Of a stretch of 64,000 nucleotides of DNA, positions 1 through 64,000 are shown piece after piece. This DNA comes from Strigamia acuminata (taxonomy: Eukaryota): the NCBI GenBank assembly GCA_949358305.1, contig OX442314.1, positions 1,178,001 through 1,242,000 on the forward strand, written 5' to 3'. A program made the position numbers and the translations under genes. How positions within the stretch are numbered: the first letter of the stretch is position 1; the number at the start of each line of letters is the position of its first letter. A model generated the notes under the pieces. The model was not told the DNA's origin. It was given only the letters and a program-made list of their open reading frames with translations, and searched no databases.

Positions 1-17
1 CATACCCAAAGCAAGAA

Positions 18-3000
18 ATGGCAGATAATACTCGAGTAACAGACTCCGACTCAGACGTTAACAAACGAGCCGGTAGTCGCAAAGGAACCGACTATCATTT
101 GAGGTCGGGAGGTCCTTTGCCCAAAGCCTCAGCGCACGAGTCTAGGCAAAAACGCCGCAAGGCCAAGCCAGACCGACGAAGCGCTTCGGAGGCATCGCAC
201 CCGTCTCACGCCGAGACGAGGCAGCGATTAGACGAGACGGAGCGGAGTGAGGATCCGTCCCACCCCAAACCGCCGCGTCCCAGTCGTGACGGTGAGACGA
301 GCGGAAACGAGGTTTTATCCCGTAACCAATCGCCTCGCCTAACGCACGATACCGAGGTGAGCGATCCGAGAGCGACATCTTCGATACAAAGGACGGCGTC
401 CGACACGACAGCGAATTCAGCGCTAAACACGCCAATTACGCCCAGTCGACCAGCCTCGGTAATGTCTGAAGGACACAAGTCCAACTCATCCTCTGTCAAG
501 CGTGTTTCGAGCCAGCCTTACAGCGTCTCGGGCACCTTGATTGATGCGATGCAATTGGCACAGGCGGAAGGAGTGAGATACACCCTTCCGACGGGGAAAA
601 TTACCGTGTACGAAACGTTACAGATCGTACGTGCAGCTTTAAAAGCGCACAGTGTATCCCCACAAATCACCATTGTTGAAGGTGCACACGCTCAACAATT
701 GGTTGATTCCGCTCAATTTGAAGCGGATGCAGAGAACGAGGCTCGACAAGCCATTCGCGAGAGACGGAGGAAGCTGGCGGAAAGAGAAGCGCAAGCTCTC
801 GAGTACGGCAGAACCCAGCCCAATCCGACTACTCCCGAGGAGGTAGAAATAGTTGACCGAGCCCTGAGAGCACATCGATATGCTTTCCACTCGCAACAAG
901 AAGCAGAGCGAGCATTTATGGCCAGATTGCGACGAGATGACCCGAAATCCGTTCGCAAACTAGAGGTCAGTTCATCCGAGCTGTCAGACGAGAGCCTAGA
1001 GGGAGACCCAAAGCGCACGCCGAAGGCCAAACCCAAACCCCAGCCGGAGAGGGCAACACCAGCTACTCCGCGCAAGAGAGATGCGTCGGCCAGAGAACAA
1101 CAAACTCGGCCCCGCATGCAAGCTCTCGATCCAGCCACAAATAATGCGATAACGCGGTTAATCAACGCTAATAATGCTAGGCGAAATGAAGAGCAAACTC
1201 TCACAAGCCAACAGCAAGATAATCCGCAAGGGACTGAGTGGCAACAACCAGTGCCCATCCTTAAAGACGACGAGTCGTCAAGGAGACAATCGCATGATCG
1301 CACCTCTTCGCGAGAAGAAGGCAAACGCGATGAAAGACCGAAATATTTTTACTACGGAAATAGTGATTCGTCGTCAGATGGACTGGAGTCAAATGCACCC
1401 AGTCATCACGATTCGGAGAGAGGTTCCGGAGAAAGACGAAGGGAAAGAGAACGCGATGAACGCAGGGAAAGGGAACGTGGCGACCGTCGTAGGGGCCGGA
1501 AAGAGTCAAACTCTTCACGGCGCAACCCGCCACGCCGCTCACCGTCTCCCGACCCCAGCTCCGACCCCTCATCCAACGACGACAGACGAAAGGATAAATC
1601 AAGTAATCGCCGGAAGAGATCCAACTCTCCGCGCGATAGAGAGAAACGACGTCGATCGGAAAATAGCGACCACCGACGGGAGGAGTTTCAGGACCTTCCC
1701 CGACAAAGCGCGTTTACCGATTCGACGGGTCGGCAGTATACGATGGGAGAGCTTGGAAGAGCACTACTTGGCTCGTTAAAAGCCGAGGGAATCGATCTGA
1801 GCAAACGAAACGATCGTAATCGTAGCACTGGTGACCGCGTAAAGAAAAAATACGCTGTCTCCCGACGTGACACCATGAGTGTTACCGGGAATATTAGGTG
1901 GCAATTTTATATTCAGAACCGTTTCGACGGGTCATGGAAAGCGGGAGATCGCTTCCTTGACGAAGTAATTCGAATTAAGACTGCCACCAAAGCCACCGTA
2001 GGAGACATGCTCACCCACGGTATTGTCGAGCTAATGACAGGCTCGGCACGTGAGTGGTACCAAGGATTGAAAGGCGTCAATTGGGACGACTTTTTAATGA
2101 GATTCGACCTGCGCTACGGCGAGACACCCGAAGAGGTGAGCCGAAAGATGCGAGGTCTTCGCCAGATGCCTGGTGAAACCATAATGGATTACGACATTCG
2201 CGCCAGATTGTTGTTCGAAAAGGCCCCGATGGAATTTCATGCCACGGGATTCAACCTTTTCTTTCTCGGCGGTTTGTCGGAATACTCGCAACGGGTGCTA
2301 CTTGAAGAAAGGGCACCGACAGGAGGCAGCTACGAAGAAATGAGCGCCTTCCTGTTCGAGAACACGATAGATATCGAGAAGAGATATTATTCCGCTTTAC
2401 CAGAAGCGGAGAAAGCAGCGACCGCAAAACGTCTCAAGTTGAGCGCGGAAAGATATGGGGCGACAGATAAGATTATGCGCCCTACTGAATATCTTAGCGG
2501 TATAATGGAGCTGGCAGAAGCTAGCGTTGGTTTACAAATAAAAAATAAACTGACATCCACGCTGCCTTCCAACCCTTTGGCCGCCCCTAAAAAGGCACCG
2601 ACAGCGTCAGCCATGCAAGCGACACTGGAGGAGGTCAAGGAGGGGGAGGAAGCCGGACAAGATGCCGGAAAATCAGACGAAAAAGAAGAAAAAGACGATT
2701 ATTCGACGGACGAAGAAATACGAAGCTATCGCGATACCTTATCAACGGGTTGCGATGAGGAAGGACCGCTAGTACATCTCATCCATCGAGATAGAGCGGT
2801 AGAAGAATTTCGCGCCAGGTTAAAACCAAATGCCGGCCGAATTCCGAAGTATTTTCGAAAAAATTACACGCCACCATCGAAAGCAGACCCTGAAAAGAAA
2901 AAATCGACTGAAGCCCCAAGAGACAAATCAAATATTCGCTGTTTCAAGTGTAACCAACCGGGCCACTACTCCAATGAGTGCCCAAGAACAGCGAAAGAAG

Positions 3001-3101
3001 ACGCTAAGTTTGACGCGATAATGAAGCAGATGGCAGAGATTAAACTCGCCATGGCAAAAAACGAGTCAAAAAACGAGTCAGCGCAGGCGGCGAAGAAATA
3101 A
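18..3101 (+). CDS. gag: Gag of Gypsy 1 (1027 aa; long disordered N-terminus, capsid-like region, CCHC knuckle)
   Basis: CFKCNQPGHYSNEC knuckle; retrotrans-gag-like AREWY...WDDFLMRF...LRQMPGET. Confidence 0.92.
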   Translation: MADNTRVTDSDSDVNKRAGSRKGTDYHLRSGGPLPKASAHESRQKRRKAKPDRRSASEASHPSHAETRQRLDETERSEDPSHPKPPRPSRDGETSGNEVLSRNQSPRLTHDTEVSDPRATSSIQRTASDTTANSALNTPITPSRPASVMSEGHKSNSSSVKRVSSQPYSVSGTLIDAMQLAQAEGVRYTLPTGKITVYETLQIVRAALKAHSVSPQITIVEGAHAQQLVDSAQFEADAENEARQAIRERRRKLAEREAQALEYGRTQPNPTTPEEVEIVDRALRAHRYAFHSQQEAERAFMARLRRDDPKSVRKLEVSSSELSDESLEGDPKRTPKAKPKPQPERATPATPRKRDASAREQQTRPRMQALDPATNNAITRLINANNARRNEEQTLTSQQQDNPQGTEWQQPVPILKDDESSRRQSHDRTSSREEGKRDERPKYFYYGNSDSSSDGLESNAPSHHDSERGSGERRRERERDERRERERGDRRRGRKESNSSRRNPPRRSPSPDPSSDPSSNDDRRKDKSSNRRKRSNSPRDREKRRRSENSDHRREEFQDLPRQSAFTDSTGRQYTMGELGRALLGSLKAEGIDLSKRNDRNRSTGDRVKKKYAVSRRDTMSVTGNIRWQFYIQNRFDGSWKAGDRFLDEVIRIKTATKATVGDMLTHGIVELMTGSAREWYQGLKGVNWDDFLMRFDLRYGETPEEVSRKMRGLRQMPGETIMDYDIRARLLFEKAPMEFHATGFNLFFLGGLSEYSQRVLLEERAPTGGSYEEMSAFLFENTIDIEKRYYSALPEAEKAATAKRLKLSAERYGATDKIMRPTEYLSGIMELAEASVGLQIKNKLTSTLPSNPLAAPKKAPTASAMQATLEEVKEGEEAGQDAGKSDEKEEKDDYSTDEEIRSYRDTLSTGCDEEGPLVHLIHRDRAVEEFRARLKPNAGRIPKYFRKNYTPPSKADPEKKKSTEAPRDKSNIRCFKCNQPGHYSNECPRTAKEDAKFDAIMKQMAEIKLAMAKNESKNESAQAAKK

Positions 3102-3119
3102 TTTCTCGACCGTCTGCGC
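3056..3119 (+). promoter_or_regulatory. -1 ribosomal frameshift signal (two A_AAA_AAC heptamers plus hairpin)
   Basis: Heptamers at 3056-3062 and 3068-3074 in the gag frame; stem GCGCAGGCGG...CCGTCTGCGC at 3081-3119; pol is in the -1 frame and open through this site. Confidence 0.8.
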
Positions 3120-3124
3120 CATTC

Positions 3125-6100
3125 ATGAAGAAAAAGGGGTTTAACAAAGGGTTCGATAAGCCGCCACCAGTCAAAGAAATGGGTAGTGACATAGCTAACG
3201 CCCAAATTCAAGACAGGGCCAACAACGCTTTGCAGGTAATTACCGCAAACGCTGAGGCTGAGGCGGAAGAACCGAACCTACTGCTTGAAGAATTACCTCA
3301 AGTAGTCGAAGACACAGAAGAATTTCGTGTTTTCATGTGCAACGTGGCGGTCGAATACACCAACCGCCTATGCATGTTGCCCATGACAATAGAACGTGAA
3401 AAAATTATGGGACTGCTAGACTCGGGAGCAGATCGCTCGTTCGTTTTCGAAGACATAGTAGCATCATTGGGTCTCACCGATAAGATAAAAGGCATTAATA
3501 AAAATATACGTCTAAAAACCGCCAACGGAATGGCACGTCCAAAAGGAGTTATATTATTGACCATGGAGTGGCTCGGAGGGGTAGAACAGCACCCTTTCCT
3601 GGTCCTGCCCACATGCGACAGAATTTTTCTGTTGGGCTTAGACCTCATGGCGTCAATGGAAATACAACCAAATCCAATAACGAAATCTTGGAATTATATC
3701 AGAAATGATAAGGAAAGACCCGCAATTGTCGTGCCACCAGCTCTTGTAAAAGAAGCGGCCGACAAGACACAGTGGGAAAAAGGCCTAAAGAAATTCGTTC
3801 AAGACTACGATTTTAAAGCATTCGTAACAGAATTGCAACGGGACAATGTAGTGGAAACGCTTGTCGCCGACGCCGCTTTAGAATTAAACGAAGCGGCAGC
3901 CCTACGAAGGGTCCTACTTAAATATGAGGGGATCCTGTCGAAAAAACCGGGCCGAACGAATAGGGCTATTCACGAAATTAAATTGACGGATAATAAACCT
4001 ATACGAGTTGCGTATAAGGGAATGAACCCGCAAAAACGTGAAATAGTGCAAAAAATGTGCCAAGAAATGCTAGACAGTGGCATTGTCTCCGAGGCCCAGG
4101 GAGAATACGCGACGCGAGTTGTGCTCGTGATGCGCCCGGGCTCGGACCCACGCCTATGCATTGATTACCGCCCATTAAACGCGGTGACAGAGATAGATCC
4201 CATACAGATGCCGTCTATCGAATCCATTTTGAGAGAGCTTAGCCCCTTTTCTTGGGTTACGACGATGGATCTGTCGAAGGGATACTGGCAAGTTGAGATG
4301 AGGCCAGAGGATAAGTTAAAAACAGCATTTTACTCGCCAATTGGACGGTTGATGTTCAACGTCATGCCATTTGGTTTAGTGAACGCTCCCAGTACCTTTC
4401 AGAGACTAATCGAAAGCGTATTGGGTGATATCCTGCATCAGTTTGTGTGGGCATACCTAGATGACATAGTTATTGCCTCCAAAACATTCGAAGAGCACAT
4501 TGAGCACATCGACCAAGTGCTCACCCGGCTGGCAAAAGCTGGGTTACACGTGCACCCGGGTAAGAGCAAGTTCTGTCGAAAGGAGCTTGCCTTCCTGGGT
4601 TATCGCATTGGAGTCAATGGTTTAGCTATTGGCCCCGAAAAGATCGATGCGATTAATCGTTTCCCACCACCCGAGGACGTTAAAGGTGTCCAACGGTTTA
4701 TGGGAATGATAAACTTCTTCGGCAGGTTGCTACCGGGTCTAGCTGAAGTGGCAGCCCCAGTTACCGACCTCCTGAAGAATGAAAACGAATTTGTATGGTC
4801 AAGTGAGTGCAACATCGCATTTAATGCGATAAAGAGGATGCTGACGGAAGTCGGCGTAATGCCTCTACCCGACCTAAACCGGCCGTTCATATTACATACG
4901 GACGCCAGCAGAGTTGGGTTGGGAGCCGCGTTGCTTCAAACACACGTGCGCGACGGAGTCGAACAAGACCTGCCGTGCATGTTTATAAGTCGCAAACTCC
5001 AAGGCGCTGAAAAAAATTACAATGCCACAGAGTTGGAGTGATTGGCCGTTGTGTGGGCCATAAGGAAATTCAGAGATTAGTGAGTTTGCGGTTGCCAATT
5101 GTTCCTTATAATTATGAGTTACAAGCTCATAATTATAATTGTAATTCCTTCTTGAAATAGGCACTTGCGGTACAATAAATATTTTATAAATTATACTTAT
5201 AAATACCATGTGAACAGTACAAATCTCTTGCATGTAATGGTAGAACAAATCCATATGCAAAAGAAAATGAAAATCTGTAGTTTTACTAATTTGACAGTTT
5301 TCAGACATGAAATTGTCTTCCAGTTCATTTATTTGCTTACCTGGAATGATTTTAGTTGTTTCTATCCTTCGATGGCAGAAAGAAATTGTGATTGAGGCTG
5401 ATTGTTGAAACAGGTCAGGCAGCCATTTTGAATTTCTATTAGCACCATCAGCGCCATTTGCAATAGTGGGAGGAGCTTAAAATAGTGTTAAGCGATCTGA
5501 TTGGCTCCCTTATTTTACAAAATAGTGTAAAAATTGAGGAGTTACGTTATGTTATAAGTCCAATTTTATAATTATGAGCTTGTAACTCATAATTATAAGG
5601 AACAATTGGCAACCGCAAACTCACTATTATCTCGAATATACCAAATTTGTGGTCCACACAGATCATCAAGCGTTACAATGGCTGATGAAATTAAAGGAGC
5701 CAGCCGGTCGACTAGCCAGATGGCAGTTAGAACTGATGGCATGCGACTTGACCATTCAATACAAGCCCGGCAAATATAACGTCGTGGCTGACGCTCTGTC
5801 ACGGGCACCAGTGTCAGATCCAATCGACGCTGACGATGATGGCGAGGATGACTCCCGCATCATTTATTGCCCTACGAGTTGTCACCGTTGGGATTTAAGG
5901 AAAATGAATGAAATTCCCACCGCGTCTCCGGCAGACGTAAAATTCTGTGGATTCTGGACGCGATTATACCAACCAGCTGCTGACAATTACCCAAATGCAA
6001 AGAAGGAATTTAAGCTAGAGCGGAGAATAAATGACCCGCTTCTAAGCGCCTTCCACGCTCGTGTCGGCAAGCAAATGAAAAGCAATCCCCCAACAAGGGA

Positions 6101-9100
6101 GGAAATAATTGTGCAACAAAAATTAGACAAAAAATGTCAGGACAGAGCTAGATTCGTACTGACAGGAAAATATCCGCCCAACTTAACCAGAAGGCAGAAG
6201 CGTCGTTATGCACACGAATCCATAGATTACCTATTGGATGACGGCCTTTTGGTGAAACATCACCCAAATCACCAAGATGACTTGAGTGAATCGGACACCG
6301 CAGTAAAGGTAGTAATACCTGCTTCCTTAATCGGTCGCGTGCTGTGGTTGTTACACGGGCACCCGCTTGCGAGCCATGCGGGAGTAAGCAGAACACTCTA
6401 TCGTGCTACACAGCTTTTTCACTGGACAGGGATGAAAAAAGATATTGCTCTTTTTGTCCACCAATGTCAGCGATGTCAAGCGTGCAAGCCGAAGAGTAAA
6501 TCACCATTCGAAACTATTTTCTTAGGGCCTTACGCGCCTTTTGATTGTTTAAGTGTCGATGTGATGGGCCCAAAACCCGTTACGGGAAATAAAAATGCGT
6601 ACATTATCGTAATAATGGACGTGGCGACTCGTTGGCCCGAGTTGTACGCCGTCGCTAGACCTTCAGCAGAGAAAATCGTTGAATGTATCTACGACGTGGC
6701 GTTACGTTACAAAATTCCACGTAAAATAATATCCGATAACGGACCCCAATTTATCTCGAAAATTTGGGGTAAGTTTTGTAAAAAATTCGGGATTGTGGCG
6801 TCACATACTTCGACCTACAATCCTAGAACAAATCCCGTTGAGCGACTCAACAGGGATATCAAATATGCATTAAGTATATTCACTGACATCCACAATAGGT
6901 GGGATGAATACTTGAGGGAGATCGCGTTCAGCATACGAACAACAGTCTCGAGGACGAGAGATTTTTCTCCGGCCTACCTCAACTTCGCCCGAGAGCTACG
7001 AGTGCCTTGGGACCCACGAGTGGCAGAGTCGGTAAATGTGGTGGACCCAGAGAAACCACATGAGTATGTGTATAAATTGGAGCAAACAATTTCGAGCACA
7101 TACAAACATATGATGGCGCACATTTTTAACATGCGCGACCGCATTTTACAAGATAAAAGCGGTGGAAAATTCGTGAATTTCGAGATCAATGATTTGGTGT
7201 GGAAAGATGCACACACCCTCTCAAATGCAGCGAGAGGAATCACCGCCAGCTTGGCCGACAGGAGAGATGGTCCGTATGTGATCATCGACAAGCATGGCGA
7301 TAACGCGTATAAACTACGTAAGCTCGAGGACAATACCGAGCATAAGTCGATACAAGTACGAGAGTTAACTCCGTACATTCCGGAATTCCCGCAAGAACTG
7401 TGGGCCAAGGGCCAAGTCAAGTCTAAAACTGACGGCCAAATCGTCGATATGTTCGCTGGCGAGTCGGAAAAAGCACCGCCAAGTGACAACGAGGAGTATT
7501 TCGACGCCCCTTCACCTCTGGTAAACGAGATAGTTGAATCCGTTCCGGATCCAATTTTGGTCGGGGGGGAAACAGGAGAAACTCCTGAAACAAACACAAA
7601 AAACACGGATAAAAAAGAAAGCAATAATGAGGAGGTACAGACACAAAAAACAACAAAAAATATCGTACCCGTCTCAGCACATCACCTGCGGCCTCGTAGA
7701 AGTAATCCGTTTATAAAAGACGGAAAGGTGTGCAAGGAAGTTTGGATGTCTGGCGACGAAGAGCGAGTCTCTCGTCCCAGCGCTTCTAGACGTCCGCTGA
7801 CTCATCGCGAGCAGCGGAAAAGAGATCGCAAGGAGCGATACTTCGCGAGGTGCGAAGCTCGGGGCCGTCCCATCCCCGAACCCGCCTACATCTCCAAAAG
7901 AGCGGGTCGACGAAGTGGTAGCCAGTCAGGTGAGCGAAACGTCCCAGCGGCAGATACGCGGGACCTTCGCGAGATTCTGACTCAGATGAAGCGGACGAAA
8001 CTGACACGTTTCGATCCCGCAATGAAACACGCCAGGAAGATGGGTGTTGTCACCGACGGAATGGTGACCCCACACGAGGTGGCAAGGTGGCTCGCAGACT
8101 ACATAAATTCGCGACCGCGACCCGATGGCATGCCAACCGCCATCGTACAGCCCTCAGGCTCCGGACAACATCTCCCGGCGCCCCAAGTCGCAATGACTGG
8201 GGTGCAGACGACGGAGACGCCACCGCCGCCGACGCAGCCACCACCACCGCTGCCGACGCCAACGCTGCCGACCAAGACGCAGCCGCCTCCGAACCTGCCG
8301 CCGCCGTCGTTGCTGAATTCGAGCGATCCGCCGGATTTACCCACCGACCGCTCAGTCCTTCTCCCCGTTGGACAGAGCATTATGCAGGAATGTCGAGCCA
8401 ACTTGACCGACATTTACAGACCGAGCCGACCCCGACCCGGTTCCTCGGCCCTGTTCTTCGAGAGGCGAGACGAAGAAGCGCGACTCGCGAGAGAAGCCGC
8501 CAACCCGACTATCTCCGAGCTCTCAGCGTTTCGTTTCGTGATGGAAGACCCAAGAGTCTCCGCGCCCGCCTTGCGAGGTGTGGATCAAACACAGCGATAT
8601 TTTATCGAATGGGCAACCGCGATGATGAGTAAGCTCTCGCGTGCCTTCACTGCGGATTCAGAGCGATCGAATCCAGTGAATCGTCGCAGCCTACAGCTAT
8701 CATTGACCAAGGTCATGATGCAGCTGCTAACCCCAGCACTCTTCGGAGAAGGGCGTCAGGCGATGGCCGCATGGTCTGTCGTGGACAGAGAGGGTGTACA
8801 GGTTCCCCGTGCACTCCTCGCAGAGTGGAGCTCCATTCTGCCCGACCCTGTGTTGACTCGCTACGAGCTAACCAGGGATGTGGTAAACCCAGAATTTGAA
8901 GGGTACAAGTTGCGAAGCACGGCATTTCGTTACACCTCCGCCACCTGGACAGCGGCGCCTACCCAACAACTGTGCGCCTTGACCATCCAGACGGAGGAAT
9001 CGGCAGAGGATGTAGACATGGTGATCTCGCCGACGAGCGGAGTTCCGATTCCGCCACCGATGCCTGCGGAGATATCCCCGCAAGGACCCGCCCTATTCGA

Positions 9101-9719
9101 AGTGGCGGGTAAACCAAAGCGCTTGCTGTGCCGAACGCCACCCGTCAGGTCCGTCGAGCAAACGAAGCCGACACCGCCCGGGACCCCGCCGGCCCGAGCG
9201 GCGACAACAACGCAAGCAGTGATTCCCGCGGCCACCCAAAAGCCGAAGCCGGCACCGCCTCCACCAGACTATTATGGGCGAATCATCGACGAGTTTCCCC
9301 ATCTTTCGATGACGACGGCGACCAGGAGGTTTATCCTCGCGCAGCGGGACAAAGGCAAATCAGTCTTTATCTGGCTTCACAACCAGATACGGAAGACTAA
9401 AGACCTCATCTTCCACCAGAGGTTGCTGAGAGCCCACCGTGCGCCAGTGACGCCAGCGGAAGCCAATGCCATCCGGCATACGAACACCGGCTTCTCCGCC
9501 TACATCCCGAGCGTTTGGTTACACGAGAGGACGCGTGCCCCGCATGAGCCAGTTGACGGCCATGCATTATGTTTCATTACGGAGCATGAGGACCCCCGTG
9601 ATCGGTCCTCGGCGCTAGTAGGCGATCTACCCGCGCCACCCGGCACTCAACCGCCTGTCCCTGGAGTGAGTTACGCCCAGGTGACGGACTCAGTGTCGGG
9701 TCCCCCAGAAAAGAAGTAA
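3125..9719 (+). pseudogene. pol: pol of Gypsy 1 (PR, RT, RNase H, IN) with an in-frame ~650-aa C-terminal extension; disrupted by TGA at 5039-5041 and a MITE at 5079-5625
   Basis: LLDSGA, YLDD, HTDAS, ELE*LAVVWA; removing the MITE restores KFRDYLEYTKFVVHTDHQ; HHCC, SDNGPQF and GPY motifs. Confidence 0.9.
5079..5625. mobile_element. MITE, internal-deletion derivative of the PIF/Harbinger-superfamily element at 51688-55091
   Basis: ~60-bp TIRs AGTGAGTTTGCGGTTGCCAATT...; ATT TSD at 5076-5078 and 5626-5628; interior matches the left ~130 bp and the right-end region of the long element. Confidence 0.93.
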
Positions 9720-9755
9720 TCGCTCAGCCCCACGGTCTGAGCTCGGAGGGGGAGG

Positions 9756-10769
9756 TGTTGTGACCCGACTGGACCGGGGTCAACGAAGAGTTTCTCTCGT
9801 GACCTCGTTTCGGGTGTAAGGGGAGCCGCAAGCGCGTCTCCCTTCCCTCAGTGCATTGACATCTAGTCAATGGACAGGCGTCTGCCCTGAGGGAGTGGGG
9901 ATGGCTCGTCCACCCCACCATTGGGTGATTCCGGTCACCTGTCAACCCCGCTTTGTGCAAAGGAATGTGCCTTGCACTGAGCGGGCAGAACCAACACAAC
10001 CATCAAACGAGAAACACACGTAAACCCGTCGTCCTACAAGATCAGGCCCAAGTAAATATACTGGGATTGACCAAGGACAAAGGACAATTTACCGTGAGTA
10101 CGTTTGGTCAGTGTCAAACTCCGCAGAGTAACCTGCGAGATCAGATTACCACACTATTTTAGCACTCCAGCTAGAAATAGTAAAAACCACTCCAGTTTAG
10201 CGAGTTGTGCAGACAAACGGTCGCACAAGCCTAAACTGCAGTAAACCAACGACGAGTGTTCCCGCCGCTGTGTGACCGCCAGGAGCCAGAAGAGTCCGCC
10301 GCTGTGTGATCGCCGGACACCACACAAAAACCTAGACAACAGACTGAAGTAAGCCTTTTAACTAAGCATTCACTCGCGCCTGACCAGCGTGAGCCCGAAG
10401 GACCAGCCAGAGACGAGTCGAGGACGCCATATTGCCACGCCGGCCCAAGACGACACCACGTTGCCACAACGAGGACGCCATCTTGGACGCAAACGAGACA
10501 AAGGACGACCTCGCCGATTCCAGCCAGCTTTCATCTTACCTTTACCTTTCCATTCCCATCCCCCATTCCGATTTACCTTTTTCTTACCTTTCATATATAT
10601 ATATAAGATATATCTGTACATTGTCCCACAGAATAAATCTATATTATATTTTACCTTTTATATCTGTGTAATCATTTCTTTGGGTAAACCGCTCGAACAA
10701 AGCGGTAGTGAGTTAGTCGAATTAAGTAATCAACCCACGAGTCAGCAAGAGCGAAGTAGGGGCGCGACA
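9756..10769 (+). repeat. 3' LTR of Gypsy 1 (~1014 bp)
   Basis: Starts TGTTG directly after the PPT, ends GCGACA, AATAAA near 10632; partner LTR is not in the window. Confidence 0.7.
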
Positions 10770-10960
10770 AAGTCAACTTGAGTTTGGAGCTCTTTCCGGA
10801 GGCTGATCCCGAATACCTGCGATCTTTTGTCGAGCATTAGTCGATTACATCATGGCGGTCTAGTGGTCTGGTGGTCTGGTGGTTGGCGAAATCGCTCGTA
10901 TCCCAGGTTGGCCGAAGCCCAAAAGGCGGCGACTAAAAGGAATTTATAGAAAGGTTTTAT
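10770..10960 (+). pseudogene. Decayed duplicate of the exon-2 3' end of the RNF216-like gene
   Basis: Matches ~12462-12650 (GAGCTCTTTCCGGA.GCTGATCCCGAATACCTGCG; TCGTATCCCA.GTTGGCCGAAGC.CAAAAGGCGGCG) with indels and stops. Confidence 0.8.
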
Positions 10961-11272
10961 AGTTATTTGCTTTATTTTGATTGTTTTATGTGTTTTTCAG
11001 TATCAGGTGCATTCATTAACGCATAAACGGTCGTTTAAACACTTTAAAAGAGGTTTTGAACGAGATTTTCGGTTATTATTATTATTATTTGAGTCAGATC
11101 GACGCCACTACGATGTAAGGTGAGCAATTTTGTACCAGTTATTTTTTGTTTACGACTAAAGAAGAAGAAGAATGATACTTACGTGTATAGTTAGGCCTGG
11201 AAACAAAAATAAAAGCGAGGGCGAGGAAACAATGCAGGTCGCTTATTCTCAAAATCCGTGAAATCGTTCCAC

Positions 11273-11273
<1 letters not shown>

Positions 11274-11303
<30 letters not shown>
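11274..11303. repeat. (AAT)n microsatellite
   Basis: About 10 AAT units read directly. Confidence 0.9.
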
Positions 11304-11305
<2 letters not shown>

Positions 11306-11643
11306 ATATAATAACAATAATATTGCAACTAAAATAATCAAAAAGGATGAGAACGATATAGAACGACGGTCATCTCACAACTTTTGGCTCACATTTCCAA
11401 ATCTAGGCCTGAAAGCCTATTCCGGGTTCTTCTTGCAACAAATGTTTTTTTGACTTATTTGACTTTTCGACCACTCTGTTTTAATTGACAGCTCGAACTG
11501 ATCGTATCAATTTTCCAGGTGAACATTCGAATAATTCGTGCAAAACCCGTTCTAACTTTCCGTTTCATTTCGATCACAGAGTGGAACAGTTATGGATATC
11601 AGCAGAAAAGCACACTGATTTCTTAATTTAAGAAAGAAAAACG

Positions 11644-14600
11644 ATGAAAAAGGTTAAATTTTTTAAATCCGGCCACAGCAGCGACGATGACGACGAAGAC
11701 GGAGCCGATGACACCACCGACGACGATGACAACGAAGACGAAGACGGAGACGGAGACAACGACGACATTTCGTACTTTCCCGGGATGATAGCAGTTCCGC
11801 CTGCGCCACACGACGCAGTTGAAGAAAACAGCGACGACGACGACGACAACATAGCGAACCGTCCGTACCTTCCTGGTATGATCGCCGTTACTCCCGTGCC
11901 ACAGCACACGGTTGAAGTAAACGACATCACAGAAGTATTTCGTCCTAAATTAATCTAAACTATCAAACAAAATAATTAAAATGGAATTAATTTGTATGTA
12001 GGATGTGAATTATATCATTAACGGGCTTCGAGTGGTTCACCCGAACTTCTTGGTGGATCGGAACGAAGTTTATGCGATGGTTGGAGCCGTGGATCCGAAT
12101 CCCAACAGAAGAAACATCGTAATCCATCGGTTGATCACCAAATGGCTGGAGCAACCCGCACAAGCGCCGTTGCGCATCCCGGAAGAAAAACAACCGAACA
12201 AGTTCAACGATTTGATCAACGATGTTGAGGTCGTGAGCAGATTCGTCCCGAACAAGAGCCGGGAGGAAATCCTCGCGTATCTGGAGGCGCATCACGGGAA
12301 TGCAAACCGGGTGCGCGTAGTCATCGGCGAGTTGCTCGATATGAAGGGGATGGCGTCGTCTCCAGTGACGAATGAAGCCCCGAATTCCGGGAATAACGGG
12401 CCGGAAGCAATCGCGTCCTCTTCGACGGAAAAGAATAACAATGTGTCGGCGACGATGGAAAAAGTCAACTTGATTTCAGAGCTCTTTCCGGACGCTGATC
12501 CCGAATACCTGCGCACTTTTTTGGAGAGATGGAAGAACGATGTGAATTACATAAACGCGACGGTTAACGGGTGGTTGGAAAGTCGTTCGTATCCCAAGTT
12601 GGCCGAAGCTCAAAAGGCGGCGGTCAAGCGGAAATTTGTCGAAAGGTTTTCTACTTATTTTGTCCATGTTATTTCGTTTTTAGTGTTTCTACGAACAAAC
12701 CGTTTTTAATGGCTTTTTCATGATTTGTCGTTGTTTGTATTGATTTTTGTCATCATTTTGCACTGAATTTGTTTTGCAGCAAGTTCAGCGTTGAGGAATT
12801 CCTGGAGATGTTCCCAGACCCGGAGAACTACTTCAAAAACAACGACCGAGTCGTGAGTGCGTCGTACAGGTTGCACGTTGAATGCTTCGTCAGTAACCAG
12901 TTCCGATACGCGTACAAAAACGATTTGACGCAAGTGATGGAGAAACACCGTTTCCACCTCACGCCCATCATGAAAGAGATGAATGCGCTCTGGAACGTTT
13001 CGCCCACTGACGGTGAATTCATCAAACAAATAATTAACAAATTGTGACTACCCAGTCTGATCAAGGGCAACCAAGGGTCAAGATACCCTGGGGTGGGACG
13101 CATGCTCACGTAAATAAAGACAAGAGACTCCAGATTGTTGGGTTTGGTGACCTTTAATCCGTTGTCTAGTGGTTGGAGATCTACCGTCTAACTGGCCAAT
13201 ATTTTGGTCATAAATTTCTTTTAATGATGAGGTTATTGTTGTTTTATTTACTTTATTTTAGCATTATTAAGTCTAATATTAGGCTTAATACTACTAAATA
13301 ACAAGTGGAATTAGAAAGTCGCCTGCGCAGAATGGGATGCGCAGTAGGAATTTAGCATCAAGATACCGGGCTTACCACGCGGTTATTGGGCAGTGTGTGT
13401 CAGTGACACTTTGTACCTTTGGGTGGAAACAAAATAATCAACTTACTTGATTAATTCGATTAATTACAGAACCATTAATCAAGAAAAGGAGGGAGAACTT
13501 GAGGAAAAAGAAGGTGAGGAGTCCCTTGAAATTGATGCCGCAACAAATCGACGAACTCTTTTACAAAGAGAAGTTGTTTATCGAGATGGAAGACAGGATC
13601 ATTCGTACAGTTTAGAAAGCAAAAATCGTGTCGTGCAATTACGAGTCATTTCTTTTCTAGAATACAAGAAGGACAAGGAGGCGGAACGTCTGAGTAAAAT
13701 CGAAGTGGCGAAGGCCAACGACGAACTGATGGAGTGCAGTTGCTGCTTCGAGGACGAAGTGCTCTTGGAGGACATGCTGCAGTGCACGGACGGGCACTTG
13801 TTCTGCAGATCGTGCATCCGGCGCCACGCCGAGGTGCACATCGGCCAGGGCAATTACCACTTCCCGTGCCTCGACCCGTACTGCGAACGCGAGTTCCCGC
13901 CCGTCGTCCTGCAGAGTGTTTTACCACCCAATGTGTTTTCTAACGTCGTACGCAAGATGCAGGAGGAGGAGATCCGGCGCGCCGACATCCCGGATCTCGA
14001 GTCGTGTCCTCACTGCTCGTTCTGCGCCATCATTCCGGACGCGGACCTCAAGATCTTCCGCTGCCTCAACCCGGAATGTCTCAAAGTGACGTGCAGGTGA
14101 CGTAGAAATGAAAAAAGGAATAAATGAAATGCTAATTTAGTTTATGAATGAAGGTTGTGCAAGGAACCGAACCACCTCCCGCTGCGCTGCGACGAGATTG
14201 AGCAGAAACCGGAAGTGCAGTTCCGCACCTACGTAGAGGACCAGATGACGGACGCGTTGGTGCGCACGTGTCCCAAATGCAAGCGGCCCATCGTTAAAGA
14301 ACACGGCTGCAACAAAATGACGTGCACGTGCGGCCAGATCTTCTGCTACGTGTGTCGCGAGGCCATCAAGGACTACACGCATTTCGACAACGGAAAGTGA
14401 GTTAATGATTCAAATGGAATGCCAATTAATGAATTAATGCAACTTCAGGTGTCCCAAATTCTCGAACGACGCCGAAATGCATCGGCTGGAGGTAGAGGAG
14501 GGCGCCAAGAAGGCGAAACAAGAGTACATCGAGTCCCATCCGGAAGCGCAGGCGGTCGAGCTGCGCCACGACCCGACCAAAACACCGTTCGCGGCCGTGC

Positions 14601-15016
14601 AGAAGTCCCAGCAACAGTGCGCGCAGGGCTTCATGCCCATGGTCAACGAGCGTGGCCAAATCGCCTTCCAGCGACTCATGCAGCAGCAGCAAGCCCAAGC
14701 CCAACGGATGGCCGCCGCCAACGCCAATGCCAATGCCATTATCCGACCAGTACAACCTGCGCCGAGGAATCCGCCCAGGCCTCCGCCCAGACTCCCGCCC
14801 AGGGCCTTGCCCAGGACCATGCCCATGCTCTTGCCCAGACCCCCGCCGAGGGCCTTGCCAAGGCTTCCGCTCTGGCCTCTGCTCAGGCCTCCGCCCAGGA
14901 CCCTGCCCGTGCTCCCGCCCAGACCCCCACCGAGAACTCTGCTCAGGCCGGTTGCACCAGCGACACAAGCGGCGGACAACGCAGGTACTCGTCGTTTCGT
15001 TCGTGCGTCCAATTAA
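11644..15016 (+). CDS. RNF216: RNF216/TRIAD3-like RBR E3 ubiquitin ligase; predicted exons 11644-11934, 12002-12645, 12780-13012, 13470-13604, 13661-14096, 14154-14396, 14449-15016 (~849 aa; 3' end may splice further)
   Basis: All introns GT-AG and phase-consistent; CUE-like ELFPDADPEYL; RING1 CSCC...CTDGHLFCRSC...CLDPYC; IBR CPHC...CLNPEC...CRLCKEPNH; RING2 CPKC...GCNKMTCTCGQIFCYVC. Confidence 0.85.
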
Positions 15017-16189
15017 CGACAACAATTCAATTTGACAGGCAAAAAGAACAACCGGAAGAAGTGAGGCAACTCGTCGTCGTCGTCGTTCATTTTTCTCTTT
15101 GGCATCCGAGGACGTTGTGAACACAAACATTCTTCATTGTTTGTTCTTTGAAATCGTTGGATTGATTGTTTGATTGGTCGTCGTGTACATAAACAGAAAT
15201 TCTATTTTACTTCTCACTTTTATTTTAAATTCATAATAAATGACCGTGAACTCGATTTGGAATTTGACTTTATAATTATTTACATGATTAGCAATTCACA
15301 TCTTCTCAATTCAATTTGATTTCTGCAGAAGAAGAAGAAGAAGACTTTCAGAGCGATATTTCGTTCGATGCGTGGAACTCGTACATCGATTCAACAGCGT
15401 CCGAGTGCGAATGTAGCGACGAGCAAAGTTGGTGTCGCTCGGACGAGAATGTTTCGTACGCCTCCTGTCGCGTCGACGACTCCGACTCCGACTATAGCGA
15501 CAACAACTTTGTTCTCAATAAAATCAAATAGACAAATGTAAAACGATAAATGGATGGACTGCTTTATTTACTAGACCTTTACTAACAAAACAACCTGCAA
15601 GTAAAGAGAAGAAATCGAGCATCTTCACATTACATCATTAGACGTGTGTCGTATGTAGATCTGGGACGAACATATTTGTGGATTTTGTCTGAAATTAAAC
15701 AGTTTTGATGCAGAAATCAATATTTATCATTTATTTTCAACAAATGGAACTGTAAAGAAAATTTTGAATTTATTCAACAGATGGAGCTACTGTGGCAAAC
15801 CTGGTAGCAGTTTAATGAGTTTCAGCATTTCCTGCATCAAAAATTAAACATTAAATAATGGTGCTGCAAAATAAAAATGTTTGTTTGGTCAATAGCAAAT
15901 TGTTGTGACTTGTTTGATGTAGATGGATTAAATAAATGTTTGTTCACTTGTTATTGCAGTAACTGTAGTTGAAAACTATAACAAAAGCAGAAATTTAAGA
16001 AATAAAAATTTATAAGCATCAGGTTCAAAACTGCATTAACAGACAAAACCAAATAAAAATTTGTCACTATTAAATGGAAGCAAATACAACAAAATGCTTA
16101 AGAAGACAATTCGGCAACATGCATCGTCCAGCTGCCACTCTTCGAGTTTGTTGACAATGGAACCACGGAAGATTTTCTGAGAAAACTGC

Positions 16190-16606
16190 GGCAAAAAACT
16201 CCACACAGGAGCTGGACATAAGCGGCTCACGTGTCCTCAAGTTTCCAGAACAGACATAACCCCGAATATCTTCACCCTCAAATTGCTGCACAGTTTGACG
16301 AAATTCAAGAAGTTGCACAAGTTGTACGTCGACATGCGTTATGACTCGGACGTGAAAATAGCGGAGCAAAATGATATGTTTGATCGAGTTTGTTTGCGCG
16401 ATTTGCGGTTTGATAAATTGGTGAAATTTTCCCCATATGACAGCACAGATCGTTGAGTTAGTTCTGGTTATTTGTTTGAGTTGTTAGACATGTGTCCCAA
16501 ACTGGAGATTCTCGTTCTTTTGCAGTGCTCAGACTTCAGTAACAAAATTGCGCACGAGTTGGCCGACGTGTTGGACGTTCTTGTAAATCAGATTGCAGAA
16601 AGAAAC
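16190..16606 (+). pseudogene. LRR-like gene remnant (paralog of the 31364-32428 exon), target site of Gypsy 2
   Basis: PNIFTLKLLHSLTKFKKLHKLY...FDRVCLRDLRF matches PNIFTLKMLHTLTKFKQLRRLY...FDRVCVPDLRF; in-frame stop present. Confidence 0.8.
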
Positions 16607-17229
16607 TGTGACCGGCTGCCCGCTCAGTCCGCTCACTTGCCTGCAACACACGGCGCTTCCACGGCTTTCGCGCACCTCGTGTGTTTCTCGCGCGCACCTG
16701 TTGCGGACCCCCGCACCAGGTGGAGCTGATGGTCGTTGGCCCGGCCAATTGGGAACCGGAAGTGCCCCTTCCGGAAGTGGTGGGCCCCGCAGAGGCCCAA
16801 GAGAGTTCTCTAACTTCCAGCATGGCGAACGGTCGCTTCCACGATCGCTCTTCCACGCTGGCGGCAATGACGAATCCAGTTGGCGTAGCGACTCTGTCGC
16901 CCGCCGGGACTTGATAGTCCACGTTCCCCATGTCCGTCCTGCGTTCTCCGTGAACGTAGCGGCGACATGGCTAAACGGTATTCCGACCACGTGTGTCATG
17001 GCGGCCATTGGCCGCCGTGCCACGCGGTCTTGTTAGGGACGGCTGTTCGCAGCCGTCGCATTGGGAAATGCACTGGGAGACACCACATCATACCCCTAGA
17101 CATCAATAAAGCTTACCTTAAACTAAACTTGTGTCTCTTGTGTATTTCGGAGTGAATTCTATCGTGTGTGTTGTGTCCAGCGCCTCGTGGCTCTCCCCCG
17201 ACCACGTGGCGACCGTCCAAACACTCACA
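16607..17229 (+). repeat. 5' LTR of Gypsy 2
   Basis: TGTGA...TCACA, direct repeat of 26714-27336. Confidence 0.96.
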
Positions 17230-19378
17230 ATTGTGGGCCCGTCCTGGATCTTGAACTCTTTGCGATTTTTTTTTTCTATTTTCTGGTTGAGTTGATAACT
17301 CAACATTGAATGAAATTTTTCGATCAAAAAGGGGGAAATTTCTTTGGTCATGGTTGTGATAGGGAATCAGCAGGCGAAACGGCCGCTAATCGCTGATTTT
17401 GGACCCTAACTTGACAAAAATTGGTGGCTGTGCATGTCCAGCTTGCCTGGGTACTGGCAAGCCGGGACTTACATTGGCCACACTTTCCAACGGTCTTCTA
17501 TTCCTTTCTAGCTTAGCCTAAAAAACTGAGTGGTTGGGAGGGGAATACAATTCCAAACCTTCTTTATTATTTTTATTTCTTGGTGCGCAGCCCAAGTAAA
17601 AGTAATGGAACAGTCTGCAGCGTATTCAAACTCGATTAGTGGAGGAGGCGCGCTGGTGGCCACCAGCAACCCAATTCCCACGGGGGAGAAGCGGTCATAT
17701 TCTAATTGCCACGCTGCAATCGCTGGTTCCATTATGGGCCGGGCGAGGAGGCGATGTTGAACTGAGCTTTGAGTGACACCAAACTTCTTGTAGGACGTTT
17801 AGTCGCTTGGATGCAGGTTGCTAGCTTAGTGGTCGCTGGCGCGGGAACAGTCACGTGCGGTGAGTTGGCGTGTAGTTGGACCCGAGTAGCAGCGAAGTGT
17901 CCGCACACATGGGAAGACTGCCTTGATTTTTGTTGCAACTCATAATTTATGAGTTGCGTTGTGGCTGCTCGAGGCGCTCATCCGGGTTCACATCGGTCAT
18001 AATCCTACCCTGTCCCGTGTACTGGTTGGAAACAGTTGCAAGTTGGATACAACCCTAGAACTGTGGAAAATTGGGACACGGACAGCAGGGAGAGCTGCCG
18101 GAGGTACGGGGAAACCAATGGTGAAGTGCTCAACTGACACAGAGAGTTCGTTAGGGCGTAGGAACGATATCTGTGCATTCAGGTAGCTACCAACTTTGAA
18201 AAGAGATTGGGAATCTAGCCTGTAACTTTTGCTTCTGAATTTTATTCACCTTCATTGGATTTTCAAGTTGTTTCAGCTTGTTTTCGAGGACTGTGCTCGA
18301 ACCACAGTTTTGGACAATCTCTACAATTTGGAAGTTTGTTTTTATTTTACAACCTTTTTTTGTTTTTTCACTTTATCTTCGATTTTTTTTTCCCTATCTA
18401 TGATTTTCATGGTTCTTTGGGACGCCACACCGGACAGTAGACATCGTTGTAACTGAATACACGTGTTTCATGACCTGGAGGTAGACAGCACCAAATAGAA
18501 GGTGACATGGCTTTAAGTTGGCAGCTGAAGGGTGGGCCCCCAAAGCAACTAGGGACAGGAGATGCATTTCCTTCTTACTTTAAGTGCAGCTGACTGTCCC
18601 ACAAAAAACACCATTTCATTGGGATGAACAGACATCTCAGTGTAGGCACGTTTCTGTCGAAAGGCAGCCTCGTGCAGACTGGAATGAGTCTCCGAAAGGG
18701 GTGAGCGGGCGCGTTTGTTGGTCTCTTGGGGCAGAAGAAGAGATTGCAACAATATCCCCGTAATGTAAATATCTGAAAAAACCTTCTGCTAAAAATTGGA
18801 ACTTTTTGAGTGTATTTTATATTAAAAACACCCAGTATTTTGTGATTTTTTATTCATTTTCTTGTCTTTCTTCTCTGTTTTTCAATGTTGCTGTGCAATA
18901 AAGAAACGGTTTTGTCTGCGCGCTAGCGCGGTTAGCTTTCTATTGTTGGAAACGACGATGGAAATCTCTGGTTTGAAAATTTAGAAGTTCTTTGGACACG
19001 ATTTCGTACCTTTTTTGGGCACAAAAGTCATGTTCTCATGGAATCAGACCATTTTGATCTGGTTCTGAACTTCTAGTTCCAAACCGAAAAATCACTATTG
19101 TTTTTTCAAAAAGTGTTGTTTTTTCTGCAGAAATGTAGGAATTGGAACATTAAAACGGTCGAAATTTTGTTTTTATTTAAAAATCAAACATGGCGACTGG
19201 AAAGACAATAGAAAAACATGTGGAAATCTCGGAATTTTCGAGAATGATTGGAATTTCAAATTTCGACATTTTCTTGGAACTCTGGGAAATCAATTCTATG
19301 AATTAATCCAAATTTTCTACCAATGGGAAACCAGGGGGGGGAAGTGACATCACTAATCCCTCTCTCAGAAATGGCTAC

Positions 19379-21073
19379 TTGAGCCTAATCTCCTGTCTCC
19401 TCATTGGTCGTGACTTAATTCCACTTGTTCACTTTGCAAGCTGCGGTCCTGCTTTTGGTCACATTGTGTCAATGCCAGCGACCAGAACTGGTAAGACCAC
19501 GTGGGACTCTCCTGCACCTAATTCTTCCACACCCGCAACGGATTCAGACTTGAACGACTCGGATAATAATTCGATTGCTTCTTCAAACGACAATATGTCA
19601 GTCCCTAAAGTTAAATTGTTGGATCAAGCGATGCTTGAAACAACTTGCAACGTCTTTAATCTAGTTATTGATGATATGACGACCTACGAAGTGTGGGAAG
19701 ACACGCTTCTGAAAGTAGCCGATCACTTGGTGGAACTCCAAGACAAATCGGATAGCACTATGCGTCAATTAACGCAAACGCGCACGGAATTCGGTGATAT
19801 TAGCGACCGGTTAACTCATGCTTTGCAGGAGTTAGACTCTGCGAAATTATCGAATGAAAGCTTGTTGAAGATGATAGCTAGTCAAAAGGCTATCGTCGAC
19901 AGCGTGGTGGCGGCCGGACAGTCGAATTTGAGGGCACAATCTGCAATCTCAAACACGATTTCTTCCACCGCAACAACACCAGTTGCTGGAGCCGCTCCAG
20001 GCGCAACGCCTACGACTGGTAATCCACTTTTCCTAGCTTGGGGAGACAAGTTTCTCCACAAGACTGACCAGGCTATGCCTGCTCCCAGGCCAATGGATGA
20101 AGTAGAGCTAAGTAAACGAGTCAAATCCATTGGAATTGAAGCGTTTGCAGGGGACAAGACGAAAGCTAAATCTTTCCTTATTGATTTAAAACGTTCTCTA
20201 CGCTTTGCTTTGCCTTATCTAAACCAAGTGCTCGCTGAGCATTTGTTTAAGTTTTTCCGAGGAGATGCGGCCACATGGTTCTCTTCTCATGCCAAAACGA
20301 ATTGGGAGGAATTCGAACATGAATTTATCACCCATTTTCGTCCGAGCGATGCGCTGCTTTTAGCAGAAATTGCTAAAACACAGCAACTGTCTCATGAGTC
20401 CGCCACCCAAGTGGTGATAAGACTCGAGAAGTTATATGCTCAATTGACTATTCCTGTGCACGAGAGCCAGCAAATTCAAAAAGTGCTGGCAATTCTGCGC
20501 CCAGCGGCCAAGAACATGGTCGCAAATGCCATTAATTTGGAGAACACTTGGGCGTCGCTCAGGAAAGCTTGCATTGCTACGGAGGCCGCGATTATAAATC
20601 AGGAAACTGTGACAAATGCAGCAATCATCGAGGCGGCAAAAACAGAAACTGTTACGCCAATTCAAAAAACCAACCAGCAAATGGTAACAATACCAAATGC
20701 TGCGGGTGGAGATAAACCGAAATTTGTTCCGTTTGGATTGAGAAATCCAAACAATAGAACACTGTTCCCTGCGCCTAAAAATGCTGCGATAGCAGCAACA
20801 AAGGCCGCAGAAGGCAACGAGAAGGCGCTAGTCCCGAGCAATAGGCTCAAAGACTATGCGACAAAACCAAGAGTTGGCGGTTGCTGGGGCTGCGGTGGCG
20901 CACACTTTGAACGGGATTGCCCCCTCAAGGTGGAAGCCGCCAAAGCAGCAATGGAAACAATCGCCGCTGCCCAACACAGCATGATGCAGGCTATGCTTGC
21001 AGCCAACGAGTTTGGTGGCTGGCCTGACATGTCGGGAAACGAGGAGTCGCAGTCGACAGAAACTCCCGAGTAA
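19379..21073 (+). CDS. gag: Gag of Gypsy 2 (likely start ATG 19472)
   Basis: Coiled-coil N-region, GDAATWF...WEEFEHEF capsid-like motif, CWGCGGAHFERDC knuckle. Confidence 0.9.
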   Translation: MSLISCLLIGRDLIPLVHFASCGPAFGHIVSMPATRTGKTTWDSPAPNSSTPATDSDLNDSDNNSIASSNDNMSVPKVKLLDQAMLETTCNVFNLVIDDMTTYEVWEDTLLKVADHLVELQDKSDSTMRQLTQTRTEFGDISDRLTHALQELDSAKLSNESLLKMIASQKAIVDSVVAAGQSNLRAQSAISNTISSTATTPVAGAAPGATPTTGNPLFLAWGDKFLHKTDQAMPAPRPMDEVELSKRVKSIGIEAFAGDKTKAKSFLIDLKRSLRFALPYLNQVLAEHLFKFFRGDAATWFSSHAKTNWEEFEHEFITHFRPSDALLLAEIAKTQQLSHESATQVVIRLEKLYAQLTIPVHESQQIQKVLAILRPAAKNMVANAINLENTWASLRKACIATEAAIINQETVTNAAIIEAAKTETVTPIQKTNQQMVTIPNAAGGDKPKFVPFGLRNPNNRTLFPAPKNAAIAATKAAEGNEKALVPSNRLKDYATKPRVGGCWGCGGAHFERDCPLKVEAAKAAMETIAAAQHSMMQAMLAANEFGGWPDMSGNEESQSTETPE

Positions 21074-21088
21074 CTGACGACTGCGCTC
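21034..21088 (+). promoter_or_regulatory. -1 frameshift signal G_GGA_AAC plus stem-loop
   Basis: Heptamer 21034-21040 in the gag frame; pol frame opens after TGA 21025-21027; CGCAGTCG pairs with CGACTGCG downstream. Confidence 0.8.
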
Positions 21089-21096
21089 TTACTATT

Positions 21097-24000
21097 GTGT
21101 TGATTCCAATGGAAGAAGACATGGAGGATGCTCTATTTGATGACATTTCATCCACAGAACCAGATCCTCGCGTGGTTTTTTCCACAGAACCTGAAATCGA
21201 CCATGTAAACGTTGCATTGAAGACAGGAAAGAGTATTACTCCCCTGCCTTACATCAAGGCAACACTAAACGATTTAAAGGTCACCGCTCTGATGGATACT
21301 GGGGCAACCCACAGGTACATCAGCGGGGGAATGCTTAAAAAGCTAAACCTCTTGCACTTTATGACTCCATTTTTAGAAAATCGAGTTGTATACACTGGCG
21401 ATAGGCCAACACGTCCAATCGGGACAATCACGTTGCCACTTAAGTGGCGAGGTGGTGAGCTTCCGGTGACATTTACTGTTCTTCCATCAGCTTCCAAATT
21501 TATACTATTAGGTTGCTCTTGGATTATCGAAAATAAGATTGTTCTCAATCTAACAGAGCGAGAATATTTCCATATTGATTTTCCACATGACACATTTCCC
21601 TTCGACGACCCACCATCGCCTGAAGAACTTGGAAATGCAATAATGGATCGATGGGATGCTTTGGTTGCAGAATCAAAGTCACCTGTTATCTCTACGGCTG
21701 ATTTAAGCCAGAAACTGCTAGCAAAAAGCAAATTGTTGCCAAGACAGAGATTTCAAATCTCAACTCTTGTAAAAAAATACAAACATGTGTTTAGTGACAA
21801 AGCTGGCTGCCACCCCACATTGGAACATCCAATTCCGACTGGAGATGCACCTTCATTTCGATGCAAAGATCGACCAATGAATCCCAAGAAAGCTGAGATT
21901 TATCGCGAATTGGTTGCTGAATTGCTGAGAGATGGTTGGGCTGAACCTTGCGAGGGGAGTTACAAAAACCCCCCCGTGATTGTAGCAAAGAAAGATGGAG
22001 GTTACCGCCTCTGTATTGATTTTCGCTGGCTAAATAAGATCACAATTAAGGACGTCTATCAGATGCCCTCAATTTCTATGATTTTGGCCTGTTTAGGTGG
22101 GAAAAAGTTCTTTTCTACTCTTGATTTAACTAAAGGTTACTACCAAATAAAGCTTAAACCAAGTGATAAGAGGAAGACTGCCTTTTCTACCTCTGATGGA
22201 ACATACCAGTTTACTCGTATGCCTTTCGGACTGTGCAATGCACCCAGTGCGTTTCAGAGAATGATGGATCAAGTTCTTGGAACTGCACAACACAAGTGGG
22301 CACTCGCTTACCTCGATGATATTATCATTTTTAGCGACTCATTTGAGGAACACCTTCAACATCTAGATGACATATTGTCAAAACTAGATAAAAACAAACT
22401 GACAGCTAGTCCGTCAAAGTCATTTCTTTGCCCAGAAGAATTAAATTTTCTTGGTTTCACAATGTCAAATGGGAGCTATAGCCCAAACAACGACAAAGTG
22501 GAGGCAATTTTAAAATATCCAACCCCTTCCAGTATAAAGCAGCTTCAGCGTTTTATTGGAATGGTAGGTTTCTATGCTGCTCTAATTCCAAAATTGAGTA
22601 TTACTCAAAAACCATTCTTTGCCCTTCTAAAGAAAGATACAAAATGGGAATGGTCTGAAGAATGCAATGTTGCCTTCGAATATTTGAAAAATCAACTTGC
22701 AAAAGGAATTATGCTGCCTCTGCCTGATTTCGCACGCAACTTTACCATCCATACAGATGCTAGTGGCGGCGGGCTCGGAGCTGTCCTCATGCAGATTGAT
22801 GACCATGGTGCTTTAAGACCAGTTGCATACGCCAGCAGAACTCTGCAAGGCGCGGAAAACAACTACAGCACCACCGATTTGGAATGTTTAGCTGTGGTTT
22901 GGGCTGTTGATAAGTTCAAACCATACATTGAATATTCTGAATACCAAGTTGAGACTGACCATCACGCTCTGAGATTTCTCATGACAATGGAAAATCCAGC
23001 TGGAAGACTGGCTAGGTGGGCAATGAAATTGCAAAATGAAAATTTCACCATCAAGTACCGGAAAGGCACCGACAATCAAGTCGCAGATGCCTTATCCAGA
23101 GTTTCTCTTGATAATGGCAATCCATTAGAAGGAAAAGCAACTCTAACAGAGATTATAGAACCTGTTGCTCTAGCTTATCTCACAAATGAGATCGATGACT
23201 CAATGTCATTCGAGAACATTATATTGCAGCAACGTGCAGATAAACATCTTTCAAAACTAATCGAATGGTTAGAATTGGATGATGGACAACCTCGACCAGA
23301 ACTTCCTAAGTTCTTGGAAGACAGGCAGTACGACTGCACACTCACTAGAAAAGGAATGCTTATTATTTATGCACCTTTTAAAACTGATTTCTTTGTAGAG
23401 GAAGAAGATTTGGGAATTGGATTTAAAATCTTTATTCCCCCGTCTCTGCAACTCGCAGCCCTCCAACTAATTCATGATCACCCAATGGCTGGTCACGGAG
23501 GAGTTGAAGTAACTTTGGAGCGATTGAAAAGAATTTATTTCTGGCCAAATATGCAAAAAGAAGTTAAACTTCATGTAGCTAGCTGCAATCGCTGCCAACG
23601 TTGTAAACCGATTCAGAGGAAACCAAAAGGATTAATGGTCCCAACCTCTCCAAAAATTGGTCGTTTTGAGAAGATAGGAATTGACCTAATTGGTCCACTG
23701 CCTAGAACTCCAAACAGAAATCGCTTCATTCTGGTTGTGGTGGATTATGCCACTGGCTGGATGGAAGCTACGCCGCTAAGATCTGCTAAAATGACTGCAA
23801 TTGCACCAATTTTAAAACGATTTTTTAGCTGTCATGGGTGCCCTCGTTTCATGTTGAGCGATAATGGCCCCCAATTCATTTCTGACGTTTATCAGACTCT
23901 CTGTGACGATGCTGGGGTTGTCCCAATAAAAACGACACCTTATCATCCCCAGACTAATCTGACTGAGCGTGTAAACAGAAATATCAAGATCATGCTTCGA

Positions 24001-24807
24001 ATCTTTACTTTTGAGCACGATCACTGGGACAGATGCATTGACCAAATAAATTTTGCTTTGCACTCTGCTCCAAATGTGTCTACCGGCTTTACACCAGCAA
24101 TGCTAACGTATGGCAGAGAAATTCGACCGTTTTGGGACAATCGAGACGTGTCTTATGACACCCCTTTCGACCCAAATAGGCCCTACGACGCTGTCAGAAT
24201 GCTAGTCGCTAGACACCGTACTCTGATTGCTGCAGCTCTAAAAAATAAGAGTCTAGCCCAAGCAAAACAGAAAACTTATTACGATCGACACCGCAGCGAC
24301 GATAAATTCGAAGTTGGAGATTTGGTTTTACTAAAGACCCACCCATTGTCCAATGCTGCTAATCGATATGCTGCGTCCCTTGAGGATCGCTTTGAAGGAC
24401 CATATGTAATTACTAAAGTCTTTAATAACAATGCGTATGCCCTTGCAACACCAATCACTTTGCAAGCGAGAGGCACATACAATATTGTAAAACTCAGGAG
24501 ATTCGTCCCCTCAGAAGAAAAGGCTCAATGGCCCATTTTAGATGAGGAAGATGAAGAAGTTCTTGAGAACCGACCTGTGAACACTGGAACAGCAACAATC
24601 TTGCCACCACCAGTGCGACCAACAGAATCTGGTATCGCAACCAAGTTGCCAACACCAGTAGAACTTTTGGGAAATCCAAAAAAGAAAAAGGCTTTGCCTC
24701 TGCCACGAGTGGATTCACACAAAACCACGGCAGCACAGTCAAAACCGAATTCGGATTCGAAAAGACCATCGAGAAATCATATTTTGCCGATACGATACAG
24801 AGATTGA
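21097..24807 (+). CDS. pol: Pol of Gypsy 2 (PR-RT-RH-IN), intact, reached by -1 frameshift
   Basis: LMDTGA, YLDD, HTDAS, ETDH, HHCC, SDNGPQF, GPY. Confidence 0.95.
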   Translation: MLIPMEEDMEDALFDDISSTEPDPRVVFSTEPEIDHVNVALKTGKSITPLPYIKATLNDLKVTALMDTGATHRYISGGMLKKLNLLHFMTPFLENRVVYTGDRPTRPIGTITLPLKWRGGELPVTFTVLPSASKFILLGCSWIIENKIVLNLTEREYFHIDFPHDTFPFDDPPSPEELGNAIMDRWDALVAESKSPVISTADLSQKLLAKSKLLPRQRFQISTLVKKYKHVFSDKAGCHPTLEHPIPTGDAPSFRCKDRPMNPKKAEIYRELVAELLRDGWAEPCEGSYKNPPVIVAKKDGGYRLCIDFRWLNKITIKDVYQMPSISMILACLGGKKFFSTLDLTKGYYQIKLKPSDKRKTAFSTSDGTYQFTRMPFGLCNAPSAFQRMMDQVLGTAQHKWALAYLDDIIIFSDSFEEHLQHLDDILSKLDKNKLTASPSKSFLCPEELNFLGFTMSNGSYSPNNDKVEAILKYPTPSSIKQLQRFIGMVGFYAALIPKLSITQKPFFALLKKDTKWEWSEECNVAFEYLKNQLAKGIMLPLPDFARNFTIHTDASGGGLGAVLMQIDDHGALRPVAYASRTLQGAENNYSTTDLECLAVVWAVDKFKPYIEYSEYQVETDHHALRFLMTMENPAGRLARWAMKLQNENFTIKYRKGTDNQVADALSRVSLDNGNPLEGKATLTEIIEPVALAYLTNEIDDSMSFENIILQQRADKHLSKLIEWLELDDGQPRPELPKFLEDRQYDCTLTRKGMLIIYAPFKTDFFVEEEDLGIGFKIFIPPSLQLAALQLIHDHPMAGHGGVEVTLERLKRIYFWPNMQKEVKLHVASCNRCQRCKPIQRKPKGLMVPTSPKIGRFEKIGIDLIGPLPRTPNRNRFILVVVDYATGWMEATPLRSAKMTAIAPILKRFFSCHGCPRFMLSDNGPQFISDVYQTLCDDAGVVPIKTTPYHPQTNLTERVNRNIKIMLRIFTFEHDHWDRCIDQINFALHSAPNVSTGFTPAMLTYGREIRPFWDNRDVSYDTPFDPNRPYDAVRMLVARHRTLIAAALKNKSLAQAKQKTYYDRHRSDDKFEVGDLVLLKTHPLSNAANRYAASLEDRFEGPYVITKVFNNNAYALATPITLQARGTYNIVKLRRFVPSEEKAQWPILDEEDEEVLENRPVNTGTATILPPPVRPTESGIATKLPTPVELLGNPKKKKALPLPRVDSHKTTAAQSKPNSDSKRPSRNHILPIRYRD

Positions 24808-25050
24808 CCACTAGGTGGACACCTCCGAATTCGAAATTCCTACGGACCAATCACGAGACGACAACATAGCGTTTCCGGTTTCGTACACGTTGCGTAAAAG
24901 ACGTTATTCTGCGGTACTTAAGAAGGAATCTTGGCAACATCAAATCATTCTCGTTCCAAGCAAGTGACTGTCCAGTTCGTCTCCTCCGCACGAATCCCGT
25001 CGATTTCCTGTTCCGTATATTTGATTTGATCAATTCATTTTTATTTTCCA

Positions 25051-26229
25051 ATGGAAGAATATCCAGCCGGCACTCGAGTCGTATGCCCAGTGTGTTTAGG
25101 AAGTTGCGTAACCGAACGCAACAACGGCGCGTTAACTCCGTGCGAAAACTGTCTTGGCGAAGGACATGTGGATCGCAACGAGCCTTTGGAACTCTGGTTC
25201 CGTCATTTTATGACGGTATCCGGACGCCCGATTCCAGTAAGAAACCGCGTGGTCGGTTGGATGCGAGTGCGTTCTCGTAGAGAAAGAAAGAAGTCAGAAA
25301 AGGCGTTTTACGCCAATTCCGGCGCCTCGACTTCGGCCCAATCGCCACGAACGGGATCAAATCCCAATTCCACGTCAAAAGCTGACGATACAACGACTGG
25401 ACGAGTTTCAAAAAGAGCGGTTTTACGCTTGAAACTAGCCGAATTTGCGGCGAATCGTTCGCAAACGTCGCAGACACCGAAAACTTCAACTTCGAGTTCG
25501 ACTAAAATCCTTCGACCACCGAAGAAAGTGACTGTAAAACAGTCATGTTCGACGGTGACAGAATCGAAAGCCAAACCACGCTCTGAGATTTCGGCGGCCC
25601 TCGTCGCAATGCGACTAAAGATCCGCGAACGAAATCCAAAGATGGCGGAAGAGACAGTAAACGCTTTAGCCAAAGAACGTCTCAAGTGGGAGAAGGTCGC
25701 TGATTATAAACAGCGACAAGCCGCCCTCGCCGTGAGCCAACGAGTGACCGCTACGGTTACGTCATGTACGCAAGCGGCGAAGAAATCAATCCCACCACCG
25801 TCGTGTACGATCGTCTCAAACGATACGAGCATGCCGACGGAATTCGTTTGTTCCTCGACTGTTTTACAGTCAATTCCAAATCCAGCGGTCATTATGCCGC
25901 CGATATTCGGCGAGAGACCAACGGACATTTCATTTCAGAATCTCCAGACCGCTCCGATGTCAATCGAAAATGGCGCGGCCGCCACCGAGACCGTCGCCGA
26001 AGCATCGAGTGCGATGGAAACCGAAGAATCGCATACGCCTCCGCCGCCTCTTCCACCACAATCGAAGGCAGAGAAGGCGGAGAAGAAGGCGGAAAAGAAA
26101 ACCAGATCCGCCGCGAAGCGAGAGCAAAAGACGCGTCGTAACCTGGCGAAGGAGCTGCCGTCGATAAAAGAGAACGAACGTGACGACGACGAGACGCCAC
26201 CGACGCCCGGCAAGACGCTACAGATATAG
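25051..26229 (+). CDS. ORF3 of Gypsy 2, unknown function; N-terminal CxxCxGx...CxxCxGxG zinc motif, basic and low-complexity remainder
   Basis: 392-aa ATG-initiated ORF between pol and PPT; no signal peptide or TM segment visible. Confidence 0.75.
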   Translation: MEEYPAGTRVVCPVCLGSCVTERNNGALTPCENCLGEGHVDRNEPLELWFRHFMTVSGRPIPVRNRVVGWMRVRSRRERKKSEKAFYANSGASTSAQSPRTGSNPNSTSKADDTTTGRVSKRAVLRLKLAEFAANRSQTSQTPKTSTSSSTKILRPPKKVTVKQSCSTVTESKAKPRSEISAALVAMRLKIRERNPKMAEETVNALAKERLKWEKVADYKQRQAALAVSQRVTATVTSCTQAAKKSIPPPSCTIVSNDTSMPTEFVCSSTVLQSIPNPAVIMPPIFGERPTDISFQNLQTAPMSIENGAAATETVAEASSAMETEESHTPPPPLPPQSKAEKAEKKAEKKTRSAAKREQKTRRNLAKELPSIKENERDDDETPPTPGKTLQI

Positions 26230-26713
26230 AAGAAGTGGCCAGTTTTTCTCAAAACTTTATAATGCCAATAGTGTTGATAGTTTTTACATTTTTTAAATGG
26301 TTTTTTCTCTATCAAAGTAATAATAATAGTCCTAACTTTTATTTTCAAAGCTACAAATGCATTTACTTACCTATTAGAATTAAATTAACTTAGATTTTAA
26401 TATTTTTCAAAGAATTTTTTATTCAAATGTGTTAAAAATTTACAAGTGTTATTTACAGTATTTATATTTCACGAATTGTATTTTGTCTTCATCCTGGGGG
26501 TAAGTGTGCGTTGTTTTCTCTGGTGTATTTTTCCCGATGTTACCTGCTGGTGATCCGTGGTCCAGTTGTCATCAACTCATCCGGTCATCTGGTTATCTGC
26601 AAAAAAGAAAAGTAATGATTAATTTTTAATTATGAAATTAACTTTCAAACAACCACTTTCGTGATTGTGTTGAGGTACCCCTCTCAGTACTTACCTTTTT
26701 TAGGGGGGGGAGA

Positions 26714-27336
26714 TGTGACCGGCTGCCCGCTCAGTCCGCTCACTTGCCTGCAACACACGGCGCTTCCACGGCTTTCGCGCACCTCGTGTGTTTCTCGCGC
26801 GCACCTGTTGCGGACCCCCGCACCAGGTGGAGCTGATGGTCGTTGGCCCGGCCAATTGGGAACCGGAAGTGCCCCTTCCGGAAGTGGTGGGCCCCGCAGA
26901 GGCCCAAGAGAGTTCTCTAACTTCCAGCATGGCGAACGGTCGCTTCCACGATCGCTCTTCCACGCTGGCGGCAATGACGAATCCAGTTGGCGTAGCGACT
27001 CTGTCGCCCGCCGGGACTTGATAGTCCACGTTCCCCATGTCCGTCCTGCGTTCTCCGTGAACGTAGCGGCGACATGGCTAAACGGTATTCCGACCACGTG
27101 TGTCATGGCGGCCATTGGCCGCCGTGCCACGCGGTCTTGTTAGGGACGGCTGTTCGCAGCCGTCGCATTGGGAAATGCACTGGGAGACACCACATCATAC
27201 CCCTAGACATCAATAAAGCTTACCTTAAACTAAACTTGTGTCTCTTGTGTATTTCGGAGTGAATTCTATCGTGTGTGTTGTGTCCAGCGCCTCGTGGCTC
27301 TCCCCCGACCACGTGGCGACCGTCCAAACACTCACA
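26714..27336 (+). repeat. 3' LTR of Gypsy 2
   Basis: Direct repeat of 16607-17229. Confidence 0.96.
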
Positions 27337-27718
27337 AAACTTTATCACTTTTCAGCTTGATCAGCGTCATCACTTCCTTCAAGTTACATACAAGTAGATT
27401 ACAGAGCAATTCCATTAGCAATTCATGTCTCTTCTTGAGTAAACAAAGCCGATGTTAAACAATTAAAATTGCTATACCAATCGCCATTTTTGGTCGTTTC
27501 TTTTTTATTGTTTCGTTCGGTGTCTGGTTTTTCTTATGCCGAAGCAAAATGGCTGATTTGGACGACCGGACGGGTCATTCCCCGCTTATTGTTTGTTTAA
27601 CATTTCGAGGTTTGTTTATCTGTTGCTGCAGTAACTATTGTTGGAAATTAAAAAAATCAAAATATCTAAACGAATCAAACCAAAATTTTCCGTCGGAATA
27701 TCACCAGCGGGATCTAAA

Positions 27719-29109
27719 ATGCAGACATTAGCAGACATGGCGATTGAAATTCTTTTTAGGTGTCTCATTCAATGGAACGTAGAAGATAATTTTGACGTTA
27801 AAATGAAAGAGACGATGGGATTAATCGCTTATTTCGATGCACTACGTAAGCGACACACGGATGTGTTAAATTTATTTCGTAATTAAAATTGTCAATACAC
27901 ACGGTTCTGTTTAGCCCATACTGTTCGTGACAAAGTGTTGAACAGCTTCGATGATGATCGGTTTTATCACAGTTATCGCGGGTTAGAGGCGTGGGACATT
28001 GCTCCATTTTTATACGAGCAGCAGAAAAGTCTTAAGTTGCGACTTACAAGTCGGAATTTTGATTTGGAATTTTTATTTAAAGTTTGTGGCTACAAATTAA
28101 AAGTAAGTATTAAGATTGTTATATCGCGATTCGTTCTAATGAGATTCGACTGTACAATTTTACAACTCGTCATTGCCGTGTGCGACATCCTTACAAAGAT
28201 TTGTTTACAATTCTTTTAATTGTATCTACCGCATAGAATCTGACGAGGTTAGAATTACCTTACCTGAACAATTCTCCACTGACGGCCAACTTCGTCGAAC
28301 AATTCCGCCACATCACGCCAAATCTACGCACACTACATTTGTTCGGTAAAATTGAAGACGCCGCGATCGTGTACATCGTCCAGCTGCCGCTCGTCGAACT
28401 CGCTGTTTATGACTCGGCGAACTTGGAGTGGATAACTAAAGTGTGCGAAGTAGACTCCGCTCTCAGGAAAACGTTGCGAGTGTTCCGGTTGATGATGGGC
28501 TACTTCCATTGGTACAATTTTGAATTGACCATTCCCAAAATTCTGCGCAGTTTGTCGAGATTTAAGGAGTTGCGCTCCTTGCACCTCATGATTTTGGATT
28601 CGGTCTCGCACATAATGGAGAGAAACGAGCTGTTTTATCGCGATCGTTTGCGCGGTTTGCGTTTTGATAGTTTGCTGGAATTTTCCCTGTTCGATTACGA
28701 CGGTCACTGGAATTCTTACGGTTTATTTTTCATGGTGTTGGATGTGTGTCCGAATTTGGAGAAACTCGTTCTTGCTAATATCCACGGTTTTAGCGATAAA
28801 ATTGCGGGTGAGTTGGCTCAAATGATGGCGAAGAGGAAACTCAAACATCTGGAAATTAGTGAGTGCAATTTTTTGGGGCCGGCCGCCATTGAGGAATTGA
28901 TGAAAATCGAGTGTCTGGTTAAGTTGGAGGTGACATTACGAGTTGATGAGATCAGAAGAGAGCCTTTCGACGTTGTAAAGATGCAGCAAACGGCTGAAAG
29001 ACACGGTGTCAATTTGCAGCTCGGGTTTCTTCCTTGGGACGTGGAGTACAATCGGTACAAGAAGCTCAACGAGTTTAAACTTCACGATTTTTTTTGTAGT
29101 GAAAAATAA
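27719..29109 (+). CDS. LRR-like protein, family copy A (spliced; first intron boundaries uncertain; last exon ~28238-29109)
   Basis: MQTLADMAIEILFR; FDLEFLFKVCGYKLK|gtaag; cysteine-containing LRR-like CPNLEKLVL, KLKHLEISECNFL. Confidence 0.65.
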
Positions 29110-29645
29110 AAAGTAAATATCACATGTCGAACAAGTGTCGTATGTAGATCCGGAACAAACCTTTTTATGAATTTTCTGAGCAATCAAATAGAAATCAATA
29201 TTTCTCATATTTATTTTCAACAAATGGAACTCTAAAGAAATTTTGCATTTATTCAACAGGTGGAGCCACTGTGGCATACCTGGTGGCAGTTGAATTAAAC
29301 GTTCAAAAATGATGCTGCAAAATGGACGACGTTCAAATGAAAAACATTGTTTCGATAAACTAAGTAAGTGAAACCCGGATTTGTGGTGAGAATAAATCAT
29401 TTCCTCACTCGACAGTAATAATTGTTGTTTTTGGTTGTTCTTGCTGTTTGTTGTTATTTTTCTATCTGTTGTAGCTGTTGCGTATCTACTTAGTTACAAA
29501 TTTATAGTATTGTTGCTACTTAGCAACCAAAAGAATGTAGACATAAATAAAGATATTGCTGAGCTGTACGAGCAGCGGCTCTTGTTATTTTCGGAATTTA
29601 AATCTGCCGAGTTTATAACCATTGAAGGAAATTTAGAAAATCAAA

Positions 29646-32428
29646 ATGGTGGTGAAATCATTATCAAACTTGGCTATTAAAATTCTTTTCCGGGCTATTG
29701 TTCAACGGCCGGTTGAAGAAATGGAGGACGATCGAATGAGAACCACGGTGGAATTAATGAATTACTTCAATCAAGTCATTGCTGAATGGGATCGCGGAAA
29801 TTTGATTGTAAATTTTTTTTTTTATTTGATAAATTTGTTGTTCCGGTTTTTCAGTACTGAATCTTGTCAAAGTCCAGCCGTGGATAAACTGGGTGAGTGT
29901 CACTCGGATTTGTGCATTGATTTCGCAATTATTAATGTGAAATTATTTGATTTAGCTCTTCGTAAAGAAATGCTAGAGAAGTTGAATGACGAGGAGTTTT
30001 GGGACTCAAGTGTTCGCGAGCCAGACGCGTGGGATGTTGCTCTATTTGTACACGAAGAGCAGACAGAACTGCAGTTGTGGTATATGAGTCCAAATTTTGA
30101 TTTGGAATTTTTGTTTCGAGTTTGTGGCTACAAGTTGAAAGTGAGTGGACAAAGTGAACTAAATCAGCATACAAAAATTTTATTTTCAAGCAGAAAATGC
30201 ACTCTCAAGCAAAAAAAAATGCATTTTCAAGCAAAATAATACATTTTCAAGCAAAACAATGCATTTTCAAGCAAAATAATGCATTTTCAATAAAAAATAC
30301 TGCATTTTTAACCAAAATAATGCATTTTCAAGCAAATTAATGCATTTTCAAGCGAAATAATGCATTTTTAAGCAAAATAAAGCATTTTCAAACAAAATAA
30401 TGCATTTTTAAGCAAAATAATGCATTTTTAAGCAAAATAATGTATTCTCAAGCAGAAATGTGCATGTAGAAGTGCAAACGTTGCACTTCAAGCTGCAAAA
30501 ATGGCATCTTGAGCAGGGGCGGATTTACATACGGGCTAATGGGGCTTGAGTCCCGGGCCCCCAAATTCTAGGGGGCCCCCAGGACGCAGGGCCATGTAGC
30601 AAAAAAAAAAAAAAAAGAAGGTCGCTAAAAAACAAAAAAGAAGGTTGCTATTAAAATTTGGCCGAGGATATTCTTACGTACGTACGTGAGAATAACGTTT
30701 GCCCGACGAGCCGCTATTCTTACGTACATACGTACGTACGTACGAAAGGGCAAAGATGAAACCCACCAGCATATTTGCCCCTCAAAAAAAAACAAAATGA
30801 ATGCATGAAACAAACACAAAATGAATGCATGAAACAAATAAAAGGAACAGGAACGCCAAACAAAATTCTTGCAGAACAATGCGCGACACGACACGTGTAG
30901 GTGGTATACGTAAGAATAATGATCCCCCCTGGCGGCCCGCAATGTACGTAGGAATAGCCATACGTTATTCTTACGTACGTACGTACGAATATACAGTTTT
31001 TCAGGGGCCGAGAATGGGCTTCCCTGCAATTTACCGTTTGTACGTAAGAATAGCCACGGCGTTAAAATTTTCGATAAAGGGGCCCCGAAAAAACCTCAAG
31101 CCCCGGGCCCCCGAAAAGCTAGATCCGCCCCTGATCTTGAGGTGTAAAAATAGCATCTTTCCGTGTGGAAGTAGCATCTTAATGTGCAGAACTTGCATTT
31201 TCTAAAAACTGCTTTATTGGATAAAATAATATTTTGTACATGAAAAATTTGCATGCACACTAATGTAAAATCCAAAAGACATGCACTTACAACATGCTTT
31301 TGTTATGTGCGGCATTCTTAAAAAAAATTGTTTTAATTCTACTAATTGCATTTATCCGCACAGAATCTAACGGTGTTAGAACTGCCCGAAAATTTTACGC
31401 TGACAGCCAATGCCTGCAAACAAATGTGTCAGTGTTTACCATATTTAGAGAAACTAGATTTGTCTCACATCTTTGTTGAAGACGACGCGGCGACATACAT
31501 CACCCAGATGCCACTCGTCGAACTTCACGCTTGGGAAAGCACCGAAGATTTTGTGCGCAAACTGTGCGCAGAACGCTCCACACTGAGCAAAACGTTGGAA
31601 GTGTTCATGTTGAGCCGTGAACTTTCAATGGACTGCTACTGCTTGATATTAAACACGATGAAATACATCGAACACTTGGACACTAACGATTCCAGGTGGC
31701 TCAAAGCGCTGCTGCCGATCGGCGCGCCACCGCAGCGATACAATCTGACAAGATTGGTGTTTCAGGGCGACGCCATTCAGGAAGAGCTGGAAATTGCCGT
31801 GCTCACTTGTCCGAAAGTTTACGATATTGAAATTGCTCCGAATATTTTCACCTTAAAAATGCTGCACACACTGACGAAATTCAAGCAGTTGCGCAGGTTG
31901 TACTTCAACATGTTTAACGACTCGGACGTGATAATGGCGGAGGAAAATGACTCGTTCGATCGAGTTTGTGTGCCCGATTTGCGGTTTAAGAATTTGGTGC
32001 AATTTACCCTGTCCGATCCCGACGATCGTTGGATTACATCTGGTTTTTGGATCGAGTTGTTGGGCTTGTTTCCCGAATTGGAGGAATTCTCTTTTTTGAC
32101 TTGCCCCGGATTCAGTAACAAAACTGCGCAAGAGTTGGCCGCCGTGATGGCGAAGAAAGTCAAACGTTTGGAATTTCGAGAATGCGATTTGCTGGGGCCG
32201 CCGGGGGTTGAAGAGCTGTTAAAAATCGATTCTCTGGTGGAGTTGAGTGTGAGTTTGCACATTAATGACACAAGAAAACAACATTTTGATGTTGGTGCGT
32301 TGCAGCTAATGGCTGAAGAACACGGCGTTAACTTAAAGTTATATTTACGAGACCCGTTCGATGTGATAGTTGCAAATATGATGGCTGAACATGATGGTGG
32401 CAATGATGCCGACAATGATGGCGACTAA
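29646..32428 (+). CDS. LRR-like protein, family copy B (last exon 31364-32428)
   Basis: MVVKSLSNLAIKILFR; FDLEFLFRVCGYKLK|gtgag at ~30141; acceptor ccgcacag|AATCTAACG; LPYLEKLDLS, FPELEEFSF. Confidence 0.7.
30185..30460. repeat. Intronic ~20-bp minisatellite (AATGCATTTTCAAGCAAAAT)n
   Basis: About 13 degenerate units read directly. Confidence 0.9.
30514..31133. mobile_element. Non-autonomous hAT-like MITE
   Basis: TIRs CAGGGGCGGAT / ATCCGCCCCTG; 8-bp TSD ATCTTGAG at 30506-30513 and 31134-31141; internal TACGTACG motifs. Confidence 0.9.
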
Positions 32429-33129
32429 CGAGTTGTCAGAGGCTGCGTGTCTACATTAATTCGATTTGTTTGTATTCAAAAATTAAATGTCAATATGCCA
32501 TGTCGAACAAGTGTCGTATGTTGATCTGGAACGAACGTTTTTGTATGGATTTTGTCTGAAATTAAATAGTTTTGATGCAGAAATCAACATTTATCATTTA
32601 TTTTCAACAAATGGAACTATAAAGATAATTTTGCATTTATTCAACAGATGGAGCCACTGTGGCAAACCTGGTGGCAGTTTAATGAGTTTCAGCATTTTCT
32701 GCATCAGAAATTAAACATTCCATAATGGTGCTGCAAAATAAAAATGTTTGTTGGATATAATAGACCCTTTGTTCACCCGTTGTTGCAGTAACTATTTTTG
32801 AAAATTATAACAGAAGCAGAAATTTAGAAAATAAAAATTTCTAAGCATCAAGTTCAGAAACTACAAAAAGAGACGAAACCAAGCAAAAAAATTTAAATAT
32901 TAAATTTGTCTGGAATTTATTGCGCAAGAATCTAACACGCAACTAGTCACTCTCTTGTCTGGAGTTGTACTGTGTCGGTTGTGGCCGTTTGACCACAGTC
33001 CGACACCTTGCAGAATCTTCTGTCCTGTTTAGCTGTAATTTAGGACGCAGCTCCAACAATCCGCCATTGCAGCTGCTGAGGATCATCCTCGTAATGTCGC
33101 CAGTGCCAACTGGTGGCAGCCAGTTGGTC

Positions 33130-33260
33130 GCAGACATTAACAGATGTGGCTATTCAAATTTGTATTAGGTGTTTGATTAAATGCAATGTTGAAGAAATGG
33201 ACGACGTTCAAATGAAATACTAAGTGCAATTAATTGCTTCTTTCGATAAACTTCGTAAGT
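33130..33260 (+). pseudogene. LRR-family first-exon remnant lacking its start codon
   Basis: QTLTDVAIQICIRCLIKCNVEEMDDVQMK resembles the copy A N-terminus. Confidence 0.65.
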
Positions 33261-33659
33261 GAAACATTCCTCGCTCGACAGTAATGACAGCGATGACAGC
33301 AGCGATGATAGCGATATTAGTGACTAAAGGAGTTGTCAGATTTAGGCTGTGTCTGCATTAAATCGATTTTATTTGTATTCAGATATAAAGAGTTAATATG
33401 GCATGTCAATAATTGTTGTGTTTGGTTGTTCTTGCTGTTTGTTGTTATTTTTCTACTTAATTTCGTTTATTGTTCTTTCGTTTATCTGTTATGTTGTAGC
33501 TGTTGTGTATCTACGTTACAAATTTATAGTATTGTTGCTACTCAGCAACCAAAACAATGTAGCCAAAATGAACACATCGCTGAGCTGTTCGAGCAGCGGC
33601 TCTTGTTATTTTCGGAATTTAAATCTGCCGAGTTGATGAAGAAAATTTAGAAAATTAAA

Positions 33660-34080
33660 ATGGAGCCGCAGTTTTTGTCAGACATGGCTAATAAAAGTCT
33701 TTATCGGTGTATTATTCAACGGCCGGTTGATGAAATCGAGGACGATCGAATGAAAACCACATTGGAATTAATGGATTACTTCGATAAAATCATTGCTGAG
33801 TGAGATAGCAAAAATTTCATTGTAATTATTTTTTTTTTATTTTATAAATTTTTTATCCAGGTTCAGTATTTTATGTCAAAGACCAGCCGAGAAGAAACTG
33901 CGTAAAAGAATGCTGGTGAGGTTGTGTTACAAGAAGTTTTGGGACGAAAGTGTTCGCGATCCAGACGCGTGGGATGTTGCTCTGTTTGTACACGAAGAGC
34001 AACATGAACTACTGTTGTGGCCTATGAGTCCAAAGTTTGATTTGGAATTTTTGTTTCGAGTTTGTGGCCACAAGTTGAAA
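33660..34080 (+). pseudogene. LRR-family copy C, 5' exons only
   Basis: MEPQFLSDMANKSLYR...; DAWDVALFVHEEQ...FLFRVCGHKLK|gtgag; no LRR exon found downstream on either side of the BEL insertion. Confidence 0.7.
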
Positions 34081-34330
34081 GTGAGTGGACAAAAAGTACT
34101 AAATCCACACAAAATTTATTTCTGCTCGATAAAAACAACAAACATTACATAAAATAAGTACAATTATAAACGAGCAAAAAAATGCACTAAAACATGTATT
34201 TTTGTTATCAAGCCAAATAAAAAGGAAGAACAACAAAATGTGATTAAACATGAAGAAAAACGACAAAATGTGATTAAACTTAAGAGAAATGGCAATATGT
34301 GATTCAGATCAAGACAAATGGAAAAATTTA

Positions 34331-34466
34331 TTAACAAAGGGAAAAATGAGAAAATCTTTTTTTTTAAATAATTAAACACAAAATGACATTTTGTGTTTAA
34401 TTATTTAAAAAAAAAGATTTTCTCATTTTTCCCTTTGTTAAGTTACATTTTGAAAATGTAACTTAA
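34331..34466. repeat. Two adjoining perfect palindromes (55-bp and 14-bp arms, 1-nt loops)
   Basis: 34331-34385 is the reverse complement of 34387-34441; 34438-34451 of 34453-34466. Confidence 0.9.
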
Positions 34467-34683
34467 AAAAACTTAAAAACACATAACTTGGAATAAACAA
34501 AAATAATTAATTTTGTTTAATGGGCTTGAACAATTTTCCAGATTTGCATGCACAGTCGACTATTTCAGTCACAAATGTAAGTATTCTTAAGTATTTTATA
34601 CAGGTTTTAAACGTTTTCAACCACTTTTTAAAAATGGATACAGGCGAGAACAATATTACGGAGTACAATTTAACAGATCTATG

Positions 34684-35115
34684 TGTGAAATCACACTCTT
34701 AATTTTGACTAAAAGTCCTTGGTTTGAAATGTAAATGTGTAGATGAAAATAAACGGAGACCTTCTCTTGAGTTGTTAAAAAGAACACTGGTGATTTTATT
34801 CTTAGACTAGAGAAAAAGGGGGGAAAAGGGTATGTGGAGCTCTCTGATTGGAGAGCGGAATTAATTGACCTCAATTAGCTGGTTCCAAGAAAGGTCAAGT
34901 GGAAGTTTAAGAAGTGAAGTTATAGGGTGAGAAGGTGGGGATTATAATTAAGTAAATAGGTGAAGTTTAAAGTGGAGATAAATGCAAATAATAAACACCA
35001 GATAAAATACAAAATGACAAAATGTTAAAATTGAACTTGCATGAATTAAATGGTAATAAAATGACAAATTGAACAACAATAAAACAATACATGAGTAAAA
35101 CCCTCGGTTTTCACA
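34684..35115 (-). repeat. 3' LTR of BEL/Pao element
   Basis: Direct repeat of 55899-56331. Confidence 0.95.
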
Positions 35116-37631
35116 CTGCCCCCGCAACTGAAGGTTGTATTTCCAAGTTCACGAGACGCTGGATGGGGCGCCTCAACTTGGTTCCGTCAGCGAGAACTAA
35201 TTCGCAAGAAAGAATTTTTCCATCTCTTCCCTCTCGAACCTCCGTAACGCGACCCATCTTCCATTGGAGGCGTGGTTTGAATTGTTCTTCCACAATGACG
35301 ACGTCATTCAACTTTAAGGTATTTTCACTCTCTTTGCCAAATTGGGTTTTCAAGTCGGTGAGGTATTCTTTACACCACCGTGTCCAAAACGAGAAAAGAG
35401 TTTTTTGTCGATAACGCCACTGCTTTACAAACTTCTCCTGAGTCGGCTCTTGAGTCGGTCAAATAACTGGCGTCCGGAAGCGAGGTGATTTTTTCTCCAG
35501 TTAAAAAGTGCGCTGGGGTGAGTGCTTCGGGCTCGTTGGGCGAATCATACACGTAAGTCATTGGTCTTCGATTGATGACGGCTTCGACTTGGGTGAGGAG
35601 TGTATTTAATTGGAAGAAATTGAGGGAAGCGGATCCAATAACTTTTTTCAAACTGGCTTTGACGGTTTTAACCATCCGCTCCCAGAATCCCCCTTGCCAC
35701 GGTGCATACTCCACAATAAATGTCCATTTTATGCCCTTGTTGCCTAAATAGGCACGAAACGAATTGTCTTTAGTATTTCTCAACAGGGCACTTAGTTCTT
35801 TGTCTGTTCGGTGAAAAGTTGTTCCATTGTCGCTGTAGATCTTTTTGGGAAGCCCTCTGCGGCTAATGAAGCGCTCAAATGCATCAATGAAATCTGGAGT
35901 GTTCAGTGAAGGAACCAATTCGAGGTGGACTGCTCTTATGTTGGCGCACGTAAAAAGCGCAATGTACGCTTTGGTTTTCCTTCCTCGAATGTATATAGGT
36001 CCAGCAAAGTCTATTCCAGTGACTGCAAATGGTTCGCAGCGAGTCACTCTGTCGAATGGTAGTGGGCCCGGTGTCTCTCTCATCAGTCGTCCTTGTATTC
36101 GCTTGCAGGTAACACATTTCTCCAAAATGGACTTCAAGGTTCTCCTTGCGGATGGCGTCCAGTAGGTCTCTCGAAAATATGATAGTGTTGCCGTGAGTCC
36201 GCAATGGAGAACCTGTGAGTGACAAAATGCAAGAATTAGTTTTGTTAAATTGTGTTTTGGGGGTAGGACAATTGGTTGGACTGTTGTGGTTTCATCTTCC
36301 GAGTTGTGCAGTCGAGTTCTCAGTCGCATAACTCCCTCATTGTCAAGAAATGGATTCATCGTCTGGATTTTTGAGTCCGATGTCAATTGCTTTCCGTCTT
36401 TCAATTGTTTCATTTCTATGCCGTATGCTTCGTGCTGTGCGGCGATGATCAATGATTGTTTCGCATGTTTGAGTTCCTCAGCTGTCAATGGGCCTTCTTT
36501 ACGTGTCTGCTTGTTGTTTGGTTTTGTATTGAAGCTGAAACGATGGCACCATGCTGTCACTCGACTGATTGTTGTAAACGAGCTGAAATTGTCAAAGCAA
36601 AAAAGTTTGTTATTTTCTTTTTGAATTGTTTTGACGTGGATTTCATCGATTTCTTCTGTTTCGGAATCGATGTGGAGTTCCATGACATCTTTTGGCCAGT
36701 CAATTGGTTCACTGTGTAGCCATCTTGGACCCTTCCACCATAATTCGTCTGCTATCAGTTCCTTGGCGTCTAAACCTCTCGTCAGTCGATCGGCTGGATT
36801 CTCGGCGCCGGGCACGTGTTTCCATGCATCAACGTGGGATTTTTCCCGAATTTCCATGACTCGGTTGTTGATGAACGTCGGTGCGCGCTTTGATGTGTTG
36901 GTGATCCAATGCAAACAGATCTGCGAATCGGTCCAGAAGTGGGTGGAACTGCACTCGACAACCTCGCGAATTTGATCGGCCAATCGCACTGCCAACAGAG
37001 CTCCAATGAGTTCTAACTTTGGAAGCGTCAGTGGTTTGACTGGGGCGACCCTAGATCGAGAGAAAATAAAAATTACATTTGTTAAATCTTCCCTTCGCCG
37101 TCGGAAATATGCGACTGCGCCATATGCTCTGGGGCTGGCGTCGCAGAACACGTGTAGTTCTGATTTTTCTTGGCCTTCCACTTCCAGGCATCGTGGAATT
37201 TTGAATTGCTTCAAAGTCGGTATTTGGTCGGCCCATTTTTTCCAGATTTGGCGCAGTTCCTCGATCAATTCTTCGTCCCATGGCAAGTTTCGAAGCCAAA
37301 GGGACTGAAAGAAAATTTTTGCTGTGATGGTGAATGGTCCAATGAATCCCAGCGGGTCGAATATTTGGGCTGTGGCTCGTATCACTTCTCGTTTGGTCAG
37401 TTTCTTTGGTGTGTTTACGGAGTCGTCGATGGCCAAGCTTAATTCGTCGGTTTGTGGATTCCATTGCAGTCCCAGTACCGTAGTGAGGCAATCGTTCGTT
37501 TTTTCAGCATCACCGGGTATTTCGCTTCGGAATTTGTCTCGCAACTCGGGTGAGTTGGTTTGCCACTTCACCAGCTCCATGCTAGCTGTTGAAAATATTG
37601 CGCGGGATTGGTGAAACACCCTCAAAGCTTG
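35111..37631 (-). pseudogene. BEL polyprotein C-terminal part (end of RT, Pao RNase H, integrase); frameshift near 35440
   Basis: LHVFCDAS, FWTDS, NPADRLTRG, GIDFAGP, SDNGTTF, GGFWER; QWRYRQ...FWTRWCKEYL continues in another frame. Confidence 0.9.
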
Positions 37632-37970
37632 TGTTGAGTTGTGCTGTAAACTTGTAGAAATAATGGCAAATGTAGTGGATTGGAAAAATGCATCAGGTGA
37701 AAGAAAAACACATCATTTTCACAGGTGTGAATCAAAACATCAAGTGAGCTTTATTCATTGGTCACATGACCTGTTGCATAAAGAGCCACCTGTTGGCGGC
37801 ATACAAACACTGTATGTAAACAATCAACGTGATTATTCACGTTGGCTAAATACAAGCAGCAATATTATACAATACGATAATACGATAAAGATATATATAC
37901 ACGCATATAAAGGGCAACTAATACATATGATATCTTAACAATCGGCCCCCTCGTATTATCCTGCTTCGCA

Positions 37971-38328
37971 TCAAACATGCAGAATGCTCAAATCGATTAA
38001 GAAACGATCGCAAAATTTCACTAAGTCAGTTTTATCGACTGACTTTGTAAAAATGTCCGCATGATTAGACTTCGTGCCCACGTGAAGAATTTGGAGATTA
38101 TCTCTTTTCACAAGCTCCCTTATAAAATGGTAACGGACATCAATGTGCTTTGTTTTCCTATTTTCAATACAAGACTTTGTAAAGTCTACTGTCGAAATGT
38201 TATCGCACATGACGTGATGAGGGAAATCATTTGCCAACGCAGGAGAAATTTCGTGCAGGACACGAACAATCCAGATATAGTCCTTAACAGTCTCTGTCAG
38301 GGCTACGTATTCTGCCTCCATCGTAGAC
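37971..38328 (-). pseudogene. Copia A RNase H C-terminal fragment
   Basis: STMEAEYVAL, CDN, TKHIDVRYHFIRE, ADIFTK; joins RNVTL at ~45250 once Copia B is removed. Confidence 0.92.
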
Positions 38329-38333
38329 AGTGT

Positions 38334-41300
38334 TGTTGGTTTGCGATGAATTATTTGCGATAATCATATTTGTTGTGCATTTCCGAGTAGGCACAATAAG
38401 CGCGTTACTTCATATATTGGTACGAATGGTCAGCCAGTTGATTCTGCTTTTTAAACTACGCTTGTTTCGTACTCCAACTGGCTGTGTCTATGTGATAACG
38501 CGCGTCCCGTCGTCTGCTTGTTAAGCGATGATCGTTTAATTTGGTTTGGTATTGTTTATCCATTACTTTAGTCTTTACGTTGTATTATTGTAAAGAATAA
38601 ATCTATTTGGTTATACTAATAGATTTGTTCTCGTTGTTACTCTGTAACCTTAGTTGAGATCAAATAGCCTCAACCCAGATCACTTGTTTTTATGCTTTCA
38701 TGGTGAATAAAGATGGCGGTCGCGTGTTGCGAACTAACCGCACTTTATAATCGGTTTGCAAGTTATTTCCGCATGCTCCAGGTCCAAATACGCTCTTCAA
38801 ATGGTAGCAGAGGATCGGCGACGACCAGCGCCGGCCAATTTTAGAAGAATTGAAGAGAAACGGACATTTTTCCGACTACGAGAAGTCGCAAAGTGCGCGC
38901 CCGCCCAATTCGTCGTGAAAACGAATTTTCGGTGCGGCAAACGTCTGGATTACGTGTGCGGACCATTCTGCAAAGGAATAGGATTCCAACGGTGTAAGGA
39001 ATATTTATTTCGAACGATTTAAACTGTATTTTTGCCGATATAACCGGGCTTTCTCGGGCGGCGCCATTTTTGTTGAGCTTCGCTGCAGAATACGGCGAAG
39101 TTAGTGTGTCTACGCGTGTGTACGGACCGGCACACGCACGCCCAACGATTCTACAACGGAATACGTCGACAGGACGGTATTTTGGAGCGAAGAAACGTCC
39201 CAAAACCGTCATTTTTTCGAGAAATCACCGTGAATCGACGATTTTGTTACGGCGGCCATTTTTCGTCAAAAATAGACGGAAAAACGACGATTTGATTCAC
39301 CGAGAAGTCCTGCACACGATAAGCGTGTGTGTGGGCAATTGTTTCCGTATCTCGCACCAGGAAAGCGAGTACGAAGGCGCAGACGGGCGCTACGACGATT
39401 TTCTCCGCGCTTACACGGATGTGTGTACGCGGATTGCACGTCAGCCGATTCCGTGCGAAGACAACGTGAAGCCGACGTTTAATCCAACGTGGGAACCAGT
39501 TACGACGCGTGGAACCCGTAACTGGCCAACTTCACATCAAAAACTGTATTTTTCGAATTTTTCTCGTGAAACTCTGTTATTTATTAAGGTTTTTGTGTTG
39601 GGTCACTTAGAATATTCTGTACCCTTCGGGCAGTCGCCCCAGTACAGTCTCATTCCAGTCTGGGCTTGTCCGTGGCCAACTAGTCGTCCCGCGTCCCCCA
39701 GGTGGGCCGGTCGGAAGCTAGTAGGGCGACCAGATTTGGGTTTTTCATCTCACTTATTGAGGTGCCCCCTTGGGAAGTGTAAAATTATTTCGCCTTCAAT
39801 TTTTGGGGGCAAATTGCTTCTCCGTGCGACATATTCACGTGTATTGTGAATATTTGTGTTTTTCTTCGGAAATTTTGTGATTTAGCGATTTGTGCGTCGT
39901 TTTTCGTCGAATTTTCTCAACATGGCAAGTTGGGATCGCCGGGACGACTATAAGGACGTGGAAAAATTGAATGGAACGAACTATTCGACGTGGAGTGTTC
40001 AAATCCAACTCCTTTTGCAATCATATGGAGTTTGGGGCCACGTGACTGGCAAGGAGAAGCCCTTGCCAGCCACGGCTTCTGCAAAAGAAGTTAGGGAGTT
40101 TGACAAGCGCGAGGAGAAAGCGCGCTCCACCATTTGTCTGGCTTGTGGAAAAGCCCAACAGGTAGTGGCTGTGGCACACGAAGGGGCCAAAGAGGTTTGG
40201 GAAGCGCTCAAAGCTGCTTACCAGCCCACTACCAGGGCACGCAAAGCCCGACTTCGTCGCGAATTTCTCATGTTGAAACTCCATGAGCAAGAGGAAATGA
40301 TGGTTTTCCTAGCCAGAGTCGACAGGAAGGCGCTGGAACTGAAAGACGTCAAAATAGACATTTCCGACGAATTCCTGGCCTTCCAGTACCTGGATCTGCT
40401 GCCACATCAATACGAAACGGTCAAGCAGACGGTCTACCACTGGGGAGACCCGGAATTCACCTCGAAGGCCGTCAAAGAACGTTTATTAGGCGAATATAAT
40501 CGCCTCTACGAGCAAACGGATGAATTTGGTGTTTCATTGGGCACAATTGAGAATACGGGTGCCTATTTCACCAAAGGCAGATGGCAACGTGGCCGGGGGG
40601 GAAATGCCCCCAGTTCTCCACGCGTCTGTTACAACTGTGGCGGAACAAATCACTTCGCCCGGGAATGCTCGTCCCCACCAAAACAGCAACAAGGTGCTAC
40701 GAGAGGAAACCCGACAGGACAGTTCAGCAGGGGCAGTCAACGAGGGAAGAGTCGTGGGAAGAGCCAGCAGACGGCCAACGTCACGCAAATGGACATTTTT
40801 GGCAATTCCCCGGTGTCTTATTTCTCCGCAGCGATTTGCCAAGAACAACCCCCTGTTGTAGTGTCTTTATTGTCGCATGCGAACTACGATTCGCAATGGT
40901 ACGTCGACACAGGTGCGACGGACCACTTTTCGTTCAACAAAACCTGGTTTTCGGACTTTAAACCATTGACTGGTTATTCTGTTCAACAAGGAGACGGAAA
41001 GTCGAAAATCGAAGGCATTGGAAATGTGACTTTAGTTTCGATTAATGGACAACAAACACGTGAACTAACGTTGAAAAACGTTTATTACGCACCCAACTTC
41101 AAAAAGAATTTGATTTCTTTAGGTCGTACGGATGAAGCTGGGGCGACAACCATTGTGAAGAATGGTAAAATGTTTATTTATGATGTGACAATTGATGACC
41201 CTTCTATCACTGCGATCCGTACGAGTGATAGGATGTACAAAGTCAATTGTCGCATTAATGCAAAGAATTCTGTAAACACTGTTGCATTGTCTGCGCAACA

Positions 41301-44300
41301 GAGTGCAACGGTGGCATCTAGTCCACCTTTAGCGGGTGAAGAAATTGTTAAATCTTTACTAACACACGTTGATTTTAGAACCGCATTAACCCAAAATTTG
41401 AGTAAATCAGGGAAACCTGTACCTGCGAGAAAGGGGCAAGCGAAAACTGCGAATACTGCGCCAGCGATCGTTGCAAACAATGCGAGTATGGAAATTTCGA
41501 ATCAACAATCGAGTGTTTTGACCGACACACAGTCTAGCTTAGTAGCCAGCAAGGGCAATAAGCCCAAGGATGCGAAAATTTTGAGAACAATTGTGCAAAA
41601 CAATTTAACAAATGGAAATGGGGTTGTAAATGGAAAGAATGCTTCCATTAAACCAGATAAACCCCAAACGATGGACATCTGGCACTCTCGTATGGGACAC
41701 CTTAATGCAAAGGGAATTGCATTGTTAAACAAATCTACTGAAGTGTTTGGTTTGAAGTTGTCCAACACGGAATTGTCGAGTTGTGATGCTTGTTCGAGGG
41801 CGAAAAGCACACGTGCCAGTTTTCCCCCCATTGCGACCATTTCGACCAAAGGGATTTTAGAAATCGTCCATTTAGACGTGTGGGGCCCTTCACCAGTTAA
41901 GAGCATAGGTGGGGCGTACTACTATTTGGTCATGGTCGATGACTTCTCACGATTGATGTGGATCGTGATTATGAAGAAAAAGAGCGAAGTTTTGGGCCAT
42001 TTTAAGAAGTGGTTAACCGAAATTGAAAGAACGACTTCTAGGAAAGTCAAGTCGATCAAAACTGACAATGGAGGGGAATTCGTATCCAAACAATGGGATG
42101 AATATGCCGGTAGCATTGGGCTGAAGTGTATGCGGACGAACGCATACAGCCCTGAGATGAACTCCATCGCTGAAAGAACGAACCGTACCATTCTCGGTGG
42201 AATTAGAGCTTTAATGATTGAAAATAGTCTTCCTTCATCCCTGTGGGCAGAACTCGCAGTTTCTGTCGTTTACTTAAAGAACCGGTTTCCGCATGCGGGA
42301 TTGGGTGGGAGGACACCTTATAATGTGTTTTTCAACAAGAAATTATCCCTACGACATGTCAAATGCATTGGTGCTTTGACTTATGTGCATATCCCTTCGC
42401 AGACAAGGGCTGGGAAGTTACAAGAGAGAGCATGGGCGGGGGCCTTAGTTGGATATGCCTCTTCCACCCGTGGTTATCGGATTTGGGATCCGAACAAAAA
42501 CCAAGTTTTTCTCTCAAAACACGTTAAAATTTTGGAACAGAATTTCTGGTACGAGAAAGTAAAGAATCCCCAATCTGGCCCATCACCTGCTACTGACGAT
42601 TCAGATTTATCAGGCGAAGAGTCTTGTAATGACTCTGACACAGACAGTGTTTATAGCGAACCTATCCCCGAGGAAGAGGTCAAAGTGGTTGAAAAACTCG
42701 TGGAGAGACCCATTCAGGCCAGACCACCTGGGGGACCCGACTATGTAGATGCCATGCAATACATCATTGGAGATATACATGGCCTAAATTTTGATGAAAT
42801 CGGTGGGGCGAAGGGGGATGATAGGGATTTCTTCAATATTTATCCCGACGACGATGAAGGAGAAGTTGAAGAGGAAGTTGAGGACCCAGATGCAAGCCCT
42901 CAATTGTCGCCCCAATCGTCACCCACACCCCCTCGTCGGAACCCGCCTAGAAAAGGGAAAGACACTGGCGAACGCACAGCTTCAACGAGTGACTTGTTGC
43001 CTCTAGATATGACTTTGTGGCAAAGACGGCAGACTGTACGTCAAAGCGGGGCAACAGCTGGGAAAGTTGATGTTTGGTACATCACACCAAAGCACGAGAA
43101 GCTCCGCAGCCGTGTTGAGGTTGTCCGTTGGTGCAAAGCCGAGGGATATGAATATAAATCGGAATTGTTTAACTTCAAAGATGTGACTATCGGTTTTGCT
43201 GGTTGCTGCTCTGTCGAGCCGGACACGTACGAAGAAGCGGTCAAAGGCGCCAGCAAACCTGATTGGGAAAACGCGATGGAAGACGAAATAAATATCTTCA
43301 AAGAGCGTGAGGTTTATGTCGAAGTCGACAAAGACCAAGTTAAAGACAAAACCTTATTGGGATCAAAATGGATATACAAGTTAAAAAGGGATCACACGGG
43401 TACGATTAGAAGATATCGTGCTCGTCTCGTTGCACAAGGCTTCAAGCAGAAGCCAGGCATTGACTTTACTGAGGTATTTTCCCCAGTAGTCAATTTTGTG
43501 TTAGTCATGATGTTCTTCTGTGTCTTAGTGGTACTGAGGGGCTGGCGTGACGTACACCTTGACATTAAGGCCGCATACCTATATGGGGACCTCGACGAAG
43601 TGCAATATATCCACATCCCAAAAGGATATCGAACGACTGAAAACCAACACAAATGTTGGGAATTGAGAAAGTCTCTTTACGGGCTTCATCAGTCTGGTCG
43701 TATGTGGTACCAGCGACTCCACGACCAGCTGATTGAAATTGGATTTGAACCGGTCTTGGGTCTCAATTGCGTGTATAGCTTGGGCACTGACGCTATACTT
43801 ATTTTCTATGTCGATGACATTGTATTGTTTTCAAAAGACAACATAGCAGAGGAGTGCGTTTTGGATTGGATTCAACAATCATTTGAGATTGTCAATTTGG
43901 GCCCCGTCACCCTTTTGTTAGGGATAGAGTTTTGTAGGGACGGGGAGAATATCTTTATTCATCAGCGCGCTTATATTGCAAAGTTGTGTAAGCAATATGG
44001 GATTGACTCTTGTCATCGAGTTAGAGTGCCTGGCACCCCGGGCACCATGATCCAAAAGGTTCAGACGGGGGAACGTGTCAATTCGAGTTTTCCGTATCGG
44101 TCTCTTGTCGGCAGTTTGCTTTTCATCGCAAGTCGTACAAGACCCGATATTTTGTTTTCGGTGATAGTGTTGTCTCAATACAACGAGACTCACTCGACTC
44201 GACACGTGAACATGCTGCTCCAAATCCTGCGATACTTGGGGAACACGCCAAATTTCTCTATCAACTTGGGAAACTGCCAAAGCGAAAATTTGACCGTTTA

Positions 44301-45249
44301 TACGGATGCGTCCTTCGCATTAGACCAGGACAAACGTCGAAGCTTTGGTGGGCACATCATCTACCTGGGAGGTGTCCCAATCTCATGGAACTGCCATAAG
44401 CAGACCATTACAGCACTTTCCATTATGGAAAGCGAATTTTTGGCGGTGGTCGATGGTGTAAAGGAGATAATTTGGTTGGAGCGCATATTTGGTGCGGATG
44501 TGATGATGGATGGGCTCAACCGGGAAATACCATGTGTTTACGCTGATTCAATGCCAGCGATCCAATATGCGAAGAATCGCATAGAAAATCGCGCAAACAA
44601 ACATATTGACGTTAAGTTGCATTTCGTGCGCGACTGGTTTGAAAAAGGTGTTTTTCGAATCAGACATATCCCGGGAACCCTTAATGTAGCCGACCTTATG
44701 ACCAAGTGGCTATCTCGCGCAAAACTAGATGCATTGTGCGAGCATATTTTTGTAGCGGCAAAGTAGTTCATCGAAGGGGGATTTGTTCGTTTGCGATGAA
44801 TTATTTGCGATAATCATATTTGTTGTGCATTTCCGAGTAGGCACAATAAGCGCGTTACTTCATATATTGGTACGAATGGTCAGCCAGTTGATTCTGCTTT
44901 TTAAACTACGCTTGTTTCGTACTCCAACTGGCTGTGTCTATGTGATAACGCGCGTCCCGTCGTCTGCTTGTTAAGCGATGATCGTTTAATTTGGTTTGGT
45001 ATTGTTTATCCATTACTTTAGTCTTTACGTTGTATTATTGTAAAGAATAAATCTATTTGGTTATACTAATAGATTTGTTCTCGTTGTTACTCTGTAACCT
45101 TAGTTGAGATCAAATAGCCTCAACCCAGATCACTTGTTTTTATGCTTTCATGGTGAATAAAGATGGCGGTCGCGTGTTGCGAACTAACCGCACTTTATAA
45201 TCGGTTTGCAAGTTATTTCCGCATGCTCCAGGTCCAAATACGCTCTTCA
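38334..45249 (+). mobile_element. Complete Ty1/Copia element B with MBD-like domain (potentially active)
   Basis: 466-bp LTRs 38334-38799 and 44784-45249 with one mismatch seen (position 5); AGTGT TSD; tRNA-iMet PBS TGGTAGCAGAGGAT at 38802; PPT GAAGGGGGA. Confidence 0.96.
39922..44766 (+). CDS. Copia B Gag-Pol polyprotein (Gag, CCHC, PR, IN, MBD-like, RT, RNase H), intact
   Basis: CYNCGGTNHFAREC, WYVDTGA, WHSRMGH, TDNGGEF, RARLVAQGF, YVDD, YTDAS, KHIDV; MBD-like segment at ~43000-43180. Confidence 0.95.
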   Translation: MASWDRRDDYKDVEKLNGTNYSTWSVQIQLLLQSYGVWGHVTGKEKPLPATASAKEVREFDKREEKARSTICLACGKAQQVVAVAHEGAKEVWEALKAAYQPTTRARKARLRREFLMLKLHEQEEMMVFLARVDRKALELKDVKIDISDEFLAFQYLDLLPHQYETVKQTVYHWGDPEFTSKAVKERLLGEYNRLYEQTDEFGVSLGTIENTGAYFTKGRWQRGRGGNAPSSPRVCYNCGGTNHFARECSSPPKQQQGATRGNPTGQFSRGSQRGKSRGKSQQTANVTQMDIFGNSPVSYFSAAICQEQPPVVVSLLSHANYDSQWYVDTGATDHFSFNKTWFSDFKPLTGYSVQQGDGKSKIEGIGNVTLVSINGQQTRELTLKNVYYAPNFKKNLISLGRTDEAGATTIVKNGKMFIYDVTIDDPSITAIRTSDRMYKVNCRINAKNSVNTVALSAQQSATVASSPPLAGEEIVKSLLTHVDFRTALTQNLSKSGKPVPARKGQAKTANTAPAIVANNASMEISNQQSSVLTDTQSSLVASKGNKPKDAKILRTIVQNNLTNGNGVVNGKNASIKPDKPQTMDIWHSRMGHLNAKGIALLNKSTEVFGLKLSNTELSSCDACSRAKSTRASFPPIATISTKGILEIVHLDVWGPSPVKSIGGAYYYLVMVDDFSRLMWIVIMKKKSEVLGHFKKWLTEIERTTSRKVKSIKTDNGGEFVSKQWDEYAGSIGLKCMRTNAYSPEMNSIAERTNRTILGGIRALMIENSLPSSLWAELAVSVVYLKNRFPHAGLGGRTPYNVFFNKKLSLRHVKCIGALTYVHIPSQTRAGKLQERAWAGALVGYASSTRGYRIWDPNKNQVFLSKHVKILEQNFWYEKVKNPQSGPSPATDDSDLSGEESCNDSDTDSVYSEPIPEEEVKVVEKLVERPIQARPPGGPDYVDAMQYIIGDIHGLNFDEIGGAKGDDRDFFNIYPDDDEGEVEEEVEDPDASPQLSPQSSPTPPRRNPPRKGKDTGERTASTSDLLPLDMTLWQRRQTVRQSGATAGKVDVWYITPKHEKLRSRVEVVRWCKAEGYEYKSELFNFKDVTIGFAGCCSVEPDTYEEAVKGASKPDWENAMEDEINIFKEREVYVEVDKDQVKDKTLLGSKWIYKLKRDHTGTIRRYRARLVAQGFKQKPGIDFTEVFSPVVNFVLVMMFFCVLVVLRGWRDVHLDIKAAYLYGDLDEVQYIHIPKGYRTTENQHKCWELRKSLYGLHQSGRMWYQRLHDQLIEIGFEPVLGLNCVYSLGTDAILIFYVDDIVLFSKDNIAEECVLDWIQQSFEIVNLGPVTLLLGIEFCRDGENIFIHQRAYIAKLCKQYGIDSCHRVRVPGTPGTMIQKVQTGERVNSSFPYRSLVGSLLFIASRTRPDILFSVIVLSQYNETHSTRHVNMLLQILRYLGNTPNFSINLGNCQSENLTVYTDASFALDQDKRRSFGGHIIYLGGVPISWNCHKQTITALSIMESEFLAVVDGVKEIIWLERIFGADVMMDGLNREIPCVYADSMPAIQYAKNRIENRANKHIDVKLHFVRDWFEKGVFRIRHIPGTLNVADLMTKWLSRAKLDALCEHIFVAAK

Positions 45250-48200
45250 AGTGTCACATTCCTTTGTTTGAATGTTCTCCAGTAAATGGGCGTACTGCCC
45301 AGTGTTATTAACGTTCCTCCAACGGAGATCCTGTCGTCTCTGTTGTTCGCGTAATCGGAGTCGCTGTACCCAATTATCTCGATCCGATTACTGGGGAACA
45401 ACATTAATCCATGACTTCTTGTTGTTCTCAGATAACTGAGTAGGTCCAGTAACGCAATCCAGTGATCCCATCCCGGATTCGATTGAAATTGGCTTAAGAT
45501 GTTAACCGCATAAGTCATGTCGGGCCTTGTTCTCGACGCGATAAAAGCCAGACATCCAAGTAAGCTTCGATATGGAATTCCTTCCATAATTTTGAATTCA
45601 TCGATCGTAGTCGGACAATCTTGTTTTGTGAGGATAGTTGCTTTCGTCATTGGTTGAGATCGAATTTTCACGTGTTCGAGGTGGTTCTTGAACTTCAACA
45701 ATACTTTGTTCACGTATGATCTTTGGTGAAGAATTAATTGTTGTTTGTATGAATGAAATTCTACTCCCAACAACTTCTTTGTTTGTCCGAGGATCACCAG
45801 GTCAAATTGCGTTCCGATCATATTGAGTATTTGCACCGCATGTTCGTGCTGCTTTCCGAAAACTACAATATCGTCAACGTAGACGATTAGATACGCGATA
45901 TCTCCGTACTTATAAACGCAATTGCACCAATTCACGTGCTCAAGTCCTAGTTTCAATAAAGTTTCCTCCAGTTCTATGCCCCATTCTCTTCCAGATTGGT
46001 GCAGTCCGTATATGGCTCGGAGGAGCTTGCAGACATAGTTCTCCTTGCCTTCGGAAATGAAACCTTTTGGCTGACGCATGTAGACAGTTTTATGCAATTT
46101 TGCGTAAAGATACGCACACTTGACGTCAGCTTGAATGTAAGACCATTTGAGCATACAAACGAGTAGCGTGAACATGAAGCGCACGATTGAAAAGTCCACC
46201 ACGGGTGAGAATGTCTCCTCATACGACTCGCCGTAGACTTGGAAGAAACCTTGCGCGACAAGTCTCGCCTTATAACGTGCGATTTCCCCCTCTTCATTCT
46301 GTTTGGTCGTATAAATCCATCTACAACCCACTATCTTAGTGTTGGGCGGTGGTGGAACGAGTTCCCAAACCTCGCGCTCATGCATGGTGTCTATCGCGTC
46401 GTTCATCGCTTGGCGCCATTCATTTCTTTCGGGTAAAGTCGCAATTTCCTCATAACGCACGGGTACGTAGACTTCTAGGTGATTGGCTTCGAAGTTGATA
46501 TTCATATCATCAAAGTCCACGTCAAGACTATCTGTCGTCGTATTCGATTCTGAGGGCTTTTTCTTCCTTTTGTCCTCAAACAGATGCTCAGGAACACGAA
46601 GATTGTGGTCGGCACAGTAACGCTTCACGTCAGGTATTGAGCGTAATTTGGGTTTGTCATAACCCTGGATCGTGTACTCGACATCCTTCTGTCCAGTTGG
46701 CCTGATCTTTTCTGTTTTCTTCCAAACTAGTGCAGGAATAGTTGGAACTGGATTCAAAAGTCCTTGTCCAGGTTGTGGCAAAGTGCCTTGCAACTTCACT
46801 TCTGGTCTAACATTTGGCAAATTGGTTTGAAGTTTCTCTTCAGGCAATCTAAACTTCAATTTGACTTGAGGTAATTCCAGTTGTGGGTCCTCTTCCTTCT
46901 TGACTGGTACTGGCGGGGGTAGTGGCGGCCTGACATCTTCATCCGAATAATATTGGCGCTCATTGTCATTATCTAAATTGTCGTCCAAATTATCGATGTA
47001 AGTCGTGTACTTTTCTGGTAAGCCCAGCACGCCTTCAACTCCGCGCCTGCTTTCTACGAACTTGACATCGCTTGTCTCGATTACTTTGGAAAATACTCGA
47101 TATCCTTTCGTGATTCTCGAATACCCGAGCATAATGCCATGCAGACTCTTGTTATCGATCTTGCCATCTCGAATTCTTTTCTGCACAAAGCATAAACTCC
47201 CGAATTTCCTCAAATGTCTAAGTGATGGTTTCCGTCCGTAGTACAATTCCATTGGCGTCTTGTCCGAATTCAGCTTTGCGATCCTGTTCCTGAGGTAGTT
47301 GAACGTCAGGATGGCTTCTCCCCAGAATCGATGTTCCAAGCCGGCATCGTAGACAAGCGCTCGCATCCCATTTGCTAATGTCTGGTTAAGTCTTTCGGAA
47401 ACGCCATTTTGGACAGGAGTGTACGCGTTAGTCCTTTCGTGGGCGATTCCTAGACCTTGGAGATACTCTCCAAACTTGTTTGAGCAGAACTCCATACCGT
47501 TATCCGTACGAATTGCGAGAACCGATTTCCCGAGCAATCGTTCTATTCGTTTCACGTGTTTTTGGAAAATGTCAAATACTTCGTCCTTCTTCTTCATTAA
47601 GTAGACTGTGGAATAACGAGAGAAGTCGTCCGTGATAGTTAAGAAGTATATGTTTCCCGAGAGTGTTGGTGTGCTAAATGCTCCACATACATCCATGTGT
47701 AGCAATTAGAGTGGCTCTGTCGATCTAATTCCTGGCAATGACTTATGAGAAATCGCTTTCTTCTTGGCTAATGTGCAAACATCGCATTGTGTGATTGGCA
47801 CATCCAAAATTGGCAATCCAATTACTGCACCTCTTTTGCTCATTGCTTGCACGCTTGGAAAATAGATGTGTCCGAGCCGCTCATGCCAAAGTCTTGCTTC
47901 CTCAGGATTAGACGCGCTCTTTGTTGTACTCTGTGTTGAAATAGTTGGCTCTTGTTTCTTTTGTTCGCCAACGTTCGCCTTGTTCTTCGCTTTTTGTCGT
48001 AACTTGTCAAAGTCTGGCTTCTGGTCGCTTAGTTTGATATAATATAAACGATCCTTCTTCACGCCTTCCATCAGCTGTCTCTTCCACTGAGGATCGTATA
48101 TCTTGACCAGTCCGGAGCCAACGGCGACTTTGCATCGTGCTTCGTCGATGCACGGTCCCGACAATAAATTTCTTCGCATGTCCGGCGCATAATAGACTTT

Positions 48201-49370
48201 CTTCAATGTGATTGGAATTGTCTCACTTCCAACCAAACACATCACGCAAACGTCCTCGACGCCCTGAATTTGAATCAAAGTTTTCTTATCCGCTTGACTT
48301 ATTGTCCCTGTGGTTTCCTTGAAGTTAAAGAATTGGTTCCTGTCTTTGCAGAAATGTCCAGTGGCCCCGGTGTCGTAGATCCAACAGTTGTTGGCTGCGC
48401 TGCACTGCAACATTTCTTCCTCGCTCAATTCGGTGAGAAAACCGACATCGAACATGTTTGTGTCCAATTCTTCCGCCGTATTTGTGTTCTGGCTGTTATT
48501 CGACGGTAATTGTGCTGTGCAATCCCTCGCCCAGTGGCCTGGTTGATTGCACCGGAAACACGGCCCCCGTGGTGATGATCCGGTCGTATTTCCTCTGAAA
48601 TTCCGCGAATTTTTGCCGCCTCGATAATTCGATTTGCCGCCCCTTTGTCCGCCTCGGCTGTTTTGGCTGCTGTTCCCTTGCTGTTGTTGGGATTTAGACG
48701 AATTGTCACTGTTCTTAGCGTTGGGGGAACTTGTTCCCATGTTGAATGCGTCCACAATTGGTCCTTGACCCAAATTCCTTCTTTGTTGCGCGAGTCTGCC
48801 CTCTTCGGCGACCAATTCTGCTTCAACTTTTTCCAACGTGAAGTCCTTATCCTCCCATCGATAAATGCTTTGAACAATGGACTGGTACTCTTGTGGCAGG
48901 TATCGAATGAGCTGAAACGCCTGATACAAGTTGTCTAAATCGTGTTTGACGTTGGCTAGTCGCTTCGCCGCATTGCGTATCTTCGCCGCGAATACGCCGA
49001 TCGTTTCCGTCGTCGGATCGTATTTAAGGCTGAAAAATTCGTCCAGCAGACGTATTATCCTCGCCCTCGAGACCGGTTTGAAGTTGGTTTTCAGCGTGTC
49101 CCACGCTGTTTTCGCATCCTCGGTCCCGCTGAGCAATTCGTGATATTGCTCTTCAATGGCGTAATAAATTAGGCTGAATGCTCGTCCCTTCCGTAGTTGA
49201 TAATCCGAACGATCTCGCCAAGATGCTCCCGGTGCCAGCGCTTCTTGTGTCCCGTCAGTGAATGCCCAACATCCGTGATGCATCAACAGCACTTTGATTT
49301 GCTGTTTCCAAGTGTCATAGTTTGTTCTGTTCAAAAGTGTTATTTTCCTTTCCGGTTTGTCCGTATCCAT
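45250..49370 (-). pseudogene. Copia A Gag-Pol with a premature TAA at 47706-47708
   Basis: CFRCNQPGHWARDC, WIYDTGA, WHERLGH, EPL*LLHMDVCG, TDNGMEF, KARLVAQGF, YVDD; MBD-like segment at ~46578-46730. Confidence 0.92.
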
Positions 49371-50055
49371 TGTGATTTAGGAAAACAATCTCTTCAAACT
49401 GCACACACACACACTTTTTCAGCAAAAACACTTTCAAAACGGTTACTCGTGAAAAATAGTGCAATTTCCACGAGGTTAGTGCGCTCTTAAGATTATGTTA
49501 GTGTCAATCCTATCACAGCACTAATCTAACAATTATATCAACAATATATTCCAAATAAATATCAATATCGATTATAAACAAAAGTTCTAGTCTTCTTGTG
49601 TTGTTTTCTCCTCGTTTTAGTGTCTTTTTCGCCTCGAAAATTCGTCCATTAAACTTTTCCGCGTCTTTCCAATCGTTTTTCGTCCGCAGCTCGTTCACAC
49701 TTCCCGTGTGGTTGCCGAGAGTCGTCGTCGTTACGTCTTCCTCGTTGAGTCGTTTTCTCGACGAAAGAATCAACGACACGTTGACAAAACGTATCGCGCC
49801 TCGCGATATTCGGAAAAATTGTCCGAAAATTGGAAAATTGAACTTATTAATGAAAAGTTTCGTAATGTTCGAACCCATTTATTGTTCCTGCGTCACTTGA
49901 TGGCCAATAATCGCTTGTTAAACCGTGGATGCTTGGCTGAGACACAGGTTGCTTCCATTCCTCATGGGCGCCGCCATCTTGGATTTGGAGGAGAAACGCC
50001 CTCTTTTTCACCTGTGGTTGACTTGGATTGTTTTTCAGTCACTCTGCACGTTTTA

Positions 50056-51687
50056 GATTAGAGATGGCAAGAGGTTTGTTCCTTTCGACAAGCAGTCATT
50101 TAGGGACAATTGTCCCTTTTTGTGCGACGAGGCGTCAAAAACGATTCGAAGTTTTGTTGTTAGTCTCTCGTCTTTGATTACGGGTCGATGGGGCATGTAG
50201 TAAACTGGTCCCTCGCTGGCATCTGGTGGTATTTCTTCTACGATTCCTTGCGCCAATTGATCGTCAATCACCTTTTTGTATTCCAGAAATAAATTCGGTT
50301 GCTTTCTGAAACGTCTAAGCAGGTTTAAAAATCTTTGTTCGGCAATTTGGTAATTGTCCTGTAATTCATTTGGGTTGACAGTCCATGGCAGCTCGACTGA
50401 ATAGTTTTTCCCATTCCATTTGATCGATTTTTCAAATTTTTCCAAAATTTCCGCGTCCTCCAGCGATGTGAGCGACTCGTGTTGCACCCCGATGGCTTCC
50501 AGTTCCCAGAATTTGCGTAGAATTTCGTCAGATGAGGGGACGATGCTAATTTTGTTTTGGTGGATTGGTGAAGCGATTACTTGCTTGCCGTGAGTAGTTC
50601 GTCCATGGAGTGTCCATCCTAGTTTGGTTTTCACGGCAATTAGGTTGTCTTCGATATATTCCGTCTGTCCCGTCATTAATTTCCAATAGTGGTCCACTCC
50701 TATTAAAATGTCAACTTCTTTTGAGTGAAGAGATGCTTGCCTGCATTGTACTTGAATCCCTCGTTTTTTTAATTCTGCATTCATTTGTGCATCTGGGACC
50801 TCAGTTGGAGTTGTTGTGACTTGAGGGACTTCTATGGCATCGATGGAGATGGCTGGACCCGCTCCATTTGCTGGTTGGATCGTCAGTTGGACTCGGTTGC
50901 ACGTCACGGATTGTGGATCTTTGCCAAAAACAGAAAGGTTAATTTTTTCAGTACCTAACTTCTTCAGTTTGAGTTTTCTGGCCACGTCCGATCGAATAAA
51001 CGTTCTCTGAGCTCCGCCATCGATATAACAGATGCTGGATGTGTTTAATTTGTCGCCACTCAATTTTGCCATGACAACCATCAAAAATTCGAATTGTTCT
51101 TGGCTGTTTTTTACCACGGCGTTGGAGCGAACCTCCTTGATGTTGGCTTCTTTGGTGTTTGCATTTTTTGGGGTGTCGCAAACTTGTGTGTGGTGCGCGC
51201 CCTCACATTTGAAGCACTTCATGTTGGTGCGACATTCTTCCGTCTTGTGCGCCACTTTGCCTAAGCAGCGCATGCAAATTCCCTTGGATTTTATTTTCTC
51301 CCTTCTTTGATCTGCGGTGAGAGGGCACAGACGACGGATGTGTTCCTTTGAGCTGCAAAACTGACATTTATCAATTATTACGGACATTGTTGATGCGGAA
51401 CTTGGATGGTGTTTCTTGTCTTTTCGATCCCATTTCCTTTTCTCCTCTTTATTTGGATTTTTGGTTTGTTGAGGTTGAGGTTTGGTTGGTGGGACGTCTG
51501 ATTTCTTCCGCATCATGTCATACTTCGCCTCTTTGGCTATGAAATTCTGCAGCCATGCCATTAGTCTCGGAACGGATCGATCTCCATCGTTCTCTCGGCC
51601 GTATTCCCGAATTAGGGTGCGGGGGAGCGTCGATGCTAACACTGGAAATAAGGTTTTTTGAATTTCAATTAATTTCACCCCCACATT
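50056..51687 (-). pseudogene. BEL polyprotein middle part (Gag Cys-His knuckles, protease, start of RT)
   Basis: Three Cys-His knuckles, YIDGGAQRTFI, FWELE, YMPH, KLRIVFDAS, SLNDCL. Confidence 0.9.
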
Positions 51688-51854
51688 AGTGAGTTTGCGG
51701 TTGCCAATTAATCCTTATAATTATGAGTTACAAATTATGAGTTATAAAAATGGACTTATAACATAACTTGCGGTACAAGTATAAATTATACTTATAAATA
51801 CCATGTGATCACACCATGTGACCACCACAAGTCACATTACATCATCAAACCAAA

Positions 51855-52978
51855 ATGGATGCCATTGCTATACTTACAGCTTTTGGTGAAGATGTGGAAG
51901 ATTTTATAATTGCAAAAGCTATAAGTAACTGTTTACGTGAAAAAGAACAACTGTATACACCACATTCCTTTGATATCATGTCTATTCCTGCAACAAATTT
52001 TCAATTTTTGTTCCGGTTTGACAGACCTGACATACTAGATTTGTTTAGAGTTCTTCAACTGCCAAATAAATTTGTGACAACAGACATGCATGTGATTGAT
52101 GGTAAGTTGTAAATTATTTGAATTACACTTAGAATACTTTATCTTTAAATGTATTTGGTTTTATTGTAGGAATTGCTGGGCTCTGCTTGTTGCTACGAAG
52201 GTTTGTATACCCAAACCGGTTGAAGGACTTGCAGAATTTGTTCGGTTTGCACTTTTCTTCGTTAAGCAAATTGCTGTTTACCATCACAACATTTGTGTAT
52301 GATAAGTGGGGTTGCAAACTACAAAATATGAATGAGAATTCTTGGTTCACCACTGATTTGCAAAAGGAAATGGCTGCTTTAGTCCAAAGGATGGGATCAC
52401 CACTTCACAACTGCATTGGTTTCATCGATGGCACAGCCCATGCCATTTGCAGACCATCACGCAATCAAAGAGAAGTGTATAGTGGTCACAAAAGAAACCA
52501 CTGTATTAAATTCCAAAATATTACCCTCCCAAACGGCATAATCCTGCATCTAAGTTTACCATTTCCAGGGCGACGACATGACGCTTTTATACTGCGAGAT
52601 ACAAATATATTGCATCAAATGGATATATTTGCTCCAGGATTTGTGTTGTATGGCGATGAGGGATATCCCTTACGGCGACAACTTATACGGCCATATAGCA
52701 ATTCACGGTTGACAAACGAACAGGTTGAATTCAATAAACGAATGTCTTCACTTCGTCAGTGCGTAGAATGGAGCTTCGGAAAAATTGCTCAGCAGTTTGC
52801 ATTTGTGGATTTTGAAAAAAACCAAAAGCTATACCTGCAACCAGTTGGCATGTATTACATTGTGGCAGCACTACTTACAAATGCACATACGTGTGTGTAT
52901 GGATCAACAACATCGACATATTTCAACATTGAAAGCACAGACTTGGAAGAATATTTCAGAATTGGTACTTTATTGTAA
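51855..52978 (+). CDS. DDE_Tnp_4/HARBI1-like transposase; exons 51855-52101 and 52170-52978
   Basis: GFIDGT, YSGHKRNH, GRRHDA, YGDEGYP, RQCVEWSFG; GT-AG intron restores GIAGLCLLLRRF. Confidence 0.9.
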
Positions 52979-53122
52979 ACACATTCTTTTTTTGAACATG
53001 TGAATTTGTTGATTTCAATAAATTGGTGAATAAAACGAAAAAAAAAATATCTTTCACTAAACACAAAAATAACACTAATACACTGAAATACTAACAAATT
53101 AACAAAATAAATATATTTTTAT

Positions 53123-54508
53123 TTATTTTTTATTTATGAGGGAAGTCAACATTGCTGTTGTTGCAACCTGATTCTGATTTTGCATTTCCCATTTTTTTTC
53201 CTCAAGATCTAAGCGCCTGTTATCCAGCTCTAACTGCTTGCGGCGCAATTCCAAATCTTCCTTCTTTAATTCAAATTCTTGGTCATGAATCTGTTGTTTT
53301 ACCCTCAACTCATCTTTAGATTTCTCAGCTAGATAACTCCATACTCCTTCATCTTGTTTTTGGGTACGTCTACGTTTTACAGCTGGCTTTGTATGTATTC
53401 TTTTCTGTTCTTGATCATCATCATCTGCCAATGAGGATGAGGATGACATCAACTCCTTCCTTTTTTGCATCTGGTCATCAATTACTACTTCTAGTATTTG
53501 ATCGGGATTTGATTCATCTTCGTTTTCTTCTATAACTCGGTTTCTACCGCTGGTCAAATTTCTCAAAGCAGCATTTCTTATTTCCTGCACCTGATCTGCT
53601 TCAACTTTTTTGTTTTTGGTAACATCTTTAGAACTCCGCCCAGGCTTTTGTAATTTCATCGCTGCCTCTAATTCCACCAATTGTAGATAATTGTCCCAAA
53701 CGGTCATCAATTGTTGCATTTTTGTGCCCCATGCGGTCTTAATTCGTTCGCGGCCGCTCTCAGTAGCTTCTTCAGAATCATACCGCTTAAAATCCACAAC
53801 TCCCTTTAGCATGTGTGTCTTCAATAACCGCACACTACAGGACTCAAATCTATAGCAAAAGAAAAAACAGAAATTTTTTAAAATAAAATATGTGTTCAAT
53901 TTGTAATGAAATAAAAGCTGGTTTTGCTGCACGAAATAAACGTTGAATTTATTTGCACTTGATTCGTTTTCTACTGGTGTCGTTTAAACACTAATTTTGT
54001 ACACATTTTCATTTGTTTGTTACAAAAATCTCAACTGTTCGACTACATATTTTGGTCGTATATCATCTATATTTTTATACATTGTTACAACAAAGCGCTG
54101 CATTGTATTATTATAAACGCGTACGTTTACTAATTAATTTAATTGCTTTTAAATACAAAATGTTCAACGTTTGATTGATTCACAACACGACAATATAAAA
54201 ATAAAATATTTTTAAGCACACTAATAAAAAGAGTATCTTAAAATTGATATATTTACATAAAAGTTGAAATGGAAGACTTTACAACAAAATGAAAACAACT
54301 TAAATTTCCACGTGCACCAGCTGAAACAACAACAATTCTTATTAAAAAAATCAATTTACCTTTTATTTTCGCAGATCAAATTAGATCTGACTTTTTCCCA
54401 CAATTCTGCCTCTGTGGATTCCACATCAAGACAGATGCAATTAAATAATTCTTCAATTGCTTGCAGATTTTCTTCCTCACAAAATCGAAATCGTTTACCT
54501 CCCGCCAT
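53123..54508 (-). CDS. Second transposon ORF, probable Myb/SANT-like DNA-binding protein with coiled-coil C-terminus; exons 54508-54360 and 53849-53123
   Basis: MAGGKRFRFCEEENLQ...LWEKVRSNL joins in phase to FESCSVRLL; convergent with the transposase. Confidence 0.7.
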
Positions 54509-54851
54509 TATTATTGCTGACAGTACAATTCCTTCACATGTAATGGAAGAACAAATCCCTATGCAAAAGAAAATAAAAATCTGTAATTTTACTAATTTGT
54601 CAGTTTTCAGACATGAAATTCTCTTCCAGTTTATTTATTTGCCTACCTGGAATGATTTTAGTTGTTTCTATCCTTTGATGACAGAAAGAAATTGTGTTTG
54701 AGACTGAATGTTGAAATAGGTCAGGCAGCCATTTTGAATTTCCATCAGCACTATCAGCGCCATTTGCAATTGTGGGAGGAGCTTCAAATAGTGTTAAGCG
54801 ATCTGATTGGCTCCCTTATTTTATAAAATAGTGTAAAAGTTGAGGAGTTAC

Positions 54852-55091
54852 GTTATGTTATAAGTCCATTTTTATAATTATGAGCTTGTAACTCATAATT
54901 ATAAGGATTAATTGGCAACCTCAAACTCACTGTTATGTTATAAGTCTATTTTTATAATTATGAGCTTGTAACTCATAATTATAAGGATTAATTGGCAACC
55001 TCAAACTCACTGTTATGTTATAAGTCCATTTTTATAATTATGAGCTTGTAACTCATAATTATAAGGAACAATTGGCAACCGCAAACTCACT
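54852..55091. repeat. Three tandem 80-bp copies of the transposon right end
   Basis: Units 54852-54931, 54932-55011, 55012-55091. Confidence 0.92.
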
Positions 55092-55823
55092 ATTGTCCAA
55101 GTTTTCTACGTTAATTTCAACATGACGATGTAAACGCTGCAGTCCTTCATTGTCACTCTCGTCACGCACTTGTGGCAAGCAAAGTAAATTGTTTAAATAT
55201 CTGTTCTCTAATACTACCGGATCGCCATATTTTTTCTTTAGCCGTTCTGTTGCAATCAGGAAATTTGCGTCGGTGATTTCCAATCCTTTTATGTCCTCCA
55301 ACGCCTCATCTGTCAGATGCGCTCGCAGATGAAGGAATTTATGCGTATCGTCAAGGTCGGCGTCGTCGTTCACTTGCAAACAAAACGTTTTCCAGAAGCT
55401 GCTCCAAATTTCCGGATGTTTGCCATCAAATTTTGGAATCTCGAGTGCCTTTCTTTTGAATTTGGCGGCGCCGTTCGTCGCGGGTGCATTGTTCACAACT
55501 GGCGGCAAAATAACAATTGGGTATAATTGATTTGAATACCTTTTTATAGCCGCTTTCAACACCAGCACTCGATCGTCCAAAGCGTCCATTTCCTCGGTGA
55601 GTGAGCTAACATCTGCGTCCGTTTTTGAGCTTTCTAAAGCTATTTCGAACGCTTTTGCTGCACGATTTTGTTTTGAATCCAATTGGTTGATCCATATTTC
55701 TAAAGTGTCCTTCAAGATGGCGGCGTTGCCGGTCAGCGCGGTGGTCGCCGTGTTGATTAGCGTTTCCGTGACTGTAATGGCCGCCGCAAAAGACTTCTTC
55801 TTAAAATCGTAATTTCTCACCAT
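55092..55823 (-). pseudogene. BEL Gag N-terminal part (DUF1759-like)
   Basis: IPKFDG...WSSFW...KFLHLRAHLTDEA...LKKKYG. Confidence 0.88.
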
Positions 55824-55898
55824 TTTCGGTAGTTTTAGATGATTCTAGCTGCAGATGTAGATGTAGATTCGAAGGTTTCCCGGGTTTTGGCACCAAAA

Positions 55899-56331
55899 TG
55901 TGAAATCACACTCTTAATTTTGACTAAAGTCCTTGGTTTGAAAAGTGTAAATTGTGTAGATGAAATAAAAGAAAACTTTCTCTTGAGTTGTTAAAAAGAA
56001 CACTGGTGGTTTTATTCTTAGACTAGAGAAAAAGGGGGGAAAAGGGTATGTGGAGCTCTCTGATTGGAGAGCGGAATTAATTGACCTCAATTAGCTGGTT
56101 CCAAGAAAGGTCAAGTGGAAGTTTAAGAAGTGAAGTTATAGGGTGAGAAGGTGGGGATTATAATTAAGTAAATAGGTGAAGTTTAAAGTGGAGATAAATG
56201 CAAATAATAAACACCAGATAAAATACAAAATGACAAAATGTTAAAATTGAACTTGCATGAATTAAATGGTAATAAAATGACAAATTGAACAACAATAAAA
56301 CAATACATGAGTAAAACCCTCGGTTTTCACA
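55899..56331 (-). repeat. 5' LTR of BEL/Pao element
   Basis: Adjacent to the PBS; followed by CTATG TSD. Confidence 0.95.
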
Positions 56332-56859
56332 CTATGTTTTCTGAACTTTTCAATTAAAATAGAAAAAAGCAGCAATCTTATTTTTAAAATCCAAATTAAA
56401 ATAAACAAATAAAAGCATAAATCAACGTTTTGAGTGTAACAATGCAAAACTTTTTAATGTCTGTTTAGTTAAATGTTTTTTCAGGTGATCACTTGAATGG
56501 TTGTTTTCCAATGTGAGTCAATAGATGTCTTTTTAAACTCCCATTATGATTGCAAGAATAATCACATAAATGGCACTTGAATGGATTTTCTCCTGTATGG
56601 GTTAATAGATGTAATTTTAAGGTCTCTTTTCGATTACTGGAATAATCACACAAATGGCACTTGAATGGTTTTTCTCCTGTGTGGGTTAATAGATGTCTTC
56701 TTAAACTCCCACTTCGATTGCAAGAATAATCACTCAAATGGCACTTGAATGGTTTTTCTCCGGTGTGAATTCGCATGTGGTCAGTCATGTTAGTTTTAAG
56801 TCGAAATGAAAGTGAACACATTTGAAATTTGAAAGGCTTTTCACCAGTGTGTTTAAGCA

Positions 56860-59800
56860 TGTCGTGATTCGACTTTGTGGTTAAAGATAATAAATAATAC
56901 ACTCGGGAATACAATATATTTCAAATACTGCTTTATTAAAACACGCTTACTAATACAAATATAAGTCAAGATGTTTCCTGTGTTGGTCCTCGGATTCGGC
57001 TGCGAATACGAGTTGCCGCTAAACAATGGCGGATCCAATTGTTTAGTCCTACGCGTGGTCTATGTTTGTTGTCTAGGGTATTTCCACGTGTTATTATGAA
57101 CACGCGAGAATTCGCTTTCTCGTGCGAATTAAACGAATATCGTTCGAATATTTATTCTAGCGTAGATTGGCTACGCTAAATAAATGTGGCTGTTGTACAG
57201 TTGAAATGGTCAGCGGGCACCGGTCCTCGATCAATCCGTGAAACGGCCTGAAAGGTGAGGTAAATGGTGCTCTTGCTGAAATGTGGTAACTGTAGTGTCA
57301 TTTCCGGTCAAGCCTCGGTCTTATATACTGACCGGAAGTGACGTCATATATAGATTATTCTGATTATTCAGATCCGCAGAAATGCGAGACTAGTCAATCT
57401 AGTCTATTTCTAGTAGCGCTCCTGGCGGTCGGATTCATCAACACGATAAATCTTATCAATTTATCTTCAGGTGATTCGGAATCACCACACGTCCCTCCCC
57501 AAGAATAAACTATCGGGACCAAACCAACGTTTGCAGGTTGGCCAAGAAAACTACTTATTTTATGAAATAATTTACATCTGAATAAACTTTTTGTGATGAA
57601 TTTAAAATGAGAACGAGAGATACTCAAATTTTTAAAATAGGTCAACATAACTGGCCTTAGTCTTGGGGATAACTGGTTATTCCAGTGTCGCTGGACTGCT
57701 GAGTTTTTTCTCAGCTTGGTGATTAGTTTTTTGATCAGTTCGAAATCTATGGGTGACGAGATTTGCGCAGACGGAGTTATCTTTATTCCGCCTGCGAACG
57801 CCAGTTTTTTGCCATGTTGTCAAATTTAGCGGTGAATTCCTTCATGATTCTCTCTTGTTCTTTACCGAGCATTTTCAGCAATTCTTCTCGCTCTGCAACT
57901 TTTTTGTTGACTTTTTGCTTTGCTCGTTCAGGACAATCCTGTCGCCAATGGCCGTCCTCCCGGCAGAAGTTGCAGGGACCGCTCTTTCCTCCCTCTCGGT
58001 TGACTGGTCCCTTCGTGTACTCTCTGTAACAAGAAGATGAGATCAAATCTAAATGGTCTTCCGATCTATCCTCAGCACTAGACGTCTTTGTTTGGTAAGC
58101 GTTCCCAGGAGGCGGTATGGGGTTTGACCCGCTATTATTCCTTTTTGATAGAAGTGGTTCGATATTTCCGTTTAGATAATTCCGTGATTGGAGCAGCTTA
58201 GTTGAGTCTATGCTGCGCTCCTGTATTCGTTGCTGTCGAGCCACTCCTAGAGCTCGTTCTTCTTTTGTCAGATTTTCGTTATACCGAGCATTTACTTCGG
58301 TGTGTTTTTTCTCGACGAAAGCGAGGATGGCTTTGAAATTATCCCCTTTAGGAGCGTTCATTTCTCGTAGGACTTTGGTTGCGGTTTCGTTTAGTCCTTG
58401 TTCGAAGAGAGCTTTCTGAGCGTGTTGGTCAAATGGTTTGTCCATTTCACGGAACAGGCTGTCGGCTCGTTGTACGTACTCTCTCAGAGTTTCCCCGGGA
58501 GCTTGCTTCTGTGAGCTTACTCTTTTCTGGATTTCTTGGCTCGTCTCGCCATATTGATTGTGGAACTTTATGACGAAATCTTCCCAGTTTCGGGGTTGGA
58601 CATCAGCGTACCAGTTTCGGGCCCGGTTGATCAGCATTTCTGGTATTCCGCGTGCAACCATTTCGTCGGGTTCCGCTCCTAAGCGATTAATCGTCAGGGC
58701 GACTTCGTCCAAAAACAAGTTGCCGGCGTTCCAGGATCCGTCGAACTTAATTAGTCTCAGGGTCGTCCACTTGATGTTGTTATCCTTGCGAGAATACAGC
58801 CATCGGTCTGCGGAGTAACGTTTCAACAATCCTTCGCTTCGATCGTCCTCCTCGGTCTCTTGGCCACGGCTTTGTTGAAGTTTTTGGTCCATGGCCTGAA
58901 GGAGTTCGTCTTTCATCGTCCGTAGTTGGTTGCTTAGCGAGTCAGTCTCACTAAGCAGCGGTGATGATCGTGGATTGTCGGAAGGGAGGCTTGGGTAATG
59001 CGTACCGTTGCCCGTCAGTCCGAACTGATTGTGTTGGAACGACGTTTTCCCTGATGATCCCGCGGTGTTCGGGTTATTCGTGAGGTCTTGCGCTATGGTT
59101 GAGTTATCTGGGTTCGCTTTCTCTGGAGCGGAGGTTTGGCTCAACTTTGTTCCGGGCGGTATCAGATCGTCCAGTCGGGTCCCCGTGAGGCCTTCGTTCG
59201 TTTTTTTGATAAAAACGTAGGAATCTCTCCCAGCATATGCTTCGGCGGCGTGCTTCTTTTCGAGGTGATTTTTAACTGCGTTAATCTCCTCGAGTGTCGG
59301 CATGGCCAGTTTATTTCGACCTGCTTCGTTGCGTATCTGGTTCTTCTGATTTATACATCTGATTAGTTCTGCGTTAGGGTCGCCTGGGTTGTTATTACTG
59401 GTTTGGCCAGTTTTCATTGCGAATGAGTTTTTTACTGCCCATGATTGTGCGCCCTGATTATTCCTCCTATCCTGTATAAACGCCTCGTACAGTTCTCCTT
59501 TGACTTCGTCCGATTCGTTCAAGATGCTATCTAGTCCGTTGACTCGGATACTGCCGTGAGATGCTTGAGAGTCGATACTTTCGCTGTCTGACGTTACTTC
59601 GCCGCCGGTCTCGGACTGTTGTCGATCTGCTCCGACCCGACGTCGTTTCTCTCCGCGTCTGGCCGTGTTATCTGCCGATCGTTTTTCAGTCCTCTGATTT
59701 ACTAGGTCGATTACTCGGCTTAGCTCTGCGTAGGGATCCTTGTCCTGGTCGATCTCGATGCCGTGTGCGCAAGCTACCCGAGTTACTTCTATTGCTTTGG

Positions 59801-61204
59801 CTACCAGCTCCTTAGCTGTGTGAGACCGTTCTGGGGAGCTCTGTACGGAGTTTGGCTCCGAATGCTGGCTTAACCCGTTGCTTGGTGGCCGGATCTGGCA
59901 GTCCTTTGCCATTTCTCGTTCGATTATTTTCTGCTTCGCGAGCAATTCTCGAGCCAGCTCGCGCTCCAGTGCCATTTGCTTAGCTTGGTGTTCTTGTGCC
60001 AAGCTCTGTTCCATGGCAGCTAATTTCTCGCGATGCTCTCTGGCTAAATCTTCCATCAATTCGTTTTTCTTCTTCTCTAACGCGACTGTTCTTGCTTGGT
60101 CTGCGCGGGCAGCCTCGTTGATAATTGCGGCACCCGTGTTTGCCGCTTTGTTTAGAAGAGTCATTAGATCCATTTCACCGGGATCCTTTTCGACTGGTCT
60201 GGGGCTTTTCAATCCGAATCGAGGGTTTTCGAACGATTTATTTAGTCCGTTTTCTTCGTGAGAGCTTCCTGATCCTTCGAATTCGCCTCCCGTAAACGGA
60301 AGTTGTCTTGCAAGGGAAAGACTTTCACTTGATGATTCTGTTGAAACTTCAGTCGAGTTAGTCTCGACTTCTGGTTCCACGTGGTTCGCTTCTTCCGCTT
60401 TTTGGCGCTCGATTTCTTCGGCTTCTTTTCTATCCTTTTCGTCGTTACGCCTTTTTCTATCTTCTGCGGTAGTTTTTGTCATTTCTTACGATATAATGAT
60501 CGATCGAAAGATCCCGGTTATTATTTAAAGTATTGTCTTAAGGTTAGCAAATCTATCCCGGACAGACCCCCACGTGTCGTGATTCGACTTTGTGGTTAAA
60601 GATAATAAATAATACACTCGGGAATACAATATATTTCAAATACTGCTTTATTAAAACACGCTTACTAATACAAATATAAGTCAAGATGTTTCCTGTGTTG
60701 GTCCTCGGATTCGGCTGCGAATACGAGTTGCCGCTAAACAATGGCGGATCCAATTGTTTAGTCCTACGCGTGGTCTATGTTTGTTGTCTAGGGTATTTCC
60801 ACGTGTTATTATGAACACGCGAGAATTCGCTTTCTCGTGCGAATTAAACGAATATCGTTCGAATATTTATTCTAGCGTAGATTGGCTACGCTAAATAAAT
60901 GTGGCTGTTGTACAGTTGAAATGGTCAGCGGGCACCGGTCCTCGATCAATCCGTGAAACGGCCTGAAAGGTGAGGTAAATGGTGCTCTTGCTGAAATGTG
61001 GTAACTGTAGTGTCATTTCCGGTCAAGCCTCGGTCTTATATACTGACCGGAAGTGACGTCATATATAGATTATTCTGATTATTCAGATCCGCAGAAATGC
61101 GAGACTAGTCAATCTAGTCTATTTCTAGTAGCGCTCCTGGCGGTCGGATTCATCAACACGATAAATCTTATCAATTTATCTTCAGGTGATTCGGAATCAC
61201 CACA
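56860..61204 (-). mobile_element. Non-autonomous gag-only Gypsy-type LTR element (4345 bp)
   Basis: 630-bp LTRs 56860-57489 and 60575-61204 with no mismatch seen; AGCA TSD; tRNA-Pro-like PBS TGGGGGTCTGTCCGGGAT; PPT GGGGAGGGA; no pol. Confidence 0.95.
57783..60482 (-). CDS. gag: Gag (899 aa), homologous to Gypsy 1 Gag
   Basis: FDGSWNAGNLFLDEV vs FDGSWKAGDRFLDEV; YGET...Q.PGET; CNFCREDGHWRQDC. Confidence 0.92.
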   Translation of the reverse strand: MTKTTAEDRKRRNDEKDRKEAEEIERQKAEEANHVEPEVETNSTEVSTESSSESLSLARQLPFTGGEFEGSGSSHEENGLNKSFENPRFGLKSPRPVEKDPGEMDLMTLLNKAANTGAAIINEAARADQARTVALEKKKNELMEDLAREHREKLAAMEQSLAQEHQAKQMALERELARELLAKQKIIEREMAKDCQIRPPSNGLSQHSEPNSVQSSPERSHTAKELVAKAIEVTRVACAHGIEIDQDKDPYAELSRVIDLVNQRTEKRSADNTARRGEKRRRVGADRQQSETGGEVTSDSESIDSQASHGSIRVNGLDSILNESDEVKGELYEAFIQDRRNNQGAQSWAVKNSFAMKTGQTSNNNPGDPNAELIRCINQKNQIRNEAGRNKLAMPTLEEINAVKNHLEKKHAAEAYAGRDSYVFIKKTNEGLTGTRLDDLIPPGTKLSQTSAPEKANPDNSTIAQDLTNNPNTAGSSGKTSFQHNQFGLTGNGTHYPSLPSDNPRSSPLLSETDSLSNQLRTMKDELLQAMDQKLQQSRGQETEEDDRSEGLLKRYSADRWLYSRKDNNIKWTTLRLIKFDGSWNAGNLFLDEVALTINRLGAEPDEMVARGIPEMLINRARNWYADVQPRNWEDFVIKFHNQYGETSQEIQKRVSSQKQAPGETLREYVQRADSLFREMDKPFDQHAQKALFEQGLNETATKVLREMNAPKGDNFKAILAFVEKKHTEVNARYNENLTKEERALGVARQQRIQERSIDSTKLLQSRNYLNGNIEPLLSKRNNSGSNPIPPPGNAYQTKTSSAEDRSEDHLDLISSSCYREYTKGPVNREGGKSGPCNFCREDGHWRQDCPERAKQKVNKKVAEREELLKMLGKEQERIMKEFTAKFDNMAKNWRSQAE

Positions 61205-62723
61205 AGCATGTGCCGGTTCATTAGATAAATGTGTGAACACGAATAATCGCACCGATTGCAACAATAATCCTGGCGTTTTTTCTCCATTTTTTACCTCAGT
61301 AAGCTTGAAGTTGTGTGCTAATGATCCTGAAATTTAAAAAATAACAATTAATTAATTAAGTTGAAATATGTAACCTTGTAACTTAATTGGGCAGTTCGTT
61401 AATAATACCCTGAACATGTAAAACGCATCCTACAATTGCAAATCTTTACACTCTAAAAAATGTTTTGTTGACAGCTATTATTAAACTTGTTGCAACCCAA
61501 ATTTTTATTAAAATAGGCGACATCCAACTACTAAGTTTCCAGACATGAAATAGTTTTATTGACAACCAAAATCTTTGGTTTAATCAACTAAATTTATACT
61601 TGAGTTGACTAAACACCCACCAACTACATTATGTTAGTTGGCACAACACACACAGTTTATCGAGTGTACTCTGGTGGTTTCATCCATGGGTCAGTGTACA
61701 AGCTTTCCGCCACAATCTTTAAATAATGTACAAATATTTTGTCAAGTCAGTGGTTTACCTGATCAAAAAGAATGCTCGAAAGGAGTTCTGGTGGGCAAAT
61801 ATCGAATTCAATTCCACGAGAGTTAGGCCTAACGTTCAGCTGCACGAAAATGGAATTAAAAAAAATTAGATTATTGCTCAAAAAGAAAATTTACAGACTC
61901 CATTTACCTTTAGCAATCGTCTGCTACCATTTTTGTAGCGTTTAGCAACTTCGACACCTTTCAAACGAAATAAAAATGCGTTTAATCGTGCGTGAGCGAA
62001 AAGTTAGATACATCAAACTTGAAAAAGACAAAGATAACGGCGGTTGCCATAGAAACTAGTGCATAGCAACAGAAGCGAGTCGTAGTAACGTTGCAGTCCA
62101 ATCACAATACAGGAAAAAATAAGTTACGTGAAATTTAATTTTCCCAAATTGTTTAAAAAAAAATTAATTTTCGCAACTTGTCCAAATTTTTCTCCAATTT
62201 TTCTCAAAAAGTTTTAATAAATTTGAGAATTTTTTTAAATCATGCCACTGATGTGACATTTTCGTAATTTGTCCATTTAATAAGTTGGCGAAACGTCACA
62301 TACTGGTAGTATATTTTTCAAATCTAGTAATGAATGATTTATTTTCATATTTTTATATTTATTACCGGTAAGCGATTTGCTTCAGTGACCAAGGAACGGG
62401 AAGAAACGATGCGGGAGACGAGAGACATCTCGTAACAAATTTCATCATCACTTGCATTGAATGCGTCGTTGAAATATACGGAGGACTATTGGAGATATTT
62501 GATAAAATATGGTTTGATAAATCAAATCTGTTTGATAGTTTTTTTTAAATATTTATTTTTTAAAAAGATTAAATCGAATAAAATTAAACGATAAAAATTA
62601 TCAGAAATATTTTATCAAGTTAAAATAAAAGTGCGACATGTCGCCGATACTCTTCCGTAAACTCGAATTGGCCTTTAATGGCGTCGTATCTCGAGAAGCG
62701 AACGTGGTAGAAACGTAAAAACG

Positions 62724-62993
62724 ATGGCACTGTTCGTCAACAGTTTGCGATTCGGATCAAGCACTGTTTTCAGAGACTACCGAAAGTTTCTGTTCAAAGA
62801 ATTGACGGACGTAGCCCGGGTTTCGCCCTCGCGAGCTCTCGAAGTAAACTCGGACATTCGTGCAACACTCGTCGCGCTCGGCCACGGTCATTCGACCCAG
62901 CCTGAGTGGCCACAACAAACCAAAAAGCCTAGCTTGAAATCTGGTGTCTGGTTCTCGCGAGCACAGTTTTGTCGAGAGTTGTTTTGTATGTAA
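62724..62993 (+). other. Possible first coding exon of an unidentified host gene
   Basis: ATG ORF in a GC-richer patch; an exon-like AG...GTAAGT segment at ~63180-63331 contains stops; product not recognised. Confidence 0.25.
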
Positions 62994-64000
62994 AACAAAT
63001 CGCATCAGTTTGAAGAGTGCGCTACATTCTTCAAATGAACGCCCGATCCAATCAGCCAAAATTAAACGTCATTTGACTCAGTTGAGATTTTTTGCTTTTT
63101 ATAGTTTGTGATTAGAGCGGTCAGTGATTTGTTGCTAATTGATTGATTGATTAATTGATTGTTTTTCTCTTTTTTTTAGTTGATTATGTGAATTATTGAG
63201 CACATCGTCTGGTGATGTGATAAAGTGGCTAGATCCAAGATTGAGACAATTTGAGACATTTTAAACTTCCTCTTCTTATTGACCGTTGTGGAGTTTATGC
63301 GCAGGCTGGCAGATTTCAGTAATTTAATGAGGTAAGTACCTGTAAGTTTCTTTTTCTTTTTCTTTTCTACACTTTTACAATTCCTGGTGGGCGAAATTGT
63401 GTTGAGGAACGATGGGACCAGAGTCGGAATTTGGGTGATTCCATTGTTTTGCCAAATTTACTCACATTGTTTGTGATGAATGGTCACTTACTCGTTAGTG
63501 TGTAAGAAGCAGTGTTGCAACTCGTTCATGGAACTGGGAACGTGTTGACGCTCATGTTCGCTGTAAGCTGTTCACACACAAACTATTCAAGTACCCGAAG
63601 TTGAACTTATCTGAAATTTTTGGTAATTATTTTTCCAATTTTTCTAGAAATTCAGTTAAATTTTTGAAATTACGACCAATTTTTGTATAAATTCTCAAAA
63701 TGTTGGTCAACTTTTGCCAATGAAACATGTCAGGCACGGTGAACGTGTTGATGAACTTAATTCACGAACTAATGGACACTGGTGACAAATGATGCAAATT
63801 GCATTTTGAAAGAAACTGACACTAGAAATATTGAAATTGCTGACAAATAGTTTGTTGCTTAATTGTTATTAATTTGGAAATAAGAAAATAAGACTTCTAA
63901 CATCTTGTGTCTTGTTTGTCATTAAGTTTATTTTCATATTAAAATGGTTTATTTCATGTTTACAACTAAGATATTTTCTCGTTTGGTTTCTTGTTCTTGA

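Follow-up and report, generated by a model that had tools for sequence, protein, structure and literature searches.

A separate orphan ORF3 in a Ty3/Gypsy retrotransposon, probably joined in frame to integrase by a deletion in one copy

The window, that is, the whole stretch of 64,000 nucleotides analyzed here, holds a copy of an LTR retrotransposon (Gypsy 1) whose integrase reads without a stop into a further 657 codons. The question is whether this extension is a natural part of Pol or a gene of its own to which one copy has become joined. Comparison with other copies of the family in the same organism suggests that the extension, ORF3, is a third frame apart from pol, and that the in-frame join is likely a deletion private to the window copy or to a few copies like it (probability about 0.85).

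The open frame is present as it was first described, running through ATG 7746 (MSGDEE) to 9719, just before the polypurine tract. In the ORF listing of the window, positions 5586-9719 (+) form a single stop-free frame of 1377 aa, in which the C-terminal half of RNase H, an H2C2 zinc finger, the rve core, a Tf2-type SH3/GPY module and a tail follow each other. The RNase H half and the integrase, with an acidic disordered tail that ends in HLRPRR, occupy 5627-7729 (+). ORF3 is placed at 7716-9719 (+), with 657 codons from ATG 7746 and the stop codon at 9717-9719; its true start probably lies upstream, in a part lost from this copy. The end of ORF3 is 25 nt from the polypurine tract (9745-9755, +), which is followed by the 3' LTR (9759-10769, +; TG...CA, AATAAA at 10632), whose ends are putative, the 5' LTR lying outside the window. 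Contig depth and a loose end at 10746 fall within this LTR stretch. ORF3 is also GC-richer than pol, as had been noticed, with GC 0.60 against 0.46 and GC3 0.64 against 0.48 in the RNase H-integrase (RH-IN) part. At the base composition of ORF3, the chance of 657 stop-free codons is about 1e-9, and the remaining five frames over it contain 11-31 stops each.

Other copies were examined as Logan contigs of four public runs (X1-X4, from three studies) of the same organism, which were mapped onto 4800-10900 and more narrowly onto 7590-7880; the run that best matches the element may derive from the sample behind the window. Thousands of short contigs cover the wider stretch at high depth, as a high-copy family would give. 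On 7590-7880, 283 contigs were placed, and none of the 26 listed crosses 7716-7729. In the same listed set, contigs on the integrase side leave the window sequence at 7727-7729 or earlier, and contigs on the ORF3 side join it no earlier than 7716, preceded by other letters. Loose ends behind 7729 were found in 4/4 runs, one X3 contig continuing for 127 other letters, and loose ends before 7716 in 3/4 runs, with 19, 68, and 83 other letters; 8 more loose ends lie outside those listed. Depth is zero from 7730 on in X4. The X3 depth of bin 7730-7739 is fully accounted for by the contig joining at 7716 and by contigs starting at 7737, with no depth left over for a bridging contig. Read by eye, the loose ends printed behind 7729 carry an in-frame pol stop in 4/4 runs, two kinds of stop codon being represented. 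For X2 and X3, the ORF3 frame has no stop in the 30 letters printed before 7716. No contig in the four runs spans the whole spacer between integrase and ORF3, and the intact layout is pieced together from its two ends. In addition, X1, X2, and X3 contain contigs that join ORF3 only at 7736-7743, with other letters before; they represent a sister subfamily in which the 5' region of ORF3 has diverged.

These results bear directly on the first-pass annotation, which had considered the gene to be either naturally fused to Pol or an accessory gene other than Env that had lost its spacer. In other copies, contigs from 4/4 runs leave at 7729 and show a stop in the pol frame between integrase and ORF3, so the fusion is not family-wide and the first option is not supported. 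The second is supported, as the contigs of other copies separate at the shared 14 nt. Both junction ends indicate that in other copies ORF3 is a sense ORF of its own, lying between pol stop and polypurine tract, an arrangement that the window copy lacks; an integrase-ORF3 in-frame fusion common to the family was not found. A minority of fused copies may have been missed in X1 or X2, because Logan contigs drop rare variants and 26 of the 283 pieces are listed. The start proposed at 7746 stood in part: the ATG is present, but it is doubtful as the true start, since in other copies the open frame extends further upstream, and it may code for a methionine inside the protein.

The 14 nt at 7716-7729 (+) are common to the integrase-side and ORF3-side contigs of other copies, and are probably the remnant of two direct repeats. 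For a given pair of breakpoints, 14 nt would be identical by chance with a probability of about 1e-8. Since the other copies diverge on both sides of these 14 nt and a stop follows, the window copy has most likely deleted the pol stop and the spacer. The deletion would have taken place between the two 14-nt direct repeats, through a template switch in reverse transcription or through microhomology repair. The loss would comprise the pol stop, a spacer of some 127 nt or more, and probably the splice acceptor or opening codons of ORF3. Landing in frame would be a 1-in-3 chance, with selection not needed. The integrase with its 650-aa extension is most likely a scar in a dead copy, and this locus illustrates clearly how a deletion between short repeats can look like a domain fusion.

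By its layout, with gag followed by a pol ordered protease (PR), RT, RH, and IN, the carrier is a Ty3/Gypsy LTR retrotransposon. The GPY/F (SH3-like) module behind the integrase core matches PF24626 at E 6.6e-5, below the Pfam curated cut-off, and its motif aligns with that of Gypsy 2, a second element in the window. The gag ORF (3-3101, +) contains Retrotrans_gag and a CCHC knuckle and is open at the 5' edge of the window; its part at 3-1850 (+) is a very long Arg/Ser/Asp-rich N-terminal region, with more than 600 aa upstream of Retrotrans_gag, and its capsid part had no PDB match. The 5' part of pol (3044-5041, +) codes for protease, RT, and the first half of RNase H. The pol of the window copy is broken twice in RNase H, which the first-pass annotation had missed: a stop codon at 5039-5041 ends the frame prematurely, and a non-coding element of about 550 nt with terminal inverted repeats (~5076-5626, no strand given) has been inserted. 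X3 and X1 contigs skip this element, with joints at 5075/5626 and 5076/5628. Its terminal inverted repeats are long, and related ends at 51683-51767 and 54520-55107 enclose two ORFs, a Harbinger-type DDE ORF (52133-52978, DDE_Tnp_4) and, on the opposite strand, another at 53123-53983; tandem 80-nt end repeats lie at 54852-55097. Downstream of Gypsy 1, at 12002-15016 (+), are exons of a host RNF216-like RBR ligase with a CUE domain. By eye, the sequence just after 10770, where the Gypsy 1 LTR ends, looks like the CUE-coding part, and Gypsy 1 may sit inside a duplicated piece of this host gene.

Differences among copies give a thin signal of selection on ORF3. Of the 20 differences listed within it, 14 are third-position changes (p 0.0009 against an expected 1/3), although four of these, at 7781-7790, trace to a single minor subfamily. 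The wider mapping (4800-10900), for which 38 of 281 differences were listed, gave 9/15 at third positions on its own (p 0.03), all nine synonymous. The same count in RH-IN gave only 4/12. Of 23 indels, 12 were listed; 11 of these are in the LTR and none lies inside ORF3. One X3 contig of 724 nt over the 3' part of ORF3 has 21 differences and no gap, while another contig has an 18-nt gap. Low-depth contigs with deletions inside ORF3 were also found, with skips of 450, 100, and 37 nt; the first, at 8270-8721, is a multiple of three, is seen at low depth in three runs, and represents an internally deleted ORF3 variant. Taken together, these counts, which fall short of a true dN/dS, suggest that ORF3 is probably a selected gene of the family.

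The protein has the outline that was noticed from the sequence, with an Arg-rich N-terminal part, poly-Pro linkers, and two ordered-looking blocks. An Arg/Lys-rich cluster at aa 20-35 (7803-7850, +), with 7 K/R in 12 residues, is NLS-like or RNA-binding-like by composition only, and a short helical stretch is found at aa 65-125. Proline makes up 13% of ORF3, with 18 P in aa 161-200, and there are one PPxY motif (PPDY, aa 506-509), 19 PxxP, and 10 S/T-P sites. The two blocks are richer in hydrophobic residues. Block 1 (aa 255-400; 8508-8945, +) is predicted, at low confidence, to be mainly helical, and block 2 (aa 508-615; 9267-9590, +), which begins inside the PPDY motif, to be alpha/beta, also at low confidence; their single-sequence AlphaFold models reached mean pLDDT of 43 and 44. 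Foldseek with these two low-confidence models returned nothing at E <=0.001. In VIA-align, the best result was Z 7.3 for block 1 (rmsd 3.3, 78 aligned, generic helical bundles) and Z 4.1 for block 2 (rmsd 4.1, 89 aligned, RsfS/MALSU1-like rows), both within background. A SWIB-like look of aa 95-122 was set aside, as Pfam did not support it. The view that Env features are missing also held: no stretch qualifies as a membrane segment (hydropathy over 19 residues peaks at 1.07), and the 5 Cys in 657 aa are scattered at 36, 216, 410, 462, and 609. Env was rejected as a candidate on the same figures, with no C-terminal TM anchor and no Cys-rich ectodomain. No signal peptide follows ATG 7746, the true 5' end being probably missing in the window copy.

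No homologue of ORF3 was found in any collection searched. Pfam gave only noise (E 0.03-0.17), with no profile match to a GDSL or DEDDy enzyme beyond noise at E up to 1 or 10. The 5.8-billion word-indexed search confirmed 0 of 7987 scored candidates, of lengths 361-1150 only, and an exhaustive phmmer search found 0 of 1.84 billion representative proteins. PDB sequences gave a single noise match (E 0.52), the Atlas gave no usable match to aa 200-420 or 500-625, and 0 of 54 pattern matches in metagenome contigs were confirmed. The integrase was also used as bait: 56 relatives (best 37-39% identity) have no ORF3-like tail, and a metagenome scan yielded 73 distant loci, with 18-47% identity in the best segment, in none of which tblastn (E <=0.5) matched either Gypsy 1 ORF3 or Gypsy 2 ORF3. 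The literature searched, which left Repbase and most subscription journals outside its scope, held no account of ORF3 or of such a fusion, and the available sections of PMC2774666 and PMC13535231 contain nothing specific to it. From these searches, ORF3 appears to be a new orphan among the non-env ORF3 accessory genes, a class already known.

The functions that can be proposed are alternatives within the same anatomy, a separate ORF3 and a private deletion. In intact copies, ORF3 would likely yield a soluble protein, translated from a message that is spliced or subgenomic. It may enter the nucleus through its basic N-terminal part and act in trans on the RNA or expression of the element itself, in the manner of Rev or CERV, while its two folded blocks, carried by proline-rich linkers, may mediate interactions or the formation of oligomers. 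A soluble, nuclear, RNA-binding regulator of the element's own RNA or expression is our best guess, and a tentative one, because it draws on composition and analogy only, with no homologue and no confident model. In a broader form, which is possible at well under even odds, ORF3 would be a new family with two undescribed domains, perhaps captured from the host, with a Rev/CERV-like or anti-silencing role in an env-less lineage that has an unrelated regulator in each family.

A separate ORF3 might instead counter host silencing or act as an adaptor to host proteins, and it may have been captured from the host; we regard this as somewhat unlikely. The 19 PxxP and 10 S/T-P sites suggest an adaptor or phospho-regulated linkers. 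For capture, the GC3 of ORF3 (0.64) is near that of the neighboring RNF216-like exons (0.65-0.73) and unlike that of gag and pol (0.48-0.51), with host LRR genes in between (0.55-0.58). This host-like GC3 is a weak hint of capture from the host; composition alone, however, does not establish origin, and no host-like homologue was found in the protein, Pfam, PDB, and Atlas searches.

It is doubtful that ORF3 aids particle exit or germ-line reach without an envelope, through late-domain-like motifs. PPxY motifs recruit Nedd4-type ligases in retroviral budding, and ORF3 both occupies the env slot and has one PPxY in a proline run. However, one such motif is expected by chance at 13% proline, no membrane segment is present, and ORF3 lies outside the size and TM limits given for sORF2/FAST proteins in the available sections of their description (bioRxiv 2025.03.14.642691).

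Even less probable is that ORF3 is a non-functional GC-rich passenger sequence, or that the junction is an assembly error. GC-rich DNA does have fewer stops, no homologue was found anywhere searched, and the junction rests on assembled sequence without raw reads. Against this, the open frame is far longer than the estimated chance would allow (about 1e-9), the differences favor third positions with no listed frameshifts, and ORF3 is present in 4/4 runs of the organism; a repeat of 14 nt is also shorter than usual assembly word lengths, which counts against an assembly error. Least probable of all is a natural fusion in which the 657 aa would be a Pol targeting or accessory module, as the chromodomain is in chromoviruses, for although the window shows an open frame over the junction, the other copies in 4/4 runs leave at 7729 and stop, the junction bears the 14-nt repeat, 0/56 integrase relatives carry similar sequence, and a pol broken upstream could not have made the fused polyprotein.

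A separate ORF3 is also the arrangement of Gypsy 2 in the same window, where the pol stop at 24807 is followed by a 243-nt spacer and then by ORF3. The latter (25051-26229, +; 392 aa) has an N-terminal CxxC...CxxC pair (weak DnaJ_CXXCXGXG match, E 0.03) followed by a basic stretch, and a search with its N-terminal part (aa 1-230) found no homologue among 1295 candidates. The two ORF3s are not alignable, the best E being 0.12 in low-complexity sequence. The first-pass annotation had suggested a lineage with a variable 3' cargo slot, and a separate, unalignable ORF3 in Gypsy 2 is compatible with this but does not establish it. The integrases of the two elements are only 36% identical, and family-specific non-env ORF3s have already been described (PMC5408684).

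Several other elements were observed in the window. At about 56860-60900 (-), two identical 300-nt repeats 3715 nt apart surround a 900-aa gag ORF (57783-60485) with Retrotrans_gag and a zinc knuckle and with no room for pol, which is likely a young non-autonomous gag-only element. The region 34747-56262 contains nested elements, with Bel/Pao-type pieces between repeats at 34747 and 55963. Reading of the ORFs gave Copia-like labels to an ORF of 1626 aa that lies between repeats at 38319 and 44769, and to a second element on the minus strand at 45213-49376.

Among known systems, chromoviruses have extra sequence, the chromodomain, fused C-terminal to integrase, and the chromodomain PF00385 was detected on two of the integrase relatives (P0032 and P0035). 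The window copy resembles them in having extra in-frame sequence behind the GPY/F module. Unlike in the chromovirus fusions, the join to ORF3 is not common to other copies, and no chromodomain was detected in it. ORF3 shares some features with the additional ORFs of plant Tat/Retand elements, which are long, lie between pol and the 3' LTR, are possibly regulatory, and have no TM in the available sections of the source (PMC11963269). However, Retand ORFs are mostly antisense, have a TRP28 domain, and occur in flowering plants, whereas ORF3 is sense and has no Pfam match (PMC11963269). The sORF2/FAST-like proteins are likewise non-env accessory ORFs, located downstream of pol in some Lepidoptera elements, but with 60-210 aa, one TM, and a myristoylation motif they were rejected as a match for ORF3, which has at least 657 aa and no TM (bioRxiv 2025.03.14.642691).

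CERV of the C. elegans element Cer1 is a non-env nuclear gRNA-export factor with a shown role (PMC10309623). Like ORF3, it is an accessory protein of an animal Gypsy element, and at about 517 aa it has folded domains, flexible linkers, and, in the available sections, no recognized RNA-binding motif (PMC10309623). The cluster at aa 20-35 of ORF3 is, by composition only, a candidate basic NLS or Arg-rich motif like those of CERV and Rev. Features described for CERV only are an N-terminal part shared with Gag, a spliced mRNA, a Cys-rich loop, and a G-protein-like domain (PMC10309623). The Cys-rich loop was not found in ORF3, whose 5 Cys are scattered, with its missing 5' part unseen. No sequence or fold link between the two proteins was found, and the putative likeness is in role only.

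A further parallel in arrangement is in the LTR retrotransposons of bdelloid rotifers (Juno, Vesta, TelKA), which have family-specific non-env ORF3s that are reported to be typically expressed from spliced messages, and in which microhomology-mediated deletions yield partial copies (PMC5408684). Gypsy 1 ORF3 is similar to these: it too belongs to a Ty3/Gypsy element of an animal, reads in the sense direction, lies between pol and the 3' LTR, and differs between families (PMC5408684). In contrast to the rotifer proteins reported in the available sections, which include GDSL, DEDDy, coiled-coil, TM, and fusion proteins, it has no Pfam match and no TM (PMC5408684). Orphan ORF3s are a class already described, and the one found here is large, family-wide, and without a relative in the databases searched. 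If a role is found for it, ORF3 would become one of the few accessory proteins of animal retrotransposons whose job is known, alongside Env, sORF2, and CERV.

Follow-up and report, generated by a model that had tools for sequence, protein, structure and literature searches.

A young Ty3/Gypsy element with an intact third open reading frame

The window, by which we mean the whole 64-kb stretch of DNA analysed here, contains a retrotransposon that interrupts a host LRR-family coding stretch (Table 1). We assign the element to the Ty3/Gypsy group based on its LTRs with TG...CA ends, its target duplication and polypurine tract, and a gag gene followed by a pol gene with the domain order PR-RT-RH-IN. 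The two LTRs are the same at 623 of 623 nucleotides and a 4-bp target duplication flanks the element (16603-16606 and 27337-27340), so the insertion is young, in agreement with the preliminary description of this DNA. The primer-binding site, we presume, may resemble tRNA-Pro. The single zinc knuckle of Gag (20880-20920) has the spacing CX2CX3HX4C in place of the usual CX2CX4HX4C. Among the pol relatives listed, which include arachnid records, identity over the RT-RNase H region reaches at most 47%. Our pol-based scan further recovered 2 distant loci (33% and 39%), and ORF3-like sequence was absent at both of them. The more distant of these Gypsy loci (33% in pol) has a third ORF of its own (positions 7128-10538 of that locus; 1,137 codons) with a hydrophobic leader and a Cys-rich start, which appears Env-like by eye.

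In the stretch that separates pol from the 3' LTR, at the position where an env gene would be expected, lies the open reading frame that we refer to as ORF3. The frame is intact from its ATG to its TAG and encodes 392 amino acids, as previously claimed. An open frame of this length was found in none of 2,000 simulated sequences with the same dinucleotide make-up, the longest being 324 codons.

Table 1. Features of the element and its surroundings (positions within the window).
Feature	Position	Strand	Remarks
Host RBR-type (RNF216-like) ligase gene	11848-15016	+	Flanks element
Tandem LRR gene family	15600-34100		Flanks element
Ty3/Gypsy retrotransposon carrying ORF3	16607-27336		10.7 kb
5' LTR	16607-17229	+	623 nt, TG...CA ends
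Primer-binding site, then 2.2-kb leader	17230-19471	+	29 ATGs in leader
Leader knuckle, CxxCxGxG type	17435-17458	+	Short frame without ATG
gag	19472-21073	+	Retrotrans_gag; intact; pol overlap in -1 frame
Predicted splice donor	19491-19496	+	19 nt after gag ATG, phase 1
pol	21028-24807	+	Intact; protease, RT, RNase H, integrase, SH3-type C-terminus
CpG-rich block	24745-26220	.	pol end, spacer and ORF3; change-point fit; sharp edges
AG-free stretch and weak candidate acceptor	24976-25057	+	80 nt, 71% pyrimidine; AG 25056-25057
ORF3	25051-26229	+	ATG to TAG, 392 aa, between pol and 3' LTR, intact
Paired Cys knuckles	25084-25164	+	aa 12-38, with one C4 zinc site predicted
Arg/Lys-rich patch	25234-25302	+	aa 62-84; candidate nucleic-acid-binding/nuclear-localisation segment, from composition
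Predicted helical segment	25579-25764	+	aa 177-238; pLDDT 78, pTM 0.31
Acidic/Pro-rich then Lys-rich C-terminal tail	25951-26226	+	Bipartite-NLS-like pattern aa 345-363; TP sites
Antisense splice-like cluster	26217-26694	-	Donors 26694, 26370; acceptors 26596, 26217
Polypurine tract and 3' LTR	26703-27336	+	3' LTR itself 26714-27336

A zinc-knuckle protein with no detectable relatives

The ORF3 protein begins with an acidic stretch (M-E at its start; signal peptide assessed by a hydropathy proxy alone) that leads into two pairs of cysteines at aa 12-15 and aa 31-34. The preliminary description saw a DnaJ-type zinc motif here, which holds for the second knuckle, a full CxxCxGxG, but not for the first, which ends in C rather than G (CxxCxGxC). 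As judged from the protein sequence, the label fits the ORF3 motif alone and does not indicate family membership. The paired knuckle motif did not appear in any of 200,000 shuffled versions of the protein, while the loose pattern CxxC...CxxC was found in 36 of 50,000. All of the segments previously listed for the protein (Arg/Lys-rich, Ser/Thr-rich, helical and Pro-rich) were found, with the Ser/Thr-rich stretches linking the Arg/Lys patch to the helical segment, over which alignment to the diverged copies described below is retained. Patterns resembling nuclear export signals (NES) are of the loose kind only. The protein lacks a membrane helix, as had been claimed, given that its hydropathy over 19 residues reaches a maximum of 1.03 and its GRAVY is -0.71.

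We searched for relatives of ORF3: 1.84 billion representative proteins gave none at E<=0.001, and a set of 7,987 candidates that were scored gave none at E<=0.01. PDB sequences returned chance-level rows alone, and no related locus was found in metagenome contigs or viral contigs. The Pfam family PF00684 (DnaJ central zinc region) scored 15-18.9 bits against a cut-off of 32.7, and PHROGs and NCBIfam likewise gave nothing beyond sub-cut-off matches to the knuckles. In the ESM Atlas the best value was 0.78 for aa 1-95, with no usable match for the whole protein. Structure prediction, which had been suggested as a check, supplied the helical segment but no informative fold match: the single-sequence model of aa 1-90 is poor (pLDDT 59) and fold searches with it were uninformative, and the model of aa 168-240 forms two helices whose matches are generic coiled coils with Z under 6. 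A possible likeness of aa 175-225 to an HMG box found no backing from Pfam or folds, and ORF3 is unrelated to the long extension that follows the integrase in a neighbouring Gypsy element. At the RNA level, no Rfam family matches the element and the fold of the spacer between pol and ORF3 (24808-25050) is not unusual (z +1.0). Finally, our literature search, made in a library with few subscription journals, turned up no account of DnaJ-type knuckles in an ORF3 carried by a retrotransposon.

ORF3 is under purifying constraint

More relevant to the question of function, we compared ORF3 among copies of the element in three public sequencing runs from two studies, one of which may be the window's own source. 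Contigs from these runs were aligned to positions 24820-26420 and comprised both near-identical and diverged copies. The variants listed (40 of 147) included 36 inside ORF3, which we scored singly, and of these 21 were synonymous, 15 were non-synonymous and none was a stop. With an expected synonymous share of 27-29%, this corresponds to p-values of 6e-5 to 2e-4 and an omega of about 0.26-0.29 for the listed variants. Among the six reading frames, the sense frame has the highest synonymous count for the same variants; split by eye, the synonymous share is 6 of 8 for near copies and 15 of 28 for diverged ones. For pol, 22 of 31 listed variants were synonymous (40 of 1,146 rows listed). Purifying constraint is thus weaker on ORF3 than on pol.

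Among the 12 insertions and deletions listed out of 28, one lies in ORF3 (a 3-nt insertion), one just upstream and 10 in the 3' UTR. Of the 7 distinct pieces from diverged copies, five can be aligned gap-free over 115-277 nt with 80-84% identity. One of the other two has 9 gap letters and the second, found in two runs, has 16, and one loose end lies about ten letters out of register; the 16-gap piece and this loose end may come from dead or frameshifted old copies. The preliminary description had proposed that a dN/dS of about 1, frequent stops or a match to an Env or host gene would speak against its reading. The listed variants give an omega of about 0.3 and no stops, and the databases searched gave no such match. 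We are highly confident that selection maintains ORF3 as an accessory gene, whatever its kind.

Deep pol contigs with 85-90% identity have no equally deep ORF3 counterpart at 80% likeness, where depth is not to be equated with the number of copies; the 15 joints listed, out of 63, include none across ORF3. This gap in depth could reflect a sister lineage without ORF3 or one with a more diverged ORF3. We also observed that part of the spacer (24858-24970) is kept at 88% in a diverged copy compared with 81% at the start of ORF3. A cis-element or a short exon may lie in this non-coding part. A diverged contig that covers the element from 24858 on, present in runs from both studies, ends with about 30 letters that we placed by eye in the leader at about 17460-17489. 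Since this contig appears to join the leader at about 17489 to 24858, a copy appears to exist that keeps ORF3 without gag-pol. We considered and rejected a retro-copied spliced RNA as the origin of this joint, the corresponding sites in the window scoring -2.4 and -5.6; given these poor splice scores and a 3-nt repeat shared at the joint, deletion at the DNA level fits better.

CpG content of ORF3 and its surroundings

ORF3 had been described as CpG-richer than pol, and the difference is pronounced, with an observed/expected CpG ratio of 1.65 for ORF3 and 0.71 for pol. Amino-acid content does not account for this excess since recoding ORF3, which has 135 CpG, with the codon usage of pol gives a median of 48 and a maximum of 64. 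Measured against the 64-kb window (mean 1.13) and five host exon stretches (0.90-1.48), pol is as much of an outlier as ORF3. A change-point fit delimits a CpG-rich block that takes in the end of pol and the spacer as well as ORF3, and this block was likely acquired as one module. Its CpG content is more host-like than that of pol, which suggests that the ORF3 module was acquired separately without indicating a donor.

Predicted routes of expression

To ask how ORF3 might be expressed, we scored splice sites throughout the element. The matrices used were approximations and the tests were made post hoc; all sites named here are predictions. Strong splice-like sites are found in the leader (donor 17860; acceptors 17512 and 19131) and at the start of gag, where the donor at 19491 ranks third among 438 GT sites of the internal region by these approximate, post hoc scores. 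In 13 of 5,000 simulations, again post hoc, a donor of such strength and phase turned up close to the ATG. At codon 3 of ORF3 there is a candidate acceptor predicted to be in phase with the gag donor. The AG-free stretch before it is the third longest among 545 AG sites, while the acceptor itself, by the same approximate matrices, scores 5.0 (rank 52 of 545) compared with 7.3-9.9 for candidate acceptors of the neighbouring host gene. The 500 nt upstream of ORF3 contain zero ATG. There are parallels for such an arrangement, as env of the idefix subclade is reported to be spliced from within gag (PMC12992720) and rotifer ORF3s are described as typically expressed via spliced messages (PMC5408684).

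The leader also contains a short frame with a knuckle of its own that shares with the first ORF3 knuckle the pattern C-P-x-C-L-G, five residues being common to both. In simulated leaders CxxCxGxG was found in 35 of 3,000 and CPxCLG in 4 of 3,000 (post hoc). This leader knuckle lies near the joining point (about 17489) of the copy that lacks gag-pol.

The top-scoring splice-like sites of the whole element lie on the antisense strand of the 3' UTR, and both counts were reached in none of 3,000 simulations. These predicted sites suggest a spliced antisense RNA that would run from the 3' LTR into ORF3. Antisense transcription in a comparable region is reported for plant elements and HTLV (PMC7264820, PMC11963269). 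An antisense frame of 143 codons (26684-27115, minus strand) starts in the LTR, and donor 26694 lies just before its stop.

A possible role in exporting unspliced RNA

Third ORFs other than env are already recognised, with examples such as CERV, the rotifer ORF3s and the plant aORFs (PMC10309623, PMC5408684, PMC7264820, PMC11963269) as well as further cases (PMC11952523, PMC13524379), so the ORF3 described here does not constitute a new class. The closest comparison is with CERV of Cer1, a C. elegans Ty3/Gypsy element, which is described as a non-Env, nuclear, Cys-finger ORF at the same position (PMC10309623). The earlier reading of ORF3 as a nuclear or RNA-binding accessory protein is compatible with its anatomy, though with CERV already published it is less new than the preliminary description implied. 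Because of this common position, ORF3's small zinc site and its NLS-like basic segments, and the splice-site-rich leader, we tentatively favour the reading, itself open to considerable doubt, that ORF3 is a CERV/Rev-like nuclear factor whose zinc knuckle and arginine-rich region would bind the element's unspliced RNA and help to export it. The function of CERV was shown for Cer1, and we liken ORF3 to it by analogy rather than as a member of a CERV family. The protein database searches with ORF3 brought up no likeness to CERV, and the Cys spacing differs: CERV, in the description that served for this comparison, has Cys 193, 195, 200 and 269 together with H, M and G-protein-like domains (PMC10309623), whereas ORF3 has an N-terminal CxxC-x15-CxxC and looks mostly unstructured. 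A counterpart to the CERV-type spliced mRNA with exons in the gag frame would be a message spliced at the predicted in-phase donor and acceptor.

Under the CERV/Rev-like reading, the ORF3 module would have come from a source with a different CpG content. The protein would be made from a subgenomic RNA, perhaps one in which the six opening codons of gag (donor 19491) are fused with codon 3 of ORF3 (acceptor 25058), perhaps one with translation from ORF3's own ATG. Its four cysteines would hold one zinc, the knuckle and the adjoining Arg-rich patch may contact RNA, and the long helix might oligomerise or recruit a host factor. The target would be the full-length RNA, which keeps the 2.2-kb splice-site-rich leader. 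We regard as quite unlikely the wider proposal of an HTLV-like complex retrotransposon, with a sense regulator spliced from gag around the DnaJ-type knuckle pair, an opposing spliced antisense RNA from the 3' LTR into ORF3, a knuckle remnant in the leader and regulator copies without gag-pol.

Tax belongs with Rev and Tat in an accessory-gene design that combines a small zinc site with an Arg-rich patch. In the retroviral Rev and Tat, as in ORF3, a small zinc site beside an Arg-rich patch is encoded by a 3'-located accessory gene, and the same holds for the carlavirus cysteine-rich proteins (CRP; PMC8742542); CRP, Rev, Tat and Tax have no homology to ORF3 and differ from it in order and size, so the resemblance is one of design alone. 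The rotifer ORF3s and plant aORFs are likewise family-specific, lie in the interval from pol to the 3' LTR and form an apparent module, as far as they are described (PMC5408684, PMC7264820, PMC11963269). Rotifer ORF3s encode proteins of DEDDy, GDSL, TM or coiled-coil type (PMC5408684) whereas the present ORF3 has zinc knuckles, and the plant aORFs are mostly antisense and encode TRP28 proteins whereas the present ORF3 is in sense (PMC7264820, PMC11963269).

Weighing against the CERV/Rev-like role is the fact that the zinc site, basic patch, helix and acidic/Pro tail would suit a transcription factor equally well. This order of segments is typical of transcription factors. ORF3 could thus be a transactivator in the manner of Tat, Tax or Tas, with the zinc/basic region on the LTR or chromatin, the helix dimerising and the acidic/Pro tail activating, and the plant Retand aORFs, for which DNA binding and transcription regulation are proposed, offer a parallel (PMC11963269). 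Against this, family and fold searches gave no match of ORF3 to a DNA-binding family or fold, and CERV, a characterised Gypsy analogue, is reported to be dispensable for transcription (PMC10309623). We consider such a transactivator a possibility to be taken seriously, though on balance a doubtful one.

The faster divergence of ORF3 relative to pol would be expected of a protein in conflict, and ORF3 might therefore act against piRNA, siRNA or chromatin silencing. The carlavirus cysteine-rich proteins, described as silencing suppressors with an Arg-rich NLS and a zinc finger, are a parallel in design (PMC8742542), and the antisense splice sites suggest that the element gives rise to antisense RNA. 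An anti-silencing role is nevertheless unlikely in our view, as homology to any suppressor was not found, omega is well under 1 and positive selection is not evident in the listed variants.

It is improbable that ORF3 derives from part of a host or DNA-virus gene that the element captured and retained for work in the cytoplasm or the particle, such as assembly or a chaperone cofactor function. Its CpG content is nearer to host exons than that of pol, the edges of the block are sharp, the DnaJ zinc region gives weak matches, and rotifer LTR elements are reported to have taken up enzymes as their ORF3 (PMC5408684). However, no donor was found in the 1.84 billion representatives, the viral contigs or the metagenome contigs. 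The likeness to the DnaJ zinc repeat (PF00684) consists of the CxxCxGxG-type knuckles, of which DnaJ has four and ORF3 two, enough for one zinc and scoring under the family cut-off, and ORF3 has no J-domain, no HPD and no DnaJ C-terminal domain as a DnaJ chaperone would.

A neutral passenger, open merely because the element is young, is a very remote prospect. The identical LTRs, the low complexity of much of the protein and the perhaps partly frameshifted old copies would fit such a reading, but the synonymous excess with zero stops, the gap-free alignments at 80-84% and the placement of the listed indels mostly in the UTR make it unlikely.

Finally, a degenerate envelope or fusogen gene is the most improbable of all, since its place at the env position, a single RxxR-type site and three patterns for N-glycosylation, which are common by chance, are set against a 392-aa protein without a membrane helix or an Env family or fold match. 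This agrees with the preliminary description, which saw no TM helix in ORF3 and noted that Env proteins need a TM anchor; in errantivirus and retroviral Envs this anchor is C-terminal. More specifically, ORF3 has no Pfam or sequence match to an F- or gB-type Env ectodomain and is basic and of low complexity. The sORF2/FAST-like fusogens are described as proteins of 63-107 aa, far below ORF3 in length, that have a transmembrane helix as well as an N-myristoylation motif (PMC11952523), whereas ORF3 lacks such a helix and begins M-E.

Functional tests are on record for few of the accessory genes that animal Ty3/Gypsy elements carry, for example CERV and sORF2. That non-env third ORFs are recognised and recurring makes the present case only moderately surprising. 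As an orphan zinc-knuckle protein under selection in a family with a recent insertion, ORF3 nevertheless offers a handle on the export of unspliced RNA, LTR activation or resistance to silencing, and if it is CERV-like it would add one more independent origin of Rev-like export.

Other features of the window

For a host gene beside the element the nearest match is a protein from a centipede (71%), so the host is probably an arthropod. The second Gypsy element (3-9719, plus strand) encodes a 1,000-aa Gag and has a pol split by an insertion at about 5060-5630; past its integrase the frame stays open for about 770 aa more, for which Pfam gives no match at E<=0.01. An intact Copia element has a CpG-rich frame of 283 codons (38998-39849, plus strand) located after its 5' LTR and before gag, also without a Pfam match. 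A Harbinger-type transposase at 52133-53983 faces a second, unmatched ORF. Further along, at 56860-60874, a pair of LTRs, identical over the 300 nt shown, flanks a 900-aa gag-only frame and looks like a young non-autonomous element.

What the first reader, a model, noticed from the sequence alone, without database searches (positions are those of the whole stretch)
42994..43180. Intact Copia polyprotein with an MBD-like domain between integrase and RT
Seen: WQRRQTVRQSGATAGKVDVWYITPKHEKLRSRVEVVRWC...FNF in an uninterrupted polyprotein whose LTRs differ at one visible position. Known: this fits the MeCP2/MBD2 pattern (GW.R....R.SG..AG..DVYY..P.G..LRS..E...Y...FDF), including both CpG-contacting Arg residues and the Asp. 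MBD-bearing Copia elements have been described in some arthropods (de Mendoza et al. 2019), so the class is not new. Inference: a chromatin reader on the integrase C-terminus, analogous to chromovirus chromodomains, in a copy that may still be active.
Basis: partly seen in the sequence, partly recalled or inferred. Interest (0 to 1): 0.85.

Follow-up and report, generated by a model that had tools for sequence, protein, structure and literature searches.

The report
Young Copia with altered methyl-DNA reader
A young, intact jumping gene in a probably arthropod genome carries a methyl-DNA-reader domain of a kind already described in a centipede and spiders, but with tryptophan where the methyl-sensing tyrosine normally sits, so it likely steers insertions to CpG-rich DNA with weaker or altered methyl selectivity.

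Summary
A 6.9-kb Copia element (38334-45249) has 466-bp LTRs with one mismatch, a 5-bp target duplication and one 1614-aa ORF. It carries a true MBD between integrase and RT (Pfam 46.5 bits against a cutoff of 21; MBD fold). Its integrase groups with a Strigamia CopiaMBD fragment, so it belongs to the family of de Mendoza et al. 2019.

The methyl-sensing Tyr (MeCP2 Y123) is Trp here, while both Arg and the Asp are kept. All 22 published CopiaMBD rows have Tyr. No difference is listed at the Trp codon in three sequencing runs, and 8 of 9 listed differences within the domain are synonymous.

The element sits inside a second, distant MBD-clade Copia whose eroded MBD has Glu at that site. The window shows no CpG depletion.

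The best reading (0.6) is an integrase-tethered CpG reader that biases insertion, with reduced or shifted methyl selectivity. Binding, expression and targeting are untested. Verdict: new variant of a known kind.

The parts
38334..45249 (+). Copia element A (6916 bp), full length
   Evidence: LTR pair, TSD, PBS, PPT and single ORF; ends confirmed by contigs that skip 6921 nt with 5 shared letters
38329..38333 (.). left target-site duplication (AGTGT)
38334..38799 (+). 5' LTR, 466 bp, TG...CA
   Evidence: 1 mismatch to the 3' LTR, at 38338
38802..38815 (+). primer-binding site
   Evidence: sequence shown; its match to the 3' end of initiator Met tRNA is recalled, not tested
38800..39921 (+). 1.1-kb CpG-rich leader
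   Evidence: CpG o/e 1.62, 9.4 CpG per 100 bp
39922..44766 (+). gag-pol polyprotein ORF, 1614 aa, no stop or frameshift
   Evidence: catalytic motifs of protease, integrase, RT and RNase H present
41656..42552 (+). integrase: zinc-binding part, catalytic core, SH3-like domain (aa 579-877)
   Evidence: PF13976, PF00665, PF25597
42553..43017 (+). 155-aa acidic, Pro-rich linker, likely disordered
   Evidence: 25% D+E and 12% P, against 12% D+E in the whole protein; disorder is inferred
43018..43182 (+). methyl-CpG-binding domain (aa 1033-1087) with R1040, D1050, R1062 and S1063 kept
43075..43077 (+). Trp1052 at the position of MeCP2 Y123 / MBD1 Y34
   Evidence: ungapped alignment to MBD1, column tally, no listed difference in 3 runs
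43336..44031 (+). reverse transcriptase (RVT_2), followed by RNase H to the ORF end
   Evidence: PF07727, E 2.8e-52
44773..44781 (+). polypurine tract
44784..45249 (+). 3' LTR, 466 bp
45250..45254 (.). right target-site duplication (AGTGT)
45255..50054 (-). Copia element B, main part (target of A): one in-frame stop in integrase near 47706, RNase H interrupted by A, 5' LTR not present
46575..46724 (-). eroded MBD-like domain of element B: Arg-Asp-Arg kept, Glu at the Tyr position (46677-46679)
   Evidence: no Pfam MBD hit; own profiles give 15.8-39.7 bits against at most 5.1 in 1000 shuffles
37632..38328 (-). Copia element B, 3' remainder with probable 3' LTR (about 37632-37942)
   Evidence: LTR limits inferred

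Best explanation
This is an intact, recently inserted Copia retrotransposon of the CopiaMBD family whose MBD likely stays on the C-terminus of integrase and likely biases insertion toward CpG-dense DNA, with methyl selectivity predicted to be weakened or shifted because Trp replaces the methyl-sensing Tyr. Shown: the element's anatomy, the MBD by profile and fold, the kept Arg-Asp-Arg set, the Trp, purifying selection on the domain among family copies, and grouping with a Strigamia CopiaMBD. Inferred steps: (1) the protease cuts in the short hydrophobic stretch between the MBD and the start of RT, leaving the MBD on integrase; (2) the two arginines bind the guanines of CpG and stack on the cytosines, as in MeCP2 and MBD2; (3) without the Tyr hydroxyl, affinity and mCpG/CpG contrast fall, as in MBD3, but some methyl preference remains; (4) the tether draws the intasome to CpG-dense, repeat-rich regions.
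For: Domain. Family: the Strigamia T1IM28 fragment (P0126; SH3 directly followed by an MBD that matches the paper's clade B row by eye) is the best integrase C-terminal match among 118 hits (104 bits, 50% identity). It shares a starred 12-row set with A (95/88). The RT tree puts A in a 76-row clade (SH-aLRT 99) that holds all 31 MBD or MBD-like rows. Selection: 8 of 9 listed differences in aa 1033-1086 are synonymous against 0.32 expected (p 7e-4). Three Strigamia CopiaMBD domains bind methylated CpG-dense DNA by DAP-seq, and young copies lie in CpG-denser flanks (PMC6673714). Copia-family integrases carry C-terminal targeting domains (Ty1, Ty5; PMC7459421). [quoted passage not shown] A landed inside another LTR element.
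Against: There are no binding data for any Trp-bearing MBD; the Phe and Gln/Thr results are only analogies, and a bulkier Trp might block the groove instead. The CpG density around A's insertion site is ordinary (6.0 per 100 bp, 62nd percentile of the window), and one site in a repeat-dense window says little. The host shows no sign of CpG decay, so there may be little methylation to read. The paper itself says a role outside integration cannot be rejected. The protease site is not mapped. No Strigamia or Stegodyphus RT was in my RT tree, which was the quick version.
Confidence: 0.6

Rival explanations
1. The reader has been retuned. The host has little CpG methylation, and the domain now reads unmethylated CpG-dense DNA (or another mark) with no methyl preference.
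For: Both MBD-clade Copia in the window, from two distant RT subclades, lack the Tyr (Trp and Glu) yet keep Arg-Asp-Arg. Of 16 other retroelement segments with that set, 15 have Tyr and 1 has Phe (Fisher p 0.02). Window CpG o/e is 1.13 and four exons of the RNF216-like host gene score 1.16-1.50. Among A-family transitions, 3 of 15 fall at CpG against 28 of 86 background sites. PMC5240623 states that methyl selectivity derives from this Tyr.
Against: The test is post hoc, the rows are related and some are near-copies, and only one host gene was examined. In Strigamia, methylated transposons are also CpG-dense, so CpG content does not discriminate. All three myriapods in PMC8821070 keep all DNMTs. 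Whether B's Glu is family-wide was not seen. No host genome was held to look for DNMT1 or DNMT3.
Confidence: 0.2
2. The MBD is functional but acts outside target choice. It might compete with host MBD proteins on the element's own CpG-rich leader, hold the cDNA, or bind chromatin through a methyl-lysine pocket.
For: The leader is very CpG-rich (o/e 1.62). The paper lists competition with host MBDs as a possible role. MeCP2's MBD is reported to bind H3K27me3 through five aromatic residues (PMC12857291). Eight relatives in A's sister RT clade keep an MBD-like domain without the Asp and second Arg, so the fold can persist without CpG contacts.
Against: A keeps every CpG-contact residue except the Tyr. 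Only 3 of the 5 cage positions are aromatic in A (W1033, W1070, F1083; mapped by eye). Published insertion biases follow host methylation in two species.
Confidence: 0.13
3. The MBD is a decaying relic and the Trp is a step in its loss.
For: MBD erosion is common in the clade: element B, the Trichonephila copies and A's sister clade all show it.
Against: 8 of 9 listed differences are synonymous. Tyr to Trp needs two base changes (genetic code). A is the top scorer, of 242 Copia proteins, against a profile of non-retroelement MBDs (62.4 bits), although that profile's members were found with A as the query.
Confidence: 0.04
4. On origin only: A's MBD is a second, independent capture from a host gene rather than the inherited CopiaMBD domain.
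For: In a 65-column MBD tree A pairs with a krill protein (P0128, 53% identity) at 89/89 rather than with other retroelement MBDs.
Against: That branch is not starred, and an AU test does not reject one clade of the 23 retroelement MBDs (p 0.49). The domain sits at the same position in the polyprotein as in relatives and has the helix Cys seen in 31 of 40 retroelement segments. Integrase and RT both lie within the MBD-bearing clade.
Confidence: 0.07

Closest known systems
CopiaMBD retrotransposons of Strigamia maritima and Stegodyphus spiders (de Mendoza, Pflueger, Lister 2019; PMC6673714)
   Same: Copia domain order with PF01429 between integrase and RT in one ORF; Arg-Asp-Arg and helix Cys; integrase groups with Strigamia T1IM28; purifying selection on the MBD.
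   Different: Trp instead of Tyr at the methyl-sensing site (Tyr in 22 of 22 rows of Table S3 and 3 of 3 tested domains in Table S8). The host is another species (its RNF216-like gene is 71% identical to Strigamia's in the RING exon). Binding is untested.
Mammalian MBD3 (Phe34)
   Same: An MBD with both arginines and a non-Tyr aromatic at the same position.
   Different: Phe, not Trp; a host NuRD subunit, not retroelement-borne. Measured about 5-fold weaker mCG binding than MBD2.
MeCP2 / MBD1 / MBD2 / MBD4 MBD domains
   Same: Sequence (E 7e-8 to 6e-4) and fold (rmsd 1.3-2.3 for most top rows).
   Different: They have Tyr and attached repressor or glycosylase modules.
Ty1 and Ty5 integrase targeting domains; chromovirus chromodomains
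   Same: A chromatin-tethering module at the integrase C-terminus after a long low-complexity linker (works-like analogy; PMC7459421 passages; chromoviruses as cited in PMC6673714).
   Different: Those bind proteins (AC40, Sir4) or histones; this is a folded DNA-reader domain. No homology.

Membership tests
Ty1/Copia LTR retrotransposon | gag-PR-IN-RT-RH order with RVT_2-type RT | tested here: met
Ty1/Copia LTR retrotransposon | TG...CA LTRs, 5-bp TSD, PBS, PPT | tested here: met
   the identity of the primer tRNA is recalled
MBD domain (PF01429) | score above the Pfam gathering cutoff | tested here: met
   46.5 bits alone and 40.1 in the polyprotein, cutoff 21
MBD domain (PF01429) | MBD fold | tested here: met
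   model pLDDT 86; the top 10 VIA rows are all MBD, first other row Z 3.4. The model used an MBD alignment, so it is not independent of the sequence match
canonical methyl-CpG readers (MeCP2/MBD1/MBD2) | two arginine fingers and the Asp | tested here: met
   R1040, D1050, R1062
canonical methyl-CpG readers (MeCP2/MBD1/MBD2) | Tyr at Y123/Y34 | tested here: not met
   Trp1052
canonical methyl-CpG readers (MeCP2/MBD1/MBD2) | selective binding of methylated CpG | not testable with these tools
   needs EMSA, ITC or DAP-seq
CopiaMBD (PMC6673714) | MBD next to integrase in the same ORF, upstream of RT | tested here: met
CopiaMBD (PMC6673714) | common ancestry with published elements, by integrase | tested here: met
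   starred set with Strigamia T1IM28, 95/88, on 108 columns
CopiaMBD (PMC6673714) | monophyly with published elements in the RT tree | tested here: inconclusive
   A lies in the SH-aLRT 99 clade of all MBD-bearing rows, including Araneus and Trichonephila. No Strigamia or Stegodyphus RT was available; Table S2 cells were cut
CopiaMBD (PMC6673714) | purifying selection on the MBD | tested here: met
   8 of 9 listed differences synonymous; small sample, only differences at 5% share or more are listed
CopiaMBD (PMC6673714) | insertions biased to CpG-dense or methylated flanks | tested here: inconclusive
   one site, 62nd percentile of window CpG density, inside another LTR element; no genome held
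CopiaMBD (PMC6673714) | arthropod host | tested here: inconclusive
   the host gene is closest to Strigamia (816 bits against 434 for the best mollusc), but only 22 proteins were returned and no insect or chelicerate was among the named ones

The most novel reading that the evidence does not exclude
A retrotransposon's captured epigenetic reader has been retuned to its host. In a genome with little CpG methylation, two separate CopiaMBD lineages each dropped the methyl-sensing Tyr but kept the CpG-binding arginines, and the Trp form is a selected reader of unmethylated CpG-dense DNA (or of another base mark) that still steers integration.
Probability: 0.2. Interest if true: 0.75.

Novelty: new variant of a known kind. 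Interest (0 to 1): 0.5.

Why it matters
CopiaMBD is known from one paper in the searched library, in one centipede and two spiders. That paper argues the strategy depends on the host methylome and should be unstable when methylation changes. This window gives an intact, nearly identical-LTR copy in another host, with a natural substitution under purifying selection at the residue tied to methyl selectivity. A second lineage in the same locus lost that residue too. One binding assay on a 60-residue domain plus a host methylome would test whether transposon-borne readers track host methylation. The homologue survey also suggests the clade is wider than published. It includes Araneus and Trichonephila clavipes, a species the paper scanned without a hit, whose copies carry an eroded MBD-like domain. 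If the Trp domain simply binds mCpG more weakly, this is an ordinary range extension.

Tried and rejected
AlphaFold on the single sequence gave pLDDT 55 and a non-MBD topology and was not used. No whole genome is held, so copy number, other insertion sites and DNMT genes could not be examined. No RNA holder was listed among the sequencing runs; this says nothing about expression.

The joint that skips element A in runs X2 and X3 was considered as an empty allele. It was rejected as evidence of polymorphism because uninterrupted copies of the multi-copy B family give the same joint. Contig depth was not used as copy number.

The metagenome scan returned 7 loci, all matching RT only, none with an MBD by profile. 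Pfam finds no MBD in element B; only own profiles do. The first own profile unknowingly held Strigamia and spider retroelement MBDs and was rebuilt without them. The WD40 design proteins Ika4/Ika8 are repeat-summed artefacts.

The CpG-transition test on repeats in the window (3 of 273 against 43 of 953) is dominated by identical LTRs and has little power. The careful RT tree did not finish and the quick tree is reported. No tRNA gene lies in the window. Ten relatives looked up for names had no organism label.

Literature: 'CopiaMBD' finds only PMC6673714. A search for follow-ups from 2020 (11 listed of 12) and one for Trp at this position (12 listed of 54) showed none by title or abstract start. 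PMC11889832 has no 'MBD' or 'methyl' in its text. The library lacks most subscription journals.

Full report
Observation. The finding lies in one open frame, 39922-44766, of 1614 aa. Pfam gives gag, a CCHC knuckle, protease, integrase core, SH3, MBD (aa 1033-1087) and RVT_2 in Copia order. The MBD scores 46.5 bits alone (E 2.9e-12, cutoff 21). By phmmer it matches solved MBD1, MBD2, MBD4, MeCP2 and MBD3 domains (best E 7.4e-8). A model built on a 19-row MBD alignment has pLDDT 86 and overlays MeCP2 and MBD4. The single-sequence model failed, so the fold evidence rests on the alignment.

Element. The LTRs are 38334-38799 and 44784-45249, 466 bp each with one mismatch and TG...CA ends, flanked by AGTGT on both sides. 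A PBS and a polypurine tract are in place. Catalytic motifs of all four enzymes are present. Three public runs from two studies hold 57-69% of the element's words; one may be the window's own source. Their contigs show many variants 90-99% alike, so this is a multi-copy family. Contigs that skip 6921 nt with 5 shared letters confirm the ends. The copy is very young and intact. Activity is not shown.

Context. A is inserted in the RNase H region of a minus-strand Copia (B). B has one in-frame stop in integrase, lacks its 5' LTR, and lies within a BEL/Pao element. Much of the window is young LTR elements. A host RNF216-like gene is closest to Strigamia maritima (71% in the RING exon; 816 bits against 434 for the best mollusc). 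The host is probably an arthropod and may be a myriapod. This placement is loose, because the search returned only 22 proteins.

Ungapped alignment to MBD1 and MeCP2 maps R1040, D1050 and R1062 to the two arginine fingers and the Asp, and W1052 to Y34/Y123. De Mendoza et al. stress that this Tyr is kept in CopiaMBDs. All 22 CopiaMBD rows of their Table S3 and all 3 tested domains have it. Among 38 other retroelement segments gathered here the column holds Y 28, R 8 (one misaligned), Q 1, F 1 and W 0; some rows are near-copies. Of the 16 that keep Arg-Asp-Arg, 15 have Tyr and 1 has Phe. Among 30 non-retroelement segments, 29 have Tyr and 1 has Trp. No difference is listed at the Trp codon in three runs that cover it. 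Of 18 listed differences in 271 nt, 16 are synonymous, and 8 of 9 inside the domain (expected 0.32, p 7e-4). Only differences at 5% share or more are listed. The Trp therefore appears family-wide in a domain under purifying selection.

Element B. Profiles built without A or B find an MBD-like stretch in B at the same position (15.8, 26.2 and 39.7 bits; best of 1000 shuffles 5.1). It keeps Arg-Asp-Arg with Glu at the Tyr site. A and B hold the only such stretches in the window's six frames.

Relationships. The RT tree used 111 of the 235 rows with at least 200 aa of RT (all MBD rows, top hits, and every third of the rest) and the quick method. One 76-row clade (SH-aLRT 99) holds all 31 MBD or MBD-like rows; A and B fall in different subclades. 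The clade also has 45 rows with no MBD found. Of 15 inspected, 9 start at or just before RT, 5 were not resolved and 1 has a linker without MBD. No RT of the published species was available. The integrase C-terminal tree used 51 rows (22 MBD rows and 29 of 87 others) and 108 columns. It groups A with Strigamia T1IM28 at 95/88. T1IM28 looks like a fusion of two element fragments, and its SH3 runs into an MBD like the paper's clade B row (by eye). In the MBD tree (51 of 70 segments; partial, duplicate and highly eroded rows dropped) A pairs with a krill protein without a star, and one clade of retroelement MBDs is not rejected (p-AU 0.49).

Mechanism. The MBD follows a 155-aa acidic, Pro-rich linker and ends about ten residues before the conserved start of RT. 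A short hydrophobic stretch lies between them in A, B and several relatives. I infer that the protease cuts there, leaving the MBD at the integrase C-terminus, where Ty1 and Ty5 keep their targeting domains. The arginines give CpG recognition and part of the methyl preference (PMC3315304; PMC8874921). The Tyr adds affinity and selectivity: F34Y raises MBD3 binding about tenfold, yet Tyr is not strictly required, while PMC5240623 ascribes selectivity to it. The likeliest outcome is a CpG reader with weaker methyl contrast that still biases insertion (0.6). Against this, the one visible insertion site has ordinary CpG density, and no Trp-bearing MBD has been measured in what I found.

The bolder reading. 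Both resident lineages lack the Tyr (2 of 2 against 1 of 16; p 0.02, post hoc, related rows). The window shows no CpG decay: o/e 1.13 overall, 1.16-1.50 in four host exons, and 3 of 15 family transitions at CpG against 28 of 86 background sites. This fits a host with little methylation and readers retuned to unmethylated CpG. It is weak evidence: one gene was examined, Strigamia's methylated transposons are CpG-dense too, and the three myriapods surveyed keep all DNMTs. Probability 0.2.

Novelty. New here are the host, an intact near-identical-LTR copy, the Trp variant, a nested second lineage with an eroded MBD, and signs of a wider clade with repeated erosion. The scan's own notes hold no match by sequence or genome. 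One note by words, e1-6728511, concerns an MBD-derived gene in a DNA transposon of another genome and was not checked. Verdict: new variant of a known kind, interest 0.5.

What I saw of each paper. PMC6673714: parts 1-4 of 7 of the text; supplement Tables S1, S3 and S8, with S2 and S4 cut and the figure PDF not opened. 10.1101/338061, PMC3315304, PMC8874921, PMC5240623, PMC8821070, PMC7459421 and PMC11889832: passages only. PMC12857291: abstract and passages. Chromovirus targeting: only as cited in PMC6673714. Recalled and from no call: the PBS match to initiator Met tRNA, the reading of the catalytic motifs, and the Harbinger label for DDE_Tnp_4.

Noticed in passing
window 46575-46724 (-): The target element B is itself an MBD-clade Copia of the spider-like subclade, with an eroded MBD-like domain (Glu at the Tyr site) that Pfam misses.
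   Followed up: yes
window 34684-56333: Triple nest: a BEL/Pao element (LTRs 97.7% alike) holds a DDE_Tnp_4 (Harbinger-type) transposase and Copia B, which holds Copia A. B's 5' LTR and what looks like the BEL RT core are absent at the 50054 junction.
   Followed up: partly
window 16607-27337 and 56860-61204: Two further LTR elements with 100% identical LTRs (624 and 630 bp). The first is a Gypsy with an extra 399-aa ORF (25030-26229) without Pfam hit; the second is about 4.3 kb and its one long ORF is gag.
   Followed up: partly
window 3044-9719 (+): Gypsy pol interrupted near 5040-5630 by a repeat also found near 54520; its integrase ORF runs on for about 770 aa without Pfam hit.
   Followed up: no
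window 11848-14668 (+): RNF216-like RBR ubiquitin-ligase gene with mostly short introns, closest to Strigamia T1J958, with CpG-rich exons (o/e 1.16-1.50).
   Followed up: partly
window 27900-34600 (+): Tandem duplicated leucine-rich genes with no strong Pfam match, and a 20-bp tandem array at 30173-30497.
   Followed up: no
proteins P0004-P0008, P0010, P0177, P0181: A's sister RT clade (unnamed hosts) keeps an MBD-like domain that lacks the Asp and second Arg and has Arg or Gln at the Tyr site: a possibly re-purposed MBD fold.
   Followed up: partly
proteins P0009, P0011, P0020, P0129, P0186, P0287, P0293 (Trichonephila clavipes); P0283, P0292 (Araneus ventricosus): Named spider Copia proteins carry canonical (Araneus) or eroded (Trichonephila) MBDs, beyond the published host list.
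   Followed up: partly
proteins P0128, P0131, P0134, P0140, P0144, P0147: Six non-retroelement MBDs (four named crustacean; P0131 and P0147 have an HhH-GPD match, MBD4-like) share the helix Cys typical of CopiaMBD, a lead on the unresolved donor family. The tree does not resolve it.
   Followed up: partly
protein P0136: The only other MBD seen with Trp at the Tyr site: one of two MBDs in an unnamed 710-aa protein.
   Followed up: no
window 42963-43230, runs X1 and X2: A contig about 80% alike to A (53 differences over 268 nt) points to a sister subfamily in the same organism.
   Followed up: no
window 38998-39849 (+): A 283-codon stop-free frame in A's leader; no function was sought.
   Followed up: no

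Follow-up and report, generated by a model that had tools for sequence, protein, structure and literature searches.

A divergent MBD-like domain in a centipede Copia polyprotein, with glutamate at the methyl-sensing tyrosine position

Two Copia elements in a transposon nest

The window (a stretch of 64,000 nucleotides from Strigamia acuminata, contig OX442314.1) is a transposon nest: Copia B lies within Copia A, which lies within a Bel/Pao element (Table 1). The Copia B insertion is very young, with 1 difference between its LTRs in 466 bp. Further copies were taken from three runs, X1, X2, and X3 (two studies, one of which may be the source of the window); X4 had next to no cover. The joint without Copia B (38328-45250) was found in contigs of X1, X2, and X3. 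The primer site of Copia B is TGGTAGCAGAG (38802-38812), which is the GalEa-type site and matches the 3' end of tRNA-Met (PMC3587641). There are no tRNA genes in the window.

Copia A is of the Ty1/Copia type, with the order gag-PR-IN-RT-RH and with RVT_2 present. Its RNase H is interrupted by the Copia B insertion, and the part beyond the insertion (37974..38330) has no Pfam RNase H match. This copy retains the 3' LTR alone, and there is no 5' LTR within the window. One contig of X1 links the end of the Copia A LTR (37632) to 50054 via 27 letters with a primer-site-like motif, so family A, as seen in this single contig, has a normal 5' end that was lost in this copy. The family A primer site, which we saw in one contig (X1), is GGTTATGGGCC, presumably the Drosophila copia type. 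Primer sites appear to differ between the two families. At 50054-50055, Copia A lacks its 5' LTR and its primer site, and the middle of the enclosing Bel/Pao reverse transcriptase is missing as well, as if a single deletion had taken all of these.

The LTRs of Copia A and Copia B were initially annotated as unrelated, and they are (as high a score was reached by 98 of 300 and by 294 of 300 shuffles). Distinct Copia families normally have different LTRs, so we do not take this as a sign of a special history.

Three Gypsy-like elements lie at 3-9719, 16607-27337, and 56860-61204, the last with gag only; in two of them the LTRs are identical (624 and 630 bp). A PIF/Harbinger-type transposon within the Bel/Pao element (51683-55097) encodes DDE_Tnp_4 and a convergent partner ORF, and a short derivative of this transposon's ends lies inside the first Gypsy-like element (5050-5660). 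Duplicated pieces of host genes, leucine-rich-repeat and F-box-like, are found at 28237-29109 (with weak Pfam LRR matches), 31346-32428, and 16209-16574.

Table 1. Features of the Copia A, Copia B, and Bel/Pao elements (window coordinates)
Feature	Position	Strand	Evidence or detail
Bel/Pao element enclosing Copia A	34684..56333	-	LTRs 34684-35117 and 55899-56333, 97.7%
Copia A 3' LTR	37632..37940	-	309 bp, TGTT...AACA ends, G-rich tract ahead
Copia A RNase H, second part, beyond the Copia B insertion	37974..38330	-	translation aligned by eye to RNase H of Copia B and T. clavipes
Copia B, complete	38334..45249	+	466-bp LTRs with 1 difference; 5-bp TSD AGTGT; one 1614-aa ORF
Copia B MBD, long loop, Trp at Tyr position	43018..43176	+	PF01429 E 5.9e-12; best PDB match MBD1, E 7.4e-8
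Copia A reverse transcriptase, plus RNase H (first part)	45255..46466	-	PF07727 E 1.3e-54; alignment
Copia A divergent MBD	46578..46730	-	translation; homology, fold, and language-model searches
Arg finger 2 and helix-capping Ser (R44-S45), kept	46638..46643	-	alignment
Glu at methyl-sensing Tyr position (Y34/Y36/MeCP2 Y123)	46677..46679	-	alignment
Asp holding finger 1 (D32/D34), kept	46683..46685	-	alignment; role from PMC3159451
Arg finger 1 (MBD1/3 R22, chicken MBD2 R24), kept	46701..46703	-	alignment; role from PMC3159451
Copia A integrase core and SH3-like domain	47046..47705	-	PF00665, PF25597
Copia A in-frame TAA within integrase, this copy	47706..47708	-	
Copia A gag, zinc knuckle, protease, integrase N-terminal part	47709..49370	-	Pfam PF14223, PF00098, PF22936, PF13976
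Copia A leader; 5' LTR and primer site missing in this copy	49371..50054	-	

Ancestry of the segment between integrase and reverse transcriptase

The initial annotation placed a divergent MBD-like peptide in Copia A at the position, between integrase and reverse transcriptase, where Copia B has its MBD. This placement is right. The peptide's frame begins at 46730, and the domain runs from Trp 46724 to Phe 46578 on the minus strand. A single stop-free ORF (47705-45213) contains it, along with rve (aa 2-97), SH3_retrovirus (aa 156-220), and RVT_2 (aa 445-673), so the segment shares an unbroken frame with the integrase core upstream and with the reverse transcriptase downstream. It lies 114 aa past the last integrase anchor motif and 87 aa ahead of the start of reverse transcriptase. 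The corresponding spacings are 165 and 67 aa in Copia B and 78 and 75 aa in a Copia element from the spider Trichonephila clavipes.

Copia elements with an MBD (CopiaMBD) were described by de Mendoza, Pflueger, and Lister in 2019 from one centipede and one spider genus (PMC6673714), where a match to Pfam PF01429 is the operational test. The Copia A segment has no match to PF01429, either at E 0.1 or at E 10, and a single-sequence phmmer search of the PDB found no MBD (there were two rows, both designed proteins). The Copia B domain passes both tests. We therefore file Copia A as a CopiaMBD variant by homology and not as a member by the Pfam test.

The homology was found by comparing the 76-aa segment to 1,835,955,588 proteins with phmmer. 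The single match was a Copia pol protein from T. clavipes (GFY16976.1; E 5.8e-8, 48.9 bits over three stretches). This E-value is inflated because the protein holds three repeated copies of the matched stretch. The stretch is at the same position between integrase and reverse transcriptase as in Copia A, and it matches PF01429 itself (E 0.02-0.03 per copy and 6.7e-11 for the three, with a single copy under the cut-off). The Copia A and T. clavipes domains are 40.5% identical, and none of 5,000 shuffles was as high. Similarly, Copia A and Copia B are 28% identical over 57 aa in this region (pairwise E 4e-5), with a score that was reached by none of 5,000 shuffles. When a profile of Copia A and T. 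clavipes, with Copia B left out, was compared to the PDB, MBD2 took the first four of 14 rows (E 0.019-0.054). Word-indexed protein searches, which are limited by shared words and by length, gave 74 candidates for the Copia A region and 21 for the Copia B region, with nothing at E 0.01, and locus searches in viral contigs found no relatives.

The predicted structure and a protein language model agree with the homology. From the single sequence, AlphaFold predicted a hairpin, a strand, and a helix (pLDDT 76.7), and supplying a 3-row alignment for a second model brought no improvement (pLDDT 73.7). As modeled, the domain would have the beta-sheet finger followed by a helix that characterizes the MBD fold. 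Foldseek placed MBDs in 20 of the first 24 rows, with no row at E <= 0.001 for either model. In VIA, a wide search gave MBDs in four of the first five rows, and in a second look the first 23 rows were all of the MBD family (Z 3.0-4.1). The best VIA row (Z 4.1) was SETDB2 (8hfp; rmsd 3.2, 55 aligned), but in the wide search an unrelated protein, a ribosomal protein of the chloroplast, is level with it (Z 4.0). In the ESM Atlas, the first two clusters were MBDs, with a score of 0.89 and 199 of 256 and 190 of 256 features shared; this score, under 0.9, is lead-level, and the recognition value of 2116 is below the 2300 mark. Chromodomain, dsRBD, and PSRP-3 also appear in the fold lists, at 0-17% identity and without sequence support, and we rejected them as the identity of the segment.

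Might the segment instead be an ordinary linker between integrase and reverse transcriptase, or a decayed remnant, that looks like an MBD by chance? The failed Pfam and PDB sequence tests would fit such a linker, as would the weakness of each fold score taken individually. Nevertheless, sequence, profile, fold, and language-model tests all indicate an MBD; the position is shared with the Pfam-positive MBDs of Copia B and T. clavipes; and there is a strong excess of silent differences among copies (described below). These results already largely refute the idea, and we consider it very improbable. Rather, we are confident that the segment derives from an MBD: the separate tests are weak but they concur, and the position and the motif agree with them. 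The segment does lie between integrase and reverse transcriptase and is homologous to the MBD of the T. clavipes Copia. Where the initial annotation looked to profiles and structures to decide the matter, then, the Pfam profile failed, while fold searches ranked MBDs first with weak scores. Screens that rely on Pfam will miss such domains, so the range of CopiaMBD is probably underestimated.

The binding face and its maintenance

In chicken MBD2, the bases are contacted by Arg24, Tyr36, and Arg46, and Asp34 holds Arg24 in place; the arginine fingers and the aspartate read mCpG (PMC3159451). By alignment, Copia A keeps both fingers and the aspartate, as in the methyl-CpG-binding MBDs (MBD1/2/4 and MeCP2), but it lacks their tyrosine (Tyr34/36/123) and their long loop L1. 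At the tyrosine's position, two residues past the aspartate and on the same predicted strand, Copia A has glutamate. In this copy of Copia B, the residue is tryptophan (for the family as a whole, 40 of 1714 differences were listed). The initial annotation gave the common core of the two domains as W/R/DV.Y/KLRS. Here "DV.Y" hides the main difference between them, as the variable residue is Glu in Copia A, Trp in Copia B, and Tyr in canonical MBDs.

The loop after the first arginine is shorter than in Copia B, as had been claimed: counting by eye, it is four residues short of the loop in Copia B and in MBD2, and the turn that follows has two extra residues. Copia A also has Gln in place of the Lys that lies two residues before the aspartate, and a loop serine that helps to fix finger 1 (bioRxiv 10.1101/338061) falls in the lost stretch. 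For these two reasons, binding by Copia A may be very weak. In chicken MBD2, the K32A substitution raises the KD to 291 uM, and Y36F raises it from 2.1 to 109 uM, or about 50-fold (PMC3159451). Yet the tyrosine is not strictly required: MBD3, which has phenylalanine instead, still binds mCG, about 10-fold more weakly than its Tyr form does (bioRxiv 10.1101/338061). AtMBD5 is a similar predicted case (PMC8811898).

Copies from the three runs indicate that the domain is maintained. Contigs on the 181-bp stretch of the Copia A MBD numbered 92 in X1, 97 in X2, and 53 in X3, and most were less than 90% identical. The listed differences (40 of 73) cover 46590-46710. Among these 40, 33 are silent and 7 change an amino acid; 34 are at third positions; and there are no indels. 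A silent share of 22-30% would be expected, so the excess is highly significant (p <= 1.3e-11), with pN/pS of about 0.06-0.09. Among the same 40 of 73 differences, the seven amino-acid changes spare R8, D14, E16, Y17, R28, and S29, and none of the 40 is in the codon for the glutamate (46677..46679). As judged from these 40 differences, the MBD of Copia A is under purifying selection, and because silent differences are in excess and the binding face is spared, the glutamate and the short loop look like traits of the family rather than decay.

The domain might instead have kept the MBD fold but no longer bind DNA, serving the polyprotein as a structural module or by binding other proteins. The top VIA row is an MBD, that of SETDB2, bound to a protein partner; the glutamate would put an acidic residue on the DNA face; and the lineage tolerates the loss of DNA-reading residues, as T. 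clavipes has Asn in place of the aspartate and Lys in place of finger 2. On the other hand, the top VIA rows all fall within 1 Z of one another, Copia A is 13% identical to SETDB2 as compared to 29-39% for MBD2, and the DNA-reading Arg, Asp, and Arg are kept in Copia A. We think that a protein module is quite unlikely.

Relatives and a possible role in integration

Much of what we see in Copia A was already known from PMC6673714, namely the architecture of CopiaMBD, the short loop, and the coexistence of lineages in Strigamia. There, clades A-H of the Strigamia CopiaMBDs coexist in one genome; a single origin is given for CopiaMBD; and "most" copies are said to keep the methyl-recognition tyrosine. 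The six Stegodyphus CopiaMBD rows of S3 resemble Copia A: the MBD is between integrase and reverse transcriptase in the pol ORF and, by eye, the short first loop begins Arg-Pro-x-Gly and strand 4 and the helix have the same pattern of Arg-Ser, Asp, and Tyr-Cys. The short first loop, being common to all six rows, is the mark of a lineage rather than something peculiar to Copia A, and we rejected the idea that it is new. Unlike Copia A, all six have Tyr and not Glu, and their loop is missing three residues rather than four. The tyrosine, two residues past the conserved aspartate position, is present in all 22 CopiaMBD rows of S3, and no row among those listed in S3 has glutamate there (PMC6673714).

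DAP-seq of three Strigamia CopiaMBDs (CopiaMBD 1-3), which are 46% identical, showed that each of them binds natively methylated DNA (PMC6673714). They share with Copia A the architecture, the arginine fingers, and the aspartate, but in all three of them the loop is long and the tyrosine is present. Copia B is like them in the length of its loop, which is the long, ancestral type, but has Trp for Tyr. Among host proteins, MBD3, MBD2, the BAZ2 TAM domain, and the SETDB MBDs are similar to Copia A in predicted fold, and MBD3 is a precedent for arginine fingers without the tyrosine; unlike these proteins, Copia A is without silencing-complex domains and is within a retrotransposon polyprotein. 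What is new here, as read from aligned residues, is that the arginine fingers and the aspartate are kept while the methyl-sensing tyrosine is replaced, by Glu in Copia A and by Trp in Copia B. We found no further description of a CopiaMBD family, of copies without the tyrosine, or of a genome that has loops of both types in the literature that we covered, which was outside subscription journals.

The closest sequence relative that we found is the T. clavipes Copia pol. Its domain position and short loop are as in Copia A, but it keeps the tyrosine and differs at the aspartate and finger 2, as described above. Copia A is closer to T. clavipes (reverse transcriptase 51% [50.6], integrase 49%, and MBD 40% identical) than to Copia B (41% [40.6], 37%, and 32%), so we assign it to the spider-type short-loop lineage. 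Comparing reverse transcriptases, which the initial annotation had suggested, leads to the same grouping: in a four-taxon tree (170 columns), Copia A pairs with T. clavipes and away from Copia B, with 98% bootstrap. The fourth taxon is an MBD-less Copia from a scan of metagenomes, where two identical loci have a short spacer between integrase and reverse transcriptase and no MBD was seen in it. The reverse transcriptase of Copia B is hardly closer to that of Copia A (40.6%) than the one in the MBD-less Copia is (38.8-40.0%), and the primer sites differ, so the split between Copia A and Copia B is very old. The initial claim that two long-diverged MBD-Copia lineages coexist is borne out by these identities, but it was overstated in that coexistence was already published (PMC6673714). 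A reverse transcriptase motif at 45900-45935 is GLHQ in Copia A, Copia B, and T. clavipes and GLKQ in the MBD-less Copia; judging from these four sequences, the histidine is possibly a clade marker.

T. clavipes has 355 matches in all, with at least 120 near-identical Copia proteins that carry the degenerate MBD. Of the 120 listed, two have a precomputed PF01429 match, and the MBD is unmentioned in the proteins' database names. This species thus carries hundreds of unlabelled copies, even though Nephila clavipes was among the genomes scanned in PMC6673714.

The initial annotation attributed a possible change of methyl specificity to the altered loop. A changed specificity is plausible given the residues at the binding face, but the replacement of Tyr by Glu is a better reason to expect it than the short loop is. 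We propose, at about even odds, that Copia A carries a conserved spider-type MBD in pol that docks on CpG, with weaker affinity and methyl preference than the centipede CopiaMBDs, and steers integration. By analogy to other MBDs, the domain would dock through its two arginines, and its affinity and methyl selectivity would both be lower than in the centipede CopiaMBDs. It would act as the C-terminal end of integrase or within the same particle, and integration would be steered toward CpG-rich or methylated DNA, as PMC6673714 suggests for CopiaMBDs on evidence that is itself indirect. Several observations count against this proposal: the glutamate is acidic and would face the DNA, the changes at the Lys and in the loop may leave binding very weak, and in the window we saw neither a methylation footprint nor CpG-rich flanks at insertion sites (figures below).

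PMC6673714 argues that the fate of a CopiaMBD depends on the methylation of its host. CpG is not depleted in the window (observed/expected 1.13). In nine pairs of repeats, CpG-class transitions (41 of 231, or 18%) were about as common as those at other C/G sites (153 of 886, or 17%; p 0.85), and the GpC control gave 27 of 246 (11%). By these two measures, the repeats in the window have no signature of CpG decay, which suggests little germline methylation of repeats. Spiders likewise leave transposons unmethylated, and their CopiaMBDs gather in methylated gene bodies (PMC6673714); exon methylation is kept by most arthropods (PMC7343188).

Methyl selectivity may instead have been lost altogether, in which case the domain would anchor the integration complex on CpG that is unmethylated, or on DNA or nucleosomes generally, as with the BAZ2 and SETDB groups of MBDs. 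The lack of CpG decay in the window's repeats would fit this; the tyrosine is also absent from the BAZ2 and SETDB rows of S3, which are called not methyl-binding (PMC6673714); it is missing from both CopiaMBDs in the window; and the Copia A domain is basic (11 K+R and 7 D+E). However, the core that reads mCpG (both arginine fingers and the aspartate) is kept and is unchanged among the 40 of 73 differences listed, and MBD3 still prefers mCG without the tyrosine (bioRxiv 10.1101/338061). Also, the CopiaMBDs of spiders gather in methylated gene bodies despite the unmethylated transposons there, and exon methylation of the arthropod kind (PMC7343188) would not show in a window that is filled with repeats. 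Overall, we consider a complete loss of methyl selectivity to be somewhat unlikely, and we prefer a weakened reader of CpG.

A broader scenario, which we view as more doubtful still, is that two anciently split CopiaMBD lineages, a spider-type one with the short loop and a centipede-like one with the long loop and the other type of primer site, each dropped the tyrosine and shifted the captured methyl reader toward CpG without methylation or some other mark, in step with a genome that lacks CpG decay in its repeats. At the limit of this scenario, both lineages would have captured or swapped their MBDs separately, against the published single origin (PMC6673714). In any case, the presence in one genome of a spider-type lineage and a long-loop lineage, each in multiple copies and each lacking the tyrosine, provides a natural experiment on the adaptation of a stolen epigenetic reader. 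At the insertion sites in the window, the flanks have 8, 10, and 9 CpG per 150 bp, as compared to a window median of 8; these are single sites.
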